A DNA stretch of 64,000 bases from an uncultured Chloroflexia bacterium (GTDB taxonomy: Bacteria > Chloroflexota > Limnocylindria > QHBO01). The notes under the pieces are model-generated. The model was not told the DNA's origin, did no database searches, and worked only from the letters and a program-made list of their open reading frames with translations. Below, piece by piece: positions 1 to 64,000 of this stretch. Every line of letters starts with the position of its first letter. The stretch's first letter is position 1. A program made the position numbers and the translations under genes. The stretch covers positions 354,855 through 418,854 of the forward strand of contig CAWJOA010000006.1 of assembly GCA_963844415.1 (NCBI GenBank). The letters are read 5' to 3'.

Positions 1-1292
1 CCGAGCACACGATGGCCCTCCTGCTCGCCATCGTGCGCCATCTCCCGGAGGCGGACGCATCGGTCAAGTCCGGCGAGTGGGAACGTTCGCGATTCACCGG
101 CACCGAGCTGCGGGGCAAGACCCTCGGGATCGTGGGGCTCGGGAAGATCGGAAAGGCGGTCGCGCGCCGCGCCGTCGGCTTCGAGATGCGGGTCCTTGCG
201 AGCGACCCATACCTGACCGAGGAGCAGGCCGCCGAAGCCGGCGCCCGCCTCGTCGGCCTTGCCGAGCTCCTGCATCGGTCGGACGTCATCAGTGTCCACA
301 CCCCGCTGACAGCACGGACCCGTGGACTGATCGGCGGGCCCCAACTCGAGGCCACAAAGGGAGGGGCGTTCGTCCTCAACGTGGCACGCGGCGGGATCGT
401 GGACGAGGCCGCGCTTGCGGCTGGGCTCCATTCCGGCCATCTCGCCGGTGCCGCGGTGGACGTCTACTCCGCCGAGCCGATCGGCGCGGACAACCCACTG
501 CGCGGTGCGCCGAACGTCCTGCTCACGCCACATCTCGGTGCATCGACGACGGAGGCGCAGGATCGGGTCGGCCTCGAGATGGCGGAGCAGGTGGTCATGG
601 CCCTCGCCGGAGTCACCCCCGCATACGCGGTGAATGCGCCAGCGGTATCACCGGAGACCGCGCCGCGCCTGCGCCCCTACGTGGAGCTCGGCCGCCGGCT
701 CGCGATCCTCGCGCGCCAGCTCGCCCCTGGCGGCTTCGATGCGCTGTCCCTGACCTATGCCGGCGAGATCGCGGGCGGCGAATGCGCTCCGATCCGCACT
801 GCTGCCCTCGCCGGCCTGCTCGAGGCCGTCACCGACCAGCGGGTGAACGCGGTGAATGCCGACCTGGTGGCCCGAGAACGCGGCCTCACGGTCCGCGAGG
901 AGCGAACCGCGTCATCGGATCCGTGGGCGTCGTTGGTCGAGCTCTCGATCGGCCCCGTGGGGGGAGACCCGGTGTTGACCCTGGCCGGATCGACCGCGCA
1001 TGGCCGCCCTCACCTGGCGGGGCTCGGCGGCTTCGCGATCGACGCGGAGCTCGTCGGCCTGATGCTCGTGACGCGCCACCACGATCGGCCGGGGATCGTC
1101 GGAGCGGTGGGCACCACCCTCGCGGAGGCCGGCATCAACATCAGCTCGCTGGAGCTTTCGCGCCTCTCCGAGCACGGCGAAGCGATGATGTTCGTCTCCG
1201 TCGACGACCCGATCGATGGAACGCTGCTCGAGCGAATCCGAGCCACCGACGGGATCATCGAGGCCACCGTCGTCGAGCTGCCGCTGCGCTAG
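1..1292 (+). CDS. serA: D-3-phosphoglycerate dehydrogenase, 5'-truncated by the window edge (NAD-binding, substrate-binding and C-terminal ACT regions present)
   Basis: ORF 12..1292 reads GKTLGIVGLGKIGKAVARRA ... LLTPHLGASTTEAQ ... ACT-like tail; typical SerA/2-hydroxyacid dehydrogenase NAD-binding fingerprint. Confidence 0.85.
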   Translation, partial: EHTMALLLAIVRHLPEADASVKSGEWERSRFTGTELRGKTLGIVGLGKIGKAVARRAVGFEMRVLASDPYLTEEQAAEAGARLVGLAELLHRSDVISVHTPLTARTRGLIGGPQLEATKGGAFVLNVARGGIVDEAALAAGLHSGHLAGAAVDVYSAEPIGADNPLRGAPNVLLTPHLGASTTEAQDRVGLEMAEQVVMALAGVTPAYAVNAPAVSPETAPRLRPYVELGRRLAILARQLAPGGFDALSLTYAGEIAGGECAPIRTAALAGLLEAVTDQRVNAVNADLVARERGLTVREERTASSDPWASLVELSIGPVGGDPVLTLAGSTAHGRPHLAGLGGFAIDAELVGLMLVTRHHDRPGIVGAVGTTLAEAGINISSLELSRLSEHGEAMMFVSVDDPIDGTLLERIRATDGIIEATVVELPLR

Positions 1293-1327
1293 CTCGACGA
1301 CCGGACACGCGGCCTATCATCGGTTGC

Positions 1328-2281
1328 ATGCCAAAGCCATTCGCCAGCTCGGCGGACCTGGCCGAGAAGGAGGCCACCCTCGAGCAGCTCGCCGACGGCG
1401 TCTTCGCCTACACCGCGCAGGGCGACCCGAACGTCGGATGCATCGTCGGGACCGATGCGATCCTCGCCATCGAGGCGCGCGCCACGCCGGTCATGGCCCG
1501 CCGCTGGATCGACGTCATCCGCGCCGAGGTCAGCTCGCTCCCGTTCGGCGACCTTGTCCTCACGCACTACCACGCGGTCCGCACGCTCGGCGCGAGCGCC
1601 TTTGACGCCCGCCGCATCGTGGCCCATGCCAGGACGAAGGCACTGATCGACGAGCGCGGAGAGCAGGACTGGGCCAGCGAGCAGGGTCGGATGCCGCGCC
1701 TCTTCCTCGGCGCCGAGTCGATCCCGGGGCTCACCGAACCGACGGTCACGTTCGACAATGCCCTTGTGCTCGACCTCGGCAACCGGACCGTCGAGCTGCG
1801 CCACCTCGGCCGCGGCCACACCTCGGGCGACCTTGTCGTGTGGCTCCCCGACGAGCGCATCTGCTTCGCCGGCGACCTCGTCGAGGCACAGGCCGCGCCG
1901 TACATGGGTGACGCGCACGTCGCCGACTGGTCGACGACCACGCTGGACGAGGTCGCGGCGCTGCGGCCCGCTCAGCTCGTCGGCGGGCGTGGCCCGGTCG
2001 TCCGCGACCAGGAGGTCGCCACCGCGATCGAGGACACCCGCGCCTTCCTGCGGACGACGCTCGATGGCACCCGCGCCGTCAAGGACGGCGGCGGCGGCCT
2101 CAGGGATGCCTTCGCGTCAGTGCACGCGAAGCTCGCGCCGCGCTACGCGGGCTTCCCGATCTTCGAGCACTGCATGCCGTTCAACGTCCAGCGCACGTGG
2201 GACGAGCTGGACGGCATCGACCACCCGCGCATCTGGACGGCGGAGCGCGACCGCGAGGTGTGGGCCGCGCTCCAGGACTAG
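1328..2281 (+). CDS. MBL-fold metallo-hydrolase
   Basis: In-frame part of ORF 77..2281 starting at ATG 1328 (MPKPFASS...). Motifs VLTHYHAVRT and LRHLGRGHTSGDLVVWLP...FAGDLV are typical of the metallo-beta-lactamase fold. Confidence 0.65.
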   Translation: MPKPFASSADLAEKEATLEQLADGVFAYTAQGDPNVGCIVGTDAILAIEARATPVMARRWIDVIRAEVSSLPFGDLVLTHYHAVRTLGASAFDARRIVAHARTKALIDERGEQDWASEQGRMPRLFLGAESIPGLTEPTVTFDNALVLDLGNRTVELRHLGRGHTSGDLVVWLPDERICFAGDLVEAQAAPYMGDAHVADWSTTTLDEVAALRPAQLVGGRGPVVRDQEVATAIEDTRAFLRTTLDGTRAVKDGGGGLRDAFASVHAKLAPRYAGFPIFEHCMPFNVQRTWDELDGIDHPRIWTAERDREVWAALQD

Positions 2282-2291
2282 CTCCGACCGA

Positions 2292-2855
2292 TCAGTAGCC
2301 GTAGTCCGGCGTCGGCTCCGCGTCGTCGCTCTCGTCCGCGTCGTCGGACTCCTCAGGGTCATCGGTCTCGTCCGCGTCATCGGTCGGCTCGGCGTCGCCC
2401 GACTGGCCGTCCGGGGACGCGATGAACCAGACGTCTCCCACGCCCTCGCCGGTCGCGTCGCCGGGCTCCGCATCGGACGCGTAGAAGTACAGCGGCATGC
2501 CGTCGTACGTCACCTGGGACGTGCCGTCGTCGCGCTCGATGATGCCGAGCTCGCCGGTCACGCCGTCGCCGCCTTCGATCTCGGCGCCGGCATCGACCGT
2601 CAACGGCGGCCACGCGGCTGCGCAGTCGTCGTTGCAGGTGCTCGTGCCGTCGGTGTCCTGCGTGAAGATGTAGAGCGTCATCCCGTCGGGGCCCACCAGC
2701 GAGGGACCGGCGTCGGTTTCGGCAACCACGATGCCGAGCGTCTGGAGGTCGTCGCCGGCGTCGGCGTCGGCGCTCGCGCCGCCGCCAGCGGGCGCGCAGG
2801 CCGCGAGCAGCACCACGGCCGCGGTGAGGGTCATGGTCCTGGTAGCGCGTCGCAT
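2292..2855 (-). CDS. secreted lipoprotein of the COG4315 family (Yx(FWY)xxD / CxxxC...WPP secreted-repeat), with an Asp/Glu-rich C-terminal tail
   Basis: C-terminal segment of the 2292..5123 frame: MRRATRTMTLTAAVVLLAAC (lipobox), then LVGPDGMTLYIFTQDTDGTSTCNDDCAAAWPPL and TYDGMPLYFYASD repeats, then a DAEPTDDADETDDPEESDD... tail. Confidence 0.6.
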   Translation of the reverse strand: MRRATRTMTLTAAVVLLAACAPAGGGASADADAGDDLQTLGIVVAETDAGPSLVGPDGMTLYIFTQDTDGTSTCNDDCAAAWPPLTVDAGAEIEGGDGVTGELGIIERDDGTSQVTYDGMPLYFYASDAEPGDATGEGVGDVWFIASPDGQSGDAEPTDDADETDDPEESDDADESDDAEPTPDYGY

Positions 2856-2924
2856 CTCTGGCTCATCCTCGTCATGCACGAAAGCAGATCGCCACTCTCT
2901 ACGTGGGCGGTTACCGCCGTGCCG

Positions 2925-4400
2925 ATGCCTATCATGCACGCCGTGTCGGACGTGGCGATCGTCGGAGCCGGCGCGGTCGGCCTGACCCTGGCCGGGCGCC
3001 TGGCCCAGCACGGCGTCGGCGTCGACCTCTTCGAGGCGGAGGCTGAGCGCGAGCGGATCGGCTCGAAGGCGATCTGCATGCAGCGCGAGACCCTCGAGAT
3101 CTGGGCTCGGCTCGGCGTTGGGCAGGCCGTCGCGGACGGCGGCATCCAGTGGCGCGTCGGGCGGACGTATTTCCGCGGCCGCCGGCTGTTCGAGACCCAC
3201 CTGCCCGGCGACGGCGAGCACTTCCCGCCGTTCGTCAACATCAGCCAGTCCGAGGTCGAGGAGCTGCTCGAGGCCCGCGCCCTTGAGCTCGGCGTGCGCA
3301 TCCACCGCGGGCACACGTTCGCCGGGCTGACCCAGGACCCCGACGGTGTGGTCGCCACCTTCGACACCGATGCCGGCGCCGTGACGCATCGGTCCAGCTT
3401 CCTCGTCGGCAGCGATGGCGCCCACTCGTCCGTGCGCCACGCGCTCGGCATCGGCTTCGACGGCTACAGCTTCGACGACCGCTTCCTCATCGCCGATGTC
3501 CGGGCCGAGCTGCCGTTCACGAACGAGCGCCACTTCCACTTCGACCCGCCCTGGAACCCCGGTCGCCAGGTCCTCATCCATCCCCAGCCCGACGGCGTGT
3601 GGCGGATCGACTGGCAGGTCCCGCCGGAGACCGATGCGGACCACGAGCGCACGACCGGTGGCCTCGAGCGGCGCATCCGCGCCGTCATCGGTCCCGACGC
3701 CGCCTACGAGCTCGTCTGGCTGACGGCCTATCGGTTCAGCCAGCGCCTGGCCGATGCGTTCCGTGCCGGCCGCTGCTTCCTCGCCGGCGACGCCGCCCAC
3801 GTGATGTCGCCGTTCGGCGCACGCGGCCTCAACTCCGGCGTCGCCGATGCCGAGAACCTCGCCTGGAAGCTCGCCTGGGTCCTGCGCGGCGAGGCCTCGC
3901 CGTCGCTGCTCGACTCGTACGGGGCCGAGCGCCGGCCGGTCGCGGAGGAGAACCTTCGCGTCACGAGCGAAACGATGCACTTCATGGCGCCGCATGGCCC
4001 GCTGCGCCGCGCCTGGAGGGATCTCGTGCTGCGCATGGCGCCACACAGCGACTGGTTCCGGCGCCGCGTCAACTCTGGCCGTTTGGCGGAGCCGGCGACG
4101 TATGCGGTCGCGGGTGCCCGGCCCTCCGACGCCGTGCGACTCGGATCGGTGGCGCCGGATGTGCCGCTGCCCGGGGGCGGGCGCCTGCGGGATCGACTGG
4201 GGCGCGGGTTCGTGGCGATCGTGCCGAGCGCGGTTGGGGCCCGCGAGCGCGTCGAGGTCGTGGAGGTCGGCTCGGCGACGATCTACGGGCCGGATCGAGC
4301 CTGGCTCGTGCGGCCCGATGGGCATCTGACGGCCAGCGCGTCGTTGGGCGAGGCGAAGACCGGGGCCCTCGAGGCGCTGGTCGCCTCGTCCGTCCGCTAG
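2925..4400 (+). CDS. FAD-dependent aromatic-ring hydroxylase (PheA/TfdB/MhpA-type flavoprotein monooxygenase)
   Basis: C-terminal 492 aa of ORF 1758..4400: MPIMHAVSDVAIVGAGAVGLTLAGRL (dinucleotide-binding fold), FLAGDAAHVMSPFGARGLNSGVADAENLAWKL (conserved GD/FAD-binding motif), C-terminal thioredoxin-like tail typical of the family. Confidence 0.75.
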   Translation: MPIMHAVSDVAIVGAGAVGLTLAGRLAQHGVGVDLFEAEAERERIGSKAICMQRETLEIWARLGVGQAVADGGIQWRVGRTYFRGRRLFETHLPGDGEHFPPFVNISQSEVEELLEARALELGVRIHRGHTFAGLTQDPDGVVATFDTDAGAVTHRSSFLVGSDGAHSSVRHALGIGFDGYSFDDRFLIADVRAELPFTNERHFHFDPPWNPGRQVLIHPQPDGVWRIDWQVPPETDADHERTTGGLERRIRAVIGPDAAYELVWLTAYRFSQRLADAFRAGRCFLAGDAAHVMSPFGARGLNSGVADAENLAWKLAWVLRGEASPSLLDSYGAERRPVAEENLRVTSETMHFMAPHGPLRRAWRDLVLRMAPHSDWFRRRVNSGRLAEPATYAVAGARPSDAVRLGSVAPDVPLPGGGRLRDRLGRGFVAIVPSAVGARERVEVVEVGSATIYGPDRAWLVRPDGHLTASASLGEAKTGALEALVASSVR

Positions 4401-5002
4401 CGGCGCCAGCCGGCGGTCGGCCGCTCCACGCGGGCGGGCTCCCGGGCGGGCGGCACAAGGCCGAACGCAAACGCCACCAGCCCCAGGCCGATGAGCAGCG
4501 GCGCGAGCCAGGCGAACGAGATCGGTGCCTCCAGCGCGGTGTTCGGCTGCCCGCTCTCGTGCGTGGACGGCGCATGGGTGGCGGCGGCCGTCGTGCGCTG
4601 CCGCCGCTCGATCGGTCTCGTTCGCGGTCGAGCCGCCCGCCGCGGGCGCTGCAGTGGACGCTGCTTCGACGACGATCGTGGCCTGCATGTCCGGGTGGTA
4701 CTCGCACAGGTAGGCGTACGTGCCCGGCTCGGTGAACGTGAACGAGAAGCCCACGCCCTCGTCGAGGTTGCCCGAGTCGAAGGCGCCATCGCTCGCGGTG
4801 ACCGTGTGCGGCCGGTCGTCGGCGTTCCTCCACGTCACGGTGTCGCCGACGGGATCGTCAGCGTGGCCGGCGAGAACGTCGAGTCGGTGATCTGAACCTC
4901 GTGCTCGGCACCCCGGACGGGGGCCGGTGCCTCGACGGCAAGGGTGGACGCGACGACGGCGGTGAAGGCGAGTGCCACGGTGATGCGACGAACGGCGGGC
5001 AT
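4397..5002 (-). pseudogene. membrane-anchored type-1 copper cupredoxin (amicyanin/plastocyanin-like), reading frame broken by two compensating frameshifts (about 4852 and about 4590)
   Basis: Signal peptide MPAVRRITVALAFTAVVASTLAVEAPAPVRGAEHEVQITDSTFSPATLTIP is in one frame (ATG at 5002) and stops at TGA 4837. The core PVGDTVTWRNADDRPHTVTASDGAFDSGNL...FTFTEPGTYAYLCEYHPDM is in the 2292..5123 frame. The C-terminal TM anchor ISFAWLAPLLIGLGLVAFAFGLV...WRR* is back in the first frame (ORF 4397..4789). It aligns residue-by-residue with the intact paralog at 5290..5796. Confidence 0.55.
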
Positions 5003-5125
5003 GGGAACTCCAAATGCGATGTGCTTGCTCCCGGTATCGAGCCGCGCGAACCTCGAAAGGTTTCATCCGCGCCATCGAGGCGCTGGTCGCAGCTTCGGTC
5101 AGTTGGCTAGCCGTGAGGCCCAACC

Positions 5126-5265
5126 GCTCAGCGACTGTTATCGCGAACGAGCGGCTTCAGCAGGCCCAAAACCGGCCCTCGGTTCGTGGTTTGAGCCGCC
5201 CAGCGGGTGGAACCGTGAGCGAACCAGGCGCCGGCGGGCCCCGTTCGCGTTAACAGTCGCTCAGC
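5126..5265. repeat. about 140-bp element bounded by 24-bp imperfect inverted repeats (22/24 match), lower GC than the surroundings, between the two cupredoxin paralogs
   Basis: IR-L gctcagcgactgttatcgcgaacg (5126-5149) and IR-R cgttcgcgttaacagtcgctcagc (5242-5265). IR-R also contains the 17-bp palindrome cagtcgctcagcgactg. Confidence 0.5.
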
Positions 5266-5289
5266 GACTGACGCCGGAAGCCGCGCCCG

Positions 5290-5796
5290 TTACTCCCGCG
5301 GACGTCTCGCGATCACCAGGAGCCCGGCGCCGCCCAGCAGCAGGAGCCCGGTCGCGACGAGGGCGCTGGTCTGCCACCCGGCCGGCATCGCGACGTTGGG
5401 GATCGGCCCGCCACCGCCCGCGGGAGTTGCCGCCGGCGCCGCCGCTACCACGACGATCTGCCCGGTCATGTCGGGGTGCGGCGTGCACAGGTACGTGTAC
5501 GTGCCCGGCGTCGTAAACGTGAAGCTGAACGACGCGCCCTGCGCCAGGTCGCCGGAGTCGAACGCGCCGGCCGTGCTCGTCGCGGTGTGCGCGACCGCGT
5601 CCTCATTCGTCCACGTCACGGTGTCGCCGGCGGTGATCGTGAGCATCGGCGGGGAGAAGGCGAAGTCGGCGATCGTCACCGCGTGCGTTGCCGCCCGCGC
5701 CATCTCGATCGACCCGAGCACGAACAGGATCAATGCCGCCAGCAACAGGGCCAGCGCGCCGCGCCGGGCAGTGGATGCGGCCATCGGTCGGGTCAC
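5290..5796 (-). CDS. membrane-anchored type-1 copper cupredoxin (amicyanin-like, ligands H...C-x2-H-x2-M) with signal peptide and C-terminal TM anchor
   Basis: ORF 5290..5796: signal peptide, TAGDTVTWTNEDAVAHTATS...GTYTYLCTPHPDMTGQIVV, Ala/Pro/Gly linker, then C-terminal helix LVATGLLLLGGAGLLVIARRPRE. Confidence 0.8.
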   Translation of the reverse strand: MTRPMAASTARRGALALLLAALILFVLGSIEMARAATHAVTIADFAFSPPMLTITAGDTVTWTNEDAVAHTATSTAGAFDSGDLAQGASFSFTFTTPGTYTYLCTPHPDMTGQIVVVAAAPAATPAGGGGPIPNVAMPAGWQTSALVATGLLLLGGAGLLVIARRPRE

Positions 5797-5972
5797 CTCG
5801 CTCGGGACGGGATGTGGATAACTCGGTCAGATGCTAGCCAACTCGTGGACAACGGGGGTTGTCTTCGCGCGCACCCATCGGCGATCCTCTTCACGTCCCG
5901 AAGGGGCAGCTGGCCGATCCGAGATCACCTCAACGATCGCCGCGGTTCCTTCGGGACACTTCGTTGCCCGGC

Positions 5973-7130
5973 TCAGAACGCCCACTGGCCGGCACCGAAC
6001 CGCCACGCGAAGTACGCCATCGCCATCGCCGATCCCGTCGCCAGCACCCAGCCGGCCACACGCCAGCGCTCGGCGATGATCGCTCCCCAGACCATGATCC
6101 CGAACAGCGCGAGGCTGTAGCGCGGCACGCTGAGCACGAACCCGGTGCTCACGCTGAGGAGCCAGTTCCCGGCCATCCACACCGCCCAGGTCGGTCGCAG
6201 CCAGATCGCGGTCGCCACCGTCGCCACCAGCCCGATCCCGATGAACAGCAGCTCCATCCCGCCGTACATGAAGGCGGAGTCCGGACTGGGGTCGCCGAAC
6301 CAGGCCAGCACGCCGCCAATTCCCTCCCACGGCCACGTCAGCTCCTTGTCCCAGTGGCCGCGCTGGATGTCGCTGAACGCCATCAGGTCGCCGTACACGA
6401 CCTGGTTGACCGCCAGGTAGATCCCGAAGCCGATGCCGACGCCGGCGATCGCCAGCCACTCGACCCGCAGCCGCCGGCCAGGGTCCACGCGCCACTGGAG
6501 CCATGCCTCCACCGCCAGGGCCGGGGCGAGGATCAGCCCGTTCACGCGCGTGAGGGCCGCCAGGAGGGCAAGGAGGCCGGCCAGCCACCATCGGTTCGTC
6601 CGAGCCAGCCACAGCGAGCCGAAGGCGAGCGCCAGGAAGAGGCTCTCGGTGTAGCCGATGTGCAGGAAGTACGCGGTCGGAAAGACGAGCAGCAGCCCGG
6701 CCGACCAGAGGCCGATGCGGTGCCCGAGGTCCACCTTCACGAGCCGATACAGGACGGGTGCCACGAACAGCGATGCGACCGTCGCGACGACGAAGGCGGA
6801 GACGACCGGGTCCCGGACCGCCGCATTGACCGCCGCCACCAGCCACGGGAACAGCGGGAAGAAGACGATGTACAGGTCGAGCTCGCCGGGGTAGACCTGC
6901 TGGTAGCCGGGCGCGCTCAGGTTGCCCGGGTCGTCGGCCATGTAGCCGAACACGGCGATGTCGGTGTAGTGCGGTGCGTCCCATCGGTCCCACGGTTCGA
7001 GCAGCCCGCCGGGCGCGCCACCGGTCGCCACCCACAGCGCCACGTAGCCGATCGCCAGGACGCCGACCTTCGTGAGGAGCGTCCAGGCCAGCAGCTGCGC
7101 ATCGGTCCGGTCGAGGAATCGCGACAACAT
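5973..7130 (-). CDS. polytopic membrane glycosyltransferase-like protein (PMT_2 / PIG-V-type mannosyltransferase family candidate)
   Basis: ORF 5973..7130, about 10 predicted TM helices; Trp/aromatic-rich loops such as DIQRGHWDKELTWPWEGIGG resemble lipid-linked mannosyltransferases. Family assignment is by general architecture only. Confidence 0.4.
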   Translation of the reverse strand: MLSRFLDRTDAQLLAWTLLTKVGVLAIGYVALWVATGGAPGGLLEPWDRWDAPHYTDIAVFGYMADDPGNLSAPGYQQVYPGELDLYIVFFPLFPWLVAAVNAAVRDPVVSAFVVATVASLFVAPVLYRLVKVDLGHRIGLWSAGLLLVFPTAYFLHIGYTESLFLALAFGSLWLARTNRWWLAGLLALLAALTRVNGLILAPALAVEAWLQWRVDPGRRLRVEWLAIAGVGIGFGIYLAVNQVVYGDLMAFSDIQRGHWDKELTWPWEGIGGVLAWFGDPSPDSAFMYGGMELLFIGIGLVATVATAIWLRPTWAVWMAGNWLLSVSTGFVLSVPRYSLALFGIMVWGAIIAERWRVAGWVLATGSAMAMAYFAWRFGAGQWAF

Positions 7131-7198
7131 CCGCGCGTACGATACGTGTCAGGCACGTTGGACCGGGCTGGGGTCGCCTGCTAGGATGGCCGCTCGGT

Positions 7199-7275
<77 letters not shown>

Positions 7276-7317
7276 TCCCCACCCTTCGGTCACACTGCGT
7301 GCGCGTAGACTCGCACG

Positions 7318-7536
7318 ATGGCCGAAGAGATGCGCCCCGAGGAACCGTTCGGTCTCCAGGGTGCCAACGAGAACATCTGGCACATCGCGCGGGCGGAGCG
7401 CTGGAGCGACGGCGGGCTGATCGGCCATCGAACGTACTGCGGACGCAACTACTCCGCGTCGGTCGAGCAGCGCGATCTCGACGGCCTCGACCAGGTCTGC
7501 TCGGACTGCAGCGCCCAGGTGACCGAGAGCCACTGA
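7318..7536 (+). CDS. small hypothetical protein (72 aa) with Cys residues (C41, C62, C65) immediately downstream of tRNA-Pro
   Basis: ORF 7318..7536 with codon usage like its neighbours (GC3-rich); no recognisable family. Confidence 0.35.
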   Translation: MAEEMRPEEPFGLQGANENIWHIARAERWSDGGLIGHRTYCGRNYSASVEQRDLDGLDQVCSDCSAQVTESH

Positions 7537-7555
7537 GCGCCCCGGACGCAACAAT

Positions 7556-7578
7556 CGCCCCGGCAGCGAGCCGGGGCG
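7556..7578. terminator. GC-rich hairpin (9-bp perfect stem CGCCCCGGC / GCCGGGGCG, 5-nt loop) between convergent genes; putative bidirectional terminator
   Basis: Sequence cgccccggcagcgagccggggcg, 20 nt after the stop of the 7318..7536 ORF and upstream of the 3' end of the minus-strand ABM gene; no U-tract (common in high-GC genomes). Confidence 0.4.
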
Positions 7579-7647
7579 ATCGATGTGGGCTGGTCCCGGG
7601 AGCCGGCGGGTAGGCCGACCGGCCGCGAGGACTGCCAGGAACGGGAT

Positions 7648-7953
7648 CTAGGCGGCGACCGGGGCGCCACGGAAGAGCGCCAGGCTGCCGACGGTGCTGG
7701 TCATCAGGCGAACGTGGTCGGAGAGATTCTCCTTGACCCAGCTCGCGGCGATGAGGGCCGACTTCTCGGCTGCCTCGCGGGTCTCCCAGATGCTGATCGA
7801 GACGACCTTGTGGTCACCGATGTCGACCAGTCCGTAGTTCACGAAGCCCTGCTCGCGCTCGAAGGTCGGCAGGATGCCCTTCTCGACGATGCCGGTCAGC
7901 TCGTCGAAGGTGCCCTTGGTCATTTCGTAGGTCGAGATTCGGGTGTAACGCAT
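7648..7953 (-). CDS. ABM (antibiotic biosynthesis monooxygenase / Dabb) fold protein
   Basis: 101-aa ORF; motif HKVVSISIWETREAAEKSA is typical of the ABM ferredoxin-like fold. Confidence 0.6.
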   Translation of the reverse strand: MRYTRISTYEMTKGTFDELTGIVEKGILPTFEREQGFVNYGLVDIGDHKVVSISIWETREAAEKSALIAASWVKENLSDHVRLMTSTVGSLALFRGAPVAA

Positions 7954-8135
7954 AGGTACTCCTCTGCCCCCATTGCGGCCAAGTCGATACGAAGCGGATA
8001 CGCGATGGCTCTCCGTCGATCGAGGGGCCAGAGGAATCTTTCGCAGCCTTGCAGCCGGTGGACGCAGTCTAGCACAGGTCGGCCTGTGATATATTCGCGC
8101 CGAATCTGTTACGTAGATGTACAGGACATTACATA

Positions 8136-8561
8136 GTGCCGAGAGTCGAGTTCGAGGCCGATACCGAGGACGAGCTCATCGCGTTGGCATGGCGCTGGGT
8201 CATGGGACCCCAGCGTCAGCCCGGTGCCGCCGCGAGCGGGCAGACGGCCGACCAGGAGGACCTCCGCCGGCGGCAGCTCGGCGAGGTGCTCAACGCCATC
8301 CGCGGGATCGACAGCCGTCGCCTGCTGCGCGAGGTGGCGGAGCTCTCAACGCGCAATGCCGCGCTGGTCCTCGACGCCGACCTGGCGCAGCGGTATGGCA
8401 AGCGCACCGGCACGGCCTTCGCGGGAATCGTGGCCGGCCCGAACAAGGTCATGCGACGGGTGGCGAGGCGAGACCTGATCAGCTGGGACGCCGACGCTCG
8501 CGGGTATCGCATGGACCCGTCGGATGCCGAGGTTGTCCTGGAGCGCTGGCCCGGATCCTGA
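8136..8561 (+). CDS. hypothetical protein (141 aa, GTG start)
   Basis: ORF 8136..8561, preceded by the only AT-rich stretch in the area (about 8080-8135: tgtgatatattcgcgccgaatctgttacgtagatgtacaggacattacat), divergent from the ABM gene. Confidence 0.4.
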   Translation: MPRVEFEADTEDELIALAWRWVMGPQRQPGAAASGQTADQEDLRRRQLGEVLNAIRGIDSRRLLREVAELSTRNAALVLDADLAQRYGKRTGTAFAGIVAGPNKVMRRVARRDLISWDADARGYRMDPSDAEVVLERWPGS

Positions 8562-8573
8562 CACCACCTGCCA

Positions 8574-9398
8574 TCAGTGGGGAATCCGGTATCCGGCGCC
8601 GACCGCCTCCTCCAGGCGCAGCGGCGGAAAGCCATCCGCGAGCTCCGGCGCGAGCAGCTGGTAGATGTCGTGCTCGTCGGGGATGCCGCGAAGGCGGTGC
8701 GTTCCGAGATGGCGCATCTCGTACACGGACGCATCGGCCACGGCAGCGTGCACGGCGCGCGACAGCAGGATCTGCCCTCCGTGGCCGCAGGCGCACAGGC
8801 GCGCGGTCGCGTTCACGCTGATGCCCTCGTAGCCGGTCGCGGTGCGCGTCGGACGCCCGGTGTGGAGGCCGATCCGAACCCGAACCGAGCGGCCATCGGG
8901 CCAGGCGTGGGAGGCCATCGCGCGCTGGACCTGGACCGCGGCCTCGACGGCGGCGGTCGCCGAGGGGAAGACCGCGAAGAACTCGTCGGCGCGGGCATCG
9001 ACCTCGAAGCCGCCGCCGGTGCGCACGGCCGCGCGCTCGATGCGGCGGACGGCATTGAGCATCGGTCCGTATCGGTCCTCGAGCTCGGCGAGGTGAAGGC
9101 TCGAGCCCTCGACATCGGCGAAGAGCAGCGTGAGCTGGCCCGTCGGCAGCTTCGGGCGGATCTGGCCGTCGATGAACCCGACCGGTAGGATGCCGTGGCG
9201 CTTGGCCGCCTTCAGCAGCCGTGTCCGGGCGCGATCACGGGACGCGTCGTCCTCGAACAGGACGCGGTTGAACCGGGCCAGGGCATTGCGGACATGGGCC
9301 TCGTCGTGGATCGGGAGGCGGCGCTTGCCTGCGGAGTCGATGTAGGCGAAGGCGCTGTCGGGGAGCTTGGCCCGTTCGCGCTGGCGGAGGTCGGCCAT
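8574..9398 (-). CDS. class III adenylate/guanylate cyclase with about 75-aa N-terminal domain of unknown function
   Basis: From internal ATG at 9398 (MADLRQRERAKLPDSAFAYID...): LTLLFADVEGSS...RVRIGLHTGRP...ISVNATARL are class III cyclase catalytic-core motifs. The upstream part of ORF 8574..9833 is Arg/Ser-rich junk. Confidence 0.7.
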   Translation of the reverse strand: MADLRQRERAKLPDSAFAYIDSAGKRRLPIHDEAHVRNALARFNRVLFEDDASRDRARTRLLKAAKRHGILPVGFIDGQIRPKLPTGQLTLLFADVEGSSLHLAELEDRYGPMLNAVRRIERAAVRTGGGFEVDARADEFFAVFPSATAAVEAAVQVQRAMASHAWPDGRSVRVRIGLHTGRPTRTATGYEGISVNATARLCACGHGGQILLSRAVHAAVADASVYEMRHLGTHRLRGIPDEHDIYQLLAPELADGFPPLRLEEAVGAGYRIPH

Positions 9399-9414
9399 AC
9401 CGGCCAATGATCGC

Positions 9415-10599
9415 TCAGACGGCGGTGGCCCGCCTCCGCCCCTCCATCCCCAGCGACGAGCTCCGAGCATCCGACCGCAGGCGGAGCAGCAGCTGGCGCC
9501 CGGCCAGGTATGAACCGATGCCGACCGCGAACACGAGGCCGTCCAGTGGCACGACGCCGGAGACGTCGAGCGCGCCGAAGATGATCGCCAGGCCGATCCC
9601 GAGGCCGGACTCCATGAGCTGCGTCGGGATCCGTCTCGCCCCGACCCGGCGGTCGGACGACCAGACGCCCCATCGCGAGGTCGTGCAGCGCCCCGCACAG
9701 CAGCCGGTGAAGAAGCATCCGAGCCGGCCGATGCCGACGCCGACGAAGAACGCCGGCGCCGCGGCGTCGAGGAAGGGCAGGACCGGCAGTCCGAGCGCCA
9801 GCATCGCGACCACCGCGGCGATCGGCGCCGCACCGATTGACCCGTCGATCGACCAGCCCTCGCTGAGCGATCGTCGCCACTGTCGTGGCCGCAGGACGAT
9901 GTACCACAGCTTCGCCCCGGCGATCCCGCCGAGGACGCCGACCACCGCGACGACCAGGGCCGGTCCGGGAGCGATGCCCTCGAAGGAGAGGAACCACAGC
10001 AGCGCGAGGATCCCGACGACGATCCCGATCGCGCAGAGCGCCGTCCAGCTGCCGTGGATGACGGCCGGCATCGGCGTCAGGCGCACGAGCGGGCTCCAGC
10101 GCGTGTGGACCGGCCCGAAGGGGGCGTCGGTGAGGCGCCAGCGGAGCCACGACCAGCGAGCGCGGGGGAGCGTCTGGCCGCCCCTGGCGGAGGTCGCCCG
10201 CGTGGGACCGGCGCCAGGCGCCCGGATGAGCTCGGCGGTCACGGTCCAGTCGCCGGGGTTGAGACCGAAGACGTGGGTCGTCACCGACACCGGCCCGCTG
10301 CCCGGCACGACGCGCTCGACCCGCTCGTCGACGCTGAACGTGTCGCCCGGCCGCGGCTTCCCGTTGATGGCCTCGCGCCGACCGCGGAAGCGGACGGTCG
10401 CGGCAAACGCCTGGCCCTGCGCGCCGGGGTCGAACCGGTGGCTGACCGCGAGGCCCTCGTGCCGGGCGTCGGCCGCGAGCTCGGCCTGGGTCCGTCCGGC
10501 CTGGACCGCATCGGTCGACGGGCGTGCCTTCACCGCTCGTTGGCGGGGCCGAAACCCGCGCCGGCGGCTCATCGTGGATCCTCGGTCATGCGCCAGCAC
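9415..10599 (-). CDS. Lgt (COG0682, prolipoprotein diacylglyceryl transferase)-like polytopic membrane protein with about 170-aa N-terminal non-membrane domain
   Basis: C-terminal 220 aa has 6-7 TM helices and the GRLGCFFTGCCAGR box resembling the Lgt-family signature region; the N-terminal domain (..TFSVDERVERVVPGSGPVSVTTHVFGLNPGDWTV..) has no recognised family. Confidence 0.45.
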   Translation of the reverse strand: MLAHDRGSTMSRRRGFRPRQRAVKARPSTDAVQAGRTQAELAADARHEGLAVSHRFDPGAQGQAFAATVRFRGRREAINGKPRPGDTFSVDERVERVVPGSGPVSVTTHVFGLNPGDWTVTAELIRAPGAGPTRATSARGGQTLPRARWSWLRWRLTDAPFGPVHTRWSPLVRLTPMPAVIHGSWTALCAIGIVVGILALLWFLSFEGIAPGPALVVAVVGVLGGIAGAKLWYIVLRPRQWRRSLSEGWSIDGSIGAAPIAAVVAMLALGLPVLPFLDAAAPAFFVGVGIGRLGCFFTGCCAGRCTTSRWGVWSSDRRVGARRIPTQLMESGLGIGLAIIFGALDVSGVVPLDGLVFAVGIGSYLAGRQLLLRLRSDARSSSLGMEGRRRATAV

Positions 10600-10637
10600 A
10601 TGATGGCAGAGCGCGGGCAGGACGCTAGCATCGGGCC

Positions 10638-11523
10638 ATGCCCGAGCACCTCACCCTGCGCGACGTCCCCGGCCTGCGGGTCGGCCACTGGACCGATGCG
10701 ATCGCGCTGACCGGCTGCACGGTCGTCCTGGCGCCGGATGACGGGGCCGTCGCGGGCGTCGACGTGCGCGGCTCGGCGCCGGGCACCCGCGAGACCGATC
10801 TCCTGCGCCCCACCGCGCTGGTCGAACGCATCAACGCCATCTGCCTCGCCGGCGGCTCCGCCTTCGGGCTGGCCGCCGCCGATGGCGTCATGCGCCGGCT
10901 TGCGGAGCGGGGGATCGGGTTCGCGACCGGCGTGCGCCCGGTACCGATCGTCCCCTCGGCGATCCTCTTCGACCTCGGCGTGGGCGACCCGCTCGCGTTC
11001 CCCGATGCCGATGCCGGCCACGCCGCCACCCTTGCCGCGGAGGCCAACGACGGTCAGCTCGAGGGTCGCATCGGTGCCGGAACGGGCGCCACCGTTGCCA
11101 AGCTGGGCGGGCCGACAGGGCGCTCGGCCCGGCGGCATCGGCAGCGCGGCCCGTCGCCTCCCCGATGGCTCCACCGTCGGTGCGCTCGTTGCCACCAACG
11201 CACTGGGAAACGTGCACGCCCGCGATGGGCGGCCGCTGGCGGTTGCCACGGGCGCCGCCGAACCGCCGGTCGGCAACACGACGCTCGTCGTGATCGGGAC
11301 CGATGCGAACCTCGACCGCGCCCAGTGCCGCAAGATCGCCGAGCTCGGCCACGACGCGCTGGCGATCGGCATTCGCCCGACCCACACGCCCTTCGACGGC
11401 GACGTCGTCTTCACGATGAGCACCGGCGACGGCTCGCGGCTCTCCCTCGAGGCGCTCACGGCACTCGGGCTCGCGGCCGTCGACGCGGTGGGCGAGGCGA
11501 TCGAGCGCAGCGTCGCCGGCTAG
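10638..11523 (+). pseudogene. DmpA/S58 (P1 family) L-aminopeptidase/D-esterase, frameshifted near 11128-11135
   Basis: N-terminal half is in ORF 10638.. (LRVGHWTD...TGCTVVL...GVDVRGSAPGTRETDLL). The C-terminal half GGIGSAARRLPDGSTVGALVATNALG...LVVIGTDANLDRAQCRKIA...FTMSTG is in the +1 frame (ORF 10738..11523). The switch lies in gcccggcggcatc. Confidence 0.6.
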
Positions 11524-12380
11524 GGGTCGAGCGACTCCTCGAAGGCGCGCAGCTCCTCGGCATTGATCTTGTACACGTGCTCGTCGGCGGGGTAGGCGCC
11601 GGAGCGGACCTCGGCGGCGAAGGCCTCGAGCCCGCGGCGCATCTCGCCGGCGACGTCGGCGTAGCGCTTCACGAAGCGCGGGGCGACGCCCTCGTTGATG
11701 CCGAGCAGGTCGTGCCAGACGAGCACCTGGCCATCGGTTCCCGGCCCGGCGCCGATGCCGATCGTCGGAATGCCCAGCGCCTCGCTCACGTGCGTCCCGA
11801 TCCGCGCCGGCACCGATTCGAGGACCAGCGAGAAGATCCCGGCCGACTCGAGCTCGCGCGCGTCGGCGAGGAGCTGCCGCGCGGCTTCGGCCGTCTGGCC
11901 CTGCGCCTTCATCCCGCCCAGCTTCGTGGCCGACTGCGGCGTGAGGCCGAGGTGGCCCATGACCGGAATCCCGGCACCGACGATGGCGCTGACCCGCGGG
12001 ACCATCGGCCCGGCGCCCTCGAGCTTGACCGCATCGGCCCCGGCCTTGATGAAGCGCACGGCGTTGGCGACGGCCTCGGCGTCCGACGGCTGGAACGACC
12101 CGAACGGCATGTCACCGATGACCAGCGCGCGCGGCCGCGCGCGCGCCACGGCCGCGGTCAGCATGACGGCCTCGTCCATCGTCACCGGCACCGTCGAGTC
12201 GTAACCGAGGACGTTGTTGCCGGCCGAGTCGCCGACGAGGATGAGGTCGACCCCGGCCTCCGAGGCGAGCCGTGCCGACGGATGGTCGTAGGCGGTGACC
12301 ATCACGATCTTCGTGCCGGCCGCCTTCATGGCGGCGACCTCCGGAAGCGTGAGCGGCTCGCGGGCGCGCAGGTCGGTCAT
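11520..12380 (-). CDS. panB: 3-methyl-2-oxobutanoate hydroxymethyltransferase
   Basis: From ATG 12380 (MTDLRAREPLTLPEVAAMKAAGTKIVMVTAYD..); full-length match to PanB motifs (VGDSAGNNVLGYDST, LGLTPQS); upstream part of ORF 11520..12641 is junk. Confidence 0.9.
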   Translation of the reverse strand: MTDLRAREPLTLPEVAAMKAAGTKIVMVTAYDHPSARLASEAGVDLILVGDSAGNNVLGYDSTVPVTMDEAVMLTAAVARARPRALVIGDMPFGSFQPSDAEAVANAVRFIKAGADAVKLEGAGPMVPRVSAIVGAGIPVMGHLGLTPQSATKLGGMKAQGQTAEAARQLLADARELESAGIFSLVLESVPARIGTHVSEALGIPTIGIGAGPGTDGQVLVWHDLLGINEGVAPRFVKRYADVAGEMRRGLEAFAAEVRSGAYPADEHVYKINAEELRAFEESLDP

Positions 12381-12432
12381 CGGCGAAGCGTCCACCCGAC
12401 CGCTCCGCTTGTCAACGCGAGCGGGTCGGCCC

Positions 12433-13233
12433 TCAGCCCAGCACCACGTTGTCGATGAGCCGCGTCGCTCCCACGCGCACCGCGGCGACCAGGGTGGGCG
12501 CTCCGAAGTCGGCGACCGCAACATAGTCGACCGACAGCCCGCGCTCGACGTCGAGGACCGAGCGCGCCGCGGCCAGCGGTTCGGCCCCGCCGGCATGCGC
12601 GGCAGCGGCGGCCTCCAGCGCCCGCGGCAACGCCAGCGCAACCTCGCGCTCAGCCGCAGAGAGGAAGACGTTCCGCGACGACAGCGCCAGCCCGTCCGGA
12701 TCGCGGACCGTCGGCAGCACCTCGATCGACACGGGCACGTTCAGGTCCGCCACGACCCGGCGCACGACCGCCACCTGTTGCGCGTCCTTCTGCCCGAACC
12801 ACGCGGCGTCCGGCTCGACGATCGCGAACAGCTTCGCGCACACCGTCGCCACGCCCCGAAAGTGCCCGGGCCGTGCGGCGCCCTCGAGCTCCGTGGCCAG
12901 CGCACCGGGCTCCACCCAGGTGTCGAACCCCGGCGGGTAGAGCTCGTCTGCGGATGGCGCGAAGAGCATGTCGACGCCGGCGGCCCCCGCGACGGATGCA
13001 TCCGCCGCTTCGTCGCGGGGGTAGCGCGCCAGGTCCTCGGCCGCGTTGAACTGCGACGGGTTGACGAACAGGCTGACGACCACGACGTCGGAGCCCTCCC
13101 GCGCCGCGCGCATCAATGCGACGTGACCGGCATGGAAGGCGCCCATCGTCGGCACCAGGCCGATGCGCTCGCCACGCCCCCGCGGCTCGCGAAGGGCCTC
13201 GCGCACCTCGGCGACGGTGCGCACGACCCTCAC
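12433..13233 (-). CDS. panC: pantoate--beta-alanine ligase
   Basis: GTG 13233 (VRVVRTVAEVREAL..); IGLVPTMGAFHAGHVAL (HIGH-type motif), NPSQFNAAEDLARYPRDEA, GQKDAQQVAV. The GTG start overlaps the TGA of the upstream gene (GTGA). Confidence 0.85.
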   Translation of the reverse strand: MRVVRTVAEVREALREPRGRGERIGLVPTMGAFHAGHVALMRAAREGSDVVVVSLFVNPSQFNAAEDLARYPRDEAADASVAGAAGVDMLFAPSADELYPPGFDTWVEPGALATELEGAARPGHFRGVATVCAKLFAIVEPDAAWFGQKDAQQVAVVRRVVADLNVPVSIEVLPTVRDPDGLALSSRNVFLSAAEREVALALPRALEAAAAAHAGGAEPLAAARSVLDVERGLSVDYVAVADFGAPTLVAAVRVGATRLIDNVVLG

Positions 13234-13904
13234 GGCCGCGTCGCCTCCGCCAGCGCGCGGTACAGCGGCACGAGATCCGGATCGCGCTCCTCGAGGGCAG
13301 CCAGGTGGGCCTCGACGGTGGTCCAGTCGCCTCGCGCGATCGGCCCGGTCAGGTCGAAGCCGTTCTCGATCGTGCGGGTCATGAGCGGCACGATCGCCTC
13401 CGGCGGCGCCCCCACCTGCTCGAGCAGCCGCGTCGCGACGCGCCACAGCGTGACGAGATAGTTGCCGCCGATGACGGCCGCGGCGTGGTACAGGGTGCGG
13501 TCCGCATCGGCCACCTCGAAGGGGCGCAGGCCGAGGGTGGTGGCCAGCCAGCGCGCGCCCGCGAGGGCGTCATCGGTCTCGGCGCTGATGGCGCCCCACG
13601 AGCCGCCCAGCTGCTCCGGTCCGCGCTCGCGGGTGAGCGTCTGCAACGGGTGGACGCTGAAGCGCCGCTCGTGCGGGTCGAGGGCGCTCAACCGGGTCGC
13701 CCCGCTGACGTGGGCGACCCATGGACCGATGGTGACCCCCGCCGCCACCTCGCCGATCACGTGGTCCGGCACGCACAGCAGCACAAGCTCGGCGCCGGGG
13801 TCGACCTCGCGACCGTCGGTGACGACCAGGCCGCGTTCCAGCAGCTTCCCGCGGATCGCGCCGCCGGCCCGCCCGGTGCCGATGACGTGCACGCGCTCGA
13901 ACAT
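13230..13904 (-). CDS. Rossmann-like DUF2520-domain protein (putative ketopantoate reductase substitute encoded in pan operons)
   Basis: From internal ATG (MFERVHVIGTGRAGGAIRGKLLERG...); C-terminal DUF2520-like region LYHAAAVIGGNYLVTLW...TGPIARGD. Position is directly upstream of and coupled to panC. Confidence 0.6.
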   Translation of the reverse strand: MFERVHVIGTGRAGGAIRGKLLERGLVVTDGREVDPGAELVLLCVPDHVIGEVAAGVTIGPWVAHVSGATRLSALDPHERRFSVHPLQTLTRERGPEQLGGSWGAISAETDDALAGARWLATTLGLRPFEVADADRTLYHAAAVIGGNYLVTLWRVATRLLEQVGAPPEAIVPLMTRTIENGFDLTGPIARGDWTTVEAHLAALEERDPDLVPLYRALAEATRP

Positions 13905-13914
13905 GGGCCGCAGT

Positions 13915-15372
13915 CTACGGCTCGCGGCGCTCCCACTCGGCCTGGCGCGGGCGGCCCATCGCCTCCCATGCCTCCGCCTCGGGACCGAGGCGCAGGGCGT
14001 GGACGACCTGGCGGGCCGCAAGTCCGACGATCGAGGTGAAGGTCGGGTAGGCGAACTCGACCTCGGCGAGGCGCTCGACCGGCATCTCGGCGGCCATCGC
14101 GGCCGCGGCGATCTGGACGACCTCCACCGCCTGCTCGCCGACAACGTGCGCGCCGACGACGCGACGGCTGGGCCGATCCACCACCAGCTTGCAGAAGCCC
14201 TCGGTTCGCCGATCGATGACCGCCCGATCGAGGTCGGCGTAGGCAACGTGACCGATGACCGCGGCGGCGGGCGCATCGGCCTCGGTGACGCCGACGCTGC
14301 CGTACTCCGGATCGGTGAAGCCACCATGCGCGACGATCCCGTGGTGCAGCGCCCGGTCGGACGAGCCGAGTGCGTTCTCGGCGGCGATGCGGCCCTCGTA
14401 CGTGGCGCTCTGGACCAGCATCATCCGGCCGGTCACGTCCCCGGCGGCCCAGACGTGGGGCACCGAGGTGCGGAGCGTGTCGTCGACGGTCACGTAGCCG
14501 CGCGCGGTCTCGACGCCGGCGGCCTCCAACCCGAGGCCCTCGAGGTTCCCGGGCCATCCCACCGCCATGACCACCGCGTCGGCCAACGTCTCGCGGGCAT
14601 CGTCGCCGACGCGATGGCGGACCGCGAGGCCGCGATCGGTCCGGCGGATCTCGTCGACCCCGCCGATCCCCGTCGTCACCGCGATCCCATTGGCCGCGAA
14701 CGCCTCGGCGAGCGCGGCCGAGATGTCGAGGTCCTCGCCCGGCACGATGCGCGGGGCCATCTCGAGCACGGTCACCTCCGAGCCGAAGGCGGCGAAGATC
14801 GACGCGAGCTGCAGCCCGGTCGCGGCACCACCGACGATGCAGAGCCGGGCGGGCACCGCGGTGAGCGCCCAGACGTCGCTGTGGGTGAGCGCGAGCTCGC
14901 TGCCCGGGAAGGCGAGCCGCCGCGCATGCCCGCCGCAGGCGATGATCACGCGCTCGGCGCGCAGGCTCGTCCCGTCCAGCTCCAGCCGATGCGGGTCGAC
15001 GAAGCGGGCCGGTCCCTCGCGACGCACCGTGCGCACGCCGGCGCCCTCGAGGTGGCCGACGAGCTGCTTCTTCTCGTGCAGCTCGTAGATCGTGCGCTGC
15101 GTCGCGGCCATCAGCGCGGCGAGGTCGAGCGTCGGCGGCGGCGCGCTCAGCCCGTAGTCGGCGAGCTGCTCGGCGTCGCGGACCAGGCGCGCGGCCTTGG
15201 CCAGCACGCGGGTCGGCGCGCAGCCGTCATCGGTGCAGGTGCCGCCGGGCCGGTCCCGCTCGACCAGCGCCACGCGCGCGCCAAGCTCGGCGCCTCGCAG
15301 CGCTGCGGTCACGCCGGCCGGTCCGCCGCCGATGACGACCAGCTCGAAGCTCTCCGACGACGATCCGGCCAT
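13915..15372 (-). CDS. class I pyridine nucleotide-disulfide oxidoreductase (dihydrolipoamide dehydrogenase / mercuric reductase-like) with atypical redox motif GGTCTDDGCAP
   Basis: From ATG 15372 (MAGSSSESFELVVIGGGPAGV..); second NAD(P) fold CIVGGAATGLQLA, C-terminal dimerisation domain; upstream 188 codons of ORF 13915..15936 are junk. Confidence 0.75.
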   Translation of the reverse strand: MAGSSSESFELVVIGGGPAGVTAALRGAELGARVALVERDRPGGTCTDDGCAPTRVLAKAARLVRDAEQLADYGLSAPPPTLDLAALMAATQRTIYELHEKKQLVGHLEGAGVRTVRREGPARFVDPHRLELDGTSLRAERVIIACGGHARRLAFPGSELALTHSDVWALTAVPARLCIVGGAATGLQLASIFAAFGSEVTVLEMAPRIVPGEDLDISAALAEAFAANGIAVTTGIGGVDEIRRTDRGLAVRHRVGDDARETLADAVVMAVGWPGNLEGLGLEAAGVETARGYVTVDDTLRTSVPHVWAAGDVTGRMMLVQSATYEGRIAAENALGSSDRALHHGIVAHGGFTDPEYGSVGVTEADAPAAAVIGHVAYADLDRAVIDRRTEGFCKLVVDRPSRRVVGAHVVGEQAVEVVQIAAAAMAAEMPVERLAEVEFAYPTFTSIVGLAARQVVHALRLGPEAEAWEAMGRPRQAEWERREP

Positions 15373-15378
15373 GCGAGC

Positions 15379-16140
15379 ATGGTACGCATGGCAGCCGGTC
15401 CGCTCATCCTCGTCGGTGGCACGGAATTCATGCCCGGCAATGAGCCACACGACCGCCTCTTCGCCGATGCGGCCGGCGCCGGCCCCGCGTACGTGATCGC
15501 CACGGCCGCGGTGCGTCAGGATCCCGACCGCGCCGTGGCAACCGCGCGTCGATGGTTCGCCGGCCTCGGCCTCGAGGTCACCGAGCTTCGGCTCAGAGGC
15601 CGGCGCGAGGCGGCCGATCCTGCGACCGTCGAGGCGGCGCGAGCCGGGCGCGGCTTCTACCTGTGCGGCGGTGATCCCGGGCTCGTCGTGAAGCTCCTCG
15701 CGGGGACGCCGGCCTGGGACGCGATCGTCGATGCGTGGCGAACCGAGGGCGCCGCACTGGCCGGATCGTCGGCCGGCGCGATGGCCCTCGGGGAGTGGAC
15801 CCTCATCCGGGCCGGCAAGTCGCACGCTCGTCGCAGGTTCGCGCCGGCGCTCGGGGTCGTGCCAGGTGTTGCCGTCGTCCCGCACTTCGAGGAGTTCGGC
15901 GAAGGCTGGCTGCCGTCGATCGATGCCACGACGCATGGGGCGACGCTGCTCGGCATCGACACGCGGACCGCCGCCCTCTGGCGGCCCGGCGTCGGCTGGC
16001 GGGCGATCGGATCCGGCCGCGTGGTCGTCATCAGCGACGAGGGCCGGAACGTCCGGACCGACGGCGGCCGGCCGACCGGCATCGGGCGGCCGGCCGTTAG
16101 GCCAATGACGTTGGCGCGACCGCTGGGACCACGCTCATGA
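15379..16140 (+). CDS. peptidase S51 / class I glutamine amidotransferase-like protein (dipeptidase E / cyanophycinase family)
   Basis: C-terminal 253 aa of ORF 13462..16140 from ATG 15379: LILVGGTEFMPGNE...FYLCGGDPGLVVKLLAGTPAWDAIVDAW..LAGSSAGAMAL, typical S51 Ser nucleophile context. Start is only 6 bp from the divergent disulfide-reductase start. Confidence 0.6.
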   Translation: MVRMAAGPLILVGGTEFMPGNEPHDRLFADAAGAGPAYVIATAAVRQDPDRAVATARRWFAGLGLEVTELRLRGRREAADPATVEAARAGRGFYLCGGDPGLVVKLLAGTPAWDAIVDAWRTEGAALAGSSAGAMALGEWTLIRAGKSHARRRFAPALGVVPGVAVVPHFEEFGEGWLPSIDATTHGATLLGIDTRTAALWRPGVGWRAIGSGRVVVISDEGRNVRTDGGRPTGIGRPAVRPMTLARPLGPRS

Positions 16141-16146
16141 TCGGCG

Positions 16147-16518
16147 TCAGTCGAAGGTGACCTCCACGAGCGGCGCGGACTCCACCATGGGCGCCAGCTC
16201 GTAGCCCCAGCTCGCGGCGATCGGCGGAAGCACGCGCTCGCGCTCCTCGCGATCGAGGATGACACGACCGGTCGCCGGCACGTCGGCCCGCGCGATCGGT
16301 CCCTTCAGGTGAAACGTCATCGCGGGATTCGCGCGCAGGTTCGCGATCCAGCCCCGCGGCCAGCCAGGGCGGCCGCTGATGTAGATCCGCCCCTCGATGT
16401 TGTGGAAGACGAGCTCGATCCGCCGCGGCCGCCCGCTCTTGCGCCCGGTGGTGGTGATGTCGATCCGGTGGCCGCGCTCCAGCGCGCGGCGCACCGTTTC
16501 GTCGACGGCGGCGGTCAC
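16147..16518 (-). CDS. deazaflavin (F420H2)-dependent nitroreductase family protein (Ddn-like split barrel)
   Basis: 123-aa ORF; ITTTGRKSGRPRRIELVFHNIEGRIYISGRPG...WIANLRANP is the hallmark N-terminal motif of the DUF385/Ddn family. Confidence 0.7.
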   Translation of the reverse strand: MTAAVDETVRRALERGHRIDITTTGRKSGRPRRIELVFHNIEGRIYISGRPGWPRGWIANLRANPAMTFHLKGPIARADVPATGRVILDREERERVLPPIAASWGYELAPMVESAPLVEVTFD

Positions 16519-17387
16519 GGGGTGACCGTGACCGTCCGCTCCTCCGTGCCGCGGACGAGCGTCAGCTCCAGCGGCCCATCGCCGGCGAGCGCCTCGAACA
16601 GGTCGTCGGCACCGCCGATCTCCTTGCCGCCGATCGCCACCAGCAGGTCGCCCTCGGCGATGCCGGCCTTCGCGGCGGGGGAGTCGTCCTCCACCTCGCG
16701 GACGAGCAGCCCTTCGCGCTCCGGCAGGCCGACCGCGCGCCGCAGCTGCTTCGCGACGTGCGACGGCGCGAGGCCGACGCCGAGCCGGCGCCGCTTCGGC
16801 GACTCGCCGCGCCCGAGGGCGGTGACGCGCTCGGCGAGGGTCGCATCGGTGGCAATCGCCAGGTAGAAGCCGTTGCCCAGCCGGTTCGTATTGATGCCGA
16901 GCAGGTTGCCGTCGAGGTCGACCACGGGCCCGCCGGACGAACCCGGCATGAGCGGCGCCGTGTGCTCGACCGCCCCGGCCACGCGACGTCCGCGGGGTCC
17001 GCGGAACGACCGGCCCGTGCCGCTCACGAAGCCAAATGTGACGCGCGGGCCGTGTCCGTTCGGGTTGCCGAGCGCGACGACCGGCGTGCCCACGCCGGGC
17101 GCATCGGTGCCGAGCGCCAGCGCGGTGGCGCCCTCCGTGGGAGCCTCCAGGACGGCCAGGTCGCCGTCACCGTCGACGCCGGCGACGGTCGCCTCGGCAG
17201 TTCGTCCATCGGCGAAGGTGACCGTCACCTCGTCGCCGTGCAGGTTGTGGGCATTCGTCAGGATCCGGTTCTCGGCGATCACCACGCCCGAGCCGCCGCG
17301 CCATCGGTTGCCGATGCCGACCACCGACGGTCCCACGCGCTCCGCGATCGCACCGATCTCCCGACCCACGTCAGACAGGGTTGCCAT
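16515..17387 (-). CDS. HtrA/DegP-family trypsin-like serine protease with C-terminal PDZ domain
   Basis: ORF 16515..17387: catalytic-triad context TNAHNL(H), DLAVL(D), GNSGGP-like PGSSGGPVVD(S); PDZ GLLVREVEDDSPAAKAGIAEGDLLVAI. Confidence 0.8.
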   Translation of the reverse strand: MATLSDVGREIGAIAERVGPSVVGIGNRWRGGSGVVIAENRILTNAHNLHGDEVTVTFADGRTAEATVAGVDGDGDLAVLEAPTEGATALALGTDAPGVGTPVVALGNPNGHGPRVTFGFVSGTGRSFRGPRGRRVAGAVEHTAPLMPGSSGGPVVDLDGNLLGINTNRLGNGFYLAIATDATLAERVTALGRGESPKRRRLGVGLAPSHVAKQLRRAVGLPEREGLLVREVEDDSPAAKAGIAEGDLLVAIGGKEIGGADDLFEALAGDGPLELTLVRGTEERTVTVTP

Positions 17388-17416
17388 GGTTGCTTGCTCT
17401 CCGCTGGTAAGGTGTG

Positions 17417-17433
17417 ACTTGCAATGCGCAAGT
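17417..17433. promoter_or_regulatory. inverted repeat ACTTGC-N5-GCAAGT overlapping the hxlR-like start codon (candidate autoregulatory operator)
   Basis: acttgcaatgcgcaagt read directly; the ATG of the HxlR gene is the central atg. Confidence 0.3.
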
Positions 17434-17957
17434 TACTACTTCGACAGCCGGTGTCAAGACCGATGCCCTACGATCGGCCCGTGGCAGCCACCTCACCCCT
17501 CGCGGCAGCCCTCGAGCGCGTCGGTGATCGATGGAGCCTGCTGCTCATCGAGGCCCTCCTCGAAGGCCCACGGCGCTTCGGCGAGCTCTCGGAAGCTGTG
17601 TCCGGCATCGCGCCGAATATCCTGGCCGACCGCCTGCGCCGCCTGGAGGGGGAGCGGATCGTCCGCGCGACGCCGTACTCGGAGCGCCCGCCACGCTTCA
17701 CCTACGCGCTGACCGATGAGGGCCACGAGCTCGCCGGCGTCCTCCGCCTGCTGGCCGACTGGGGCTCTCGTGGCTCCGCCAACGCCGAACCGATGCGCCA
17801 CGCCCTGTGCGGCACGCCCGTCGAGGCCCGCCTCTGGTGCCCGACCTGCGCCCGCTCCCTCGACGAGCCCGAGACCGACGCCCTGCGGCATTCGTCTGAG
17901 TCCGGTGGCGTGCGGCTGGCGCTCGACGCGCCAGGCGCGGACCGGCTCGCGCGGTAA
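17424..17957 (+). CDS. HxlR-family winged-helix transcriptional regulator with C-terminal Cys-cluster extension
   Basis: DRWSLLLIEALLEGPRRFGELSEAVSGIAPNILADRLRRLEGERIVRATPYSERPPRFTYALTDEG is the HxlR signature; the extra C-terminal 60 aa carries C..C(19)CPTC. Confidence 0.7.
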   Translation: MRKLLLRQPVSRPMPYDRPVAATSPLAAALERVGDRWSLLLIEALLEGPRRFGELSEAVSGIAPNILADRLRRLEGERIVRATPYSERPPRFTYALTDEGHELAGVLRLLADWGSRGSANAEPMRHALCGTPVEARLWCPTCARSLDEPETDALRHSSESGGVRLALDAPGADRLAR

Positions 17958-18099
17958 TGCGGGCCTATGAGCCGGGCCAGGCCCGAGCCTCCATGAGGGG
18001 CACGCCGGCCAGGACGAGGCCGTCGGAGGTGCACCGAGCAGGGTCGCGCTCACCGACGAGCGATCTCGCCCGGACCGGCGACGCCGAGCGGCCGGGATC

Positions 18100-19300
18100 C
18101 GAGGTTACGTGGTGTCGCCGAACGCGGTGAATGTGCGCCGGCCCGCGGCGACCAGAGCGCTGCCGACGAACGCCGCGCCCGCTGTTGATTGCGATCGCGG
18201 CTGGAAGCTCGCGCGGCGTCGGCCTCCGGAGTGTCGCTGGGTGCTCAGGGGCTTCGATCGCATCGAGCGAGACCGACCGCCGCGCGTGCGGCCGCGCAGA
18301 AGACGCAGTTCGCGCGTGTCAAGGCCCAGCAGGCCAGGGTGATCGCCCGGGCCGGCCAGCTCGACGCCACGGCCAGCGTGCTCGGCAGCGCCCAGCGAGC
18401 GCTGAACGCGGCATGATCGGGATGGACGCCGAGGAGCGTTGAAGATGGCGAGCAGCCGACGCGAGCATCGCCGGTAAAGTTCTCGATGAGAGCCGTCCTC
18501 GGGACGCGGCAACGACCGGCACGGCGAAGGCGAGAAGACCGCGTTGAGCAGCTCGACAAAAGCCTCCGTCGGCGGGTATGGCGCGGTCGCGTACGAGGGA
18601 GGTGAATCCGGAGAGATCCGCGAAGAGCACGGTCACTCGGCTCCTCGCCGCTGCTCGTCCCGACCGCCTCCGCATCGGCCTTGCTCGGTCGGCGAACTGC
18701 ATTGGCAGTACGGCCGGAAGAGCTCGACGACGATCGACGCGGCGCAGTTCGCAGAAGATCGCGGCCGCGACGGCCCGTCTCTGAGGTGGCGGCGACGGCT
18801 CCCCCGTCGTCGACATCAACGCCGGCACTGCGGGCGATCGAGCGATGCCGAGCGAACGCCGTGAAGTCTGCCGCCGGTGCGAGGTCGAGCAGCGGCGTCG
18901 CGCTCATCCAGGGCATGGACTTCGCCGTCGATCCGAACGGCGACGGCAGCACGAACGACGCCGTCGCCATCATCAAATGCCGCTCGGGTGCTCGGACAGG
19001 TCGTGGCCCCCGAACGTCGCCGGTGATCGAGAACGCGTCAGCGGTCGATACTCGACCGGCGGCGCCCCCAATGCGACCGACAGCCGAAGGCGACGGGACG
19101 CCAGCAGGGCGAGTGCCACTCGTCCCCCATGACAGGTGCCAGTCACGGCTGAAGACGACCGCCACCATGGCCTCGGCCAGGAGGACGAGGGCGACGACGA
19201 AGGCGAGCAGCAGCGGGCGGCCGCGTCGCGCCAGCAGGCGCAGGAAGTCGGCCACGCCGCGGGGAATGCGTCGAGGGCGCCGCGATCGCGGCAGGATCGC
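18100..19300 (-). pseudogene. possible decayed membrane-anchored class III nucleotidyl cyclase (only fragments recognisable, multiple frame changes)
   Basis: Minus-strand ORF 18319..18828 contains VTVLFADLSGFTSLV (cyclase F-A-D-x-x-G-F-T motif, around 18590-18636). ORF 18245..19408 contains a TM helix LLAFVVALVLLAEAMVAVVF (about 19150-19213) upstream of it. No continuous ORF joins them. Confidence 0.2.
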
Positions 19301-19498
19301 CGGCGAGGGGGAGCGAGCGGTCGACCGGGGCGCCGCACTCACCCTGAAGGCCATGAACGTCGGCGATGCCGGGGGCGTGGCCCGGGCTGATCGCCGGGCG
19401 ACGTTCACGGCGCCGATGGCGGCGATGGGCCGATCACGATCCCGGGCTTCATGTCAGCCAGGCCGACTCGAACACGCTCAAGAGCGGCTCGACGGGTG

Positions 19499-20179
19499 TC
19501 ACCATCCGCTTCGATCCTGCGGAGGGCATCCCGCTGGCGGCAGAGGGTCGGAGCGACCTCGCGCGGCCCGACTATGCCAGAACGGAGCCGGGATCCCCAG
19601 GATCGAGGCTGCGCCCCATGCCCCGATGGCCGCCAGAAGGGCGGCGCGCAGGGTTCCGGCGTGACGGAGGACGAGCTCGCCGCGCGGCCCGCCGAGCGGC
19701 AGCGCAGCGGCCGCGGCCAGGACCGCGGCGATCGTCAACCCCACTGGCGTGGCGATCACGAACCCGAGGTTCGGACCTGGCAGCAGCACGCCGGGCGTCG
19801 CGAGGGCGTGGAGCCCGAGGAATCCGGCGCTCGAGCCGAATGCGAGCGAGATCAGGAGGAGTCGAGCGTCGCGGCGGCGATGTGGTCGTGGGTAGGTAGG
19901 CGAGCGGGAGGTTGACGGTGGGGAATCCGCGCCGGAATGAGAGATCAGGAAGAGTCGAGCGTCGCGGCGGCGCATCGCGGCTTCGTTGGTCAGGTAGGCG
20001 AGCGCCACATTGATCGCCGCCACGATTAGGACCAGCCAGAAGTGGCTGGGTTGATGGCGCCACTCCAGGTCGAGCTCGGGGCGCGCGATCAGGACCGCCA
20101 GTCCGACCATCGGCAGCGCGAGGAGCGCCAGCCAGGCCAGCGGGGGGTGCGGTCGTTCCGCGGCACGGATGGTTGACAT
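19499..20179 (-). CDS. putative polytopic membrane protein carrying an in-frame tandem duplication; C-terminal 40 codons look non-coding, so possibly disrupted
   Basis: From ATG 20179 (MSTIRAAERPHPPLAWLALLALPMVGLAVLIA...); hydrophobic helices throughout; repeated peptide MRRRDARLFLIS / HRRRDARLLLIS. Confidence 0.3.
   Translation of the reverse strand: MSTIRAAERPHPPLAWLALLALPMVGLAVLIARPELDLEWRHQPSHFWLVLIVAAINVALAYLTNEAAMRRRDARLFLISHSGADSPPSTSRSPTYPRPHRRRDARLLLISLAFGSSAGFLGLHALATPGVLLPGPNLGFVIATPVGLTIAAVLAAAAALPLGGPRGELVLRHAGTLRAALLAAIGAWGAASILGIPAPFWHSRAARGRSDPLPPAGCPPQDRSGW
19848..20010. repeat. imperfect tandem duplication (period about 93-98 bp) inside the membrane-protein ORF
   Basis: gagatcaggaGgagtcgagcgtcgcggcggcg at 19848-19879 and gagatcaggaAgagtcgagcgtcgcggcggcg at 19941-19972; the downstream aggtaggcgagcg block is also repeated. 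Confidence 0.6.
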
Positions 20180-20312
20180 CGGTCGTGCGCTTCTCGGCGG
20201 TCCTCCATTGTCGCCGGGAGCGCAAACGCCAGCGTGGCTGGAGATCAGCGATCCCGTCCGCGAGGGCGTCCGCTGATCGACGGCAGAAGGAAGTCGGGGG
20301 GGGGGTACGGAC

Positions 20313-21101
20313 CTACGCAGGCTCCCAATGGAAGTCGCCGGTGAAGAGCCCATCCACGAAACCGATCTGATAGGCCAGGTAGAGGCCGAATCCGAGTGAC
20401 AGCAGTCCCGAACCGATCATCAGCCACCGGTTGATCTGGGCCGATCGCGCCTTGGCGACCCAGAAGGGGAGACCGATAACCGTCGTGAGCACGGCCATGC
20501 CAATCGCGACGCCGGCGCAGAAGATGACGAGGTAGAGGAGCGCCGCGCCGGTGTCCTCGATCGTGGCGAGGACGAGGAGCGCGACGGCCGCCGATCCGGC
20601 GAGGCCGTGGACCAGCCCCACCGCGACCGGGCGAATGAGCTGGTACCAGCCGAAGGTCTCGACGATGCTCAGCGCGGCATCGGTGCCGTGCCCGTGGAGG
20701 TGGGCATGGCGGTGTCCATGCTCCTCTTCGGCGTCGTGCGCGTGGAGGTGTGCGTGCGGATGGCCATGCATCGGCGCCGGCGGCGTCAGGCGATCCGTGA
20801 GCTGGCGCAGGCCGCCGGTGAGGTTGAGGATGCCGAGGGCGATGAGCATGAGCGCCACGGCGAACTCCATCGCCAGGCCCACCGATGGGGGGATCACGAC
20901 GTTGAAGACGATGATCGCGATGCCGACGAGGACCACGGTGATCGTGTGACCCAGCCCCCACAGGACTCCGATCAGCGTCATGTGCGCGAACCGGCGGCTG
21001 CGGTTCAGGATCGTGGTCACCGCGATGACGTGGTCGGCATCGGTCGCGTGGCGCATACCGAGCAGGAAGCCGAATCCCGCCAGGGCCAGGAACTGGGTCA
21101 C
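20313..21101 (-). CDS. NicO/HoxN-type nickel/cobalt transporter (RcnA-like) with His-rich cytoplasmic loop
   Basis: ORF 20313..21137. GMRHATDADHVIAV (the NicO HxxDADH motif) and loop HGHPHAHLHAHDAEEEHGHRHAHLHGHG. Start placed at GTG 21101, preceded by GGAGA; the listed TTG at 21137 lies inside the operator palindrome. Confidence 0.8.
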   Translation of the reverse strand: MTQFLALAGFGFLLGMRHATDADHVIAVTTILNRSRRFAHMTLIGVLWGLGHTITVVLVGIAIIVFNVVIPPSVGLAMEFAVALMLIALGILNLTGGLRQLTDRLTPPAPMHGHPHAHLHAHDAEEEHGHRHAHLHGHGTDAALSIVETFGWYQLIRPVAVGLVHGLAGSAAVALLVLATIEDTGAALLYLVIFCAGVAIGMAVLTTVIGLPFWVAKARSAQINRWLMIGSGLLSLGFGLYLAYQIGFVDGLFTGDFHWEPA

Positions 21102-21120
21102 GATCGGTCTCCGTTGTGTT

Positions 21121-21138
21121 ATTGCAACACGTTGCAAT
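21121..21138. promoter_or_regulatory. perfect palindrome ATTGCAAC-AC-GTTGCAAT in the divergent promoter between the NicO transporter and the Fur-family regulator (candidate Fur/Nur-type box)
   Basis: attgcaacacgttgcaat read directly; 20 bp upstream of the transporter GTG and 28 bp upstream of the regulator ATG. Confidence 0.6.
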
Positions 21139-21165
21139 TACCGTGCGCACCATACACTACGGACG

Positions 21166-21609
21166 ATGAGCGAGCGCACATCATGGGAATCGGTCGGCGA
21201 TGTGCTGCGGAACCGCGGACTGCGCTGGACGCCGCAGCGCCAGACTGTGGTCGAGGTGCTCTCCGCGTCCAACGGGCATATCACCGGCGCCGAGCTGATC
21301 GAACGATGCCGGGCGCGTGACGCCGGGACAACGCCGTCGACGGTGTATCGCACGCTGGATCTCCTCGAGAAGATCGGGCTCGTTCGCCACGGGCACGGCG
21401 CCGATGGGCGGGAGGAGTTCCACGTCCTCCCCGCCGGCCAGCACGGCCACCTGCACTGCTCGACGTGCGGCTCGACCTGGGAGATCGACGAGCGGCGCGG
21501 CGAGGCCGTGGCCGCGGTCCTCCGCGCGGCGGATGGCTTCGAGCTCGACGTCGGACACGTGACCCTCGTCGGGCGATGCCGTCGCTGCGCGGCCGCGGCA
21601 ACCGACTGA
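21166..21609 (+). CDS. Fur-family metalloregulator (nickel/zinc-responsive Nur/Zur-like)
   Basis: From ATG 21166 (MSERTSWESVGDVLRNRGLRWTPQRQTVVEVL..): DNA-binding helix and metal sites HGHGADGREEFHVLPAGQHGHLHCSTCG...CRRC are the Fur family fingerprint. Confidence 0.8.
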   Translation: MSERTSWESVGDVLRNRGLRWTPQRQTVVEVLSASNGHITGAELIERCRARDAGTTPSTVYRTLDLLEKIGLVRHGHGADGREEFHVLPAGQHGHLHCSTCGSTWEIDERRGEAVAAVLRAADGFELDVGHVTLVGRCRRCAAAATD

Positions 21610-21629
21610 CCGCTGCTAGCCTTCGGCGC

Positions 21630-22544
21630 GTGCGACTGAACGCTCCGACGTCAGGCTTCCTCGGCGCCTCGATCGAGACCGATCCGAACCGCATCGACGC
21701 CGACGTCGTCATCCTCGGCGTGCCACACGGCTGGCCGTACCCGCGAACGGGCAGCACCGCCGGCTGCGCCGAGGCGCCGGCGGCGATCCGGCGGCGCGCG
21801 GAACGCCTGGCCGGCTTCCGCGGCAACTGGGACTTCGACCTCGATGGACCGATGCTCTCCGCGGACGCGTCGCCGCGGATCGTGGATGCCGGCGACGTCC
21901 CGGGCGATCCCGGTGACGGGGCGGCCAACGCGGCCGCGACGACGGCGGCGGTCGCGGCGATCCTCGAACGGGGTGCGGTGCCGGTGTGCATCGGCGGGGA
22001 CGACTCGGTGCCGATCCCGATCCTGCGTGCGTTCGCCAGCCGAGGCCCGATCACCGTCCTCCAGGTCGATGCGCACCTCGACTTCCGCGACGAGGTGCAG
22101 GGCGTCCGCGAGGGCTACTCGTCGCCGATGCGCCGCGCGACGGAGATGGAGCACGTGTCGCGCGTCGTGCAGGTCGGGCTGCGCGGCGTCGGATCGGCCC
22201 GACCGTCCGACGTGGACGACGCTCGCGCGGCCGGCAACGTCCTGATCACGGTGCGCGAGCTGCGTGAGCGCGGCGTCGACTGGGTGTTCGACCAGCTGCC
22301 GCCGGACGCATCGGTCTTCCTTTCGCTCGACTGTGACGGGCTCGATCCGTCGGTGTTCCCCGCGGTGTCCGCGCTGGCGCCCGGCGGGCTGAGCGATGGC
22401 GAGGTGACCGCGCTGGTGGGTGGCATCGGTCAGCGGCTGGCGGGCGCCGTCGTGACCGAGTACGTGCCGTCGCTCGACGTGTCCGGAGCATCGGCGGCGG
22501 TGGCGGTGCGGCTGCTCGTCCGCCTCGTCGCGGGGCTGGCCTGA
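21630..22544 (+). CDS. arginase/agmatinase/formiminoglutamase-family ureohydrolase
   Basis: C-terminal about 300 aa of ORF 21465..22544: ADVVILGVPHGWPY, GGDDSVPIPIL (GGDHS-type), DAHLDF, SLDCDGLDP (binuclear Mn ligand motifs). Start uncertain (GTG around 21630; no ATG after the fur stop in frame). Confidence 0.7.
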   Translation: MRLNAPTSGFLGASIETDPNRIDADVVILGVPHGWPYPRTGSTAGCAEAPAAIRRRAERLAGFRGNWDFDLDGPMLSADASPRIVDAGDVPGDPGDGAANAAATTAAVAAILERGAVPVCIGGDDSVPIPILRAFASRGPITVLQVDAHLDFRDEVQGVREGYSSPMRRATEMEHVSRVVQVGLRGVGSARPSDVDDARAAGNVLITVRELRERGVDWVFDQLPPDASVFLSLDCDGLDPSVFPAVSALAPGGLSDGEVTALVGGIGQRLAGAVVTEYVPSLDVSGASAAVAVRLLVRLVAGLA

Positions 22545-22547
22545 TGG

Positions 22548-23018
22548 TCAGCCGGAGGGGCGCCCGCCGCTTTCGCAGAGCTTGAAGCCGCCCTGCGCGG
22601 ATACGCGGTAGTCGAACTCCTCGCCCTCGGCCGCCAAGATGACGTGGTACCCGTCGACGAGCGCCATCGTGTAGCTCATTCCCGGCTCGGGGCAGCCGAG
22701 CGAGCCATCGTTCCAGGTCACGTTCTCCGCCTGCAGCACCTCGATCGCCTCGGGGTCGACGCCGGCGCGATCGGCGGCATCGGCGCGGAGGGCGGCCATG
22801 ATCGGGGCCGGGATCTCGCCGATCACCGGTGCCGCCGAGGGCGACACCGTTCCGAGATCTGGAGCGCTGTCAGCTGGCGGCGGCGGTTCGGGGGTGCTCT
22901 CAGCTGGCGGCGTCGGGTCGGGTGTGCTGGCATCGGCGGAGCTTCCGAGCTGGGCCGCGCAGGCGGCCAGCAGGAACAAGGGCGCGAGCAGGACAGGGGC
23001 ATGTCTCGATCGTCTCAT
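22548..23018 (-). CDS. hypothetical lipoprotein with Pro-rich linker
   Basis: ORF 22548..23018: MRRSRHAPVLLAPLFLLAAC lipobox; conserved Cys pair in the C-terminal domain. Confidence 0.55.
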   Translation of the reverse strand: MRRSRHAPVLLAPLFLLAACAAQLGSSADASTPDPTPPAESTPEPPPPADSAPDLGTVSPSAAPVIGEIPAPIMAALRADAADRAGVDPEAIEVLQAENVTWNDGSLGCPEPGMSYTMALVDGYHVILAAEGEEFDYRVSAQGGFKLCESGGRPSG

Positions 23019-23270
23019 CGGTCACAAGGACGTCCGATCGTGCGTGCTGGGTTCCCCGGAGCTCAGCCCGCGGGGTCGGGCTCGTCGCGCGGTGCACCGA
23101 GCGGTGGCTGATCCGCCCCCGGGGCTTGCTGCTCCGGATCGGCGGGGGTGTCGATCGGGGTGGGCTCCGGCATCGGCGTCGGATCGGTGTCTGGCAGCGG
23201 CGGCGGGATGTCGTCGTTGGGTGGGTGCTGGATGGTCATGCGGCCAGCCATTGCATCGGTCGTGCCGGGC

Positions 23271-24257
<987 letters not shown>

Positions 24258-24309
24258 GGCGGGCCGAGTGTAGTCCGCCGACGGGGTCGCTCATCGTGCT
24301 GGCGACGAA

Positions 24310-24846
24310 ATGGGCTATACTGCGGTAACACGTTATCGCCGAACACTGGAGACCATCATGGGATGGCTACCGGCCCCCGTCGAGCAGCTGCTCGAGGTGG
24401 CGCTGGTGGGCGAGCTGACCGTCGTGGGACGCGACGGACGGCCCATCACCCACCCGCTCATTCCGCTCTACCACGACGGGCGCATCTACCTGCACTCGTC
24501 GACCCTGTTCAGCAAGAAGCTCGAGCACATCAAGCGCGACCCACGCGTGTCGCTCGCCATCACCGATCCGGTCGCCACGAAGGGCAACCCCGACCGCGCC
24601 ACGATCCAGGGCACCGCGCGGCTCATCGAGGACGACCCGCACGCCGACTGGGAGCGCCTGATCCTCGACCTCTGGCGACGCAAGGAGCCACTCATCGACG
24701 ACTTCCTCAAGGTGCGCGTGGCACTGCCACTCTTCTTCGAGCGATCGGTCATCGAGATCACCCCGACCCGCTGCCTGTACTGGCCCGGCGGACGGACCGA
24801 TGCGCCCCCGGCCGAGACGCGGGCGCCGTCGCAGGAGGCAGCCTGA
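24310..24846 (+). CDS. PPOX-class (pyridoxamine 5'-phosphate oxidase-like, probably F420/FMN-binding) split-barrel protein
   Basis: ORF 24310..24846 (possible start at internal ATG around 24358); strands LTVVGRDGRPITHPLIPLY...RVSLAITDP are typical of the PPOX split barrel. Confidence 0.6.
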   Translation: MGYTAVTRYRRTLETIMGWLPAPVEQLLEVALVGELTVVGRDGRPITHPLIPLYHDGRIYLHSSTLFSKKLEHIKRDPRVSLAITDPVATKGNPDRATIQGTARLIEDDPHADWERLILDLWRRKEPLIDDFLKVRVALPLFFERSVIEITPTRCLYWPGGRTDAPPAETRAPSQEAA

Positions 24847-26225
24847 TGGCCGTCGCCGCGCCCGCCCTCACCCGGTCCGGCACCGGCTCCGCTCACTCGC
24901 CGACGGCCGACGACCTGCGCCGGCTGGCGGAGTACCCGCACGTCGTCGTCAGCTGGATCGACGACGACGGCTTCCCGACGAGCGTCGCCACCAGTCTCGA
25001 GACCGATACCGAGCCTGGGGTCGTGCGCCTCGCCGCACCGGCGGGGATGCCGATGCCCGGCGACCGCGAGGTGAGCGTCGTCGGTAGCCACATCCACCCG
25101 ACGACCGGCGGTTACGACGAGCGCCGCTACCTCCAGCTGTGGGGGAGGGTGACCGGTGGCGTGCAGTTCGCGCCGACCCGTGCGTGGGGCTGGGACGAGA
25201 CGGAGATGCCGTTCTTCGAGTACTCGGAGCGCTCCGTGCCGCAGTCGCGGCGCTACCTGACCGCGCTGTCGGTGGAAAAGGGGCGCACGATTCGCCCGCG
25301 GCTGAGCCCGTTCTGGCTGGCCCTGCGCACGACCCGGCTGCCGTTCCTCTCGGCCACCGCCGTGCCGGTGCTGCTCGGGCTCGCGGTCGCCGCCAGCCAC
25401 GGCGCGTTCACGTGGTGGACGGCGCTGCTGACCGTGGTGGGAGCCGCATTCGCGCACCTGGCCATCAACGTCACCAACGACATCTTCGACACGCTGTCGG
25501 GCGCCGACGACGCCAACCCGACGCCGACCCAGTTCTCGGGCGGCTCGCGGGTCGCGATCTACGACCTCGTCTCGGTGCGCGGGCTCGCGGTGCTGGCCGG
25601 AGCACTGTTCGCGGCCGCCGCCGCGATCGGCCTGCTGCTGGTCGTGGTCACCGGGTCGACGACGCTGCTGTGGATCGGGATCGCCGGGATCGCGCTCGGG
25701 ATCGCCTACACCGCGCCGCCGCTCAAGCTCGTGTACCGCGGGCTCGGGGAGGTGGCGGTGGCGATCGGCTTCGGCCCGATCATGCTGCTCGGCGCGTACG
25801 TCGTGCAGACCGGGCGGATCGACCCGGAGGCCGTGCTCCTGTCGCTCGTCCCGGGAATCCTCATCGCGCTCATCCTGTTCGTGAACGAGATCCCGGACCG
25901 CGTGAGCGACGCGCAGACCGGCAAGCGAACCCTGCCGACACGGTTCTCGCCATCGGTCATCCTCGGGGCGTACCTCGTCGCCGGGTTCGGGGCGTTCGGG
26001 ATTATCGTCGTCGGCGTCGTCGCGGGGCTGCTGCCGTGGCCGACGCTGATCGCGCTCGCCGCGGTGCCGCTGATCCTCCGGGTCCATGCCGGGCTGCGCG
26101 CCAACTACGACAGCCCGTACGCGCTGATGGCGACGATGGGCCTGAACGTCAACGTCAACCTCGTCGTCGGCGGGCTGCTGCTCCTCGCGTACGTCGCGAC
26201 CATCGTGGCGTCACAGATCCTCTGA
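24846..26225 (+). CDS. fusion protein: N-terminal PPOX-like split-barrel domain plus C-terminal UbiA-superfamily (MenA-like) polyprenyltransferase
   Basis: From ATG 24846 (overlaps the preceding stop as TGATG): HVVVSWIDDDGFPTSVATSL...RYLQLWGRV then 8-9 TM helices with NVTNDIFDTLSGADD (the NDxxDxxxD prenyl-diphosphate motif) and the second Asp-rich region around VNEIPDRVSD. Confidence 0.65.
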   Translation: MAVAAPALTRSGTGSAHSPTADDLRRLAEYPHVVVSWIDDDGFPTSVATSLETDTEPGVVRLAAPAGMPMPGDREVSVVGSHIHPTTGGYDERRYLQLWGRVTGGVQFAPTRAWGWDETEMPFFEYSERSVPQSRRYLTALSVEKGRTIRPRLSPFWLALRTTRLPFLSATAVPVLLGLAVAASHGAFTWWTALLTVVGAAFAHLAINVTNDIFDTLSGADDANPTPTQFSGGSRVAIYDLVSVRGLAVLAGALFAAAAAIGLLLVVVTGSTTLLWIGIAGIALGIAYTAPPLKLVYRGLGEVAVAIGFGPIMLLGAYVVQTGRIDPEAVLLSLVPGILIALILFVNEIPDRVSDAQTGKRTLPTRFSPSVILGAYLVAGFGAFGIIVVGVVAGLLPWPTLIALAAVPLILRVHAGLRANYDSPYALMATMGLNVNVNLVVGGLLLLAYVATIVASQIL

Positions 26226-26276
26226 CCGATCTCTCGCTGAGCGTCGGAGGCCCGGTGCCCGCGGTGCGGTAGCCCG

Positions 26277-27221
26277 TCAGCCGCGCTCGACCGCGATCAG
26301 TGCGGCGACCCGGTCGCGCTCGCCGGTCCGCGCAAAGAGGAAGGTCGCGTCGACGTTCTCGGCGCGGACGATCAGTGCCGGCACCGACTCGGTTGCGGTG
26401 TAGACGTTGCCGACGCGCCCGCTCGTCCAGCCTCCACCGATCGAGACCGGCTGCGGAGCGGGGCCGTCGTCGTCGGAGAGTGGCTGTGCGGTGAGAACGT
26501 TTCCCTTCGGGCCGGGCCGCACGACCAGCAGCGCCGCACCCGGATCGCCGAGGTCGCGCTCGATCGAGCCGAGGCGCCCACCCCACGCCGCAGGCAGACG
26601 CTCGCCCGGGCCGAGCGGAGTCGAGAGGACGTCGACCTCGGTCGTCGGCCGGAAGATCGGATAGCCGACGCTGGCGCCGATGATCAGCAGGACAGCGAAC
26701 ACCAGCGGCAGGATCGACAGCGGCCACCAGGTGGCGCGCTCCGGTTTCGCGAAGCCGTCGAGCTCGACAATGCGGTCGACAACGACCTCCGGCGGCGCGC
26801 CGAACACCGTGGCCTCGAACGGCACCTCCTCGACGATTGCGATCGCCGGCACGATATGGCCGGTGACGATCGTCGACTCGTCGGCCGCGAGCCGATCGTC
26901 GGCGGTCAGGACGATGGCCTGGAGTGTGTCGGCCTCGTCGACCAGCAGCGCGTACTCGCCGGGCTCGTCCGTCGGGGACGCGGGCAGCGGCACGACCTCG
27001 CCGCGCAGGCGCACCCATCCGGTCGCCTCCGTCACGAGGTTGTCGATGACGTCCTGAACGGTGGACTCCTGCGGCTGCGGGTCGAGCATCGGGACCACGA
27101 TCGGGGCCGCTGCCAACGCAACGAGGATGAAGGCGAGGGCGAAGGGAGCAGCACGACTCAGGCCGGTGGACCGGCGGAACGGACCCCGCACCTGCCACGC
27201 CAGCCACCCGCAGATCGCCAT
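26277..27221 (-). CDS. hypothetical membrane protein (2 TM), start ambiguous
   Basis: ORF 26277..27326; start placed at ATG 27221 (MAICGWLAWQVRG..) to avoid overlap with the divergent tnaA start. Confidence 0.45.
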   Translation of the reverse strand: MAICGWLAWQVRGPFRRSTGLSRAAPFALAFILVALAAAPIVVPMLDPQPQESTVQDVIDNLVTEATGWVRLRGEVVPLPASPTDEPGEYALLVDEADTLQAIVLTADDRLAADESTIVTGHIVPAIAIVEEVPFEATVFGAPPEVVVDRIVELDGFAKPERATWWPLSILPLVFAVLLIIGASVGYPIFRPTTEVDVLSTPLGPGERLPAAWGGRLGSIERDLGDPGAALLVVRPGPKGNVLTAQPLSDDDGPAPQPVSIGGGWTSGRVGNVYTATESVPALIVRAENVDATFLFARTGERDRVAALIAVERG

Positions 27222-27285
27222 AAGCCGGCCGAACACAGGCGCATGATGCACGTCGGCGCTGGTTCCGCGCCGGTACCATCGGCCG

Positions 27286-28666
27286 ATGGACCGTTGGCGC
27301 ACGATCATCGAGCCATTCCGGATCAAGAGCGTCGAGCCGATCCGGATGACGACGGTGGCCGAGCGCGAGGCTCACCTGCGTGAGGCCGGCTACAACCTCT
27401 TCAACCTCCATGCCGACGACGTCCTCATCGACCTGCTCACCGATTCGGGCACCGGCGCGATGAGCGCGGAGCAGTGGGCCGGCATCCAGCGTGGCGACGA
27501 GTCCTATGCCGGGTCGCCGTCGTGGTTCCGCTTCCTCGACGCGGTGACCGAGCTCTTCCCGTTTCGCCACGTCATCCCGACGCACCAGGGACGGGCCGCC
27601 GAGAAGATCCTCTTCCACACGGTCGCCGGGCCTGGGAAGGTCGTGCCCTCGAACACGCACTTCGACACAACGCGCGCCAACGTCGAGTTCACCGGCGCCG
27701 AGGCCGTCGACCTCGTCATCGCCGAGGGAGCGGTCACCCTCGGCGATCCATCCATTCAAGGGCAACATGGACACCGATGCGCTCGACGCCCTGATCGGAG
27801 CGCGCGGCGCCGAGAATGTCCCGGTCGTCTTCGTGACGATCACGAACAACTCCGGCGGTGGGCAACCGGTGAGCCTGGCCAACCTGCGCGCCGTGCGCGC
27901 CGTCTGTGACCGATACGGGCTGCCGCTGTTCCTCGACGCCTGCCGCTTCGCGGAGAACGCGTGGTTCATCAAGCAGCGCGAGGACGGCTACGCGGACGCA
28001 TCGGTCCCCGACATCGTGCGTGAGATGGCCTCGCTGGCCGATGGGATGACGATGTCGGGCAAGAAGGACGCCCTCGCCAACATCGGTGGCTGGCTCGCCA
28101 TGAACGATGACGCCTGGGCCGAGGCCTGCCGCAATCTGCTGATCCTGACCGAGGGCTTCCCGACCTACGGCGGCCTCGCCGGGCGTGACCTCGAGGCCAT
28201 GGCCGCCGGGCTGCGCGAGGTGGTGCAGGACGATTACCTGCGCTACCGCGTGCGTTCGACCGCCTATCTCGGCGAGGCGCTGGTCGAGGCCGGGGTGCCG
28301 TGCATCCAGCCGATCGGCGGCCACGCCGTCTATCTCGACGCCGCAGCCCTGCTGCCGCACATCCCGCCGCTCGAGTACCCGGGCCAGGCGCTGGCGTGCG
28401 CCCTCTACCGCGAGGGCGGCATCCGCGGCTGCGAGATCGGCACGGTGATGTTCGGCCGCCATCCAGATGGCTCGGAGACGCCCGCGTCGATGGAGCTCGT
28501 CCGCCTCGCCATCCCGCGCCGGGTCTACACCCAGTCCCACGTCGACTACGTCATCGAGGTCATCCGCGGGGTTGCCGAACGCGCGGGCGAGCTGCGGGGG
28601 ATGCGAATCGTCGAGCAGCCCTCGGTGCTGCGCCATTTCACCGCGCGATTCGAGCCGCTGGCGTGA
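27286..28666 (+). pseudogene. tnaA: tryptophanase / tyrosine phenol-lyase (beta-eliminating lyase, PLP-dependent), single frameshift near 27750-27765
   Basis: N-terminal part (ORF 27286..27909: MDRWRTIIEPFRIKSVEPIRMTTVAEREAHL..LLTDSGTGAMS) and the rest (ORF 27767..28666: ITNNSGGGQPVSLANL..SGKKDALANIGG..FPTYGGLAGRDLEA). Both align colinearly with E. coli TnaA from memory. The PFKGNMD junction is split between frames at ccatccattcaagg. Confidence 0.7.
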
Positions 28667-29505
28667 CGGAGCGCCTCCCGATCGGCGTCTGCCTGCGGAC
28701 CATCGGCTCCGAGCCTGGATGGTGGCTCGAGAGCGCCCGGCGGCTCGAGGCGGGTGGGTATGCGGGGCTCTGGGGCTGGGACCACCTCCAGGGCCAGCGC
28801 GACATGACGGTCCCCGTCGTGGAAGGGTGGACGGCGCTCTCGATGGCCGCCGCCGCGACGACCCGCGTGACGATCGCGCCGTTCGTGCTCAACGTGATGA
28901 ACCGCCATCCGGCGCTCGTCGCTCGGATGGCGTCCACGCTCCAGGCCGCGAGCGGCGGCCGCGTCATCCTCGGCATGGGCATCGGTGGTGCCGAAGTCGA
29001 GCACCGCGCGTACGGGATCGACTTTCCGGCGGCCCCCGAGCGTGTGAGGCGGCTCGAGGAGGCGGTCGCGGTCATTCGCGCGCTGTGGACCGGTGGCCCG
29101 GTGACCCGTCCATCGCCGTTCTACCCGCTCCACGAGGCATGGGCGCACCCGGTCCCCGATCCACGCCCGCCGATCCTCATCGGCGGGCAGACGGTGGCCG
29201 GCGCGCGTCTCGCGGCGCGGATCGGCGATGGCTGGAGTGCCCACGATGACAACTTCGAGGAGAACCTGCCGCGCTACCTCGAGACGCTCGCGGCGGAGGG
29301 CCGTCGACGCGAGGACCAGCTCGTCCTCGTCGGCTTCGAGGGCGACTGGCTGGGCGACGAGCGGTTCCGCGACACGCCGTGGTTCCACGATCCGCGAGGA
29401 TCCTGGGAACGCTGGAAGGCGGCCGGCGCCGATGGAGCGATCGTTCTCGCCCGGACGACAGACGACGTCGACGCGATGATCGAAGCCGTGGACCGCTGGC
29501 CGTAG
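28663..29505 (+). CDS. LLM-class (luciferase-like) F420-dependent oxidoreductase
   Basis: GTG 28663 overlapping the tnaA TGA; C-terminal 280 aa of ORF 28300..29505 (GLWGWDHL...RVILGMGIGGAEVEHRAYGIDF..) is typical LLM TIM-barrel sequence. Confidence 0.7.
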   Translation: MTERLPIGVCLRTIGSEPGWWLESARRLEAGGYAGLWGWDHLQGQRDMTVPVVEGWTALSMAAAATTRVTIAPFVLNVMNRHPALVARMASTLQAASGGRVILGMGIGGAEVEHRAYGIDFPAAPERVRRLEEAVAVIRALWTGGPVTRPSPFYPLHEAWAHPVPDPRPPILIGGQTVAGARLAARIGDGWSAHDDNFEENLPRYLETLAAEGRRREDQLVLVGFEGDWLGDERFRDTPWFHDPRGSWERWKAAGADGAIVLARTTDDVDAMIEAVDRWP

Positions 29506-29508
29506 CCG

Positions 29509-30501
29509 TCAGGTCACGTCGATCGCCGCGACCCACTTGATCCAGTCCAGGCCGCGGCGCTGCGGCGCGACGAGCCGGACGGGCGCGCCGTTCGCGTCGG
29601 GCAGCGGCGATCCGGCAACGTGCGTCGCGAGCAGGGCGTCGTCGAGCTCGCCGCGCTCGAGGTTGACGATCCAGCCGGTGACGGAGCGAACCCTTACAAA
29701 CGGGGCCGACGCATCGGCGCCGGCCGCGTCGAGGACGGCACGCAGCGGCGTGCCCCGCCACGCCGTCGTCATCACCCAGCCCGACGTGCAGTCGAGGGTG
29801 GCATTGCGCTCGACGCTGCCGAGCGACGCCAGGCCGGCGAGGTCGAGGTCGAGCGACCGCTCGACGCGTCCGCCGACGCGCAGCCGCCAGGATGCGAGGT
29901 CCACGGCCGGCGTGCCCTCGCCGTAGAAGGTCGTCGGCGGCGGGATCCCGCCCGACGGCAGCCAGCGGGAGCCGGTGAAGCGGCGCGTGCCGCCCATCAC
30001 GACGTCCAGCACGTTCGACGCTCCCCATGCCACCGCGCCGAGCAGCACGAGCCCACCCGCGGCCAGGAACGTCCGGCGGCTCATTCGCGGGACCCGGGCC
30101 GGTGGACGCAGCAGGCGGAATCGGCGGGGCAGCAGGTGGACGAGCACGACCGGGATGAGCGCCAGCGCGGCCCAGATGTGGAGGGTGAGGATCGTCCATG
30201 GGCCGATCGACAGGATCCGGCCGCTCGCCACCCACGTGAAGCCGCCGGCGAGCGCCGCCGCCACGAGCAGCGCCAGGAGCGCGCCCAGCGCCAGCCGTCG
30301 CCATCGGCGCCTGCGGATCGCCGGCCCGACGCTGCGACGCAGCTTCTCCGCCGCCGCGATGAGCAGCACGCCGCCGACGAGCCCGTGGAACCAGAACAGC
30401 GGCGCCGTCGCCGGGACGCCGGAGCGGAGCGTGAGGAGGCCGCTCGCCAGCTGCGCGACGAGCAGGATCGCCAGCAGCCGGTCGAGCGCGGCGCTGCTCA
30501 T
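29509..30501 (-). CDS. MsrQ-like 4-TM heme-type membrane domain fused to a sulfite-oxidase-family molybdopterin oxidoreductase domain (MsrP/YedY-like) with internal Tat-like RRTFLAAGG motif
   Basis: ORF 29509..30501: N-terminal helices with conserved His (FWFHG, LHIW, VHLL), then SRRTFLAAGGLVLLGAVAWG and the Mo-domain motifs LDCTSGW...WRGTPLRAVL...APQRRGLDWIKWV. Confidence 0.6.
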   Translation of the reverse strand: MSSAALDRLLAILLVAQLASGLLTLRSGVPATAPLFWFHGLVGGVLLIAAAEKLRRSVGPAIRRRRWRRLALGALLALLVAAALAGGFTWVASGRILSIGPWTILTLHIWAALALIPVVLVHLLPRRFRLLRPPARVPRMSRRTFLAAGGLVLLGAVAWGASNVLDVVMGGTRRFTGSRWLPSGGIPPPTTFYGEGTPAVDLASWRLRVGGRVERSLDLDLAGLASLGSVERNATLDCTSGWVMTTAWRGTPLRAVLDAAGADASAPFVRVRSVTGWIVNLERGELDDALLATHVAGSPLPDANGAPVRLVAPQRRGLDWIKWVAAIDVT

Positions 30502-30563
30502 CGGTCCACGCTACGCCCGCCTCGGTCGCTCGGCAATCGAGGCACCTCCGCTACGATCGCCCG

Positions 30564-32141
30564 GTGAGCCAGCGAACGGCCGTCCTGATCGCCGCGATCC
30601 TCGGATCGGCCATCGTCTTCCTGGACGCGACGATCGTGAACGTCGCCCTCGAGACGATCGGGCGCGAGCTGCCGGCCACCTTCGTCGCGCGGCTCGAAGG
30701 GCTGACGTACGTCAACAGCGCCTACTTCGCGGTGCTCGCCGCGCTGCTGATCCTGGCCGGCGCGATCAGCGACTACTACGGGCGGCGGCGGGTGTTCCGC
30801 ATCGGCCTCATCGGCTTCGGCGCGGCCTCGGTCGCCTGCGGCCTGGCCCCGACGCTGGACGTGCTCATCCTCGCGCGGATCCTCCAGGGCGCCTTCGGCG
30901 CGATCCTCGTCCCGGGCAGCCTGGCGATCATCACCGCGGCGTTCGAGGGGGAGGAGCGCGGCCGCGCCATCGGTCTCTGGGCGGCCGGCACGTCGGCGAC
31001 CTCGATCATCGGTCCGCTGCTCGGCGGCGTGCTCGTCCAGGGGCTGACCTGGCGTCTCGCGTTCCTCATCAACGTGCCGCTCGTCCTCTTCGCGCTGTGG
31101 GCGACGACACGGGTCCCGGAGAGCCGCGACACCGAGGCCACCGGCGACTTCGACTGGCTCGGCGCCGCCGTCATCGCGATCGGCGTCGGCGGGCTCGCCT
31201 TCGGCGCGACGCGCGGCCAGGAGCAGAACTGGCAGGACCCGCTCGCGTGGGCCGCGCTCGTCATCGGCTTCGCGGCGGTCGTCGCCGTGCCGATCCTCAT
31301 GCTGACCCGCCCGCGGCCGCTCATCCCGCCCTCGCTCTTCAGGTCGCGCAACTTCACGATCGTCAACCTGTCGACGTTCCTGATCTACGGCGCGCTGTAC
31401 GTGTCGTTCGCGTTCGAGGGCCTCTTCTTCCAGGGAACGCTCGGCTACACGCCGCTCGCGGCCGGTGCCGCCGGCCTGCCGATCGCGATCCTGCTCACGA
31501 CGCTGTCGACGCCGGCGGGAGCGCTATCGGCGCGGATCGGTCCGCGCGTGTTCATGGCCGTCGGTCCGGCGATCATGGCCGTCGGCCTGCTGTGGCTGGC
31601 ACGGATTCCACCCGACTCCGAGGCGTGGGCCGCAGACCTCGGCGATCCGTCGTCGCTCGTGCCGCCGTTCGCGACGTTCGTCGACGTCATCCTGCCACTC
31701 GTCGTCTTCGGCCTCGGCATCGCGCTGCTTGTCGCGCCCCTGACGACGGCCCTCATGAGCTCGGTTCCGGTGCGCAACGCGGGGCTCGGCTCGGCGATCA
31801 ACAACGCGGTCAGCCGGGCCGGCTCGCCGCTCGTCAGTGCGGTGCTGTTCATCGCGATCACCGCGACGTTCTACCCGTCGCTGGCGAGCCTGGTCCCGGG
31901 CGTCGACGTGAACGACCCCGCCCTGCGCGAGCAGGTTCAGCCGCTCACCAGCGTGCCCGACGAGGTCGATCCCGAGATCGCAGCCGCGGCGACGCAGGCA
32001 AGTACCGATGCCTTCCGCCTCGCGATGATCGTGTCCGCCGTCCTCCTGCTGGCCGGCGCGGCGATCAACGGACTCGGGATCCGCAACCCCTCGGCCCAGG
32101 AGCTGAAGGCCGCCGCCGAGGCGCCTGTCTCGTCGGGGTAG
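30564..32141 (+). CDS. MFS transporter, DHA2 (14-TM drug:H+ antiporter, EmrB/QacA) family
   Basis: ORF 30564..32141, 14 hydrophobic segments, motif A-like GAISDYYGRRRVF. Confidence 0.8.
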   Translation: MSQRTAVLIAAILGSAIVFLDATIVNVALETIGRELPATFVARLEGLTYVNSAYFAVLAALLILAGAISDYYGRRRVFRIGLIGFGAASVACGLAPTLDVLILARILQGAFGAILVPGSLAIITAAFEGEERGRAIGLWAAGTSATSIIGPLLGGVLVQGLTWRLAFLINVPLVLFALWATTRVPESRDTEATGDFDWLGAAVIAIGVGGLAFGATRGQEQNWQDPLAWAALVIGFAAVVAVPILMLTRPRPLIPPSLFRSRNFTIVNLSTFLIYGALYVSFAFEGLFFQGTLGYTPLAAGAAGLPIAILLTTLSTPAGALSARIGPRVFMAVGPAIMAVGLLWLARIPPDSEAWAADLGDPSSLVPPFATFVDVILPLVVFGLGIALLVAPLTTALMSSVPVRNAGLGSAINNAVSRAGSPLVSAVLFIAITATFYPSLASLVPGVDVNDPALREQVQPLTSVPDEVDPEIAAAATQASTDAFRLAMIVSAVLLLAGAAINGLGIRNPSAQELKAAAEAPVSSG

Positions 32142-32145
32142 TGCT

Positions 32146-33366
32146 TCAGAAGACCTTCGGGCACCACGGTGGGCGCTCGGTCCGAAAGAGCGCATCGGCC
32201 CGGGCGATCGCGCCGGGGTCGAGCTCGCGCACGCGGCCGGCATCGGCGAGCTGGCGGAAGCCGAAGGCGCCGAGATATACCGCGCCGATGTCGGTGATGT
32301 CACAGGCCAGGCCGGCGGCATCGCTCGTCGGCTGAACGATGGGCACGCCGTTCTCGACGGAAAGCTCCCAGACGCCGTCGTTCCACTCGCAGAACTCGTC
32401 GGCAACCTCGAAGACGATGCGGCCGTCGGCCGCGTAGCGTCGACCGGCCAGCGCTGGTGCCACGTCCACGATCCGGGTCCACAAGGCGTCGCCGACGTCC
32501 GCCCGCAGCCGGCGCGGCTCGGCCAGGTTGAGCAGGAGCGGATCGTCGACGGCCAGGTTCCACGTCTCGATGCGGGCCATCAGGTCGATGTCGATGAGGA
32601 AGCGCCACAGATCGAGGTGCGCCGATGGGTTCGTCGCCATCAGCTCGACCACCACGACCGCCGACTTCGACCCGGCGGTCTCCCAGTCGTCCCGGATCCG
32701 GTACCGGGCGTAGCCGTCGGCGGCACCGGCGACCTCGTGGACGACGTGGAAGGCGGCGCTCGCGCCGCGGCGCCAGTGCTCGGGGTCGGGGAAGAACTCG
32801 GAGTCCCAGAAGGCGGGCGAGCGATCGAAGAAGCCCGGTCGGAGGGGCCGGATCGCGTCGTAGACGGGTGGGATGAGGCGCTTGGCCTCGTCGAGCTCGA
32901 CGAACCGGACCGTGCCGGCCGGCGAGTGCGGCAGCCGGAACGTTCCCCGTTCGCGCTCGAGGTTGATACCCATCCGCAGCGTGCCGAGGCCGTATCCGAA
33001 TCGCTGGTAGATGCCTCCCTCCGACGCCCAGAGGATCGCCAGGGGCTCGCCGCGCTGGTGGATGGCGTCGAGCTGGAGCCGCATCATCCGGCGCAGGACC
33101 CCTCGCCGTCGGTGCGTCGGCTGCACGCCGACGAACGTCACGCCCGCCGCCGGGAGCACGCCACCGGGGATCGTGAGCTCGAAGCTGAAGATGCCCGCGG
33201 TGCCGACCACGCGGTTACCGTCGTAGGCGGCGATGGCGCGGTCGGCCTCGAACGGCTTCGCCCAGTTCGCGATCTCCTCGTCGCGAGGCCGCTCGCCGAA
33301 GGCCAGGCCGCCGGCCTCGAAGAACTCCCGTGGCTCGCCCTCGAAGGCGCGGACGTCGATTTCCAT
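32146..33366 (-). CDS. GNAT N-acetyltransferase of the Eis (enhanced intracellular survival) type with C-terminal SCP2-like domain
   Basis: From ATG 33366 (MEIDVRAFEGEPREFF..): VGTAGIFSFELTIPGG...VQPTHRRRGVLRRMM (acetyl-CoA P-loop-like Q/RxxGxG/A), three-domain Eis layout. Confidence 0.7.
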   Translation of the reverse strand: MEIDVRAFEGEPREFFEAGGLAFGERPRDEEIANWAKPFEADRAIAAYDGNRVVGTAGIFSFELTIPGGVLPAAGVTFVGVQPTHRRRGVLRRMMRLQLDAIHQRGEPLAILWASEGGIYQRFGYGLGTLRMGINLERERGTFRLPHSPAGTVRFVELDEAKRLIPPVYDAIRPLRPGFFDRSPAFWDSEFFPDPEHWRRGASAAFHVVHEVAGAADGYARYRIRDDWETAGSKSAVVVVELMATNPSAHLDLWRFLIDIDLMARIETWNLAVDDPLLLNLAEPRRLRADVGDALWTRIVDVAPALAGRRYAADGRIVFEVADEFCEWNDGVWELSVENGVPIVQPTSDAAGLACDITDIGAVYLGAFGFRQLADAGRVRELDPGAIARADALFRTERPPWCPKVF

Positions 33367-33406
33367 GCGCGGATTATGGCGCGGGACCTGCTCTATGCTT
33401 CGGCCG

Positions 33407-34162
33407 ATGTTCCCGATCGGCGACGAGAACGAGCGGGGCCACGGGCCTGCCTTCGTCAGCCTGGCGATCATCGGCCTCAACGTCGCGGTCTTCGTGCTGC
33501 TCCAGGACGCCGGCGCCAGCCAGGCGGGCGCAGAGTTCACCTACGGCTACAGCGCGGTCCCGTTCGAGATCGTCAACCAGGTCGACCTGACCACGCCACA
33601 GCCGATCCTGGTCGACGGCCAGACGGTGCCCGTGCCGCAGGAGCCCGGGCCGAGCCCGATCTGGCTGACGCTGTTCACGAGCATGTTCATGCACGGCGGC
33701 TGGCTGCACCTCGCCGGCAACATGCTCTTCCTGTGGGTCTTCGGCGACAACGTCGAGCACCGCATCGGCCACGGGCTGTTCGTTGCCTTCTACCTGCTCG
33801 TCGGGCTGGTCGCCACCGTCGCGCAGATTCTCGTCAACCCCGAGTCGGTCATCCCCACCCTCGGCGCCTCGGGCGCGATCTCCGGGGTGCTCGGCGCGTA
33901 CTTCGTCATGTTCCCGACCAACCGCGTGAACGTCTTCCTCTTTCGCGGCGTCGTGCCGGTGCCGGCGATCGTCGCCATCGGCATGTGGGCCGTCCTCCAG
34001 GTCCTCGCGGGCTTCGGCGACCTGAGCGGCGAGGCCGGGGGCGTCGCGTACGCCGCGCACATCGGCGGCTTCCTGGGCGGTGCCGCGGCGGGCCTCCTCT
34101 TCCGCGCGATCTTCCACGAGCCGCGCCGTCCGCGGGGCATGCCGGCCTCGGCGTACGGATGA
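33407..34162 (+). CDS. rhomboid-family intramembrane serine protease
   Basis: From ATG 33407: MHGGWLHLAGNMLFLWVFG, GASGAISGVLGAY (GxSG), AHIGGFLGG (catalytic His). Confidence 0.8.
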   Translation: MFPIGDENERGHGPAFVSLAIIGLNVAVFVLLQDAGASQAGAEFTYGYSAVPFEIVNQVDLTTPQPILVDGQTVPVPQEPGPSPIWLTLFTSMFMHGGWLHLAGNMLFLWVFGDNVEHRIGHGLFVAFYLLVGLVATVAQILVNPESVIPTLGASGAISGVLGAYFVMFPTNRVNVFLFRGVVPVPAIVAIGMWAVLQVLAGFGDLSGEAGGVAYAAHIGGFLGGAAAGLLFRAIFHEPRRPRGMPASAYG

Positions 34163-34980
34163 GCGCCGCGGTCGGCGAGGCCGCCGGGCTGTTCGGTCCC
34201 GGCAGCGTCGCGTGGCGCGTCGATCGCGAGGTGATCGTCCTCGCCGGGGGTTCCTGCGCGCTGCTCATGCAGGCGGCGCATCCGGTGGTCGCGGCGGGCG
34301 TCGTCCAGCACTCGACGTACGCGACCGATCCGTTCGGACGCCTCCGGCGCACCCTGACCAGCAGCTTCGACGTCGTCTTCGGTACTCGCTCGCGGGCCGA
34401 TGCCGCCATCCGTCGCGTGAATGCCATCCACGCCGCGGTCCGCGGTCGGCTCCCCGACGGCGCGTCGTACACAGCCCGCGATCCGGAGGCGCTGCTGTGG
34501 GTGCATGCCACGCTGATCGACACCGCGCTGCGCATCTACTCGCGGTTCGTTCGGCCCCTCTCGCCCGCCGAGGAGCGCGAGTACCTGCTGGAGGCCTCGG
34601 AGGTCGCCAGGCGGCTCGGCGTCCTGCCTGCAGACCTTCCCGAGGACGTGCCGGAGCTGCGCGGGTGGATGGCGGGGATGGTCGACGACGGCCGCGTGCG
34701 GGTCACGCCGGCCGCGCGGCAGGTCGCCCGCACGGTCCTCTACCCGAGCCGCCTCGTGCCGCGCGTGGCCTGGGACGCCGCGCACCTCATCTCGCTCGCC
34801 ACCCTGCCCGATCCTGTGCGCCGCCAGTACGGGATCGGCTGGTCCGAGGGGCGGGAGCGCGGCGTCGAGCGACTCGCCGCCGTCACCAGGCGAGCGCTCC
34901 CGCTCGTCCCGGCACCGCTGCGCTTCGTGCCGCACGCACGGACCGCGGAGCGCCGCGTGCGCAACGCTCGATGCGGCTGA
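34159..34980 (+). CDS. DUF2236 / MpaB-family (ER-bound oxygenase-like, latex-clearing-protein-related) protein
   Basis: ATG 34159 overlaps the rhomboid stop (ATGA); GPGSVAWRVDREVIVLAGGSCALLMQAAHPVVAAGV...TLIDTALRIYSRF matches the DUF2236 fold. Confidence 0.55.
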   Translation: MSAAVGEAAGLFGPGSVAWRVDREVIVLAGGSCALLMQAAHPVVAAGVVQHSTYATDPFGRLRRTLTSSFDVVFGTRSRADAAIRRVNAIHAAVRGRLPDGASYTARDPEALLWVHATLIDTALRIYSRFVRPLSPAEEREYLLEASEVARRLGVLPADLPEDVPELRGWMAGMVDDGRVRVTPAARQVARTVLYPSRLVPRVAWDAAHLISLATLPDPVRRQYGIGWSEGRERGVERLAAVTRRALPLVPAPLRFVPHARTAERRVRNARCG

Positions 34981-34996
34981 TCAGCCGATCGGTGCG

Positions 34997-36913
34997 GTGG
35001 GATTGATGACCTGGGGGAGCCGCCCACGCCGCATCGGCCGATCGTACTCGCGCGGCTATGATGGGCGGCGCCCGCTCGGCATCGGCCCCAGCCGCAGCGG
35101 CCTCGAGGGAATTCCGACGTTGACCCGATTCGCCAAGCTCGCGGTTGCGGCTGCCGTCGCGACCTTCGTCCTCATCGCCGTAGGCGGCCTCGTGCGCGCC
35201 ACCGACTCGGGGCTCGGCTGCCCGGACTGGCCGCTGTGCTTCGGCGACTGGTTGCCGCCGGCCGATCTCCACGCCTGGATCGAGCACAGCCATCGGCTGA
35301 TTGCGGCCGCCTTCGTCGGCCCGCTCGTCGCGGCGGTGGGCCTCGTCACTGTCTTCAGCGACCGGCGTCGTGACCACCCCCTCCTTGCCGCCGCGGTCAT
35401 TGCCGGCGTGCTCGTCATCGTCCAGTCCGCGCTGGGCGCCGCGGTCGTGCTCGAGCAGCTCCAGGCCGAGCTCGTCACCGCCCACCTTGCGATGGCCCTC
35501 ACTGTCTTGGCGGCGGTCATCTTCATCGCCGAGCGCGCCGCGAACGGACCGATGCCGGCCGCACACGCGCGTCCCGTGCTGACCCGCCTCGTCGCCGTCA
35601 CCGCGGTCGCGCTCTTCGCCCAGATGCTGCTCGGATCGTGGGTCACCGGCCAGGGTGCCGGGCTGGCCTACGCCGACGTCCCGCTGATGGACGGCGCGTT
35701 CGTCCCGGCCATCTCCACCGACACGCAGGCGATCCACGCCGCCCACCGCGGGCTGAGCGTGGTCGTCGCGATCCTCGTGGCGTGGACCGCGGTCGCCATC
35801 CACCGCTCGACCGACGCGCCGGGCCCGAGGCGCCTCGCGATCATCCTCGCCGCGCTCGTGGTGGTGCAGATCGTGCTCGGCCTGCTGAACGTGGCGTCAC
35901 GGCTGTCCGCCCTCTTCGTCGTCCCGCACCTGGCAACCGGCGCCGCCCTGTGGGGCGCATCGGTCTGGCTGCTCCTGACGGCCCGCCGCCTGCGCCCGGC
36001 CGAGCTGCGCGTGACAGCCGCCAAGGCCGAGCCCGGACCGATGGGCACCGTGCGCTCCTACATCGCGCTCACGAAGCCGCGGATCATCGAGCTGCTGCTG
36101 GTGACGACGATCCCGACGATGGTCCTCGCGGCCGGCGGCCTGCCGTCGCCGTGGCTGATGGCCGCGGTGATCCTGGGCGGCACGCTCGCGGCCGGCGGGG
36201 CGAACGCGATCAACATGTACGTCGACCGCGATATCGACGACCTCATGCGCCGCACGCGCCACCGGCCACTGCCGCGCCACGCCGTCCAGCCGCGGGCCGC
36301 GCTCGCGTTCGGCATCGGTCTCAGCGTCGCCGCCTTCGTCTGGCTGGCGCTGACCGTGAACCTGCTGAGTGCCGTGCTCGCGCTCTCGGCGACCGCGTTC
36401 TACATCTTCGTGTACACGCTCTGGCTGAAGCGGAGCACGCCGCAGAACATCGTGATCGGCGGCGCGGCCGGGTGCGTGCCGGTGCTCGTGGCGTGGGCAT
36501 CGGTCACCGGCGAGGTCGGCCTGCCGGCGCTCGTGCTGTTCGCGATCGTCTTCTATTGGACGCCGCCGCACTTCTGGGCGCTCGCGCTGCGCTACCGCGG
36601 GGACTACGCCGCGGCGAAGGTGCCGATGCTCCCCGTCGTGCGCGGCGAGGCGGAGACCGCGCGGCAGATCGTGCTCTACACGATCGCCCTCGTGGCGGTC
36701 AGCCTCCTGCTCTTCCCGGCGGCGGGGATGGGGTGGATCTATCTCGCGGCAGCGGTCGTGCTCGGCGTGCTGTTCCTGTGGCGCGCGCTGCGGTTGCGGG
36801 CCGATGCCGCCAGCGGGCGCGCCGCGATCGGCCTCTTCCGCTACTCGATCAGCTACCTGACCCTGCTCTTCGCCGCCGTCGCCGTCGACGCGCTCGTCTA
36901 CCTGCCGGTCTGA
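34997..36913 (+). CDS. ctaA-ctaB: heme A synthase (CtaA/Cox15)-heme O synthase (protoheme IX farnesyltransferase CtaB/CyoE) fusion; exact start uncertain (GTG 34997 / TTG about 35120)
   Basis: N half: LIAVGGLVRATDSGLGCPDWPLCFGDW, conserved His (EHSHRLIA, HAAHRGL). C half: YIALTKPRIIELLLVTT...NMYVDRDIDDLMRRTRHRPLP...WTPPHFWALAL (CtaB motifs). One continuous 638-codon ORF. Confidence 0.8.
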   Translation: MGLMTWGSRPRRIGRSYSRGYDGRRPLGIGPSRSGLEGIPTLTRFAKLAVAAAVATFVLIAVGGLVRATDSGLGCPDWPLCFGDWLPPADLHAWIEHSHRLIAAAFVGPLVAAVGLVTVFSDRRRDHPLLAAAVIAGVLVIVQSALGAAVVLEQLQAELVTAHLAMALTVLAAVIFIAERAANGPMPAAHARPVLTRLVAVTAVALFAQMLLGSWVTGQGAGLAYADVPLMDGAFVPAISTDTQAIHAAHRGLSVVVAILVAWTAVAIHRSTDAPGPRRLAIILAALVVVQIVLGLLNVASRLSALFVVPHLATGAALWGASVWLLLTARRLRPAELRVTAAKAEPGPMGTVRSYIALTKPRIIELLLVTTIPTMVLAAGGLPSPWLMAAVILGGTLAAGGANAINMYVDRDIDDLMRRTRHRPLPRHAVQPRAALAFGIGLSVAAFVWLALTVNLLSAVLALSATAFYIFVYTLWLKRSTPQNIVIGGAAGCVPVLVAWASVTGEVGLPALVLFAIVFYWTPPHFWALALRYRGDYAAAKVPMLPVVRGEAETARQIVLYTIALVAVSLLLFPAAGMGWIYLAAAVVLGVLFLWRALRLRADAASGRAAIGLFRYSISYLTLLFAAVAVDALVYLPV

Positions 36914-37893
36914 CCGCGCGGGACGCGGGGCGTCCACTGCTCCTCGCCGCGGGCCGCGCGCTCGGCCGCGAGGCGCTCGTCGAGGCGGGCCGTCTTCCGC
37001 TCCTCGGTTCGCACCCAGATCCAGATGACGACGGCCATCCCGACGAGGAAGGCGATGTCCCCGGCGACCCACATGAGGACACCGCCGAGCTGCTGATCCT
37101 CGAGTGGAATCGGCCCCCACGTCCGTCCGTTTGTGACGTAGTGCGGGTAGAGGACGGTGCCCGTGCTCAGCAGCGCGACGCCGAGGAACGAGTTCTGGGG
37201 CAGCGCCAGGAAGAGGTAGAAGAGGCGGACCGGGTACGGCAGGCGCCATGGCGAGGGGTCGACGCCGGTGATCGGCCACCAGAACAGCAGCGCGGCGGCC
37301 AGGAAGGTCGCGTGCTGGACGTAGTGCAGCAGCTGGTTCTCGAGGGCCTCGTCGTAGAGGGTGCTGAAGTGCCAGCCCCAGTTCACCGCGGCGAAGAGGA
37401 CCCAGGCCACGACCGGGAACGAGATCGCCTTGACGAACGGGCTGTGCAGGACCCACAGGAGCTTGCGCCTGACCGTTGGCGTGCTCACCCGCAGCGTGAG
37501 CGTGATCGGTCCGCCGCCCAGCAGCAGCGGCGCGGCGACGAGCATCAGCAGCAGGTGCTGGACCATGTGGACGCTGAACAGGGCGCCCTCGTAGGCCTCG
37601 ATCGGTGATGCCAGGGCCACACCGATCGCGCCGAGTCCGCCCATGAAGCACCACGTCCGGGTCCGCGGGTGCCGGTTGCGCGGGTGGGCGCGGTTCACCG
37701 TCCGGACCGCCCACAGATACGCAGCGGCGGTGGCGACCAGCGGGATCACCACGAGCGGGTCGAAGCGCCAGGCGAGCAGAACCGCCGGGAAGCTCGGCGC
37801 TGCCGCCTCCGCGCCGTGCGCGACCACCGCTGCCGGCGTGACGGCGAGCAGCATCAGAGCGAGGGGGAGGGCGGTGCGACGCATCGGTTCCAT
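36898..37893 (-). CDS. ctaG: cytochrome c oxidase assembly factor CtaG (Caa3_CtaG family membrane protein)
   Basis: From ATG 37893 (MEPMRRTALPLALMLLAVTPAAVVAHG signal): 6-7 TM helices, conserved HMVQHLLLMLVAAPLLL and WWPITG regions. Confidence 0.65.
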   Translation of the reverse strand: MEPMRRTALPLALMLLAVTPAAVVAHGAEAAAPSFPAVLLAWRFDPLVVIPLVATAAAYLWAVRTVNRAHPRNRHPRTRTWCFMGGLGAIGVALASPIEAYEGALFSVHMVQHLLLMLVAAPLLLGGGPITLTLRVSTPTVRRKLLWVLHSPFVKAISFPVVAWVLFAAVNWGWHFSTLYDEALENQLLHYVQHATFLAAALLFWWPITGVDPSPWRLPYPVRLFYLFLALPQNSFLGVALLSTGTVLYPHYVTNGRTWGPIPLEDQQLGGVLMWVAGDIAFLVGMAVVIWIWVRTEERKTARLDERLAAERAARGEEQWTPRVPRGQTGR

Positions 37894-37967
37894 TGTCGCC
37901 TGACTGAGCGGGTATCGGCGAGGAACGGCCATGGAACCGCCGCGCCCGACGTGGCGTCCATGCGGCC

Positions 37968-38954
37968 ATGAATCGAACTGGCCCGGGCTTCCTCGTCGTG
38001 CTCCTCGTCCTCCTCGCGGCGTGCACCACACCCGGTGGCTCGCCGGAGGCCTCACAGACCGATGGCGGCGGCTCGTCGCCGCCCCCGCCGAGCGCGTCGG
38101 ATGGTGACGGAGAGACCGGCGGCATCGAGCACCCCACCGGGGCGGACGAGCCGATCCTCATCGTCGAGGAAATCGGCGGCTTCGCGATGCCGCAGATGAT
38201 CGCCACGCGCGTGCCCACGTTCGCGCTCTACGGCGACGGCCGCGTGATCGTGCAGGGGGCGCAGACACTCGAGTTCCCCGGCCCGGCGCTGCCCGCGCTC
38301 ATCGAGCGCACGATGTCAGAGGAAGGCATCCAGGTCGTGCTCGAGGCGGTCGAGGAGACGAACCTCTTCACCGGCGATCTCGAGCTGAATGGCGCGATGA
38401 ACCAGTGTGCGGACTGCACCGCAACGGCCTTCCGGGCCAACGTGAACGGGGACGATGTGACGGTCAGCGTTTTCGGCCTCGGCATGCTCGACCCGGCCCT
38501 TGGCGGGAACCTCGAGGGCATCGAGCAGTCGGAGATCGATGCGCACGCGGTCCTCAGCCAGCTGCGCGACGCGCTCCTGACCATCGACACCTCGATCCCC
38601 GCCGACGCATGGGAGGCCGACGGCTGGCAGCCGTACGCGCCGGCGGCGTTTCGTCTCTACGTCCGTGACGTGAGCGGCGAGCCGATCGAGGGCGGAGAGC
38701 TGCCCGGGATGGTGCGCGAGTGGCCGACCGACGACGATCCAGCCGCCTTCGGCGAGGAGCTGCCGGTCTTCGGCGACGGCACGCGCTGCGGTGTCGTCGA
38801 GGGCGACGCTGGTGCGGTCTGGTTCGAGGACCTCAGTGCCGCGACCCAGAACACGCTGTGGACCTCCGACGGCGAGAACCGATTCACGGTCCTGCCCCGC
38901 CCGCTCTTCCCGGGCGACGAGGCGACCTGCGCGCAGGAGATCGTCTCCGGCTGA
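37968..38954 (+). CDS. hypothetical secreted lipoprotein (Cys-containing) embedded in the cta locus
   Basis: ORF 37968..38954: LLVVLLVLLAAC lipobox, Ser/Pro/Gly-rich linker, globular domain with NQCADC and TRCG Cys pairs. Confidence 0.55.
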   Translation: MNRTGPGFLVVLLVLLAACTTPGGSPEASQTDGGGSSPPPPSASDGDGETGGIEHPTGADEPILIVEEIGGFAMPQMIATRVPTFALYGDGRVIVQGAQTLEFPGPALPALIERTMSEEGIQVVLEAVEETNLFTGDLELNGAMNQCADCTATAFRANVNGDDVTVSVFGLGMLDPALGGNLEGIEQSEIDAHAVLSQLRDALLTIDTSIPADAWEADGWQPYAPAAFRLYVRDVSGEPIEGGELPGMVREWPTDDDPAAFGEELPVFGDGTRCGVVEGDAGAVWFEDLSAATQNTLWTSDGENRFTVLPRPLFPGDEATCAQEIVSG

Positions 38955-39156
38955 CCCACCTCGGCGCGCGCACGGATGGCGCCGCGCGGATGCCCTTCGC
39001 TACAATGCGGTCCGTGTCGCCCGTCAGCCCGCGGGAGCGTGCGTGCCTGACGCGCGAGGCCGACGCCCCCTGTCGATGCTGACCTGAGGAGCTCTCGAGA
39101 TCGAGCCGACGCACACCACGGCGCCCCGGACCCGGCTGCGGACATCCGCCCGCCGG

Positions 39157-40158
39157 TTGGCGCCGCTCGTGCTCGTCGTCCTGCTGGCCGGCTGCCTCCT
39201 GCCTCCCACGCCGAAGACCGACGCCGGCCAGGACGTCTTCAACCTGTACCTCATCGTGCTCGCCCTGGCGGCGATCGTCTTCGTCGGCGTCGAGGGCTTC
39301 ATCCTGTACGCGGTCTTCCGCTACCGCCGCCAGCCCGGGGACGAGGTCCTGCCCGAGCAGCTGCACGGCAACAACACGGTCGAGATCATCTGGACGATCA
39401 TCCCGACGGTCATCGTCTTCGTCCTCTTCTTCTTCAGCATGCTCACCCTCGCCGAGGTGGAGGCCAGCTCGGACGTCCAGGACGCCGAGACGGTCCAGGT
39501 GGAGGCGTTCTCGTGGGGCTGGAGGTTCCTGTACGAGAACGGCGCCGAGGCGTCCGGTACGGCGCAGGAGCCGCCCGTGCTCGCGCTGCCGGTGGACGAG
39601 CCGGTGCGCCTGGTCCTGACGTCGATCGACGTCAACCACGCCTTCTACGTCCCCGACTTCCTCATCAAGCGCGACGTCATCGACTTCGGCGAAGGACGCG
39701 GGACGAACGAGCTGACGTTCACGATCACCGAGGTCGGAACCTATGCCGGCCAATGCGCCGAGTTCTGCGGCACGGGCCACGCCGAGATGGTCTTCACCGT
39801 CGATGCCCAGGAGCGCGCCGACTATGACGCCTACGTCGAGGCCCTGGCCTCCGCCGCGCCGCCGCCGGGCGGTGACGCCGAGGACTGCGGCACGACCATC
39901 CAGCTCGCGGCGGTCGAGAGCCTCCAGTTCGACACCGATGCGATCGAGGCACCCGCCGGCGAGGCGTTCTGCATCGAGTTCACGAACAACGACACCGTCC
40001 CGCACGACGTCGGCATCGCCGAGACCGACTTCGATGGCGAGAACGTGGACCCCGGCGAGTCGATCACCTACGTCATCCCCGCCATGGATGCGGGCACGTT
40101 TACGTTCTACTGCACCATCCATCCGGCGATGGAAGGCACCCTCACCGTCAACGAGTAA
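39157..40158 (+). CDS. ctaC: cytochrome c oxidase subunit II (CuA) fused to a C-terminal type-1-copper cupredoxin domain (amicyanin-like) in place of a cytochrome c domain
   Basis: TTG 39157; lipobox LVLVVLLAGC, two TM helices, CuA site HAFYVPDF...CAEFCGTGHAEM. Then a second domain with T1Cu ligands HDVGI...YCTIHPAMEG; no CxxCH anywhere. Confidence 0.8.
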   Translation: MAPLVLVVLLAGCLLPPTPKTDAGQDVFNLYLIVLALAAIVFVGVEGFILYAVFRYRRQPGDEVLPEQLHGNNTVEIIWTIIPTVIVFVLFFFSMLTLAEVEASSDVQDAETVQVEAFSWGWRFLYENGAEASGTAQEPPVLALPVDEPVRLVLTSIDVNHAFYVPDFLIKRDVIDFGEGRGTNELTFTITEVGTYAGQCAEFCGTGHAEMVFTVDAQERADYDAYVEALASAAPPPGGDAEDCGTTIQLAAVESLQFDTDAIEAPAGEAFCIEFTNNDTVPHDVGIAETDFDGENVDPGESITYVIPAMDAGTFTFYCTIHPAMEGTLTVNE

Positions 40159-40172
40159 GGCACGAGAGACCG

Positions 40173-41840
40173 ATGGCGACCACGACCCTCGAACCCCAGA
40201 CCGGCGCCTCCGCCTACCGGCGATCGTGGGTGATCGACTGGCTGACGACCGTCGACCACAAGAAGATCGGGATCCTGTACATCGTCAACAGCTTCCTCTT
40301 CTTCTTCGCCGCCGGGATCCTCGCGCTCGTGGTGCGCAGCGAGCTGGCCGTGCCGGGGCTCCAGATCGTCGACGCCGACACGTTCAACCAGGCGTTCACG
40401 ATGCACGGGACGATCATGCTGTTCCTGTTCGTCATCCCGGCGCTGAGCGGCTTCGCGAACTACATCGTCCCGCTCATGCTCGGGGCGCCGGACATGGCGT
40501 TCCCTCGCATCAACGCCCTCAGCTTCTGGCTCCTGCCGCTCGGTGGGCTGCTGATCTTCAGCGGCTATCTCTTCGGTGGCGCGGCCGCCGAGGGTTGGAC
40601 GGCCTACACGCCGCTCTCGAACATCAGTGAGGGCGTGGGGACCGACCTCTGGATCATCGGCCTGGCCCTGGTGGGAACCGCATCCATCCTCGGCGCGGTG
40701 AACTTCATCACCACGATCTTCAAGATGCGCGCGCCGGGCATGACCCTTTTCCGGATGCCGATCTTCGTGTGGACCGTGCTCGTCACCGCCGTGCTCATCC
40801 TGCTCGCCACGCCCGTGCTGACGGCCGGGCTGATCGCGCTCTTCATCGACCGCAACTACGGCGGCTCGTTCTTCGACCCGACCGTTGGCGGCAGCCCGAT
40901 CCTGTGGCAGCACATCTTCTGGTTCTTCGGCCACCCCGAGGTCTACATCGTCATCCTGCCGGCGATGGGCGTGGTGAGCGAGGTGCTGCCGGTCTTCAGC
41001 CGCAAGCCGCTGTTCGGCTACCGGGCATTCGTGTTCGCCACGATCGCCATCGGCCTGCTGAGCTGGACGGTGTGGGCGCACCACATGTTCACGACCGGCT
41101 CGGTGTTCCTGCCGTTCTTCAGCTTCATGACCGCCCTCATCGCCATCCCGACCGGCATCAAGATGTTCAACTGGCTCGCGACGCTGTGGCGAGGCAAGAT
41201 CACGCTCACGACGCCGATGCTGTTCGCGCTCGGCTTCATCAGCATGTTCCTCATCGGCGGCATCAGCGGGGTCATGCTCGCCTCGCCGCCGATCGACTTC
41301 CACGTCCAGGACACGTACTTCGTCGTGGCGCATCTGCACTACGTCTTCTTCGGCGGCGCGGTCTTCGGCGTCTTCGCGGCGATGTACTACTGGTTCCCGA
41401 AGATGACCGGTCGGATGCTCAACGACCGGCTCGGGAAGGTCCATTTCTGGATCCACTTCATCGGCTTCAACCTCGCCTTCTTCCCGATGCACCAGCTCGG
41501 CCTGTCGGGCATGCCGCGGCGGGTCAGCGACTACGCCGATCGGCCGGACTGGGTGATCCTCAACGCCGTCTCGACGGTCGGCGCGTTCATGATCGCGGTG
41601 AGCATCATCCCGTTCCTCATCAACGTGATCGCCAGCCTCATCAACGGCGAGCGAGCCGGCGACGATCCGTGGGAGGGCAACACGCTGGAGTGGGCGACGA
41701 CCAGCCCGCCGCCGCCGTACAACTTCGACCGCCTGCCGCCCATCCACTCCGAGCGGCCGCTCTTCTTCCTGACCCACGGGCACGGGCATGCCGTGGCCCG
41801 TGACACCGATCTCGACGAAGAGCACGAGGCGCAGGCATGA
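40173..41840 (+). CDS. ctaD: cytochrome c oxidase subunit I
   Basis: ORF 40173..41840, 12 TM helices, heme/CuB ligands in WFFGHPEVYIV and HHMFT contexts. Confidence 0.9.
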   Translation: MATTTLEPQTGASAYRRSWVIDWLTTVDHKKIGILYIVNSFLFFFAAGILALVVRSELAVPGLQIVDADTFNQAFTMHGTIMLFLFVIPALSGFANYIVPLMLGAPDMAFPRINALSFWLLPLGGLLIFSGYLFGGAAAEGWTAYTPLSNISEGVGTDLWIIGLALVGTASILGAVNFITTIFKMRAPGMTLFRMPIFVWTVLVTAVLILLATPVLTAGLIALFIDRNYGGSFFDPTVGGSPILWQHIFWFFGHPEVYIVILPAMGVVSEVLPVFSRKPLFGYRAFVFATIAIGLLSWTVWAHHMFTTGSVFLPFFSFMTALIAIPTGIKMFNWLATLWRGKITLTTPMLFALGFISMFLIGGISGVMLASPPIDFHVQDTYFVVAHLHYVFFGGAVFGVFAAMYYWFPKMTGRMLNDRLGKVHFWIHFIGFNLAFFPMHQLGLSGMPRRVSDYADRPDWVILNAVSTVGAFMIAVSIIPFLINVIASLINGERAGDDPWEGNTLEWATTSPPPPYNFDRLPPIHSERPLFFLTHGHGHAVARDTDLDEEHEAQA

Positions 41841-42460
41841 CCGCGCGCACGATGCAGGCCCATCCGCCCGGCGAGGAGGAGGCTGCCGCCGCCCTGGCGC
41901 ACGGCGGATCCGGCATGCCGACCCCCCTCGTCGGCATGCTCCTGTTCATCGCCAGCGAGGTGATGTTCTTCGGCGGCCTCTTCGCGGCCTACTTCAACGC
42001 GCGTGCCCTGGTCGGGCCGGGCAACTGGCGCCCGCCCGAGGGCTCTCACCTCGACCTGCCGCTGGCGGCGGTGCTCACCGCAATTCTCATCGCCTCGAGC
42101 TTCACGATGCAGTTCGGCGTGTGGGCCATCCGGCGCGGCGACACCGGCAAGCTGAAGCTGTGGACCGCGATCACGCTCGGCCTCGGCGTCCTCTTCCTCG
42201 CGGGCCAGCTGTACGACTACAGCCAGCTCGGCTTCTCGATCGCCGACAGCTCCTACGGCACGGTCTTCTACACGCTGACCGGCTTCCACGGCGCCCACGT
42301 CTTCGGTGGGGCGGTCGGCCTGACGATCATCCTGGCCCGCACGATGCGCGGCCAGTTCAGCGCGCGCAACCATGTCGCGGTCGAGGCGGTCAGCGTGTAC
42401 TGGCACTTCGTCGACGTGGTCTGGATCGCCGTGTTCAGCACGATCTACCTGCTCGGCTAG
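41837..42460 (+). CDS. ctaE: cytochrome c oxidase subunit III
   Basis: ORF 41837..42460; FIASEVMFFGGLFAAYF and TGFHGAHVFGG motifs; ATGA overlap with ctaD. Confidence 0.85.
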   Translation: MTARTMQAHPPGEEEAAAALAHGGSGMPTPLVGMLLFIASEVMFFGGLFAAYFNARALVGPGNWRPPEGSHLDLPLAAVLTAILIASSFTMQFGVWAIRRGDTGKLKLWTAITLGLGVLFLAGQLYDYSQLGFSIADSSYGTVFYTLTGFHGAHVFGGAVGLTIILARTMRGQFSARNHVAVEAVSVYWHFVDVVWIAVFSTIYLLG

Positions 42461-42470
42461 GAGTGAACCG

Positions 42471-42836
42471 ATGACCGATACCGCCATCGGCTTCCTCATC
42501 GTCGGCATCGCCATGCTCGTCGTGCTGGGCGTGGTGTTCGCGATCTCGTCGAGGCCGCGCCCGGCGAGCGCGAAGCCGGTTCCGCCCGATGGCGTGCACC
42601 TGCCGCCGCCGAGCTACCTGCCGGCGGTCGTCTCGCTCGGCGCCGCGCTCATCGGTGCCGGGCTGGCGTTCCGCGCCGAGGACCAGCTGGCCAACCCGTT
42701 CCTCGCGATCCCGGGCCTCGTCATCCTCGTGCTCGGCATCCTGTGGTGGGTCCGCGCCGCCAACCGCGAGTGGCGCGAGGTCGAGCACGGTGGTCACGGG
42801 TCGCATGCCCCGCACGACGACCACGCCGCGCACTGA
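42471..42836 (+). CDS. ctaF: small membrane subunit, probable cytochrome c oxidase subunit IV (CtaF-like)
   Basis: From ATG 42471 (MTDTAIGFLIVGIAMLVVLGVVFA..), 2-3 TM helices, position directly after ctaE as in actinobacterial cta operons. Confidence 0.5.
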   Translation: MTDTAIGFLIVGIAMLVVLGVVFAISSRPRPASAKPVPPDGVHLPPPSYLPAVVSLGAALIGAGLAFRAEDQLANPFLAIPGLVILVLGILWWVRAANREWREVEHGGHGSHAPHDDHAAH

Positions 42837-42842
42837 CCGCCG

Positions 42843-43403
42843 ATGACCGGCGGCCGCCGCGGGGTCGAGCTGCGGCGCCTGCCGCGGTGGGTCCTGGTGC
42901 TCGCGGCGGCCCTGCCGGTCGCGATGCTCCTGCTGCTTGCCGCGGCCTTCTACGTCGGCGGCCGGTCGGGATCGCCGACGACGATCGGCAGCACGGCGCC
43001 CGACTTCAGCCTCGTCGACCTCGACGGCAACGAGGTGCGTCTTGCCGACCTCCGCGGCAGCCCGGTCGTCGTCAACTTCTGGGCATCGTGGTGCGCGCCG
43101 TGCGTCGAGGAATTCCCGCTCCTGCGCGAGGCCGCCGAGGAGCACGTCGACGACGGCCTGGTCGTGCTCGGAATCGTGTACCAGGACCGATCCGAGGCGG
43201 CGCGCGCGTTCATGGAGCGCAACGGCGGGAGCTGGCAGGCGCTGATGGATCCTGACGAGCGCGTCGCGACGGCGTATAAGATCTTTGCGCCGCCGGAGAC
43301 CTACTTCATCGGGCGCGACGGACGGATCGTCGCGCGGCACATCGGCCAGTTCACGGCCGAGTCGCTGGAGGCGAAGGTGGCCGCGATCATTGACGAGGAG
43401 TGA
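42843..43403 (+). CDS. membrane-anchored thiol-disulfide oxidoreductase (TlpA/ResA-like thioredoxin)
   Basis: ORF 42843..43403: N-terminal anchor then NFWASWCAPCVEEFP thioredoxin CxxC motif. Confidence 0.75.
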   Translation: MTGGRRGVELRRLPRWVLVLAAALPVAMLLLLAAAFYVGGRSGSPTTIGSTAPDFSLVDLDGNEVRLADLRGSPVVVNFWASWCAPCVEEFPLLREAAEEHVDDGLVVLGIVYQDRSEAARAFMERNGGSWQALMDPDERVATAYKIFAPPETYFIGRDGRIVARHIGQFTAESLEAKVAAIIDEE

Positions 43404-43405
43404 GC

Positions 43406-43588
43406 ATGGAGTCGAACCTTCCCGCGACGAGCTCCGAAACCGCGCTGGCGGAGCGCGAGGATGCGCCAGCCGAACCGCTGCCCCGCAATCAGCCGCTGAG
43501 CGTCGCCTTCCTGCCGCTCGCGCTCGTCGTCTTCATCCTGCTCGCGTTCATCATCGCCACCTGGACCTTCCTCTCCGCCGGCGCCTGA
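43406..43588 (+). CDS. small single-TM hypothetical protein (60 aa) ending the cta cluster
   Basis: ATG 43406 inside ORF 43400..43588; helix LSVAFLPLALVVFILLAFIIATWTF. Confidence 0.35.
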   Translation: MESNLPATSSETALAEREDAPAEPLPRNQPLSVAFLPLALVVFILLAFIIATWTFLSAGA

Positions 43589-43636
43589 GGGCGGAGCCGC
43601 GTTCCCCCGTGCCGGCCAGCGTGGTTGGCCTTCGCG

Positions 43637-43701
43637 CCAAATCGGGTCAGCCAGGCGACCGAGGAACCGCTCCACATCGGTCACAAGGCCAACCCGATTG
43701 G
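43637..43701. terminator. long-range inverted repeat (CCAAATCGGGT ... ACCCGATTGG) between convergent genes
   Basis: 11/10-nt arms separated by 44 nt, read directly; between the 43588 end and the 43710 end of opposed genes. Confidence 0.25.
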
Positions 43702-43709
43702 CGGAGTCG

Positions 43710-44141
43710 TCAGGCCGTGGTGATCGGCTGTGACCCTGGGCGAAGTGAGCCGAGTGCCGCGCTGAGCAGTCCAGCGGGCGAGCCGTAGAGGCGGACGAGG
43801 TCGGCCGCGAGCAGCGCGATGATCGCGACCTCGACGCCCTTCGCCACCCAGCCGAGGCTGAAGTACGGGCCCATGACGAGGTAGGCGACGATCGTGACCG
43901 CTGCGTAGCCGGCGAGCCCGACGCGCGGCAGCCACGCGAAACGCCGCACGAACGGATGGGGGACAGCCGAGACGACGAGCGCCGCCGCCAGCGCGGCGTA
44001 GCCGATCGCGTTGAGCGTGAACAGCATTCCCCCGAGCGTCAGATGAATGTACGCGGTGATGAGCGCCAGGTCGACGATCGCGATGGTCAGGCCCACCGCC
44101 AACGCGGTTGCGGCGCGGCTGTCGTGTGTCGTGGCAGGCAT
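43710..44141 (-). CDS. hypothetical 4-TM membrane protein (143 aa)
   Basis: From ATG 44141 (MPATTHDSRAATALAVGLTIAIVDLALITAYIHLTLGG..); the rest of ORF 43710..44726 upstream is junk. Confidence 0.5.
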   Translation of the reverse strand: MPATTHDSRAATALAVGLTIAIVDLALITAYIHLTLGGMLFTLNAIGYAALAAALVVSAVPHPFVRRFAWLPRVGLAGYAAVTIVAYLVMGPYFSLGWVAKGVEVAIIALLAADLVRLYGSPAGLLSAALGSLRPGSQPITTA

Positions 44142-44256
44142 CGGTCTGCACTCCAGATATGTGCTACTTGACGGGAGCAAGTATAGCGCCGCCGTCTCGC
44201 GCGCGCAAGGAATAAATGTCCCGGCCGCGCCGGGATCGGTTCGGGAAAGCTGCGCC

Positions 44257-45492
44257 TCAGGACGGCGTGGCGCTCCCGGGCGTCGGGTACCGGCGCACGA
44301 CGTAGTCGTCGAGGATGGCGAGGAAGCGCGGCACGATGTCATCGCCGCGCAGCGTCTCGGTCTTCTCGCCGTCCACGAAGACCGGCGCCACCGGCTCCTC
44401 GAACGTGCCGGGCAGGCTGATCCCGATGTCGGCGTGCTTCGACTCGCCCGGCCCGTTGACAACGCAGCCCATGACCGCGACCCGCAGCTCCTCGACGCCC
44501 GGATGCGCCTCGCGCCAGCGCGGCATCTGCTCGACGAGATAGGCCTGGATGTCCCGGGCCATCTCCTGGAAGAAGGTCGAGGTGGTGCGGCCGCAGCCGG
44601 GGCAGGCCGAGACCTGGGGCAGGAACGAGCGCAGGCCCATCGACTGGAGCACCTGCTGCGCGACCTGCACCTCCTGCGTCCGGTCGCCGCCGGGCTCGGG
44701 CGTGAGGCTGACGCGGATCGTGTCACCGATCCCGCGCTGGAGCAGGATCGCGAGTCCCGCGGTGGAGGCGATGATGCCCTTGGCGCCCATCCCGGCCTCG
44801 GTCAGGCCAAGATGCAGCGGGTAGTCGCACCGATCCGCCAGGCGGTGGTAGACCTCGACGAGGTCCGGCACGCCGGAGACCTTGGCCGACAGGATGATCC
44901 GATCGTGGGGCAGGCCGGTCTCCTCGGCGAGGCGGGCGGAGCGCAGCGCCGACTCGACCATCGCCTCGATCATCACGTCGCGGCTGTCCTTCGGATCGGG
45001 CGACGCGGCGTTGGCGTCCATCATCTCGGTCAGCAGCTGCTGGTCGAGCGAGCCCCAGTTGACACCGATGCGGACCGGCACCCCGTTGGCGATCGCGACC
45101 TCGATGATCTGCGCGAACTGCTCGTCGCGCCGCTTCGTGCCGACGTTGCCCGGGTTGATCCGGTACTTCGCCAGGGCGGCGGCCATCTCCGGGTATTTGG
45201 TGAGCAGCAGATGCCCGTTGTAGTGGAAGTCACCGATGAGCGGCACGCCGACCCCCAGCGCGTCGAGCTTGGCGCGAATGGCCGGCACGGCCTGCGCGGC
45301 AGCATCGTTGTTGACGGTGACACGGACGAGCTCGGAGCCGGCATGCGCCAGCTGCGCGACCTGGATGGCGGTGGCGTCGGCATCCGCGGTGTCGGTGTTC
45401 GTCATCGACTGGACGACGACCGGGTGGTCCGATCCGACGGGAACGCCACCCACCAGGACGGTTGGCGTCGTGCGCCGTGGGGGTACGCTCAT
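44257..45492 (-). CDS. ispG: 4-hydroxy-3-methylbut-2-en-1-yl diphosphate synthase (flavodoxin-type GcpE)
   Basis: From ATG 45492 ([33 protein letters not shown]..); TIM-barrel motifs, LRVSLTPEP, 4Fe-4S ligands [10 protein letters not shown]...MGCVVNG. Confidence 0.9.
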
Positions 45493-45550
45493 CGATGACC
45501 ATGGTACGTCCAGCCATACCGACGGGCACAGCGCGTGCACGGGGCGCGAC

Positions 45551-45967
45551 GTGACCGAGCACGCGGAGACCGGCGGGGATCAGGCCAGGCACGTCTGGAT
45601 CGTCGAGGACGATCCGGCGGCGGCGACCCTCGCAGCCGAGCTGTGCGAGGGATGGGGCGCGCAGGTCTCGGTCTTTCGGGCACCGCTGCCGTTCCTCTCC
45701 GCGCTCAGGGATCGGCCGCAGCCGACCGCGGTCGTGCTCGACTGGCGGCTCGAGCGCGAGCTGAGCGCCGGGCTGTTCCTCGCGACGCGGCACCGGTACC
45801 CGCGCCTGCCGGTCATCTATTGGACCGGGCACGCCGCCGGGGCGCTGCCGTCGATGATCACCGACGACGCGCTGACGACGGTCGTCGACAAGGCCGATGG
45901 CACCGGTCCGTTCGAGCGTGCCCTCGACTGGGCGAGCCGCGTCGGGGCCGAGGAGCCCGCGCCCTAG
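45551..45967 (+). CDS. stand-alone response-regulator receiver domain protein (CheY-like, no output domain)
   Basis: GTG 45551; [18 protein letters not shown] (acidic pocket DD), VVLDWRL (phospho-acceptor D), downstream T/K positions plausible. Confidence 0.6.
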
Positions 45968-47199
45968 GCGCGGCCGAGCGCCAGGACGGCGTTCATGCCG
46001 CCGAACCCGAACGAGTTCGTCACCGCCGCCTCGACGCGCCCGGGTCGCGCACCGACGAGGACGTCGAGGTCGATGGTCGGGTCGAGCGTGCGCAGGTTGC
46101 AGGTGCCGGGCAGGATCTCGCGCTGGAGCGCGAGCGCGGTGATGGCCGCCTCGACCGCCCCCGACGCACCGAGGGCGTGGCCATACAGCCCCTTCGTGCC
46201 CGACACCGCCAACCCGTCGGCGTTAACGCCGAACGCCGCGCGGATGGCCCGTGCCTCGGCGGGCTCGTTGAGTGGCGTGCTCGAGCCGTGGGCGTTGACG
46301 TAGCCGACCTTCTCGGGCGCAAGGGCGGCGTCGGCGAGGGCGTCGCGGATGGCGCGGGCCGCGTCCCGGCCGTCCGGTCGCGGGGCGGTCATGTGGTAGG
46401 CGTCGTTGCTGGCACCGAAGCCGAGCACCTCGGCGATGGCGGTCGCACCGCGCGAGCGAGCCGCCTCGAGCTCCTCGAGGACGAGGATGGCGGCCGCCTC
46501 GCCCATCACGAAGCCGTCACGGTCGCGGTCGAAGGGCCGCGAGGCGCTCGCCGGGTCGTCGTTGCGGCCGGAGAGGACGCGGATGAGGGCGAAGGCCCCG
46601 AAGGTCAACGGCGCGAGTGGCGCCTCGGAGCCGCCGGCCAGGGCGAGGTCGACGGTGCCGTCGCGGATGGCGTGGAAGGCCTGGCCGATGGCCATCGCCC
46701 CCGAGGCGCACGAGTTGGCGTTGCCGACCGACGGCCCGGTCAGCCCGAGGTCGAGCGCGACGTTGCTCGCCCCGGCACCGCCGAACACGGCGAGGGCCAG
46801 CGTGGCCGAGACGCCGCGCGTCCCCTTCGTCACGTAGGCGGCGTGCTGCTCCTCGCCGTAGGCGACGCCGCCGAGCGCGGAGCCGATCCAGACGCCGGTC
46901 CGCGACGCCACGCCGTTGTCGAGCGACAGGCCGGCGTGCTCGACCGCCAGCCGCGCGGCGGTCACGCTGAGGGCGCTGAACCGATCCAGGCGCCGCGCGC
47001 GGCGCGCGTCGAGGTGGCTGGCCGGGTCGAAGTCGTCGATCTGCGCGGCGATCCGCGACGGGAACGACGAGGCGTCGAAGCGGTCGATCGGCCGCACCGC
47101 CGAGCGGTCGGCGAGGACGCCGCTCCACAGGGCCTCGACGCCCGTGCCGATCGGCGTCACCGCGCCGATGCCGGTGATGACGACGCGCCGCCGGCTCAT
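45964..47199 (-). CDS. fabF: 3-oxoacyl-[acyl-carrier-protein] synthase II
   Basis: From ATG 47199 (MSRRRVVITGIGAVTPIG..); active-site Cys in NANSCASGAMAIG, His in YHMTAP and NAHGSSTPLNE, C-terminal NSFGFGGMNAVLAL. Confidence 0.85.
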   Translation of the reverse strand: MSRRRVVITGIGAVTPIGTGVEALWSGVLADRSAVRPIDRFDASSFPSRIAAQIDDFDPASHLDARRARRLDRFSALSVTAARLAVEHAGLSLDNGVASRTGVWIGSALGGVAYGEEQHAAYVTKGTRGVSATLALAVFGGAGASNVALDLGLTGPSVGNANSCASGAMAIGQAFHAIRDGTVDLALAGGSEAPLAPLTFGAFALIRVLSGRNDDPASASRPFDRDRDGFVMGEAAAILVLEELEAARSRGATAIAEVLGFGASNDAYHMTAPRPDGRDAARAIRDALADAALAPEKVGYVNAHGSSTPLNEPAEARAIRAAFGVNADGLAVSGTKGLYGHALGASGAVEAAITALALQREILPGTCNLRTLDPTIDLDVLVGARPGRVEAAVTNSFGFGGMNAVLALGRA

Positions 47200-47640
47200 C
47201 GGCCGTTCGCCTCCGCGAGCTCCTTCACCCGGCGCAGCGTGCGCCCGGCGATGGCCTCGATGAACTGTGGGCCGATGACGTGCTCGGCGGCGAAGCCGCC
47301 GATGCAGCGGCCAGTCCAGCTCGAGCTCGTGCTCGATGCTCACATCGAGCACGCCGTCGCGCTCCTCGAATTGCCAGGCGACCTCCATCCCGCGCGTCAC
47401 GCCGCCGGTGTGGATGAACTCGATCCGGCGCTGCTCGGGCAGCGGCCGCTGGATGGCGCGCCAGCTGACCGGGATCGGGCCGCGTCGCGCGCCCATCTCG
47501 AAGTGGCGCTCCGCCCGATCGGGCAGGCGGCGGACGTATCGGTAGTGGGGGAGGATCTCCGGCCAGCGCTCGACCTCGGCCGCCAGGTCGAAGACCCGCT
47601 CGAACGGCGCGTGCATGACCTGGTGGATCCAGCTTTTCAC
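47196..47640 (-). pseudogene. SRPBCC (polyketide-cyclase/START-like lipid-binding) protein with a frameshift about 40 codons before its end; as written it runs in-frame into fabF
   Basis: ORF 45964..47640 N-terminal 147 aa (MKSWIHQVMHAPFERVFDLAAEVERWPEI...). After ..ELELDWPL the sensible continuation IGGFAAEHVIGPQFIEAIAGRTLRRVKELAEANGR* is in the +1 frame and ends with TGA overlapping the fabF ATG (ATGA). Confidence 0.5.
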
Positions 47641-48806
47641 GGGCGGAGGACCTCGACGAGCGCGTGCGGCGCGAGGGCGTCGGTGGCAGGGCGGCAGTCG
47701 CCGAGCGCCGAACCCAGCCGCAGCGCGGCGCTCGGCCGCTCGTCGAGCCTGGCCAGCGCGTGCTCGAGCAGCGGCGGCACGGCCAGGAAGCCCTGGACGA
47801 GCCAGCTGAGGGTCGACTTGGCGGCGAAGGCCGCGCGGCGCTCGCGCCGGTAGGCGGCCGACGGATCGCCTTCGCCGATGATGGCGTCTGTCGCCGCTCG
47901 CGCGGAACGGAGCGCGCGATGGATGCCCTCGCCGGTGAACGGGTCGACGAAGCCGGCCGCATCGCCGACCAGCATCCAGCCCGGACCGGCAACGTCCGAG
48001 ACGCGATGCCCGATCGGCGACGCGCCACGGATCGGCGTCAGGCGGTCACGTCCGGCGAGCCGCGCCGCGACGGCGGGGAGGCCGGCGAGCGCCGCGGCGA
48101 AGCGCTCGGCCGCCGGCGTGCGGCCGTTCATCGGCAGCGCCATCCCGACGTTGAGCTGGCCGTCCGGCAGTGGCGCGAGCCCGACGTAGTAGCCGCGGCC
48201 GACGTGCATCTCGCCGTGGTCGGCCAGCTCCGGATCGCCGGCGTGGTGCGCGACGAGCCCCAGGCGGCGTGGGAATCGCACCGGGCGCTCGACGCCGGTC
48301 AGCCGGGCGACCGTGGAGCGGACGCCGTCGGCGCCGACGACGAGATCGGCGTTGATCGTGCGGGCTGTGCCGTCGCCGGATCGCACCGTGGCGCCGGTCA
48401 CGCGCCCGCCGGCGACCTCGAGCGCGGCGAGGCGGGTGCCCTCGACCAGCTCGGCGCCACTGTCCGCGGCGTGGGCCGCGAGGCGCGCGTCGAAGCGGGT
48501 CCGGTCCAGGCCCCACGCCGTGCGCGCGCCGCCGCGATCGGCGTAGGTGATCATCGCGCTCCGCCGACCCGCCACCATCCGCATCCCGGTCAAGGGGATC
48601 GCGTCCGCCTGCCACGCCTCGGGTGCGAGCCCGATGCGGGCGAGCTCCTCGACGATCCGCGGGCTCGCGTACTCGGCGCAGGCCTTCGGGCGCGGATGGT
48701 GGGCAGCCTCGAGCAGGATGACGCTCGCCCCGGATCGCGCCAGCCCGGCGGCCAGCGCCGACCCGGCTGGGCCTGCCCCGGCGATCAGGACGTCGCAGCG
48801 GGTCAT
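47637..48806 (-). CDS. FAD-dependent oxidoreductase of the geranylgeranyl-reductase family
   Basis: From ATG 48806 (MTRCDVLIAGAGPAGSALAAGL..); MLVGDAAGFVDPFTGEGIHRAL is the GGR-family GDAAG..P..GEG motif. Confidence 0.75.
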   Translation of the reverse strand: MTRCDVLIAGAGPAGSALAAGLARSGASVILLEAAHHPRPKACAEYASPRIVEELARIGLAPEAWQADAIPLTGMRMVAGRRSAMITYADRGGARTAWGLDRTRFDARLAAHAADSGAELVEGTRLAALEVAGGRVTGATVRSGDGTARTINADLVVGADGVRSTVARLTGVERPVRFPRRLGLVAHHAGDPELADHGEMHVGRGYYVGLAPLPDGQLNVGMALPMNGRTPAAERFAAALAGLPAVAARLAGRDRLTPIRGASPIGHRVSDVAGPGWMLVGDAAGFVDPFTGEGIHRALRSARAATDAIIGEGDPSAAYRRERRAAFAAKSTLSWLVQGFLAVPPLLEHALARLDERPSAALRLGSALGDCRPATDALAPHALVEVLRP

Positions 48807-49504
48807 CGGGTCGCCGCGGTGACGACGCGCGGCAGCCAGCCCGGCGAGCGCCAGCGCGGCGTCAGCCCGGCCTCGGCGAGCAGGCCGTCGAGCTCGGGCA
48901 CCGTGTAGGCGCGCCGGGCGGAGGCCATGCCGTCGACCCGGGTGACCGAGCTGCGCCCGAGGGCCATGACCGACACCCACGTCGCTGCCAGGGGCAGGGG
49001 CCCGCGCCGGAGGTCGTTCACCACCACGCCGTGGCGGGACACGCGGCGCAGCTCGCGCAGGGCCGTGACGGCCGCATCCGGCGCGAAGTGATGGACGAGG
49101 AGCGAGCAATGGGCCACGTCGACGACGCCGTCCTCGAGCGGCAGCGCGAGGGCATCGGCATCCAGGACCTCGACGTTCGGGACGCGCGCCAGGCGGTCGC
49201 GCGCAACAGCGAGCACGGCGGGGTTGCTGTCTGCCGCGACGACGTGCCAGCCGCGGCGCGCGAAGGCGACCGGCATGTCGCCGGCCCCGGTGCCCACGTC
49301 GAGGATCCGGGTCGCGTCGCGACCTGCCACCAAAGTCGAGATCGCGCGGACGCTCGCATCGGTCCCGCCCGGCAGGCGATTCAGGCGCGCGAGATCGGCG
49401 AGGTTGGCTTCGACCTCCGATCGCGACAGGCGACCGGAGTCCAGCAGCTCGGCCGCATCGGTCCGGGCGCCGAGTGCGAGAAGTCGGCGCATGCCGATGG
49501 CCAT
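48803..49504 (-). CDS. class I SAM-dependent methyltransferase
   Basis: From ATG 49504; ILDVGTGAGDMPVAFARRG (motif I), VVAADSNP, DVAHCSLLVHHF (motif II/III); ATGA-coupled to the downstream reductase gene. Confidence 0.7.
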   Translation of the reverse strand: MAIGMRRLLALGARTDAAELLDSGRLSRSEVEANLADLARLNRLPGGTDASVRAISTLVAGRDATRILDVGTGAGDMPVAFARRGWHVVAADSNPAVLAVARDRLARVPNVEVLDADALALPLEDGVVDVAHCSLLVHHFAPDAAVTALRELRRVSRHGVVVNDLRRGPLPLAATWVSVMALGRSSVTRVDGMASARRAYTVPELDGLLAEAGLTPRWRSPGWLPRVVTAATR

Positions 49505-49591
49505 CTGGGGTGCGCACCTCGTCGTGGGAGGCCCATCTTCGATGCCGCACGCGGAATCCGCAACGCGGGCTCCGGCGTACACTGAGCCCCG

Positions 49592-50596
49592 ATGACCGCG
49601 ACCGCACCACCGGGCACGGATGTGCCCGATCACGACCAGACCGATACCCGCCGCCGCACGGTGGTGATCATCGGCTCCGGTCCCGCCGGGCTCACCGCGG
49701 CGATCTACGCGGCGCGTGCCAACCTCGAGCCGCTCGTGATCGCCGGCAATGTGCCGATGGGCCAGCTCATGATCACCTCGGACGTCGAGAACTACCCCGG
49801 CTTCCCCGACGGGATCCAGGGTCCGGAGTTGATGCAGAAGTTCCGCGACCAGGCCGCCCGCTTCGGCGCCACGATCCTCGACCGCGACGCGACGCGCGTC
49901 GACTTCGGGTCGCGGCCGTTCGGGATCTGGGTCGGGGAGGACGAGTACCGCGCCGATGCCGTCATCGTCGCCACCGGCGCATCGGCCCTCTGGCTTGGCT
50001 TGCCGACCGAGGAGGAGTTCCGGGGGCGCGGCGTCAGTGCCTGCGCGACGTGCGACGGCTTCTTCTTCCGCGGTCGCGAGGTGGCCGTCGTCGGCGGAGG
50101 CGACACCGCGCTCGAGGAGGCGACGTTCCTGACCCGGTTCGCGGACAAGGTGACCATGCTCGTTCGCCGCGACGAGTTCCGCGGCAGCAAGATCATGCAG
50201 GACCGCGCGAGCCGCGACCCGAAGATCGAGATCCTCTTCAACAAGGAGGTCACCGAGGTCCGCGGCGAGATGACCGTCAGCGCGCTCCAGGTGCGCGACA
50301 CGGCCACCGGCGAGGAGAGCGAGCTCGCGGTGCAGGGGATGTTCGTCGCGATCGGCTACAAGCCGAACACCGACCTCTTCACCGGGCAGCTCGATATCGG
50401 TGAGGGAGGCTACCTCGAGGTGGTCGGGGAAACGGGCTCGAAGGTCGAGGGCGTCTTCATCGCCGGCGACGTCCACGACCATCACTACCGCCAGGCCGTG
50501 ACCGCCGCCGGTGACGGCTGCAAGGCGGCGATCGACGCCGAGCGCTGGCTCGCGTCGGTCGGCGAGATCGAGGCCTCGACCGCGACGAACTGGTAG
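49592..50596 (+). CDS. trxB: thioredoxin-disulfide reductase
   Basis: ORF 49592..50596: VVIIGSGPAGLTAAIYAAR, redox CATCDG, second NADPH fold VAVVGGGDTALEEA. Confidence 0.9.
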   Translation: MTATAPPGTDVPDHDQTDTRRRTVVIIGSGPAGLTAAIYAARANLEPLVIAGNVPMGQLMITSDVENYPGFPDGIQGPELMQKFRDQAARFGATILDRDATRVDFGSRPFGIWVGEDEYRADAVIVATGASALWLGLPTEEEFRGRGVSACATCDGFFFRGREVAVVGGGDTALEEATFLTRFADKVTMLVRRDEFRGSKIMQDRASRDPKIEILFNKEVTEVRGEMTVSALQVRDTATGEESELAVQGMFVAIGYKPNTDLFTGQLDIGEGGYLEVVGETGSKVEGVFIAGDVHDHHYRQAVTAAGDGCKAAIDAERWLASVGEIEASTATNW

Positions 50597-50758
50597 GCGG
50601 GCACCGACCGTCCTGCCCCGTGCAGGGACTTTCCTCCTACTGACCCATCGGTGATCTAAAGGTCTACTGCGCGCCGAGGCGGAGGGCCCCGCGCATGCCC
50701 CTTCATTTGGTTCTCCGGCCCGCAGTGGGGGAACGCTGCGACCAGGAGAACTATTTCC

Positions 50759-51367
50759 ATGCGCCTTCAGACTGATGCTGCCCCTCGTCGGCGTCGACGC
50801 CAGCTCTATGCGCTTGCCGCGCTCGCCGCAATCGGCCTCGGCACCGGCCAGATGAGCCTGGCCCTCTTCACCGACCAGGAGACCGTCGACGGCACGTTCA
50901 GCACCGGCTCGATCGTCCTCGACGACGTCAAGATCGACGCGCTGACCCTGTCGACCGGCGCGATGATGCCCGGCGACAGCGTCACCGATGACGTGGTCGT
51001 CGAGAACGACGGGACCGCGCAGCTGCGCTACGCGATGACCACGGCGAGCACGAATCCCGATGCAAAGGCACTGCGCGACGTCCTGACGTTGACGGTGAAG
51101 ACCCTCGACGTGACGACGCCGGGCACCCCGTGCGACAACTTCGACGGGAGCAATGTGCTGGCCGCCACCGTGCTCGGCGCCAGCGGTGCGTCCTTCGGCA
51201 GCCCCGCGGCTGGCGCGCAGGCTGGTGATCGCGCACTCAACGGCGGCGCGAACGAGACGCTCTGCTTCCGCGTGACGCTGCCGTCGGGGACAGGGAACGC
51301 CTACCAGTCGTCGACGACGACCACGACGTTCACCTTCGACGCCGAGCAGACCGCGAGCAACCCGTAA
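50759..51367 (+). CDS. TasA/camelysin-like secreted protein with SipW-cognate-class signal peptide
   Basis: ORF 50759..51367 with AGGAGAA RBS: n-region RRRRR, h-region LYALAALAAIGLGTG, then the class-defining post-cleavage motif SLALFTDQETVDGTFSTGSIVLD; beta-rich 200-aa body ends ..TTTTFTFDAEQ. Confidence 0.65.
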   Translation: MRLQTDAAPRRRRRQLYALAALAAIGLGTGQMSLALFTDQETVDGTFSTGSIVLDDVKIDALTLSTGAMMPGDSVTDDVVVENDGTAQLRYAMTTASTNPDAKALRDVLTLTVKTLDVTTPGTPCDNFDGSNVLAATVLGASGASFGSPAAGAQAGDRALNGGANETLCFRVTLPSGTGNAYQSSTTTTTFTFDAEQTASNP

Positions 51368-51422
51368 GGCCGGGACCGGCGGGCGGCGGCCGCGTGGCCG
51401 GCGTCAGCGGAACGGTGGATCG

Positions 51423-51962
51423 ATGGCCTCGCTGATGACCCACGCGATCCGGTGGGCACGGCGGCTCCTGTCGCTCGTCTGGCTCGCTGCCATGGTGGTC
51501 GTCGTCGCGCTGGCGGCGTGGTCTCACCTGGCGGGCCTTATCGTCGTGGCTGGCGACTCGATGGCCCCGGCGATTCCTCGCGGAAGCCTGATCCAGGTCG
51601 CGGCGATCGAGGCGGATGCGATCCGGGTCGGTGACGTCGTCACGGTGCAGGCCGACAACGGCGTCCTCGTCACGCACCGCGTGGTGCGTCTCGCCGAGCT
51701 GCCGGACGGCAAGCACCTCGAGCTACGAGGTGACGCGAACCCTGCGCCGGATCCCGTCCTCGTCCCGGCAGATGCCGTGGTCGGCCGAGTCGCGCTCAGC
51801 CTGCCGTTGGCCGGATACCTCATTGCGATGCTGGCCGGCGTTCCGGGCCTGCTGTCCATCGCATCGTCGTTGGCCGCCCTGCTGGTTGCGATCTGGCTCC
51901 TCGAGGACATCGAGGCGGCGACCGCGTCATGGTCAGGGACGACGGTGGCGCGCCTTGCCTAG
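51423..51962 (+). CDS. type I signal peptidase of the SipW / archaeal-eukaryal type (S26B, Ser/His dyad)
   Basis: ORF 51423..51962: TM anchor, catalytic Ser in GDSMAP, catalytic His in VLVTHRVV (S26A LepB would have Lys here), second TM at the C-terminus. Confidence 0.75.
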   Translation: MASLMTHAIRWARRLLSLVWLAAMVVVVALAAWSHLAGLIVVAGDSMAPAIPRGSLIQVAAIEADAIRVGDVVTVQADNGVLVTHRVVRLAELPDGKHLELRGDANPAPDPVLVPADAVVGRVALSLPLAGYLIAMLAGVPGLLSIASSLAALLVAIWLLEDIEAATASWSGTTVARLA

Positions 51963-51969
51963 GGACGTC

Positions 51970-52941
51970 GTGCGGCGGGGTAGACAAGGGGTCGCGGTGA
52001 TCGTCCTCGTCCTGACCTCGCACGTCGTCGCCGGCGGCGAAATGACCCGCGCCATTCTCGGCGACCAGGAGACCGATGCATCGGTCCTTGCCACCGCCGC
52101 CACGTTCCCCGACGTGACCGCGCCAGTTGTCTCAGCCAGCGTGATCTCGAAGACCGTGCCGTACATCCCCGGCCACATCCGACAGAGCGCGACGTACCAC
52201 GTGTACACGAACGTGACCGACACCGGGAGCGGTGTGGCGACCGATCGAGCCAACGTGAGCACCGTCACGACGGGCCAAACGGCGGTCCCGCTCGTCGCCG
52301 GGTCGTTCACCATCGGCGGTGTCGCCTACGGCTACCGGAGCGCATCCGTCACGGCGAACGCGACGCTCGCGGCCGGCGCGAAGGCGTACACGATCGCGGC
52401 CACCGACGTAGCCACCAACGCGGTGACCCAGGGCGGGTTCTCCGTCAACGTCGACAACACCCGGCCGACCGGTTCCGCGATCGCAACGACGAACGGCGGC
52501 ACGATCGTTGGGCGACCTGAGCTCAACGACACGATCACTTTCACGTTCTCCGAGGTCATTGATCCGAACAGCGTGCTCGCCGGCTGGACCGGCGGGGCGA
52601 CATCAGTCGTCGTGCGGATCGCGAACGGCGCGGGCGGCGATAGCCTCACGGTCCGGAACGCCGCGAATACCGCCCTGCTCCCGCTCGGGTCCACGAATCT
52701 GGGCGGCACTGGCTACGTCACCGCCCAACGCGACTTCGGCGCGACCGCGACGTCCTCGACCATGGTTCAGAGCGGCTCGTCGATCACGATCACGCTCGGG
52801 ACGCCATCGGGCGCCACTACCAGCCAAGCCGGCACGACGAGCATGACCTGGACACCGGCGGTCGGCGCCACCGACCGCGCCGGCAACACCTGCATGACAA
52901 CGGCGGTCACGGAGGCCGTGCCCGCGGACGTCGAGTTCTGA
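51970..52941 (+). CDS. secreted Thr/Ala/Gly-rich beta-strand protein with the same SipW-cognate-like signal motif (candidate second fibre/matrix subunit)
   Basis: GTG 51970 within ORF 51616..52941: VRRGRQGVAVIVLVLTSHVVAGGEMTRAILGDQETDASV parallels ALFTDQETVDG of the first protein; the body is low-complexity T/A/G/S-rich, alternating pattern typical of extended beta-sandwich/fibre proteins. Confidence 0.55.
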   Translation: MRRGRQGVAVIVLVLTSHVVAGGEMTRAILGDQETDASVLATAATFPDVTAPVVSASVISKTVPYIPGHIRQSATYHVYTNVTDTGSGVATDRANVSTVTTGQTAVPLVAGSFTIGGVAYGYRSASVTANATLAAGAKAYTIAATDVATNAVTQGGFSVNVDNTRPTGSAIATTNGGTIVGRPELNDTITFTFSEVIDPNSVLAGWTGGATSVVVRIANGAGGDSLTVRNAANTALLPLGSTNLGGTGYVTAQRDFGATATSSTMVQSGSSITITLGTPSGATTSQAGTTSMTWTPAVGATDRAGNTCMTTAVTEAVPADVEF

Positions 52942-52992
52942 TCCCGTCATCGGTGGCTTGACTAGACTGGCGGCCCACCCTCCACAGAGGCA

Positions 52993-55128
52993 CTACCGCC
53001 GATGGCCCGCGCCCCGCGCCCCGAGGACCTCTACGACCTGCGCATTCCGACCGACCTCGACCTGTCGCCCGACGGGCGCTTCGTTGCGTTCAGCGTCAAG
53101 GGCGTGGCACCCGGCAAGGACGGCTACCGCACCTCGCTGTGGCTCGCGCCGACCGATGGCAGCGCTCCCGCACGCCAGCTGACCGTCGGCAGCCGGAGCG
53201 ACACGACTCCGCGCTGGTCGCCGGATGGATCTCGTCTGGCCTTCCTCTCCGATCGCGGTGCCGTGCTCCAGGCCGGCGGCGGCGGCGCCAAGGCCGGCAA
53301 GCCCGAGGCGCCGAAGGAGGGCGGGACCCAGGTCTGGATCCTTCCCTTCGCCGATGGCGGCGAGGCGCGCCAGCTCACCGATCTGCCAAAGGACGTCGAG
53401 GGCCTGGACTGGGCGCCGGACGGCAAGCGGCTGGCGGTCGTCAGCACGGCCGACTCGACCGATCCGGCCAAGAAGCCCGAGCGAAAGCCGGAGGACGGCC
53501 CGGCGCCGGACACCAGGCTGATCGACACGCTGAGCTACCAGTTCAACGGCGCCGGCTTCGTCCACGAGCGGTTCACGCGCATCTGGCTCGTCGACGCCGA
53601 GGCCGGCGGGGCCGAGCTCCTCACCCGCGGCAACCACCACGACGCCGATCCGCAGTGGTCGCCGGACGGGCGCCAGATCGCGTTCGTCTCGGATCGCCAC
53701 CCGAACGCGGACCTCGGCTGGCGCAGCGACATCTACCTCGTCGACGTCCGCGGTGGCGCGGTGCGGCAGCTGTCGCCCGGTCGCGGCCGGCAGGGCTGGG
53801 GCGCGCCGTCCTGGTCGCCCGACGGCCGGTGGGTGGCCGCGATCGGGACGCGTGACTGGCGGCGCGGCGATCTGCTGCAGGCATCGGTCTGGCGCTTCCG
53901 CGTTCGCGACGGTGAGGCGGAGAACCTGCTGCCGGACGCCGATCTCGAGGCGGCCGCCGGCATGAACAGCGACCTCATTGGCGGGTGGCCGGCGCGCCCG
54001 GCGTGGATGGCCGACGGCCGCTGGGTCGTCTTCACCGCGCCCGTCGACGGCTCATTCGAGCTCTGGCGTGTCGAGATCGACGGCGGACGGATCGAGCGCC
54101 TGACCCGCGACCGGCACTACCTCGCGCGGCCGAAAATCGTGGCTCTGCCGCGCGGTGGTGCGCGCGCGGCAATGGTGCGCACGACCGCGACCCGCGCGCC
54201 GGAGATCGCGGTCGGCGACGTCCCCGCGGGGCGCCTGAGCGGGACCGATCGGATCGAGCTGCGCGAGGTCAGCGATCTCATGCGCGCCTGGTCCGACGTC
54301 CGGCTGGTGGCACCGGTCGAACGCTGGCACGAGGTCGACGGTCGCCGCGTCCAGGGCTGGTTCATCTCCTCCCCGGCGAACACGAAGCGCAACCCGGCGC
54401 CGGTCGTGCTCGAGATCCACGGCGGGCCGGCCACGCTCTACGGCTGGTCGCTGATGTGGGAGTGGCAGCTGCTCGCCGCCAACGGGATCAGCGTCTACGC
54501 CTGCAACCCGCGCGGGTCGCAGGGCTACGGATTCGACTTCCTGAACGCGAACGTCAAGGACTGGGGCGACGGACCGATGCGCGACGTCATGGCCGGGCTC
54601 GACGCGCTCATCGAGGATGGCCTCGTCGACGGCGATCGGATGGGGGTCACCGGCGGCTCGTACGGCGGCTACCTCACCTCCTGGATCGTCGGCCACACCG
54701 ATCGGTTCAAGGCCGCGGTCACCTGCCGGTCGGTCAACGACATGATCAGCCAGATGCTGTCGGGCGACATCGGTGGCCCGGTCTTCGGCCTCTTCGTCTA
54801 CGGCGTCCACCCGTGGGAGGACTGGGATCTCTACCACCGCCACTCGCCGCTGACGCACGCCACCGAGGTGACGACGCCGCTCCTCATCCAGCACGCGGAG
54901 AAGGACCTGCGCTGCACGATCACCCAGGCCGAGGAGCTCTTCGCCGTCCTGCGCTCCCTGCGCAAGACGGTGCGGCTGATGCGCACGCCCGACGAGACGC
55001 ACGAGCTGACCCGCTCCGGCACGCCGTTCCGCCGCGTCGACAACCTGCGCCTCATCGACGAGTGGTTCCGTCACTTCCTCATCGACGGGAAGACGCGTCT
55101 CCCGAAGATCGACCCCAACCGCGGCTGA
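52993..55128 (+). CDS. S9-family serine peptidase (acylaminoacyl-peptidase / prolyl-oligopeptidase type) with N-terminal TolB-like beta-propeller
   Basis: ORF 52993..55128: repeated PxWSPDG propeller blades; catalytic domain GVTGGSYGGYL (Ser), Asp and His contexts near the C-terminus. Confidence 0.85.
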   Translation, partial: LPPMARAPRPEDLYDLRIPTDLDLSPDGRFVAFSVKGVAPGKDGYRTSLWLAPTDGSAPARQLTVGSRSDTTPRWSPDGSRLAFLSDRGAVLQAGGGGAKAGKPEAPKEGGTQVWILPFADGGEARQLTDLPKDVEGLDWAPDGKRLAVVSTADSTDPAKKPERKPEDGPAPDTRLIDTLSYQFNGAGFVHERFTRIWLVDAEAGGAELLTRGNHHDADPQWSPDGRQIAFVSDRHPNADLGWRSDIYLVDVRGGAVRQLSPGRGRQGWGAPSWSPDGRWVAAIGTRDWRRGDLLQASVWRFRVRDGEAENLLPDADLEAAAGMNSDLIGGWPARPAWMADGRWVVFTAPVDGSFELWRVEIDGGRIERLTRDRHYLARPKIVALPRGGARAAMVRTTATRAPEIAVGDVPAGRLSGTDRIELREVSDLMRAWSDVRLVAPVERWHEVDGRRVQGWFISSPANTKRNPAPVVLEIHGGPATLYGWSLMWEWQLLAANGISVYACNPRGSQGYGFDFLNANVKDWGDGPMRDVMAGLDALIEDGLVDGDRMGVTGGSYGGYLTSWIVGHTDRFKAAVTCRSVNDMISQMLSGDIGGPVFGLFVYGVHPWEDWDLYHRHSPLTHATEVTTPLLIQHAEKDLRCTITQAEELFAVLRSLRKTVRLMRTPDETHELTRSGTPFRRVDNLRLIDEWFRHFLIDGKTRLPKIDPNRG

Positions 55129-55266
55129 CTCTCGGTCCATCGAGGGGAATTCGCACGAGCGCTCGCCCATAGATGAACCGCGGATTCGCAACGCGGCAAC
55201 GGCATCGGGTGAACCTCCCGCGATGTGTCGAGGCAGGCGCCGCACCGCCCTCTACACTCCGGGCTG

Positions 55267-56817
55267 ATGTCCACCGACTTCGACGCCACCCTGAACGACG
55301 CATACGGGTTCGACGCGCCGGGCGTGACGTTCGGGGCAGCGATGCGCGGCGACGAGGCTGTCCCCGCGGTGCAGGTCCGTGTGCCGCTCGCGATGATGAA
55401 CCGCCACGGGCTCGTCGCCGGCGCCACCGGCACCGGCAAGACGAAGACGCTGCAGGTGCTCGCCGAGCAGCTGTCCGACGCCGGCGTGCCGGTCTTCATC
55501 AGCGACATCAAGGGCGACATCTCGGGGCTCGGCGCGCCGGCGGAGGTCAACGACAAGCTCACAACCCGCGCCACCGCCATCGGCTTCGCCGACTACGCGC
55601 CGAAGGCGTTCCCGGTCGAGTTCCTCACCCTGGACCGCGACGGGAAGGGCGTGCGCCTGCGCGCATCGGTCTCGAGCTTTGGGCCGATCCTGCTGGCCAA
55701 GGTCCTCGACCTGAACGACACCCAGCAATCGGTGCTGGCGCTGACGTTCAAGTACGCCGACGACAAGCAGCTGCCGCTCGTGAACCTCGAGGACCTACGC
55801 GCGCTGCTCAACCACCTGAACTCCGACGAGGGCAAAGCGGAGATGGCGGAGTACGGCGGGATCGCGACCGCCACCGCCGGCGTGATCATCCGCAAGATCG
55901 TCGAGCTCGAGCAGCAGGAGGCCGACGCGTTCTTCGGCGCGCCGGAGTTCGACGTCGAGCACTTCCTGCGCCTGACCGATGACGGCCGCGGCATCGTCAG
56001 CGTCCTCGAGCTGGCCGACATGCAGGACCGCCCGGCGCTGTTCAGCACGTTCATGATGTGGCTCCTCGCCAGCCTCTACGAGTCCCTGCCGGAAGTCGGC
56101 GACCCGGAGAAGCCAAAGCTCGTCTTCTTCTTCGACGAGGCGCACCTGCTGTTCCGCGACGCCAACAAGACGTTCATGCAGCAGATCGAGCTGGTGGCGC
56201 GCCTCATCCGCTCCAAGGGCGTCGGCGTCTACTTCGTCACCCACTCGCCGTCCGACGTCCCGGCCGAGGTGCTCGGCCAGCTCGGCAACCGCGTCCAGCA
56301 CGCGCTCCGCGCCTTCACGCCCGATGACCTGGAGGTCGTGCGTGCGACCGCCGAGACCTTCCCGACCACTGAGCTCTATGACGTGGAGGAGGAGCTCACC
56401 GCGCTCGGTACCGGCGAGGCGCTGATCACCGCCCTCGACCTCAAGGGCCGGCCGATGCCGACCGCGCGGACGATGATGCGCCCGCCGATGTCGCTGATGG
56501 CGCAGGTCGACCCGACGGTCGTCGACGCGGCCGTGGCGGCCTCGGCGATCGCAGCGACCTACGCCACCGACTCCGACCCCGAGTCGGCCAAGGAGCTGCT
56601 CGCGGCGCGGCTGGCGCGCGCGACCGAGGCGGCGAAGGAGCCGATGGAGGGCGTCGAGGACCCGGAATCGCCGGCCGAGCGCAAGATGCGGCCGACCCGC
56701 GCGCCCGAGCGCGGCGTCGACTGGGGCGACGTGGCGCAGGAGGGAGCGCGCATCGCGCGGTCGGGGACGTTCAACACGATCCTGCGCAGCATCCTCGGCG
56801 TCCTCAAGCGCCGCTAG
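55267..56817 (+). CDS. HerA-like DUF853 AAA-type ATPase (helicase HerA-like domain protein)
   Basis: ORF 55225..56817 (start at ATG 55267): Walker A GLVAGATGTGKTKTLQVL, Walker B-like KLVFFFDEAHLLF, long C-terminal tail. Confidence 0.75.
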   Translation: MSTDFDATLNDAYGFDAPGVTFGAAMRGDEAVPAVQVRVPLAMMNRHGLVAGATGTGKTKTLQVLAEQLSDAGVPVFISDIKGDISGLGAPAEVNDKLTTRATAIGFADYAPKAFPVEFLTLDRDGKGVRLRASVSSFGPILLAKVLDLNDTQQSVLALTFKYADDKQLPLVNLEDLRALLNHLNSDEGKAEMAEYGGIATATAGVIIRKIVELEQQEADAFFGAPEFDVEHFLRLTDDGRGIVSVLELADMQDRPALFSTFMMWLLASLYESLPEVGDPEKPKLVFFFDEAHLLFRDANKTFMQQIELVARLIRSKGVGVYFVTHSPSDVPAEVLGQLGNRVQHALRAFTPDDLEVVRATAETFPTTELYDVEEELTALGTGEALITALDLKGRPMPTARTMMRPPMSLMAQVDPTVVDAAVAASAIAATYATDSDPESAKELLAARLARATEAAKEPMEGVEDPESPAERKMRPTRAPERGVDWGDVAQEGARIARSGTFNTILRSILGVLKRR

Positions 56818-56844
56818 GCGCTCCGACTGGCCGCCGACTCGGTC

Positions 56845-57681
56845 ATGGAGCAGACTGGTCCGGTGAGCGCGATGCGCCGCATCGGTCCTGGCTGGTCCTG
56901 GCTCCTGCTAAGTGCCGTGGCCCTGACCGCGTGCAGCCCGGAGGTCGCATCTCCCAGCGCCCAGGCTGCTCTCCCGACGCTGCCACAGGGCAGCGCTACG
57001 GTCGACCTCGAGCCGGCATCGTTCTCGACCGAGATCACGAACCGATTCTGGCCGATGGCGCCGGGCACGCGGTGGACCTACCGCGAGATCGACGAGGAAG
57101 GCAGTGCGCTGGTCGTGGTCGTCACGGTCAGCTCGGAGACGAGGGAGATTGCAAACGGCGTGACGGCGCTCATCGTCCGTGACACGGTGACCGAGGAAGG
57201 CGAGCTCATCGAGGACACGGTCGACTGGTATGCGCAGGATGCGGAGGGCAACGTCTGGTACCTCGGGGAGGACACCGCGGAGTTCGAGGGTGGCGAGGTC
57301 GCCACGACCGAGGGATCGTGGGAGGCCGGCGTCGACGGCGCCCTACCCGGGGTCATCGTGCCGGCGAATCCGACCGACGGGATGCGCTACCGGCAGGAGT
57401 ACTACGCCGGCGAGGCCGAGGACAACGGCGAGGTCCTGAGCATCGACGAGCAGGCGGAGGTCCCGCACGGCCACTTCACCGACGTCCTGCTGACCAAGGA
57501 CACCAGCACGATCCAACCCGAGGTGCTCGAGTACAAGCTCTACGCTCCCGACATCGGTCCGGTGCTCATCTTCGGCGTTTCCGGCGGCGGCGGGCGCGAG
57601 GAGCTGGTCTCCGTCGAGACGGTCGACGCCGAAACCGCGCGAATGGCCGGCACGACCCCGCTCGGCGAACCCTATCCCTGA
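56845..57681 (+). CDS. hypothetical lipoprotein
   Basis: ORF 56845..57681: LLLSAVALTAC lipobox, acidic globular domain. Confidence 0.55.
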   Translation: MEQTGPVSAMRRIGPGWSWLLLSAVALTACSPEVASPSAQAALPTLPQGSATVDLEPASFSTEITNRFWPMAPGTRWTYREIDEEGSALVVVVTVSSETREIANGVTALIVRDTVTEEGELIEDTVDWYAQDAEGNVWYLGEDTAEFEGGEVATTEGSWEAGVDGALPGVIVPANPTDGMRYRQEYYAGEAEDNGEVLSIDEQAEVPHGHFTDVLLTKDTSTIQPEVLEYKLYAPDIGPVLIFGVSGGGGREELVSVETVDAETARMAGTTPLGEPYP

Positions 57682-57790
57682 GCGGAGAGGCTGGCACACG
57701 GCAGTACACTCTCATCCTGGCTGGCCGGACCTCGTCGGCCGCTGTCCACGGACCGATGGCCGAGCCGGCGCTTCGATGGGAGGTGGTTGC

Positions 57791-58198
57791 GTGCGCGCGT
57801 TCATCGTGAAGCTCGAGAACCGGCCGGGGACGCTGGCCGATCTCGGCGAAGCGCTCGGGGAGCGGGGAATCAACATCACCGGGCTGTCGGGGACGAGCTG
57901 GGACGGCGAGGGTGCGCTCGCGGTGATCACGAACGACGACGCCGGCGCCCGAGCCGTGCTCGAGAATCGCGACTTCACCTACCGCGACTGCGAGATCGTC
58001 TCCGCGAGTCTCGAGGACAAGCCCGGCACGCTCGGCGCGGTCGCCCGGCGGCTGGCCGAGCGAGGCGTGAACGTCGAGCTCGTCATGACGACCGGCGTCC
58101 AGGGCACGCGGCTGACCGTCGCGCTCGGCGTCGATGACCCGTCGGGAGCTCGGGAGGCGCTCGGCGAGCTGGCGGCAACGGGCACTCTGCCGATCTAG
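57791..58198 (+). CDS. tandem ACT-domain small regulatory protein
   Basis: GTG 57791 preceded by GGGAGG (ORF 57776..58198): two bab folds, FIVKLENRPGTLADLGEALGERGINI and EIVSASLEDKPGTLGAVARRLAERGVNV. Confidence 0.6.
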   Translation: MRAFIVKLENRPGTLADLGEALGERGINITGLSGTSWDGEGALAVITNDDAGARAVLENRDFTYRDCEIVSASLEDKPGTLGAVARRLAERGVNVELVMTTGVQGTRLTVALGVDDPSGAREALGELAATGTLPI

Positions 58199-58947
58199 GT
58201 CCGACCCAGCGTCTCCGCGGCGAGGTCGGGGACGTCGGTGACGAATCCCCACAGACCGATGTCGGCGAGAAACTTCATCCGCGCGGGATCGTTGACCACG
58301 TAGCAGCCAACCTCGAGCCCCAGGAGGTTCGCGTTCGCCAGGAGTGCCAGCGGGTCGTCGCCGAGGTCGCGCTCCCAGGGGTGAACGCCCGCGTGCCCGC
58401 GGCCGGACGCCCACGCAAGGGCGTCGTCGATCGGCTGCCCCGGGGCGACGAGGTAGCCGGTTCGCAGCGCGGGGTCGAGCTCGCGCACGCGGTCGATCGC
58501 CGCCTCGTCGAAGCTGATCACCGAGAGGCGGCCCTCGGTTTGGACCGGGCGACCGTCAACGGCCGCGACGACGGCATCGGCGGCGGCGCGGGCCTTGATC
58601 TCGATCACCAGCCCGCTGGTGGTTGGGAGCCAGTCGAGCACCTCGGGCAGCGCGGGTACCCGCAGGTCACGTCCTGCGTAGGGGAAGCCCGAGTCGTCGG
58701 GCCGCGCGAAGCGCGCGCCCGCATCGGCCTCGCGAATCTCGTCCATCGTCAGGCTCGCGACCTCGCCGGTGCGATCGGTCGTGCGGTCCAGGGTGCCGTC
58801 GTGGATGACCGCCAGCTGGCCGTCGGCGGTGAGGTGGACGTCGAGCTCGATCGCATCGGCCCCCGCTTCGATGCCGAGACGGAAGGCCTCCATCGTGTTT
58901 TCGGGTGCCTGGGCCGACGCGCCGCGGTGGGCGACGATGATCGTCAT
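58195..58947 (-). CDS. glycerophosphodiester phosphodiesterase (GDPD family)
   Basis: From ATG 58947 (MTIIVAHRGASAQAPENTMEAFR..ELDVHLTADGQLAVIHD): canonical GDPD N-terminal motifs. As written it is in-frame with the upstream MFS gene. Confidence 0.75.
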   Translation of the reverse strand: MTIIVAHRGASAQAPENTMEAFRLGIEAGADAIELDVHLTADGQLAVIHDGTLDRTTDRTGEVASLTMDEIREADAGARFARPDDSGFPYAGRDLRVPALPEVLDWLPTTSGLVIEIKARAAADAVVAAVDGRPVQTEGRLSVISFDEAAIDRVRELDPALRTGYLVAPGQPIDDALAWASGRGHAGVHPWERDLGDDPLALLANANLLGLEVGCYVVNDPARMKFLADIGLWGFVTDVPDLAAETLGRT

Positions 58948-60288
58948 CGAATCGCCTCCCCGGGCGGGACGATCGCCGGCTCGATGGCCGCCGCCAGCGT
59001 CGAGATCATCGGTGGGATCTTCTCCGGGGGGCACGCCGATCACGAACACGACGCCGATGCCGAGCAGCACGAGGAGGCTGGCGATCGCGATCTGATAGGC
59101 GCCGTCGCCGAGGCTGGGCTCGAGGCCGGCGACGATGCTCGTGTAGACCACTGGGCCGATCACCGCGCTCAGCTTGCCGACCAGTCCGTACACGCCGAGG
59201 GTCTCGCCGATCCGTGCCGGCGGGGTGAGCCGCAGCACGAGCAGCCGATCCGTCACCCCGACGCCGCCGAGCCCGGCGCCGAGGAGCGCTCCGGCAACGA
59301 GAAACGGGATCGGCTCGAGCGTGACGGTCAGCATGAGCAGCCCGACGGCCCACGTCGCGAGCACGACCAGCAGCGTGCGCTTCGGACCGATGTTGTCGTT
59401 GAGCCATCCCCAGCCGAACGAGGCGATCACCGCGACCACGGTCAGCAGCAGGAGGATGTTCAGCGCCTCGGCCTGCGTGAAGCCGACGGCGTAGACGGCA
59501 AAGGCGCTCATCACGACGATCGCGGTGTTCACCGGGTCGGTGTAGAAGAAGCGGCCGACGAGGAACCGCAGCAGGCCGGGCGTCTCGCGCGCGTGGCGGA
59601 TGCTCGTGCCGAGCTGCGACCAGCTGCGGACCGCGTCGATGGCCCGAAACGGTTCGCCGGCCGGCCCGCGCTCCCGGACGATCAGGAACAGCGGCACGGC
59701 GAAGATCGCAAACAGCGACGCGATGAGCAGGAAGCTGGCGGCGGTGCTGTTGCCGTCCGCATCGGTCGTGAACCTGAAGAGGAGGCCGGAGACGATCGTC
59801 CCCAGGTAGCCGAGGCCGACGCCGATGCCGGACAGCTTCCCGCGCTTGGTGGCCCGCGCGACCTCCGGCAGCAGCGCGTCGTAGTAGATGAGCGCGGCCT
59901 GGTACGCGAAGTTGGCGAGGGCGAACGCCAGGAGGCCGAGGCCGATGTCGACGAGGCCGATGAGGGCGGTCGGCACGATCGTCAGGATCGTGAAGAAGAG
60001 CAGGAACGGCTTGCGGCGGCCGGTCCGGTCGCTCATCGCGCCGAGGATGGGAGAGACGACCGCGTTGACGAGCACCGAGGCGCTCACGGCGATCCCGAAC
60101 CAGCGCTGGCCCTCCGTCTCGCCGAGGAAGCTGATCGCCCACAGGCTCATCGCGAAGCTGACGATCGCGAAGCTGAAGATCGTGTTCGCGAAGTCGTAGA
60201 GGGCCCAGGCCAGGCCCTCGCCGGCGCTGCCCGATCGGGTCATGCCGCCGAGCCCGCGCCACCAGGTGGCCGGCGCCAGGACGGTCAC
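58948..60288 (-). CDS. MFS transporter (UMF1/Atg22-like) written in-frame with the downstream GDPD gene; probably a separate gene whose stop is lost by a C6 homopolymer indel near 58975
   Basis: ORF 58195..60288 N-terminal 447 aa: 12 TM helices, GLAWALYDFANTIF start region. Shifting +1 at gtgcccccc gives ..VPPEKIPPMISTLAAAIEPAIVPPGEAIR* with TGA overlapping the GDPD ATG. Confidence 0.65.
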
Positions 60289-60335
60289 GGCTGCTCGGCT
60301 CGACGGGTCATCTGCGGCCGATCATACGCGGCGGT

Positions 60336-60935
60336 CTAGCGGCGCATCACCGGGTCGAGGAGGGCGTTGACCGAGCGCTGGACGAGGTCGGCGTCGAAGC
60401 GGTCGCCGTTCTCGGCGTGGTGGGCGATCACCCCGTCCATGAGCATCGCCGTCGCCAGGCTGAGCTCCTCCACGTCGACCTCGGCGGCGACCTCGCCGCG
60501 GGCCATCGACTCGCGCAGGAACATCGCCGCGAACGCGCGGATCTGGTCGCAACGGCGGCGCAGGACGTCGCGCAGGGCCGGGCGCACGTCGGCCTCGGCC
60601 CAGCCGGTCGTTACGATCGCGCCCCAGCCCTCTGCCTCGAGGCTCTCGACGAAGTGGCGGACGGCGGCCGCCACGCGCTCGCGCGGGTCGGAGATCGTGC
60701 CGAGGTGGGCGGCAAGCTCGTCGAGCTGCGCCTGCGTCACGCCCTCGCACATCGCGAGGTAGAGCTCCTCCTTGCTGTCGAAGTACCGATACAGCAGGCC
60801 GACGCTGACATCGGACTCGGCGGCGATCGCCGGCATCGTCGTGCCCCGGTAGCCGCCGGCGAGCATGGCCCGATAGGCGCCGTCGAGGATGCGCCCTCGC
60901 ATCTCGGTGGCATGGGCGGCGCTCGTTCGTGGCAC
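60336..60935 (-). CDS. TetR-family transcriptional regulator
   Basis: ORF 60336..60935: HTH TTMPAIAAESDVSVGLLYRYFDSKEELY. Confidence 0.8.
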   Translation of the reverse strand: MPRTSAAHATEMRGRILDGAYRAMLAGGYRGTTMPAIAAESDVSVGLLYRYFDSKEELYLAMCEGVTQAQLDELAAHLGTISDPRERVAAAVRHFVESLEAEGWGAIVTTGWAEADVRPALRDVLRRRCDQIRAFAAMFLRESMARGEVAAEVDVEELSLATAMLMDGVIAHHAENGDRFDADLVQRSVNALLDPVMRR

Positions 60936-61046
60936 GCGGCAGACCCTCGTTTCGTGATGAACTCTTATTCATTGTGCGGGTTGACCGATGCGTAACGCAA
61001 GCGGTAATCTCAACCGACGAGCCTGAACAAGCATTCATCGGTACCG

Positions 61047-63548
61047 ATGCGTCGACCCCTGATCCTCGGAGCCATCCTGGCGGGCGTCACCGCCGCACTC
61101 CTCGCCATCCGCGGCATCCGCGAGCCGCTCGACCCGCCGCCCGGAATCCCCGAGGCGCCCGAGCCTCCGCCTCCCGCCGCCCCGCCCACCCCGCCGCCGC
61201 CCGACGACCGAATCGCGCACAACGGCATCTTCGCCGCGCTCGGGCGCGCCACGTACCGGCACCGTCGGTGGCTCCCGATCGCCGGCATCGCGCTCGTGGT
61301 CGGCGTGAACGTCTGGGCCGCGACCGCCGGGGATCAGCTCAGCCAGGGCGGCTGGCAGATCGAAGGCTCCGAGGCCGCACGCGCCGAAGCGTTGGTGGCC
61401 GATCGGTTCGGCGAGCAGGCAACGAGCCTCATCGTGATCCTGACCGATCCCGATGGCGACGCGGCCTCCCCCGAGTTCCAGGCGACCGTCGCCGAGACGG
61501 TGGCGCCACTCGCCGAAGACGCGCTCGTCAGCGAGATCCTCACGTACGCCGATGTCGGCGACCCGTCCTTCCTGAGCCGTGACGGGACGAAGACCTTCGC
61601 ACTCGTCCGCATCGACGAGGAGGTCGAGGAGGCCGTCGACGACGCGGAGCACCTCGCGGGCCTCGTCGACGCGCCGGACGGCGTCGAAACGATCGTCACC
61701 GGCATCCCGCTCGTGCAGCACGAGTTCAACCAGGCGATCGAGGAGGACCTCTTCCGCGCCGAGATCATCAGCCTGCCGATCGCGCTGCTCATCCTGCTCG
61801 CGGTGTTCGGCACCGTCGTCGGCGCCGTGCTGCCGGTGATCATCGCGCTGATGGCGCTGCCGACCGCGATGGCGATCATCGGCCTCCTCGCGGGCGTGAC
61901 CGAGATGAGCATCTTCGTCACGAACGTGGCGACGATGATCGGCCTGGCGCTGTCGATCGACTACTCCCTCTTCACGGTCAGCCGCTTCCGCGAGGAACTC
62001 CGGCATCGGTCCGTCGCCGATGCGGTCGAGCACACGATGGCAACCGTCGGCAAGGCGGTCGCGATCAGCGGGATCGCGGTGGCCATCGGTCTGTCCAGCC
62101 TGATCGTCTTCGAGTCCGCAGCCCTGCGCAGCATGGGCATCGGCGGCGTCGCGACGGTGCTCTCGACGCTCGTCTTCGGCCTCACCGTCCTGCCGGCGCT
62201 GCTCGGCATGCTCGGACCGCGGGTCAACCGACTGCGCGTGCCGCTGCCGAAGAGCCTTCGCCTGATCGAGGACGACCCCGAGGCGGCCGATGCGCGACAG
62301 GGCCAGGGCTACTGGGCCCGCGTCGCCCGGCTCGTCATGCGCCACCCGGTCGCGATCGCGACGCCGGTGCTCATCGTCCTCATCGTCGCCGGCCTGCCGT
62401 TCTTCGGCATCCAGCTATCGACCGGCGGCAACCTCGACGACCTCCCGCCGTCGGGGAGCGTGACCGGCTTCCGCGTGCTCGAGGACGAGTTCCCCGGCGG
62501 CGGCTCCGACCCGATCGAGGTCGCCGTGCGGTACGACGAGCCGATCGCGCCCGACGGCGCGTTGGACCCGGCCTGGGTCACCGAGCTCGAGGCCTACGAG
62601 GCCGATCTGGCCGAGGTCGAGCACGTCAACGAGATCTCGAGCGTCCTCGATCCGCCGGCCGGGATGGACGCGACCGTCTACCGCCAGCTCATCTCGCTGC
62701 CCGAGGAGGAGCGACCGGCCGAGGCGGCCGGGCTGTCGGCCTGGATCGACCAGTGGGTCCGCGAGGACGTCAACCGGCTCGAGGTGTTCAGCACGGCGCT
62801 GCCCGACTCCAGCGAGGGGCGCGCGGTCGTCGACGAGGTCCGCGCCACGCCCGCGCCAGAGGGAGCCGAGGAGGTCCTGACCGGCGGCCTCTCGTCGCGC
62901 TCGCACGACTTCATGGCCAGCTTCACCGAGTCGGTCCCGTACGCGATCGCGATCGTGGTGGGCGTGACCGCCATCGTCCTGTTCCTCACGTTCGGATCGG
63001 TCTTCCTGCCGATCAAGGCCGTGTTGATGAGCCTGCTCAGCATCACCGCCAGCTTCGGCGCACTGATCTGGATCTTCCAGGAGGGCAACCTGTCGTGGCT
63101 GCTCGACTTCGATCCATCGGGAACGATCGTGGCCTCGACGCCGATCCTCATGTTCGCGATCCTCTTCGGCCTCTCGATGGACTACGAGGTGCTGCTCCTG
63201 TCGCGCATCCGCGAGCGCTATCTCGCGACCGGCGACAACACCCGGGCCGTGGCCGAGGGGATCGGCATGACCGGCGGGATCATCACCGGGGCGGCGCTGA
63301 TCATGGTCGCCGTCTTCGGCGCCTTCGCGCTCTCGTCGGTGATGGTCATCAAGTCGCTCGGCTTCGCGATGGCGCTGGCGGTGCTCATCGACGCGACGAT
63401 CGTGCGCGGCATCCTCGTGCCGGCCTTCATGCGCGTCATGGGCTCGCTCAACTGGTGGGCCCCGCGATGGATGCAGCGCGGCGTCGCCAAGCTGGGGCTG
63501 TACGAGGGTGCGCCCGAGCCGCCGGCGCCGGAGCCTGCCGCCGCCTGA
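61047..63548 (+). CDS. MMPL-family (RND superfamily) membrane transporter
   Basis: ORF 61047..63548: two 6-TM bundles each followed by a large periplasmic loop, duplicated LSIDYSL / LSMDYEVLLLSRIRE motifs. Confidence 0.85.
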   Translation: MRRPLILGAILAGVTAALLAIRGIREPLDPPPGIPEAPEPPPPAAPPTPPPPDDRIAHNGIFAALGRATYRHRRWLPIAGIALVVGVNVWAATAGDQLSQGGWQIEGSEAARAEALVADRFGEQATSLIVILTDPDGDAASPEFQATVAETVAPLAEDALVSEILTYADVGDPSFLSRDGTKTFALVRIDEEVEEAVDDAEHLAGLVDAPDGVETIVTGIPLVQHEFNQAIEEDLFRAEIISLPIALLILLAVFGTVVGAVLPVIIALMALPTAMAIIGLLAGVTEMSIFVTNVATMIGLALSIDYSLFTVSRFREELRHRSVADAVEHTMATVGKAVAISGIAVAIGLSSLIVFESAALRSMGIGGVATVLSTLVFGLTVLPALLGMLGPRVNRLRVPLPKSLRLIEDDPEAADARQGQGYWARVARLVMRHPVAIATPVLIVLIVAGLPFFGIQLSTGGNLDDLPPSGSVTGFRVLEDEFPGGGSDPIEVAVRYDEPIAPDGALDPAWVTELEAYEADLAEVEHVNEISSVLDPPAGMDATVYRQLISLPEEERPAEAAGLSAWIDQWVREDVNRLEVFSTALPDSSEGRAVVDEVRATPAPEGAEEVLTGGLSSRSHDFMASFTESVPYAIAIVVGVTAIVLFLTFGSVFLPIKAVLMSLLSITASFGALIWIFQEGNLSWLLDFDPSGTIVASTPILMFAILFGLSMDYEVLLLSRIRERYLATGDNTRAVAEGIGMTGGIITGAALIMVAVFGAFALSSVMVIKSLGFAMALAVLIDATIVRGILVPAFMRVMGSLNWWAPRWMQRGVAKLGLYEGAPEPPAPEPAAA

Positions 63549-63806
63549 GCGGCGCCTGGTCTCGAATCGATCGAGGCACGTTCACCGGAGGCATCGCGCG
63601 CGTGCGATTCCCGCGGTGGAACGAGGGCGAGAACGCATGAGCAGCGCGCGGGCGGGCCGCTCGTGCGCATCGGTCCTCGATGGATCGCGGAAACGCAGCG
63701 CGGGAACCCCTTCGTGTGAAACTCCCTCGACGTACCGCGGGCTGCGGCCCCGGAAATCGCCGTCTGCCCTCATCGAGTCATCGCCCTGATCGGGTAGGCT
63801 CGCGCG

Positions 63807-64000
63807 ATGGAGCGGCGAAGCCTCGAGGAGCTGACGGACCGATGGCGCGCGCGCCACGACGCTCGCGCATCGACTGACCGTCCGCCCGCCGAGCCGGAGC
63901 GCGAGGAGCTCGCCAGGCGCGCGTTCCCGTTCCGTGAGACCACGCCGGCCGCGTACGTGGCCGAGCACGGCGCCGACATGGTCGGCTTCACCTACGACGA
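63807..64000 (+). CDS. hypothetical protein, 3'-truncated by the window edge
   Basis: ATG 63807 (MERRSLEELTDRWRARHDARA...AYVAEHGADMVGFTYD) with coding-like GC3; not in the ORF table because it is open-ended. Confidence 0.3.
   Translation, partial: MERRSLEELTDRWRARHDARASTDRPPAEPEREELARRAFPFRETTPAAYVAEHGADMVGFTYD

Follow-up and report, generated by a model that had tools for sequence, protein, structure and literature searches.

Amicyanin, best known from Paracoccus and Methylobacterium, is a soluble periplasmic protein of about 105 residues that serves as the dedicated acceptor of methylamine dehydrogenase and is encoded within mau operons. In oxidases of the caa3 type, a cytochrome c domain is fused to the C-terminus of subunit II. 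The auracyanins, in turn, are azurin-like proteins with an N-terminal tether. Chloroflexus aurantiacus has auracyanins A and B, type-1 copper paralogues sharing 38% identity, of which at least one is membrane-tethered; they have been proposed to act as carriers from alternative complex III in both photosynthetic and respiratory electron transport (PMC3150298).

The locus described here lies within a 64-kb stretch of DNA from an uncultured soil member of the Chloroflexota (the whole of that stretch is termed the window). As a preliminary description of the same DNA had claimed, it contains two tandem paralogues (copy 1, followed by copy 2, both lying on the minus strand), the products of which are 53% identical (E = 4e-33) when the reading frame of copy 2 is repaired. 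Both copies match the Pfam families Copper-bind (PF00127) and Cupredoxin_1 (PF13473), and their H...C-x2-H-x2-M residues align with His53, Cys92, His95 and Met98 of amicyanin. A Kyte-Doolittle scan located a hydrophobic signal segment at the N-terminus and a hydrophobic helix at the C-terminus of each protein, the latter preceded by a linker of 30-60 residues and followed by a basic tail; Pfam, alignment and hydropathy together bear out the signal peptide, copper site and C-terminal anchor that had been attributed to both copies. Judged by sequence, the pair are old paralogues within the plastocyanin/amicyanin/pseudoazurin type of small blue (type-1) copper proteins, and the two sequences specify export by a signal peptide, a single copper site in each protein and a predicted C-terminal membrane tether.

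Comparison with proteins of known structure returned 51-56 matches at E <= 0.01, all of them to amicyanin, plastocyanin, pseudoazurin or NirK-fused domains. The best was to a copper nitrite reductase, in its C-terminal cupredoxin domain (9cck, E = 1e-18), and the closest solved small cupredoxin by sequence was amicyanin (PDB 1AAC, 2GB2, 1MDA; E about 1e-14), whose short ligand loop (CTPHPFM) differs little from CTPHPDM in copy 1 and CEYHPDM in copy 2, with the same four ligands. The earlier label 'amicyanin-like' therefore holds for sequence and loop, but not for function: no mau or methylamine dehydrogenase-like gene was found near the pair, either in the window or in at least seven syntenic loci, and both copies, unlike soluble amicyanin, bear a predicted C-terminal membrane helix, for which reasons a functional identity with amicyanin was rejected. 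The auracyanins resemble the pair in phylum, in being paralogous type-1 copper proteins and, for at least one of them, in possessing a membrane tether; they differ in being azurin-like with the tether at the N-terminus, whereas the pair is plastocyanin/amicyanin-like with the anchor at the C-terminus. Membership of the auracyanin/azurin-like group was set aside, since no auracyanin or azurin chain was present among the 51-56 matches.

Features of the locus and of the wider window, with the evidence for each (coordinates are those of the window; L002 is one of a series of related sequences denoted L001 and so on)
Feature	Coordinates	Strand	Evidence or content
FAD-dependent monooxygenase (FAD_binding_3)	2919..4400	+	Pfam E = 2.8e-67; same arrangement in L002
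Copy 2 segment C, frame 1 again	4397..4611	-	TTAAATHAPSTHESGQPNTALEAPIS linker, TM helix FAWLAPLLIGLGLVAFAFGLV, basic tail AGWRR, stop
Frame break 2, net +1 base in variable linker	4597..4612	-	DNA alignments, Viterbi junction
Copy 2 segment B, frame 3	4612..4849	-	Copper-binding core VGDTVTWRNADDRPH...YLCEYHPDMQATIVVEA and start of linker
Frame break 1, one base missing	4850..4853	-	DNA alignment: window GATC-CCGTC, relatives GATCGCCGTC
Copy 2 segment A, frame 1	4852..5002	-	Start codon, signal peptide, first beta-strand (MPAVRR...SPATLTI)
Spacer element between the copies	5095..5285	-	Inverted repeat with 25-nt arms (5125-5149, 5242-5266), predicted to form a long hairpin
Copy 1, type-1 copper protein, intact, 164 aa	5290..5784	-	ORF, Pfam, amicyanin alignment
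Membrane glycosyl/mannosyltransferase-like gene, upstream	5973..7130	-	Weak PMT_2 and Mannosyl_trans2 Pfam matches; synteny
Peptidase_S58 gene, split, net +1	10638..11523	+	Break at about 11113-11126; Viterbi junction without a nearby stop
Tryptophanase (Beta_elim_lyase), split by one extra base	27286..28666	+	Break at about 27730
CtaC with extra C-terminal cupredoxin domain	39157..40158	+	Pfam COX2_TM, COX2 and Cupredoxin_1; followed by CtaD and CtaE

The reading frame of copy 1 is unbroken over 5796..5290 of the minus strand. An ATG at 5784, rather than the GTG at 5796, is supported as its true start, because in L007 a TGA sits between the upstream GTG and the ATG, and because gene calls for copy 1 in relatives give proteins of 164-165 residues (with L003 and L007 both backing the ATG). 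The predicted protein begins with the signal peptide MAASTARRGALALLLAALILFVLGSIEMARA, carries the ligands H65, C100, H103 and M106 (numbered from the ATG; H69/C104/H107/M110 if numbered from the GTG), and ends with an Ala/Pro/Gly linker, a transmembrane helix and the sequence RRPRE. Both of its Pfam matches exceed the gathering score (PF00127, E = 1.6e-13, 51.3 bits; PF13473, E = 7.9e-12, 45.6 bits), its alignment to an amicyanin PDB chain has E = 1e-14, and its orthologues in syntenic loci are 84-98% identical. An exact database look-up found the ATG-start form of copy 1, and no record for the GTG-start form or for the PMT_2 protein.

Copy 2 (5002..4397, minus strand) passes from frame 1 to frame 3 and back to frame 1. 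As written, frame 1 yields MPAVRR...SPATLTIP and reaches a TGA at 4837-4835 after 55 codons, the translation of frame 3 reads VGDTVTWRNADDRPHTVT...YLCEYHPDMQATIVVEA, and frame 1 then resumes with TTAAATHAPSTHESGQPNTALEAPISFAWLAPLLIGLGLVAFAFGLVPP...AGWRR and the stop at 4397. An independent segmentation of the whole window by codon usage, using a Viterbi procedure, placed the frame changes at 4850/4851 and 4611/4612 and backed the first part of the gene with a coding segment at 4851-4982. Translations, segmentation and DNA alignment thus all reproduce the pattern first reported for this gene, in which two net-compensating shifts lead from one frame to another and back; the position given for the first shift (about 4852) was exact by DNA alignment, and that given for the second (about 4590) was 10-20 nt away from its true range. 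At that second break the interval from CCGAT to ACGACGG measures 16 nt in the window versus 15 nt in L001, L002, L003 and L007, with the extra base placeable to the range 4597-4612 as a whole. Joined together, the three pieces form a protein of 201/202 residues that is colinear with intact orthologues over 100% of its length, that is up to 87% identical to 201-residue intact orthologues (100% coverage, E down to 2e-104), and that exceeds the gathering scores of PF13473 (53.3 bits) and PF00127 (40.2 bits). All three segments are homologous to a single continuous protein, and the matches to copy 1, to the Pfam families and to the orthologues lie well outside the range of chance. Across 13 aligned orthologues the ligands H66, C100, H103 and M106 are invariant, as are the transmembrane helix and the AGWRR tail; the signal peptide, copper core, helix and tail as a whole are invariant or nearly so. 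The linker of copy 2 also holds two histidines, H144 and H149, that are invariant in the 13 sequences.

The tandem pair is conserved in related soil Chloroflexota. The order of PMT_2 gene, copy 1, copy 2, convergent FAD monooxygenase and Lipoprotein_15 gene recurs in at least seven related contigs, in all of which copy 2 is unbroken, and copy 2 is a single intact reading frame in L001-L010, in L012 and in more than 100 database proteins. The flavin monooxygenase does adjoin copy 2, as had been observed, but is not in an operon with it, because the two genes are convergent and overlap only at their stop codons.

The origin of the frame breaks was examined by searching the entire 64-kb window for split genes, using the codon-usage segmentation and then the continuity of Pfam profiles. 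Beyond copy 2, exactly two further anomalous junctions were found. In the Peptidase_S58 gene, one frame carries profile positions 3-167 and the second frame 157-293; in the tryptophanase gene, positions 1-111 and 109-286 lie in different frames, and four JGI relatives are single-frame at the break site. Within 64 kb, three genes that are otherwise well conserved thus carry four single-base indels between them. In an alignment of about 10 kb to L003 (93% identity), no further frame-breaking indel was present in other genes. The indels were listed at the DNA level, in place of tblastn searches of the relatives' reading frames against the window, which were noisy in that, with DNA 90% identical, frames that do not code give matches as well. 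While L002 reads through the site of the window's S58 break, it contains two other breaks in the same gene; because that contig (the name of which is Flye-style) is broken at different points, breaks of this type are specific to each assembly. As isolated single-base indels that split conserved genes and that differ between related assemblies, these lesions resemble artefacts of long-read (Nanopore) metagenome-assembled genomes (MAGs); unlike long-homopolymer errors, none of the four lies in a long homopolymer, their contexts being short G/C runs. A methylation-linked Nanopore error at GATC was considered and dropped, since GATC touches only two of the sites: GAGGGA[G]CGG is the context of the indel in tryptophanase, and no GATC occurs at the S58 site. 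The window derives from a single contig of 0.8 Mb. The genome bins nearest to it are MAGs made with Flye and Medaka from Nanopore data only (PMC12313526), and residual indels are the recognised weakness of such assemblies (PMC9262707).

No decay was apparent in copy 2 itself. Its dN/dS is 0.28 between the window and L001 and 0.25 between the window and L003, as compared to 0.24 between the intact L001 and L003 genes; changes private to the window comprise 11 synonymous and 7-10 non-synonymous substitutions, of which E105D is the only amino-acid change in the copper domain. No relaxed selection was found in copy 2 on the window lineage, and neither a ligand nor any other invariant residue has been lost. 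In addition, an independent short Logan contig (run ERR11630401, 1,295 nt) encodes a copy 1 that is 100% identical to that of the window, followed 288 nt downstream by the start of a next gene that corresponds to window position 5002, with the same spacer. That gene runs without a stop until the contig ends, over at least 116 codons and past break 1 (versus 55 codons in the window), as read from gene coordinates; loss of the single TGA through a substitution would equally leave the frame open. None of seven candidate 116-residue prefixes of the Logan copy 2 occurs in the sequence collection, and a variable-gap pattern across break 1 had no match in the metagenome collection. The 55-residue truncated product is recorded solely on the source contig (799,782 nt).

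The reading that best accommodates these observations, to which we would assign a probability of roughly 80%, is that the locus encodes two tethered blue-copper shuttles whose genes are both intact in the living organism, and that the assembly behind the 0.8-Mb contig introduced two indel errors into the consensus of copy 2, dropping a base at 4850-4853 and adding one at 4597-4612; the splits in the S58 peptidase and tryptophanase genes would be errors of the same kind. An assembly error, with the long-read technology of the source inferred, is the most likely cause of the breaks because the split S58 and tryptophanase genes are intact in relatives, because copy 2 is without relaxed selection, because the Logan contig keeps copy 2 open across break 1, because the 55-residue product exists on the source contig alone, and because the source is a single 0.8-Mb contig whose nearest relatives are Nanopore-only bins. 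The preliminary description had offered a decaying paralogue or paired indel errors; that alternative was correctly framed, and errors are now favoured over decay. Against them stands the placement of two of the four indels within 250 nt of each other in one 606-nt gene, for which we estimate a chance probability of roughly 0.06, and which would be expected if copy 2 had very recently been inactivated in this strain and had later acquired a second, neutral indel, copy 1 carrying the function; a dead gene gathers further lesions freely, a redundant paralogue adjoins it, copy 2 diverges from L003 more than its flanks do (85% versus 93% nucleotide identity), and the Logan contig could represent another strain with an intact allele. 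Such an inactivation is nevertheless improbable: two unrelated conserved genes in the same 64 kb bear lesions of this kind, so that three of about 60 genes would have had to become pseudogenes recently and independently; copy 2 shows no detectable relaxation of selection on the window branch and, bar the two single-base indels, no stops, larger deletions or ligand losses; the truncated product is on no other contig; and in a related long-read contig the S58 gene is broken at other sites. A pseudogene assignment was accordingly disfavoured, since relaxed selection was not found and the one independent contig with an identical copy 1 has, by its gene coordinates, an open copy 2. That programmed frameshifting or another form of recoding might yield full-length copy 2 from the sequence as written is suggested by the compensation of the shifts and by the complete conserved protein that the three segments form together, but is barely conceivable: the orthologues are all single-frame, so that the shifts are not conserved, which effectively refutes it; there is no slippery heptamer (X XXY YYZ) at ACGATCCCGTCG; the second shift falls in the variable linker; and a 600-nt gene with two programmed shifts in opposite directions has no precedent known to us. 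The apparent compensating frameshifts and decaying paralogue on the source contig are best read, then, as consensus errors. Four single-base indels having turned up within 64 kb, any further gene on this contig that looks like a pseudogene has to be checked in this way too.

The function of the pair was considered in light of the cupredoxin-fused CtaC, the earlier report of which proved to be real by Pfam analysis and to concern a widespread protein. Its cupredoxin domain spans residues 253-331, with the ligand loop C-x2-H-x2-M; the architecture occurs in more than 120 homologues and is common in metagenomes, where it is annotated just as 'cytochrome c oxidase subunit II'. The caa3 oxidases and this CtaC are alike in having their own electron-entry domain fused at the C-terminus of subunit II, and differ in that the fused domain is here a cupredoxin without CxxCH rather than a haem c domain. 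Because the fusion follows the logic of caa3, it suggests by analogy that blue copper may stand in for cytochrome c in this lineage, and cupredoxins replacing cytochrome c as donors to the oxidase, as first proposed from the same sequence, would be a reasonable inference; no CxxCH protein, complex III or alternative complex III is encoded in the 64-kb window. The sequences of copies 1 and 2 predict attachment to the external side of the cytoplasmic membrane through an Ala/Pro/Thr/Gly linker and a single C-terminal helix, with the basic tail in the cytoplasm. So tethered, the two proteins would carry single electrons in aerobic respiration, and their acceptor would likely be the aa3-type oxidase with the cupredoxin-bearing CtaC. 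That the pair could act as donors to this oxidase is plausible on the basis of domain content, with the auracyanins adduced as precedent (PMC3150298). A more tentative extension is that the last stretch of aerobic respiration in this clade might be all-copper, leading from the tethered pair to the aa3 oxidase with c-type cytochromes unneeded; the blue-copper entry domain of CtaC would stand where caa3 oxidases have a haem c domain, and the conserved PMT-like glycosyltransferase might glycosylate the Thr/Pro/Ala linkers of the pair. It is also possible, if doubtful, that the pair is non-respiratory and serves another periplasmic redox enzyme or copper handling (as a donor to nitrite reductase, or as a partner in amine or aromatic oxidation), as might be suggested by the best structural match to 9cck and the next to amicyanin, the partner of methylamine dehydrogenase, by the 34 kb that separate the pair from the cta genes, and by the invariant linker histidines of copy 2, which could bind metal. 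However, nirK, mau or any other periplasmic redox enzyme is not among the conserved neighbours, the adjoining FAD monooxygenase runs convergently and is presumably a cytoplasmic enzyme, and the oxidase's own cupredoxin fusion indicates that blue copper is used at the oxidase in this lineage. The conserved anchored pair and the widespread, previously unremarked CtaC-cupredoxin fusion point to an oxidase that receives its electrons through copper proteins, in a soil lineage that is abundant and uncultured; this would extend the auracyanin paradigm, and would be unsurprising to specialists.

Elsewhere in the window, the region at 17.9-20.3 kb gave no Pfam match. The spacer element between the two copies, which matched no Rfam family, is predicted to fold with an energy of -101 kcal/mol (z = -4.3), and a homologous hairpin element occupies the same spacer in L002 and lies downstream of copy 2 in L001, L003 and L004.

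Once the three frame segments of copy 2 were joined into a single protein, the two cupredoxin genes (copy 1 and copy 2), previously described as tandem paralogues, proved to be 53% identical (E = 4e-33), and the Pfam profiles Copper-bind and Cupredoxin_1 match each of the two products above their gathering scores. Both proteins are predicted to begin with a signal peptide containing a conserved Arg-Arg. Next comes a cupredoxin domain of approximately 80 residues, whose His, Cys, His and Met fall on the ligand positions of amicyanin in the alignment; a linker of Ala, Pro, Thr and Gly then leads to a single hydrophobic helix at the C-terminus, with basic residues after it. The signal peptide, copper site and C-terminal membrane anchor of the preliminary description are recognizable in both. 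The ligand loop is of the shortest type (CTPHPDM in copy 1 and CEYHPDM in copy 2, versus CTPHPFM in amicyanin), and among solved structures the nearest were amicyanin (E about 1e-14) and 9cck, in which a cupredoxin domain is joined to a copper nitrite reductase, ahead of plastocyanins and pseudoazurins; neither auracyanin nor azurin was among those matched. Judged by profile and ligands, the pair are type-1 copper proteins, themselves new as uncharacterised members of that known family. The label 'amicyanin-like' is appropriate to their sequence (match, ligands and loop), but they are not amicyanins proper, because mau genes are absent from their surroundings and the proteins are tethered; nor does sequence place them among the auracyanins.

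Coordinates of features in the window
Feature	Position	Strand	Description
Copy 1	5784..5290	minus	intact ORF
Spacer element	5095-5285		~170 nt; 25-nt inverted-repeat arms 5125-5149 and 5242-5266
Copy 2	ATG 5002 to 4397	minus	three frame segments
Frame break 1	4850-4853	minus	one base missing: GATC-CCGTC vs GATCGCCGTC in relatives (DNA alignment, intact orthologues)
Frame break 2	4597-4612	minus	net +1 base, variable linker (DNA alignment, intact orthologues)
Peptidase_S58 (DmpA-like)	10638-11523	plus	split at ~11113-11126, net +1 indel
Tryptophanase / tyrosine phenol-lyase (Beta_elim_lyase)	27286-28666	plus	extra base at ~27730, GAGGGA[G]CGG
CtaG-like (Caa3_CtaG-type assembly factor)	36898-38055	minus	
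ctaC	39157-40158	plus	COX2_TM + COX2 + extra C-terminal Cupredoxin_1 (C-x2-H-x2-M)
ctaD	40173-41840	plus	
ctaE	41837-42460	plus	

The reading frame of copy 2 encodes the signal peptide and first strand in frame 1 (MPAVRR...SPATLTIP, with a TGA at 4837-4835 after 55 codons), the copper-binding core in frame 3 (VGDTVTWRNADDRPHTVT...YLCEYHPDMQATIVVEA), and then, again in frame 1, TTAAATHAPSTHESGQPNTALEAPIS, the hydrophobic helix and a terminal AGWRR*. A codon-usage Viterbi segmentation, trained on the long ORFs of the window and given no homology input, returned the same pattern (4398-4611, 4612-4850 and 4851-4982), and the A/B/A alternation originally proposed is confirmed by translation and segmentation alike. 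The first shift lies exactly where it had been placed (about 4852), while the second exists but had been positioned (about 4590) 10-20 nucleotides away; there, the stretch between CCGAT and ACGACGG measures 16 nucleotides, versus 15 in four relatives. The gene is 606 nucleotides long, equal to its length in the related contigs L001 and L002.

A search with the joined 202-residue copy 2 found 800 relatives, the best of which (198-218 residues) are single-frame and match with 100% query coverage and up to 87% identity (E = 2e-104). An alignment of 13 of these relatives shows little or no variation in the signal peptide, the copper core, the transmembrane helix and the terminal AGWRR, and the same holds for two linker histidines and a Q-P-[N/D]-T-A-L motif. 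Because the joined protein matches single-frame relatives end to end, all three segments come from one ancestral gene; the core segment, whose homology had been in question, is homologous. The gene order of the window, in which a PMT_2-like glycosyltransferase precedes copy 1 and copy 2 and a convergent monooxygenase (FAD_binding_3) and Lipoprotein_15 come after them, recurs in the related contigs L002, L003 and L007-L010, as well as in L012 with diverged copies, and copy 2 is a single full-length ORF in all of these. Of the genome bins, those nearest to the window bear the labels uncultured Chloroflexia or Candidatus Limnocylindria; within this clade of Chloroflexota, then, the duplication that gave the tandem pair is old and has been maintained. 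The adjoining flavin monooxygenase is indeed present, as a neighbour without an operon link, since it is convergent and shares only the stop region with copy 2.

The preliminary description had offered either decay or paired indel errors as the cause of the frame pattern; those were the appropriate alternatives, and the evidence favours the latter, with assembly error assigned a probability of roughly 0.8. The dN/dS of copy 2 between the window and L001 or L003 (0.25-0.28) is the same as that between those intact orthologues (0.24), substitutions private to the window number 11 synonymous versus 7-10 non-synonymous, and the only such change in the copper domain is a conservative E105D, so that the gene's substitutions give no sign of decay. 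On an independent Logan contig (1,295 nucleotides, run ERR11630401), copy 1 is identical and the next gene starts 288 nucleotides downstream (exactly window position 5002); as read from gene coordinates, this gene has an open frame of 116 codons, up to where the contig ends, versus 55 in the window. The truncated 55-residue product is on record (NCBI/ENA) only from a contig of 799,782 nucleotides, which is recognizable as the window's source because the identical CtaC, copy 1 and tryptophanase fragment lie on it as well. The nearest bins derive from a Nanopore-only Flye+Medaka project (PMC12313526), and the source contig is thus likely to rest on Nanopore-type long reads; assemblies of this kind are known to be prone to residual indels (PMC9262707). 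Across approximately 10 kb aligned to L003 (93% identity), all other intragenic indels are multiples of three and the remainder are intergenic.

The Viterbi path across the whole window contained two more same-strand frame changes without a nearby stop codon, and the genes concerned are real split genes, as their profile matches show. For Peptidase_S58, one frame covers profile positions 3-167 and a second frame 157-293. The corresponding gene of L002 (589-1656, minus strand), a contig of 146 kb named in the Flye style, is continuous at this site but broken at two others, so that the breaks are assembly-specific. The tryptophanase, whose extra base lies just upstream of an HPFKGN motif, matches at positions 1-111 and 109-286 in separate frames, and four JGI contigs are single-frame there. 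Counting copy 2, three genes of the window that are otherwise well conserved carry four single-base indels between them, which also speaks for assembly error. That two of the four fall within one 606-nucleotide gene (chance probability about 0.06, by our own estimate), and that copy 2 is 85% identical to L003 while its flanks are 93% identical, count against error and toward a very recent, real inactivation, which we nevertheless consider unlikely given the unchanged dN/dS. Programmed recoding is far less probable still, because the orthologues are single-frame and a slippery site is absent. As a case of frameshift or pseudogene, the locus is of low interest. Elsewhere, window 17884-20319 (approximately 2.4 kb) displays a poor, frame-hopping coding signal, with no Pfam match in any long ORF; within it, a stretch of 93-98 nucleotides is imperfectly duplicated in direct orientation (19848-19915, 19941-20013) inside a putative membrane-protein ORF. 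The region could be foreign DNA or a gene in decay, or reflect more damage from the assembly.

The cupredoxin-fused CtaC noted earlier is real, with its extra domain following COX2_TM and COX2, and more than 120 database homologues have the same domain make-up, although the annotation of every one reads just subunit II. A type-1 copper domain here takes the position that cytochrome c occupies in the CtaC of caa3 oxidases. No CxxCH motif was found in true-frame proteins of the 64-kb window, nor was complex III or ACIII seen within it. Given the fusion, its widespread homologues and the lack of CxxCH in the window, it is plausible that blue copper feeds the oxidase, which would parallel auracyanin in Chloroflexus (PMC3150298); against such a link stand the distance of 34 kb between the pair and the cta genes and the lack of complex III or ACIII in the window. 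In each protein the cupredoxin domain would lie outside the membrane on a flexible tether and act as a single-electron shuttle. As a hint that electrons may be delivered by copper proteins in an uncultured lineage from soil, the pair is of modest interest.

In copy 2, linker residues 144-161 (window ~4520-4575) include the two invariant histidines (THAPxTHE), and the invariant Q-P-[N/D]-T-A-L immediately precedes the helix; its counterpart in copy 1 (residues ~130-140) is [IVL]-P-[N/D]-V-A-M. Motif, helix and basic tail resemble an LPXTG/LPNTA-type sorting signal, and the proteins may therefore be covalently processed and not simply anchored. The PMT_2/Mannosyl_trans2-like membrane glycosyltransferase (5973-7130, minus strand) lies upstream of the pair in all syntenic loci and could, speculatively, glycosylate the Thr/Ser/Pro-rich linkers. 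Between it and a small conserved ORF is a tRNA gene (7199-7272, plus strand; RF00005, 61.7 bits), the sole gathering-level Rfam match in the window.

Between the copies, the spacer element forms a long predicted hairpin (z = -4.3), with no Rfam match and no second copy in the 64-kb window; its homologue occupies the same spacer in L002 and lies downstream of copy 2 in L001, L003 and L004, and because of this varying position it looks mobile or repeat-like. The G+C content is 70-75% across the whole window. The GTG start listed for copy 1 (5796) is probably not used, since a TGA separates it from the ATG in L007 and gene calls in relatives give 164-165 residues. Four relatives share the approximately 40 nucleotides 5' of copy 1 (5785-5826) at close to 100% conservation, more than for the coding sequence; this stretch includes a GAGGTGA Shine-Dalgarno sequence and TTATCCACA, which is identical to the E. 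coli DnaA-box consensus and may reflect chance or possibly a promoter or operator.

Follow-up and report, generated by a model that had tools for sequence, protein, structure and literature searches.

An aa3-type heme-copper oxidase encoded by an uncultured soil member of the Chloroflexota (a Ca. Limnocylindria genome) has a subunit II (CtaC) that ends with a tethered blue-copper (type-1 copper, T1Cu) domain, placed where caa3-type oxidases carry their cytochrome c. This tethered domain probably acts as an electron entry relay to CuA, i.e., as a copper analogue of the caa3 cytochrome c domain. The operon that encodes it, found here in a stretch of 64,000 nucleotides (hereafter, the window), is conserved class-wide, with synteny across ~80 species-level Limnocylindria genomes and a constant position adjoining ispG and a rhomboid gene. 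The same CtaC-cupredoxin architecture is present in thousands of database proteins, every one of which is titled plain "cytochrome c oxidase subunit II", and a literature search for this design found no paper describing it.

Organization of the Oxidase Locus

The original prediction placed nine genes at positions 34997-43588, including two fusions (CtaA-CtaB and CtaC-cupredoxin). Every one of these genes was found at its coordinates and both fusions proved real by family models; the reading of the locus as an operon for an A1-type aa3 heme-copper oxidase, with genes for its assembly, is supported. The genes are as follows:

34997..36913, + strand: CtaA-CtaB fusion (heme A synthase and heme O synthase; COX15-CtaA and UbiA domains)
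36898..38055, - strand: Caa3_CtaG-type assembly factor (Pfam PF09678, 3e-75), convergent with ctaAB
37968..38954, + strand: conserved lipoprotein with lipobox LLAAC, no family
39157..40158, + strand: CtaC (subunit II) with COX2_TM, COX2 and Cupredoxin_1 domains, a lipobox and two TM helices
40173..41840, + strand: CtaD (subunit I), A1-type, with FFGHPEVY
41837..42460, + strand: CtaE (short subunit III), its start overlapping the ctaD stop
42471..42836, + strand: CtaF-like small subunit with a His-rich C-terminal tail
42843..43403, + strand: TlpA/ResA-like thiol-disulfide oxidoreductase, membrane-anchored, with WASWCAPC
43400..43588, + strand: single-TM peptide of 60-62 aa, translationally coupled to tlpA

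The description of this region as a complete biogenesis locus was too strong, because Sco, PCuAC and Surf1 are absent from it: a search of 34997-43588 for their genes with Pfam and NCBIfam models returned none. A sister-clade locus has PCuAC-like and SCO1 genes nearby. Encoded together with the oxidase are its heme A pathway and part of its copper/thiol assembly machinery.

The CtaA-CtaB fusion matches the Pfam families COX15-CtaA (1e-43, residues 47-322) and UbiA (1e-66, residues 367-611), as well as the NCBIfam heme O synthase model NF003349 (420 bits, cut-off 246), with both domains in one frame; translation may in fact begin a few tens of codons further downstream. It is a single ORF in nearly all of 80 related loci, the exceptions resembling assembly frameshifts, and a fusion of this kind has already been described for Chloroflexi (PMC8239418). 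The adjoining fusion suggests that the oxidase would contain heme A cofactors and would couple O2 reduction to proton pumping. CtaD itself matches COX1 over its full length (2e-170) and TIGR02891 with 747.9 bits (cut-off 670.75), and the D-channel glutamate motif GHPEV is present. The opposite orientation of ctaG had been omitted from the earlier reading; its orthologues align only from about residue 46 on, and its start is probably at 37884-37932.

The short CtaE covers profile positions 78-256 of 258 in COX3 (2e-37) and scores 190 bits against NF050119, right at the cut-off of 190. The CtaF-like protein that follows is, judging from profile comparisons, likely a distant homologue of TM helices 1 and 2 in the canonical 7-TM subunit III, so that subunit III would effectively be split: a profile of 17 orthologues matches yeast COX3 residues 13-72 (E 6e-6), with weak matches to bovine, human and other mammalian COX3. 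Similarity to PF12270 (Cyt_c_ox_IV) is remote (E 3.6 for the window protein; weak in 8 of 17 orthologues, the best with E 0.002), and a CtaF homologue in one clade-2 locus (L086) has a precomputed PF12270 match. His42 of the CtaF-like protein is invariant within a GVHxPxPSxLP motif, and in two loci (L081 and L082) the CtaF-like module is joined to the CtaD C-terminus.

The redoxin matches AhpC-TSA (6e-28) and Redoxin (5e-25) in Pfam, has an N-terminal hydrophobic segment, and its C84 and C87 (WCAPC) are invariant in 61 of 61 sequences. Its best NCBIfam match is the ResA subfamily (107 bits, below the cut-off of 170), and the rhizobial TlpA equivalog NF047696 gives 50 bits, far under its cut-off of 230. 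Operon position is what suggests a role in CuA assembly. The 60-62 aa peptide has no family match in Pfam or NCBIfam and is detected by tblastn in >50 loci (33-87% identity), with LPAT and WTFL motifs kept; its start is likely M3, at 43406. For the lipoprotein, comparison with Pfam, NCBIfam and PDB found no relative. The lipoprotein gene occurs in 59 loci, and C19, H55, C274 and C321 are kept (but not the CADC motif); in some related loci it is missing or replaced by a hydrogenase cluster.

A Blue-Copper Domain at the C-Terminus of CtaC

A domain search of 39157..40158, as suggested with the original prediction, returned both the COX2 CuA and the cupredoxin families. CtaC scores 191.9 bits against TIGR02866 (cut-off 147.7), and its residues 253-331 match Cupredoxin_1 (PF13473; 3.4e-16, 59.6 bits against a cut-off of 27), with an additional match to Copper-bind (PF00127; 9e-6, 26.5 bits, cut-off 21.2). 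Its CuA ligands (H161, C200, E202, C204, H208 and M211) form a complete site, invariant in 78 of 78 orthologues; this set of ligands (H, C-x-E-x-C, H, M) sets the subunit apart from that of a quinol oxidase. A Pro/Gly-rich linker of 13-22 residues (about residues 230-245) leads to the cupredoxin domain at residues ~246-333, or ~39892-40155 in the window. The protein probably starts upstream of the TTG at 39157, at 39100-39136, because homologues begin ~17 codons earlier and a GAGGAG motif is present at 39086-39091.

The T1Cu motif reported at the C-terminus (HDVGI...YCTIHPAMEG) is real. All four ligands (H283, C319, H322 and M325) are kept in each of the 78 aligned orthologues, which share 46-89% identity; the amicyanin-type C-x2-H-x2-M spacing, also part of the original prediction, holds within this subclade, whereas other orthologues have H-x3-M or H-x4-M. 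The mean identity of the T1Cu domain across these orthologues is 50%, and against this background the invariance of all ten metal ligands indicates selection on the copper site. The region contains exactly one Cys in 78 of 78 orthologues, which identifies the C-terminal site as T1Cu and rules out a second CuA. The domain would be expected to bind copper.

The AlphaFold2 (AF2) model of CtaC (mean pLDDT 84.9) has two well-folded domains, including a cupredoxin beta-sandwich with pLDDT 90-96, separated by a low-confidence linker (residues 234-240), the inter-domain placement being uncertain (pTM 0.59). The best structural match of this model is the caa3 subunit II 2yev_B, followed in rank by mycobacterial CtaC. 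The nearest solved relatives of the cupredoxin domain alone are 9cck (2.8e-10) and then amicyanin (1id2, 1.9e-6), with the ligands aligned, and auracyanin A gives a weak match (E 0.001).

Proposed Electron Entry and Candidate Donors

CtaC is a lipoprotein with an extracytoplasmic CuA domain followed by a flexible tether and the T1Cu domain. In the mechanism that we favor, the latter would take single electrons from an upstream donor and pass them to CuA, then to heme a and to heme a3-CuB. The donor would be either a quinol-oxidizing complex directly or a membrane-anchored cupredoxin, and fusion of the carrier to the enzyme would also keep it from being lost by a cell that has no outer membrane. 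The original prediction had the oxidase wired to blue-copper electron carriers, and the fused domain itself would be one such carrier. Two anchored blue-copper genes in the same window, ~29 kb from the oxidase locus, are candidate oxidase partners:

4400..5002, - strand: second, tandem T1Cu gene (CEYHPDM), split over three frame pieces
5290..5796, - strand: standalone plastocyanin-family T1Cu protein (H...CTPHPDM) with a signal peptide and a C-terminal TM anchor

The protein encoded at 5290..5796 matches Copper-bind (1.9e-13) and Cupredoxin_1 (9e-12) in Pfam; the split in its neighbor probably reflects an indel in the assembly or else a pseudogene.

Independent genomic linkage of two forms supports a tie between this cupredoxin family and A-type oxidases. 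In the sister clade, a duplicated CtaF carries a further, fused blue-copper domain. In caa3 operons labelled Actinomycetota, genes for homologous di- and tri-cupredoxins with membrane anchors lie between ctaG and the redoxin gene; the CtaC of these operons is fused to cytochrome c, and System II genes for cytochrome c maturation are present too. Thus, cupredoxins of this family need not replace cytochrome c.

The latter operons also count toward a different donor, which we regard as a real possibility, if somewhat the less probable case: T1Cu could receive its electrons from a c-type cytochrome that belongs to a bc-type complex (complex III) or to Alternative Complex III (ACIII), encoded elsewhere in the genome, so that only the last carrier would have changed from heme c to copper. 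Chloroflexota commonly have an ACIII that bears c-type hemes and reduces auracyanin. The absence of c-type cytochromes, as originally claimed, is borne out for subunit II, the locus and the 64-kb window (no CxxCH in CtaC, in 34000-44500 read in all six frames or in any GC3-supported ORF of the window) but is not established for the genome. Over 64 kb, such an absence is statistically uninformative (~0.04 chance matches, a rough estimate and not a calculation) and carries no weight against a c-type donor. What does speak against it is that none of the 80 syntenic Limnocylindria loci has a cytochrome c or maturation gene near the oxidase, whereas such genes are adjacent in the Actinomycetota-labelled loci, and that the window holds multiple T1Cu genes. 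Neither the scanned ORFs of the window nor the sequences flanking the 80 Limnocylindria loci contained complex III, ACIII or cytochrome c maturation genes, and therefore the upstream chain cannot be reconstructed from them.

Feeding of the fused cupredoxin by an extracytoplasmic substrate or a substrate-oxidizing enzyme, rather than by the quinol pool, is unlikely. Models for such a route are Fe(II) oxidation with rusticyanin or sulfocyanin, and a dehydrogenase in the periplasm, on the pattern of the pair formed by amicyanin and methylamine dehydrogenase. Amicyanin is indeed among the nearest solved relatives, an association of sulfocyanin with oxidase subunit II is known from Ferroplasma (PMC10654088), and close relatives of the CtaC domain include poly-cupredoxin proteins with up to 8-10 repeats, which look like extracellular wires. 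Nevertheless, the fusion occurs class-wide as a housekeeping feature, its position is conserved, and its hosts are generalist heterotrophs of soil and freshwater; genes for methylamine dehydrogenase or iron oxidation were not found in the window. A copper-delivery, storage or purely structural module for CuA assembly, instead of a redox relay, is very improbable: the locus does lack Sco and PCuAC, and PCuAC chaperones likewise have a cupredoxin-like fold (PMC9145763), but the His-Cys-His-Met set in a C-terminal loop is that of a canonical redox T1Cu and not the chaperone motif H(M)X10MX21HXM, the Pfam matches are to plastocyanin/azurin-type families, and the sister-clade locus has the fused domain in addition to its separate PCuAC-like and SCO1 genes.

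Taking the relay reading one step further, Limnocylindria (and perhaps related soil lineages) would have a cytochrome c-independent, all-copper high-potential respiratory segment, a broader proposal that we consider rather doubtful at present. If it were true, a quinol-oxidizing complex without a cytochrome c1-type subunit would reduce anchored or fused blue-copper domains, and the CtaC domain (along with the sister-clade CtaF domain) would serve as a tethered relay that feeds CuA, equivalent in copper to the QcrC diheme bridge of the actinobacterial III2-IV2 supercomplex. Copper-based chains have been proposed for ammonia-oxidizing archaea as well as haloarchaea. The segment would then be a bacterial counterpart of the haloarchaeal chains (PMC8305020).

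Comparison with Known Systems

The caa3 oxidases (Thermus thermophilus 2YEV; Bacillus subtilis CtaC) are likewise A-type enzymes with a one-electron carrier fused C-terminally to CuA, and they share the assembly set of CtaA, CtaB and Caa3_CtaG. Their carrier is a heme c, whereas here it is a T1Cu cupredoxin with no maturation gene nearby, and CtaC lacks the CxxCH cytochrome c domain on subunit II that defines the caa3 class. The actinobacterial bcc-aa3 oxidases (Mycobacterium, Corynebacterium) resemble the present system in having a lipoprotein CtaC and a short CtaE with a small CtaF, and in lacking a soluble cytochrome c; indeed, the nearest curated sequence models are actinobacterial (NF050116, NF050117 and NF050119), with scores just at or below cut-offs. 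In contrast to the present enzyme, their CtaC has no blue-copper domain and receives its electrons from the diheme QcrC, and the CtaF-like protein described here is only remotely related to PF12270.

A blue-copper carrier fused to a heme-copper oxidase subunit is also found in the haloarchaeal ba3 enzyme, in which halocyanin is fused to subunit IIa (CbaD) (PMC3128077, PMC8305020), in hosts thought to use copper proteins and not cytochrome c. That fusion, known from sequence, is archaeal, belongs to a B-type oxidase and involves subunit IIa, which has a single helix, instead of the subunit that bears CuA. Amicyanin of Paracoccus has the four ligands aligned and the same C-x2-H-x2-M spacing but works as a free carrier in the periplasm, serving methylamine dehydrogenase. 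The Nitrosopumilus multicopper enzyme 9cck, again with C-x2-H-x2-M, offers another copper enzyme whose C-terminus bears a tethered T1Cu domain, but that enzyme is a multicopper oxidase (with chains titled copper-containing nitrite reductase as well) and not a respiratory one. Within the same phylum, Chloroflexus and Roseiflexus combine auracyanin with Alternative Complex III and thus have anchored blue-copper carriers on the outer face of a monoderm-type membrane; unlike the domain fused to CtaC, auracyanins are separate azurin-like proteins.

Gene content of the oxidase locus

In the window, whose G+C content is ~70%, real genes were told apart from shadow ORFs by third-position GC. Nine genes lie within 34997-43588, and their originally predicted coordinates are correct:

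CtaA-CtaB fusion, 638 aa: COX15/CtaA domain and UbiA/heme O synthase domain (NF003349 420 bits, cut-off 246)
Caa3_CtaG protein: opposite strand, convergent with the CtaA-CtaB gene
Lipoprotein, 328 aa: without known family
CtaC (oxidase subunit II): between the lipoprotein and CtaD
CtaD: TIGR02891 748 bits, cut-off 671
CtaE: short form
CtaF-like membrane protein, 121 aa: after CtaE
Redoxin: membrane-anchored, WCAPC present
Peptide, 62 aa: single helix, last gene of the locus

From ctaC to the peptide gene, neighboring genes are separated by gaps of at most 14 bases or share 4-base overlaps and, thus, form one tight operon; a scan for promoters and terminators gave no signal over background. A CtaA-CtaB fusion was previously described for Chloroflexi (PMC8239418). 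The description of the biogenesis locus as complete is overstated: judged by the assembly-factor inventory in the Hederstedt review (PMC9145763), Sco, PCuAC and Surf1 are missing from the locus and, therefore, its assembly set is incomplete.

Architecture and copper sites of CtaC

The N-terminal part of CtaC comprises two helices followed by a complete CuA site (H161, C200-x-E202-x-C204, H208, M211). Past residue ~230, the expected C-terminal cupredoxin domain is recovered by two Pfam models, both above threshold: Cupredoxin_1 (59.6 bits, threshold 27) and Copper-bind (26.5 bits, threshold 21.2). The proposed ligands of its type-1 (blue) copper (T1Cu) are H283, C319, H322 and M325 (VPHDVGI ... 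YCTIHPAMEG). The closest solved structures are 9cck (2.8e-10), where the match is to a cupredoxin tethered at the C-terminus of a multicopper enzyme from Nitrosopumilus, and amicyanin 1id2 (1.9e-6), with the His and the Cys-His-Met loop aligning residue for residue with the solved relatives. An AlphaFold model of CtaC (mean pLDDT 84.9, pTM 0.59) is structurally most similar to Thermus caa3 oxidase subunit II and, in second place, to mycobacterial CtaC; the linker, 13-22 residues long and abundant in Pro, Gly, Ala and Ser, is the sole stretch of the model with pLDDT <50.

An NCBIfam match of CtaC to NosZ raised the alternative of a second CuA centre, which is excluded because the site region holds exactly one Cys in each of 78 CtaC sequences; the match reflects cupredoxin and CuA similarity. 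As originally predicted, CtaC has no CxxCH motif, and none was found in six frames of 34000-44500 or in credible ORFs of the window, although zero in 64 kb equals the chance expectation and, thus, this absence does not address cytochrome c content at the genome level. Across the ~424,000 residues of credible ORFs from 80 related loci plus the window, three CxxCH matches were judged spurious and no Rieske-like motif was detected.

The annotated TTG start of ctaC (39086-39160 region) yields a signal peptide whose N-region lacks charge, homologues begin ~17 codons upstream, where the window codon is ACG, and a GAGGAG box lies eight bases ahead of an in-frame ATC at 39100. With a poor signal peptide from TTG and ACG or ATC upstream, the start codon is either unusual or reflects a base error.

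Conservation and database distribution

A scan of species-representative genomes yielded 231 CtaC relatives, the best 80 of which are full length (46-84% identity) and come almost entirely from MAGs labelled Ca. Limnocylindria, Chloroflexota or "uncultured Chloroflexia", the few other taxon labels probably being binning errors. The gene order rhomboid ... ctaAB, ctaG (-), lipoprotein, ctaC, ctaD, ctaE, ctaF-like, redoxin, peptide, ispG (-) is preserved almost everywhere among these best 80 relatives. When 78 CtaC sequences are aligned, none of the six CuA ligands or of the four predicted T1Cu ligands varies; mean identity to the window CtaC is 50% for the cupredoxin part and 63% for the COX2 part. 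The amicyanin-like ligand spacing noted originally is real in the window CtaC, but across orthologues His and Met are separated by 2 to 4 residues, which restricts the amicyanin-like form to this subclade. C244 and C272 (window 39886-39972) are both present in 41 of the 78 sequences and both absent in the other 37, a pattern that suggests a lineage-specific disulfide.

Public databases contain CtaC-T1Cu fusion sequences in abundance. Among 5.8 billion proteins searched, 1383 homologues were recovered; all of the best 120 share the three-domain architecture and, where named, go simply by "cytochrome c oxidase subunit II". A sister clade, represented by loci L086 and L087, has CtaC 41% and CtaD 68% identical to those of the window, and its search added 3134 further matches of identical architecture, one of them labelled Ca. 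Limnocylindrales. Two 124-aa database proteins considered as free cupredoxin paralogues (P0124 and P0129, 65-68% identity) were rejected as truncated gene calls of CtaC. Frame-shifted genes are common in related MAGs and look like assembly indels.

Small subunits and assembly proteins

Searched alone, the CtaF-like protein gives no significant hit in Pfam. A profile built from 17 orthologues matches canonical subunit III over its first two helices (yeast COX3 residues 13-72, E 6e-6), aligning the conserved GVHxPxPSxLP with the HMVxPSPWP motif; weak matches to the actinobacterial CtaF family occur in 8 of the 17 members. Since CtaE covers positions 78-256 only of the COX3 profile and the CtaF-like protein corresponds to the first two helices, subunit III is effectively split. 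In the Actinomycetota-labelled loci, CtaD ends in a fused CtaF-like module. The His-rich C-terminal tail of the CtaF-like protein (window 42780-42833, EHGGHGSHAPHDDHAAH), conserved at H108 and the terminal His but variable elsewhere, has a possible metal-handling role.

The redoxin is closest to ResA and TlpA, scoring below all equivalog cut-offs; from its position, it may keep the CuA cysteines reduced. The lipoprotein is conserved in 59 loci, missing in some, and is dispensable. In seven loci (L058 4295-9764, L070 4310-9758, L052, L066, L068, L071 and L077) its place between ctaG and ctaC is taken by a [NiFe]-hydrogenase cluster encoding a cNMP-binding protein, an FeS/FAD subunit, small and large subunits and HypC. 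Pfam and NCBIfam gave no family for either the lipoprotein or the 62-aa peptide, and no solved relative of the lipoprotein was found in PDB; the CADC motif of the lipoprotein was dropped as a metal site, not being conserved.

Cupredoxin genes in the window and in related oxidase loci

Two tandem blue-copper genes lie elsewhere in the window:

5290-5796 (-): plastocyanin-family T1Cu protein, H...CTPHPDM, signal peptide and C-terminal transmembrane anchor
4400-5002 (-): second blue-copper gene, CEYHPDM, in three reading-frame pieces, adjoining the first

The 5290-5796 gene, 29 kb from the oxidase locus and with neighbors that are not respiratory genes, encodes a candidate partner of the oxidase. 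In the 4400-5002 gene, gain or loss of a single base in the C run near 4840 would bring back ...TIPVGDTVTW...; the break is probably an assembly error and possibly marks a pseudogene, and the disruption should not be over-read because assembly-like indels are frequent in related MAGs. The window also has an ORF with a sulfite-oxidase-type molybdopterin domain at 29509-30510 (-) and, at 45964-48045 (-), one ORF in which a polyketide cyclase/dehydrase domain and a beta-ketoacyl synthase are joined.

The sister-clade operon (L086, L087) reads ctaG (-), ctaC-T1Cu, ctaD, ctaE, small peptide, ~375-aa protein and redoxin, with PCuAC-like and SCO1 genes downstream in L087. The ~375-aa protein (L086 13697-14833, L087 13617-14741) has a duplicated CtaF-like module and a C-terminal cupredoxin with the full ligand set; as this CtaF-like protein bears its own T1Cu domain, the sister-clade enzyme would have two tethered blue coppers.

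Membrane-anchored di- and tri-cupredoxins are among the multi-domain proteins most closely related to the CtaC cupredoxin, and their genes lie within caa3 operons, between Caa3_CtaG and the redoxin (L081 8001-8921, L082 8001-9272, L084 8001-8960); named members of this family are labelled Actinomycetota. In three independent contigs such a caa3 operon runs in the order CcdA, ResB, ResC, CtaC with a cytochrome c domain, CtaD, CtaE, COX4_pro, Caa3_CtaG, the cupredoxin protein, the redoxin and the CtaA-CtaB fusion, the System II cytochrome c maturation genes lying upstream in L082-L085. Predicted copper and heme c carriers can coexist in related operons. The CtaC-type cupredoxin family is tied to A-type oxidases in three different ways, a linkage that we regard as the strongest indirect evidence that the family may work with the oxidase.

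Poly-cupredoxins also rank among the nearest relatives of the copper domain in CtaC. The 1154-aa database protein P0121 and ~100 others are secreted or anchored and contain up to 8-10 blue-copper domains in tandem, all of them having C-x2-H-x2-M; they look like copper "wires".

Discussion

Overall, the CtaC-T1Cu oxidase is probably a copper analogue of caa3, with the tethered T1Cu acting as a relay. The architecture of the fusion and its conservation are directly observed; we infer copper binding and the path of electrons. The donor may be a c-type cytochrome, complex III itself or a further cupredoxin. From its place on the membrane's outer face, the tethered blue copper would take electrons singly and pass each to CuA, then to heme a and the heme a3-CuB site, while the flexible tether would let the T1Cu domain swing between donor and CuA. 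Amicyanin- and plastocyanin-type potentials are roughly +250 to +400 mV, compatible with CuA. Fusion would also keep the carrier from being lost by a cell that probably lacks an outer membrane.

A literature search returned no description of a subunit II-blue copper fusion, nor of Limnocylindria respiration, and the searched terms were absent from the supplements of the 2026 Limnocylindria paper. Thousands of such proteins are labelled plain "cytochrome c oxidase subunit II", an annotation blind spot due to which metabolic reconstructions assume a cytochrome c donor that possibly does not exist. A class-wide copper form would be a clean natural experiment, with copper replacing iron in the final carrier, hosted by widespread uncultured soil and freshwater bacteria, and a soluble CuA+T1Cu fragment is a concrete, expressible target for studying intramolecular T1Cu-to-CuA electron transfer. 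The CtaF-T1Cu fusion, together with anchored di-/tri-cupredoxins in caa3 operons, suggests that cupredoxin-wired A-type oxidases may form a broader theme, so far undescribed, among terrestrial Chloroflexota and Actinomycetota.

To our knowledge, fused-carrier heme-copper oxidases are textbook material only in the heme c form (caa3). The nearest precedents for a copper form are the halocyanin fused to subunit IIa of haloarchaeal ba3 oxidases and the sulfocyanin associated with the oxidase of Ferroplasma. The CtaC-T1Cu enzyme is a variant within the oxidases with a fused carrier, not a separate category.

What the first reader, a model, noticed from the sequence alone, without database searches (positions are those of the whole stretch)
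50759..52941. Three-gene TasA/SipW-like secretion module in a high-GC actinobacterial-type genome
A 200-aa secreted protein, a type I signal peptidase with the Ser/His (SipW, S26B) dyad rather than the bacterial Ser/Lys, and a second Thr/Ala/Gly-rich secreted protein lie head-to-tail with 56- and 7-bp spacers.

Both cargo proteins share the rare signal-peptide class in which the hydrophobic core is followed by A-(L/I)-(F/L)-(T/G)-D-Q-E-T (ALFTDQETVDG and AILGDQETDAS). In Bacillus this defines SipW-dependent cargo such as TasA/CalY.

This is the only clearly system-like, non-housekeeping module in the window. In Firmicutes the architecture builds amyloid-like biofilm fibres; an equivalent in a high-GC lineage, with a second low-complexity subunit, would be a new matrix or fibre system.
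Basis: partly seen in the sequence, partly recalled or inferred. Interest (0 to 1): 0.72.

Follow-up and report, generated by a model that had tools for sequence, protein, structure and literature searches.

The report
TasA-type fibre operon in a Chloroflexota genome
The three genes are real and form a conserved cassette: a TasA-like fibre protein, its own signal-cutting enzyme and an unnamed Ig-like helper protein. It belongs to a soil Chloroflexota bacterium rather than an actinobacterium, and it is a further example of an already recognised kind of biofilm-fibre system.

Summary
Three same-strand genes lie head to tail with 55- and 7-nt spacers.

- **P1** (50759-51367) passes the curated cut-offs of PF12389 (TasA/camelysin) and TIGR04088 (SipW-type signal).
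- **P2** (51423-51962) is an archaeal/ER-type S26B signal peptidase with Ser46, His85, Asp104 and Asp110. It passes TIGR02228 and fails the LepB model.
- **P3** (51970-52941) is not low-complexity. It belongs to a large, well-conserved family with no name: a signal peptide, a short N-terminal segment and two Ig-like beta domains.

The interpretation needs three corrections.

- The genome is Chloroflexota, class Limnocylindria, not an actinobacterium.
- TasA fibres are now known to be donor-strand-exchange polymers, not amyloid.
- TasA homologues in Chloroflexota and Actinomycetota are already published and already named by NCBI annotation.

The useful new point concerns P3. Only its first ~20 mature residues resemble P1. 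In each of four lineages this segment tracks the local major subunit. Natural P2-P3 fusions also exist. The best reading is that P3 is a TapA/TafC-like initiator or tip protein, but this is inferred, because both AlphaFold models were poor.

Verdict: new member of a known kind, moderate interest.

The parts
50744..50749 (+). Shine-Dalgarno-like AGGAGA, 9 nt upstream of the P1 ATG
   Evidence: Read directly from the sequence. No sigma-70-like promoter, terminator or Rfam element was found in 50400-53200.
50759..51367 (+). P1: TasA-superfamily (PF12389) secreted protein, 202 aa, the presumed major fibre subunit
   Evidence: - PF12389 30.3 bits (cut-off 22.5) and TIGR04088 27.8 bits (cut-off 19).
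- Best PDB matches are the TasA fibre 8aur and the TasA monomer 5of1 (E 0.025 alone, 0.0033 with the family profile).
- 1611 homologues, and the listed ones are at least 73% identical.
- The mature part has pI 4.05, no His and two invariant Cys.
50759..50863 (+). P1 signal peptide (residues 1-35, RRRRR n-region, ...GQMSLA), with predicted cleavage between A35 and L36
   Evidence: P1 F37 aligns with residue 2 of the mature TasA chain in 8aur, which places the cut one residue before it. Ser at -3 and Ala at -1 are invariant in the family. The cleavage itself is inferred.
50864..50923 (+). P1 mature N-terminus LFTDQETVDGTFSTGSIVLD, the presumed donor strand
   Evidence: It is collinear with the TasA mature N-terminus AFNDIKSKDATFASGTLDLS, which is the donor strand in the TasA fibre (PMC9674648). 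[quoted passage not shown] It is nearly invariant in the family.
51423..51962 (+). P2: dedicated S26B (SipW/archaeal/SEC11-type) signal peptidase I, 179 aa
   Evidence: - TIGR02228 80.9 bits (cut-off 51.85); LepB model TIGR02227 20 bits (cut-off 47).
- Best PDB matches are human SEC11C and SEC11A (E 5e-7 and 3e-6).
- In 20 homologues S46, D104 and N106 are invariant and H85 and D110 nearly so.
51558..51560 (+). Codon for Ser46, the nucleophile in GDSMAP
   Evidence: Aligns with the SEC11 SGSMEP serine. Invariant.
51675..51677 (+). Codon for His85, the general base in THR, where LepB-type enzymes have Lys
   Evidence: Aligns with the SEC11 HRV histidine. At least 90% conserved.
51970..52941 (+). 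P3: unnamed accessory protein, 323 aa, made of a signal peptide, a P1-like N-terminal segment and two Ig-like beta domains; the presumed fibre initiator or tip
   Evidence: - More than 750 homologues in the 90%-clustered database and 1226 clusters at 50% identity.
- P3 itself has no Pfam or NCBIfam hit.
- It lies immediately after the peptidase in 17 of 19 distinct loci.
51970..52053 (+). P3 signal peptide (residues 1-28, ...GGEMTRA), with predicted cleavage between A28 and I29
   Evidence: The profile-profile alignment puts P3 I29-L30-G31-D32 opposite P1 L36-F37-T38-D39. The family consensus is ...GGGxxSLA|LLTDxE. Inferred.
52054..52113 (+). P3 mature N-terminus ILGDQETDASVLATAATFPD, which mimics the P1 donor strand
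   Evidence: This is the only region shared by the P1 and P3 families. In four lineages the first 14 mature residues of the P3-like protein match the local major subunit best (correct pairing ranks 1 of 24).
52117..52464 (+). P3 first beta domain (about residues 50-165), bacterial Ig-like
   Evidence: 12 of 24 homologues match PF19077 Big_13 (best E 3.8e-7). One is above the cut-off, and the matches fall at residues ~116-169. The family profile weakly matches the SiiE BIg domains in 2yn3. The AF2 model is all-beta but of low confidence.
52471..52938 (+). P3 second beta domain (about residues 168-323), ending in the conserved ...E..PxD[VIL][ED]F C-terminus
   Evidence: E315, D320 and F323 are invariant in the 24 aligned homologues. 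The same ending occurs in the Actinomycetota homologues (SDVEF, ADLDF, ADKEF). One fused homologue, P0040, ends in DIDL instead. There is a weak Big_5 match at the start of the domain in one homologue. The role of the C-terminus is unknown.

Best explanation
This is a compact three-gene operon for a TasA-superfamily extracellular fibre in a Limnocylindria (Chloroflexota) bacterium.

- P1 and P3 are exported with SipW-type signal peptides.
- P2, a membrane S26B signal peptidase (Ser46/His85/Asp), removes these peptides. The cuts fall after ...SLA35 in P1 and ...TRA28 in P3.
- Mature P1, an acidic beta-sandwich protein, is the major subunit. It polymerises by inserting its N-terminal strand (LFTDQETV.GTFSTGS) into the next subunit, as TasA does.
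- P3 carries a copy of that strand in front of two complete Ig-like domains. It donates the strand to the first P1 and so starts the fibre and caps one end. Its Ig-like domains then act as an adhesin or an attachment module. This is the role shown for TapA and proposed for TafC, AbpB and the 'tip proteins' of AbpX loci.

Shown here: family membership of P1 and P2, the catalytic residues, conserved synteny, and the restricted, co-varying N-terminal similarity between P1 and P3.

Inferred: the cleavage sites, polymerisation, and P3's role as initiator or tip.
For: **P1 is TasA-like.**

- PF12389 and TIGR04088 are passed above their cut-offs.
- The only PDB relatives are TasA 8aur and 5of1. The alignment starts at the first residues of mature TasA. 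The C-terminal NAYQ...FTFDAEQ lies opposite TasA NKYQ...FSFEATQ.
- P1 is as conserved as neighbouring housekeeping genes (83% against 82-86% in L004), as expected for a self-assembling subunit.

**P2 is the dedicated peptidase.**

- TIGR02228 is passed and the best structural relatives are SEC11A/C.
- The Ser/His/Asp residues are conserved.
- It sits between the two cargo genes in all 13 Chloroflexota loci with enough DNA, and in the Actinomycetota loci L017, L018 and L020.
- Three independent in-frame P2-P3 fusion proteins exist (P0040, P0046, P0285).

**P3 is an initiator.**

- The P1 and P3 profiles share only 30 columns spanning the cleavage site and about 20 mature residues.
- That segment differs between lineages but matches the local subunit each time. 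Examples are FSATSVNAGNTF against FSATTANGGNSF in L020, FTSASANPSNTF against FSNGSANPANAL in L018, and WTATGSGSGYTK against WVGAGSGSAWTK in L019.
- The similarity extends to about +16, further than I would expect a signal peptidase to need for substrate recognition (my inference; not tested here).
- It also holds in L019, where no dedicated peptidase was found in the 12.8 kb held for that locus.
- The rest of P3 is Ig-like, like the Ig domain of TapA.

**Precedent.** TapA's N-terminus AFHDI mimics TasA's AFNDI and nucleates fibres (PMC9674648, PMC10151520). TafC is modelled the same way (PMC11821415).
Against: - No structural support was obtained. The AF2 models of P1 and P3 had mean pLDDT 49 and 47.
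- Foldseek with the P1 model found jelly-roll capsid and Ena fibre proteins, but not TasA, in the top 50. The P3 model gave no significant match.
- PF12389 covers only P1 residues 23-93. The TasA and BsaA equivalog or subfamily models score far below their cut-offs.
- P3 itself does not hit TIGR04088. In this window its N-terminus is the most diverged of its group (5 of 14 identities with P1).
- The covariation rests on four lineages, so the best attainable permutation rank is 1 in 24.
- N-terminal similarity could reflect shared peptidase recognition alone.
- No anchor (LPXTG, SLH or a transmembrane segment) is visible in P3, and no regulator lies nearby.
- There are no expression or protein data.
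Confidence: 0.6

Rival explanations
1. P3 is simply a second, independent cargo of the dedicated peptidase: a secreted Ig-like adhesin or matrix protein that does not join the P1 fibre. Its N-terminal resemblance to P1 exists only because both must be recognised and cut by P2.
For: - TIGR04088 is itself defined on the signal peptide plus the first mature residues, so some shared sequence is expected for any SipW-type cargo.
- Co-variation of both cargo N-termini with a co-evolving peptidase would give the same lineage pattern.
- P3-like domains also occur as repeats in giant proteins of more than 1000 aa that look like ordinary adhesins.
Against: - The similarity runs to about +16 to +20 after the cut, further than I would expect a signal peptidase to need for recognition (my inference).
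- It persists in L019, where no dedicated peptidase was found in the 12.8 kb held for that locus. In L003 the N-terminus of the P3-like protein could not be read.
- The experimentally studied analogue TapA uses exactly this segment for strand donation (PMC10151520).
Confidence: 0.25
2. The system is a bacterial counterpart of the haloarchaeal Tat-fimbriae (tafi). On this reading P1 and P3 are exported folded through the Tat pathway, as their arginine-rich n-regions suggest, and are then cut by P2. This concerns the export route and is compatible with the fibre model.
For: - P1 has RRRRR before the hydrophobic core. R11 and R13 are at least 90% conserved in the family. The P3 consensus has PRRR.
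- Tafi combine Tat signals, a Ser/His peptidase (TafD), a major subunit and a strand-donating tip protein (PMC11821415).
Against: - In a 70% GC genome Arg replaces Lys generally. An unrelated secreted protein nearby (56845-57681) also starts M..MRRIG.
- The residues after RR do not fit S/T-R-R-x-F-L-K well.
- No TatFind or TatP run was possible.
- No DUF5305/TafG-like gene or other taf genes lie in the neighbourhood.
- P2 is a small 179-aa enzyme, not the two-domain TafD.
Confidence: 0.15
3. P1 is a secreted camelysin-like metalloprotease (the literal Pfam name Peptidase_M73), not a structural fibre protein.
For: The only Pfam family hit is named 'Camelysin metallo-endopeptidase'.
Against: - P1 contains no histidine at all, so it has no HExxH or other zinc site (sequence).
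- The solved family members are non-enzymatic fibre subunits (8aur; PMC9674648).
- Conservation is concentrated in the N-terminal strand and the beta core.
Confidence: 0.03

Closest known systems
Bacillus subtilis tapA-sipW-tasA operon (TasA donor-strand-exchange fibres)
   Same: - Three genes: a major PF12389 subunit, a dedicated S26B signal peptidase and an accessory protein.
- The accessory protein's mature N-terminus copies the subunit's donor strand and is followed by an Ig-type domain.
- Both cargoes have SipW-type signals.
- The P1 N-terminus is collinear with that of TasA (PMC9674648, PMC10151520).
   Different: - The gene order is subunit-peptidase-accessory, not accessory-peptidase-subunit.
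- P1 is shorter (167 aa mature) and scores 20 bits against a cut-off of 450 on the TasA equivalog.
- P2 scores 62 bits against 190 on the Bacillus SipW equivalog.
- P3 has no detectable sequence relationship to TapA, with no NCBIfam or Pfam hit, and has two Big-like domains.
- The host is Chloroflexota.
Haloarchaeal Tat-fimbriae (TafA/TafC/TafD/TafE, Haloarcula hispanica)
   Same: A major subunit, a tip protein that donates an N-terminal strand, and a dedicated Ser/His signal peptidase needed for processing. The signal n-regions are arginine-rich (PMC11821415).
   Different: - Tafi have seven genes, including an adaptor (TafE), an anchor (TafF) and a DUF5305 partner (TafG). Here there are three genes and none of those.
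[quoted passage not shown]
- Tat dependence was not tested here.
AbpX / AbpA archaeal bundling pili and their bacterial homologues (TasA superfamily)
   Same: - An acidic subunit of about 165 mature residues (pI 4.05).
[quoted passage not shown]
- A co-located TIGR02228 peptidase and lineage-variable predicted tip proteins.
- Chloroflexota homologues are mentioned (preprint 10.64898/2026.01.04.697558; PMC9245690).
   Different: - AbpX (PDB 9sj2) is in the PDB copy searched, as one search shows. Neither P1 nor its profile matches it even at E <= 10, whereas TasA is matched.
- The peptidase linked to AbpX has ten transmembrane helices, whereas P2 is 179 aa.
- Bacterial abpX loci usually carry SLH or LPXTG anchors, sortases and c-di-GMP genes, which are absent here.

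Membership tests
TasA/camelysin family (Pfam PF12389 Peptidase_M73) | Score at or above the Pfam gathering threshold | tested here: met
   P1 scores 30.3 bits against a cut-off of 22.5, but only over residues 23-93 (profile positions 13-82 of 196). All listed homologues carry PF12389.
TasA/camelysin family (Pfam PF12389 Peptidase_M73) | Jelly-roll beta-sandwich fold like TasA (5of1/8aur) | tested here: inconclusive
   The AF2 model has mean pLDDT 49. Foldseek gives jelly-roll capsids and Ena fibres at TM about 0.3, with TasA not in the top 50.
TasA/camelysin family (Pfam PF12389 Peptidase_M73) | Polymerisation by N-terminal donor-strand exchange | not testable with these tools
   Only sequence collinearity of the P1 mature N-terminus with the TasA donor strand is available. 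No multimer prediction was possible.
B. subtilis TasA orthologue (NCBIfam NF046066 equivalog) | Score at or above the curated cut-off of 450 bits | tested here: not met
   P1 scores 20.1 bits. P1 is a superfamily member, not a TasA orthologue. BsaA (TIGR04090) also fails, at 19.4 bits against 60.
SipW-dependent-type signal peptide (NCBIfam TIGR04088) | Score at or above the cut-off of 19 bits for cargo 1 (P1) | tested here: met
   27.8 bits over residues 19-52, covering the full 34-position model.
SipW-dependent-type signal peptide (NCBIfam TIGR04088) | Score at or above the cut-off of 19 bits for cargo 2 (P3) | tested here: not met
   P3 has no hit at E <= 1, and only 2 of 24 homologues hit weakly (best E 0.0026). 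At profile level the P3 N-terminus aligns with that of P1 (E 3.4e-9), so it works like one without passing the model.
S26B (ER/archaeal/SipW-type) signal peptidase I (NCBIfam TIGR02228) | Score at or above the cut-off of 51.85 bits, and higher than the bacterial S26A model | tested here: met
   80.9 bits, against 20 bits on TIGR02227, whose cut-off is 47.
S26B (ER/archaeal/SipW-type) signal peptidase I (NCBIfam TIGR02228) | Ser nucleophile with a His (not Lys) general base, plus the conserved GDxN...D aspartates | tested here: met
   S46, H85, D104 and D110 align with the SEC11A/C catalytic motifs. They are invariant or at least 90% conserved in 20 homologues.
Bacillus SipW orthologue (NCBIfam NF046067 equivalog) | Score at or above the cut-off of 190 bits | tested here: not met
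   61.8 bits. P2 is the same enzyme type but not an orthologue.
   P3 has no NCBIfam or Pfam family at E <= 1. The profile search of the PDB finds no TapA structure.
   30 shared columns with P1 across the cut site, lineage-matched N-termini and Big_13 matches in 12 of 24 homologues. Strand donation itself was not tested.
Tat-fimbriae (tafi) | Twin-arginine (Tat) signal on the subunits | tested here: inconclusive
   RR is conserved in the P1 and P3 n-regions, but the genome is 70% GC and Arg-rich. No Tat predictor was available.
Tat-fimbriae (tafi) | Accompanying TafE adaptor, TafF anchor and DUF5305 (TafG) genes | tested here: not met
   The neighbours are TrxB, a methyltransferase, an S9 peptidase and a HerA-like ATPase. 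There are no paralogues of P1, P2 or P3 in the window.

The most novel reading that the evidence does not exclude
The P3 ectodomain (a Big-like domain plus a second beta domain that ends in ...D[VIL][ED]F in nearly all homologues read) may be a widespread, modular initiator or tip cassette of Terrabacteria. It would be re-used on at least two different classes of secreted fibre subunit by swapping only a ~20-residue N-terminal strand that co-evolves with the local subunit. One class is the TasA-like proteins. The other is an unclassified ~155-aa family, AAWTA(S/T)G.GSGY...CQGAVFTIPVTL, seen in L003 and L019. In some lineages P3 is fused to its own signal peptidase, so the enzyme would release its substrate in cis.
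Probability: 0.3. Interest if true: 0.55.

Novelty: new member of a known kind. Interest (0 to 1): 0.35.

Why it matters
Limnocylindria, which include the soil lineages once called Ellin6529 (my own knowledge, not checked here), are known in these data only from MAGs and metagenome contigs. Nothing was found in the searched literature about their TasA-type proteins.

A cassette this conserved suggests a core surface fibre that could be used for aggregation or attachment. P1 is as conserved as thioredoxin reductase, and the cassette sits among housekeeping genes.

P3 gives a name and a testable role to a large family of 'hypothetical' proteins, with more than 1200 clusters at 50% identity. It also extends the TapA principle, in which a strand-donating initiator starts the fibre, to two more phyla.

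It does not change the known picture of TasA-superfamily fibres. It fills it in.

Tried and rejected
- **Source contig.** Exact look-ups of P1 and of the 314-aa public copy of P3 found no record, and the cluster listing gave no names. The organism was therefore inferred from flanking-gene identity to named MAGs.
- **Structure.** Both AlphaFold jobs, run on alignments of 23-24 close homologues, gave mean pLDDT 47-49. The Foldseek results are therefore only compatible with beta-sandwich or Ig-like folds and are not used as evidence.
- **Regulation.** No sigma-70-like promoter or intrinsic terminator was found. There is no Rfam family in the leader or anywhere in the window except one tRNA. The upstream DNA of 12 loci does not align convincingly.
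- **Invertible element.** No convincing inverted repeats flank the cassette, although the cassette is inverted in two relatives.
- **Metalloprotease reading of PF12389.** Rejected, because P1 has no histidine.
- **P3 as low-complexity or repeat protein.** Rejected on conservation.
- **The ~155-aa subunit of L003/L019.** No significant relation to P1 or to any PDB chain.
- **Literature.** A search for Limnocylindria plus TasA found nothing.
Full report
**1. What is there**

Three ORFs lie on the + strand.

- P1 is 50759-51367 (202 aa).
- P2 is 51423-51962 (179 aa).
- P3 is 51970-52941 (323 aa, GTG start).
- The spacers are 55 and 7 nt.
- An AGGAGA sits 9 nt before the P1 ATG.
- GC3 is 0.85-0.88, typical of coding sequence in this 70% GC window.

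The neighbours are ordinary genes. Upstream lie a ketosynthase fused to a polyketide-cyclase domain, an FAD oxidoreductase, a methyltransferase and thioredoxin reductase. Downstream lie an S9 peptidase, a HerA-like ATPase and an ACT-domain protein. The window holds no paralogue of the three genes. No regulator, sortase or DUF5305 gene lies nearby.

**2. P1**

- It passes PF12389 (30.3 bits, cut-off 22.5) and TIGR04088 (27.8 bits, cut-off 19).
- It is far below the cut-offs of the TasA and BsaA models.
- Its only relatives among solved structures are the TasA fibre 8aur and the TasA monomer 5of1 (E 0.025, or 0.0033 with the family profile).
- The alignment puts P1 F37 opposite residue 2 of mature TasA, so cleavage is predicted after ...MSLA35.
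- The mature start LFTDQETVDGTFSTGSIVLD is collinear with TasA AFNDIKSKDATFASGTLDLS. That segment is the donor strand in the TasA fibre (PMC9674648).
- Mature P1 is acidic (pI 4.05). It has no histidine, so it is not a metalloprotease. It has two invariant cysteines.
- The 120 best homologues are 73-100% identical. Several are already named 'TasA family protein' or 'SipW-dependent-type signal peptide-containing protein' in Chloroflexota and Limnocylindrales MAGs.

**3. P2**

- It passes the archaeal/ER-type model TIGR02228 (80.9 bits, cut-off 51.85).
- It fails the bacterial LepB model (20 bits, cut-off 47) and the Bacillus SipW equivalog (61.8 bits, cut-off 190).
- Its best solved relatives are human SEC11C and SEC11A. 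These align Ser46 (GDSMAP), His85 (THR) and Asp104/Asp110 (GDANPAPD) with the SEC11 motifs.
- These residues are invariant or nearly so in 20 homologues.

**4. P3**

- It has no Pfam or NCBIfam hit, but it is not low-complexity. Seventy columns are invariant among 24 homologues.
- The family is large, with more than 750 hits in the 90%-clustered database and 1226 clusters at 50% identity. It includes multi-repeat proteins of more than 1000 aa.
- Half of the aligned homologues match the bacterial Ig-like domain Big_13 at residues ~116-169. One shows a weak Big_5 match at the start of the second domain.
- The extreme C-terminus ...E..PxD[VIL][ED]F is conserved in both phyla. One fused homologue, P0040, ends in DIDL.
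- The P1 and P3 family profiles share only 30 columns (hhalign 96%, E 3.4e-9). These cover the end of the signal peptide and the first ~20 mature residues: GG..SLA|LfTDqE...tF.T.

**5. Whose genome**

The closest named P1 and P3 homologues are Candidatus Limnocylindria or Chloroflexota. One P1 homologue is labelled Methylomirabilota. Locus L004, a Ca. Limnocylindria MAG, has TrxB, the trio, the S9 peptidase and HerA in the same order, at 82-86% protein identity. The window is therefore Chloroflexota, class Limnocylindria, not an actinobacterium.

**6. Synteny**

- P1-P2-P3 occurs in that order in all 13 Chloroflexota loci with enough upstream DNA.
- Three or four Actinomycetota MAGs carry the same kind of cassette with diverged subunits.
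  - L018 (Thermoleophilaceae) has subunit-peptidase-P3.
  - L017 has two PF12389 paralogues, a 199-aa ORF, the peptidase and P3.
  - L020 is similar to L017.
- Three independent proteins are in-frame peptidase-P3 fusions (P0040, P0046, P0285). This is gene-fusion evidence for a functional link.

**7. The key comparison**

The first 14 mature residues of the P3-like protein resemble those of the local major subunit in each lineage, even though the lineages differ from one another. Examples:

| Lineage | Major subunit | P3-like protein |
|---|---|---|
| Limnocylindria | LFTDQETV.GTF | L(L/F)TD.E...STF |
| L020 | FSATSVNAGNTF | FSATTANGGNSF |
| L018 | FTSASANPSNTF | FSNGSANPANAL |
| L019 | WTATGSGSGYTK | WVGAGSGSAWTK |

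The correct pairing ranks 1 of 24 permutations for three choices of representatives. No peptidase was found in the DNA held for L003 and L019, and their small subunit belongs to an unclassified family. The mimicry still holds in L019. In L003 the N-terminus of the P3-like protein could not be read.

**8. Mechanism**

The best reading is a TasA-type donor-strand fibre. P2 trims both cargoes, P1 polymerises through its N-terminal strand, and P3 donates a matching strand to start and cap the fibre while displaying two Ig-like domains.

This mirrors TapA, whose AFHDI N-terminus copies TasA's AFNDI and whose Ig domain is complete. TapA acts sub-stoichiometrically as an initiator (PMC10151520, PMC9674648). 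It also mirrors the TafC, AbpB and 'tip protein' models (PMC11821415, PMC9245690, preprint 10.64898/2026.01.04.697558).

The cleavage sites, polymerisation and P3's role are inferred. AlphaFold gave only low-confidence models (pLDDT 47-49), and the fold searches were uninformative.

The main rival is that P3 is an unrelated co-secreted adhesin, and that the shared N-terminus serves only peptidase recognition. Whether export is by Sec or Tat is open.

**9. Novelty**

PF12389 homologues in Chloroflexota and Actinobacteriota have been reported (PMC9245690). AbpX-type homologues in Chloroflexota have been noted, along with lineage-variable tip proteins. P1 homologues are already annotated as TasA family. 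No paper in the searched library mentions both Limnocylindria and TasA.

This is a new member of a known kind. The modest new element is the P3 family and its strand mimicry.

Noticed in passing
L005:4811-6918 and L016:4829-6941, compared with window 49592-55128: In two related Chloroflexota MAGs the whole P1-P2-P3 cassette sits between the same TrxB and S9-peptidase genes but in the opposite orientation relative to them. The cassette has therefore been inverted in place as a unit. No convincing flanking inverted repeats were found in the window.
   Followed up: partly
P0040, P0046, P0285 (homologues of window 51423-52941): These are in-frame natural fusions of the S26B peptidase with the P3-like protein. 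The P3 signal peptide would act as an extra membrane span, and the enzyme could release its own C-terminal cargo. L013 shows one open frame across all three genes. That may be an assembly error; I assume, without having checked, that this MAG comes from error-prone long reads.
   Followed up: partly
L019:4489-5010 and 5308-6831; L003:6301-6771 and 8001-9524: Here the P3-type ectodomain (about 507 aa, with extra N-terminal domains) sits next to an unclassified ~155-aa secreted protein, AAWTA(S/T)G.GSGY...CQGAVFTIPVTL(T/S)GAS, instead of a TasA-like protein. No peptidase was found in the DNA held for these loci. In L019 the two N-termini again mimic each other. The small family has no significant Pfam, NCBIfam, PDB or P1-profile match.
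   Followed up: partly
L017:4160-4759 and L020:32-556: The Actinomycetota versions of the cassette contain an extra conserved ORF of about 175-199 aa with a signal or anchor segment (…GADV…VEFRS…). It lies between or before the TasA-like paralogues and matches no family. It may be a further fibre component.
   Followed up: no
window 50759-50800 (P1 n-region) and 51970-51990 (P3 n-region): Runs of arginine (RRRRR in P1, RR in P3) precede the hydrophobic cores and are conserved in the families. They could be twin-arginine (Tat) signals as in haloarchaeal tafi, or simply reflect the Arg-rich usage of a 70% GC genome.
   Followed up: partly
window 52924-52938 (P3 C-terminus ...PADVEF): The last residues of P3 (E..PxD[VIL][ED]F-COOH, with a terminal Phe) are invariant in the 24 aligned homologues and recur in the Actinomycetota homologues. 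One fused homologue (P0040) ends in DIDL. This suggests a functional C-terminal motif of unknown role. There is no LPXTG, SLH or transmembrane anchor.
   Followed up: no
window 45964-49610, - strand: A beta-ketoacyl synthase carries an N-terminal polyketide cyclase/dehydrase (SRPBCC) domain. It lies next to an FAD-dependent oxidoreductase (FAD_binding_3, with Lycopene_cycl and halogenase-like matches) and a SAM methyltransferase. This may be a small lipid or polyketide modification cluster, and it is conserved next to TrxB in L004, L005 and L016.
   Followed up: partly
window 7199-7272, + strand: A single tRNA gene is the only Rfam match in the 64-kb window at gathering thresholds.
   Followed up: no
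P0001 compared with window 51970-51996: The public copy of P3 (P0001, sources NCBI and ENA) is 314 aa, which implies a start 9 codons later. That start would remove the positively charged n-region of the signal peptide. The alignment with homologues supports the GTG at 51970.
   Followed up: yes
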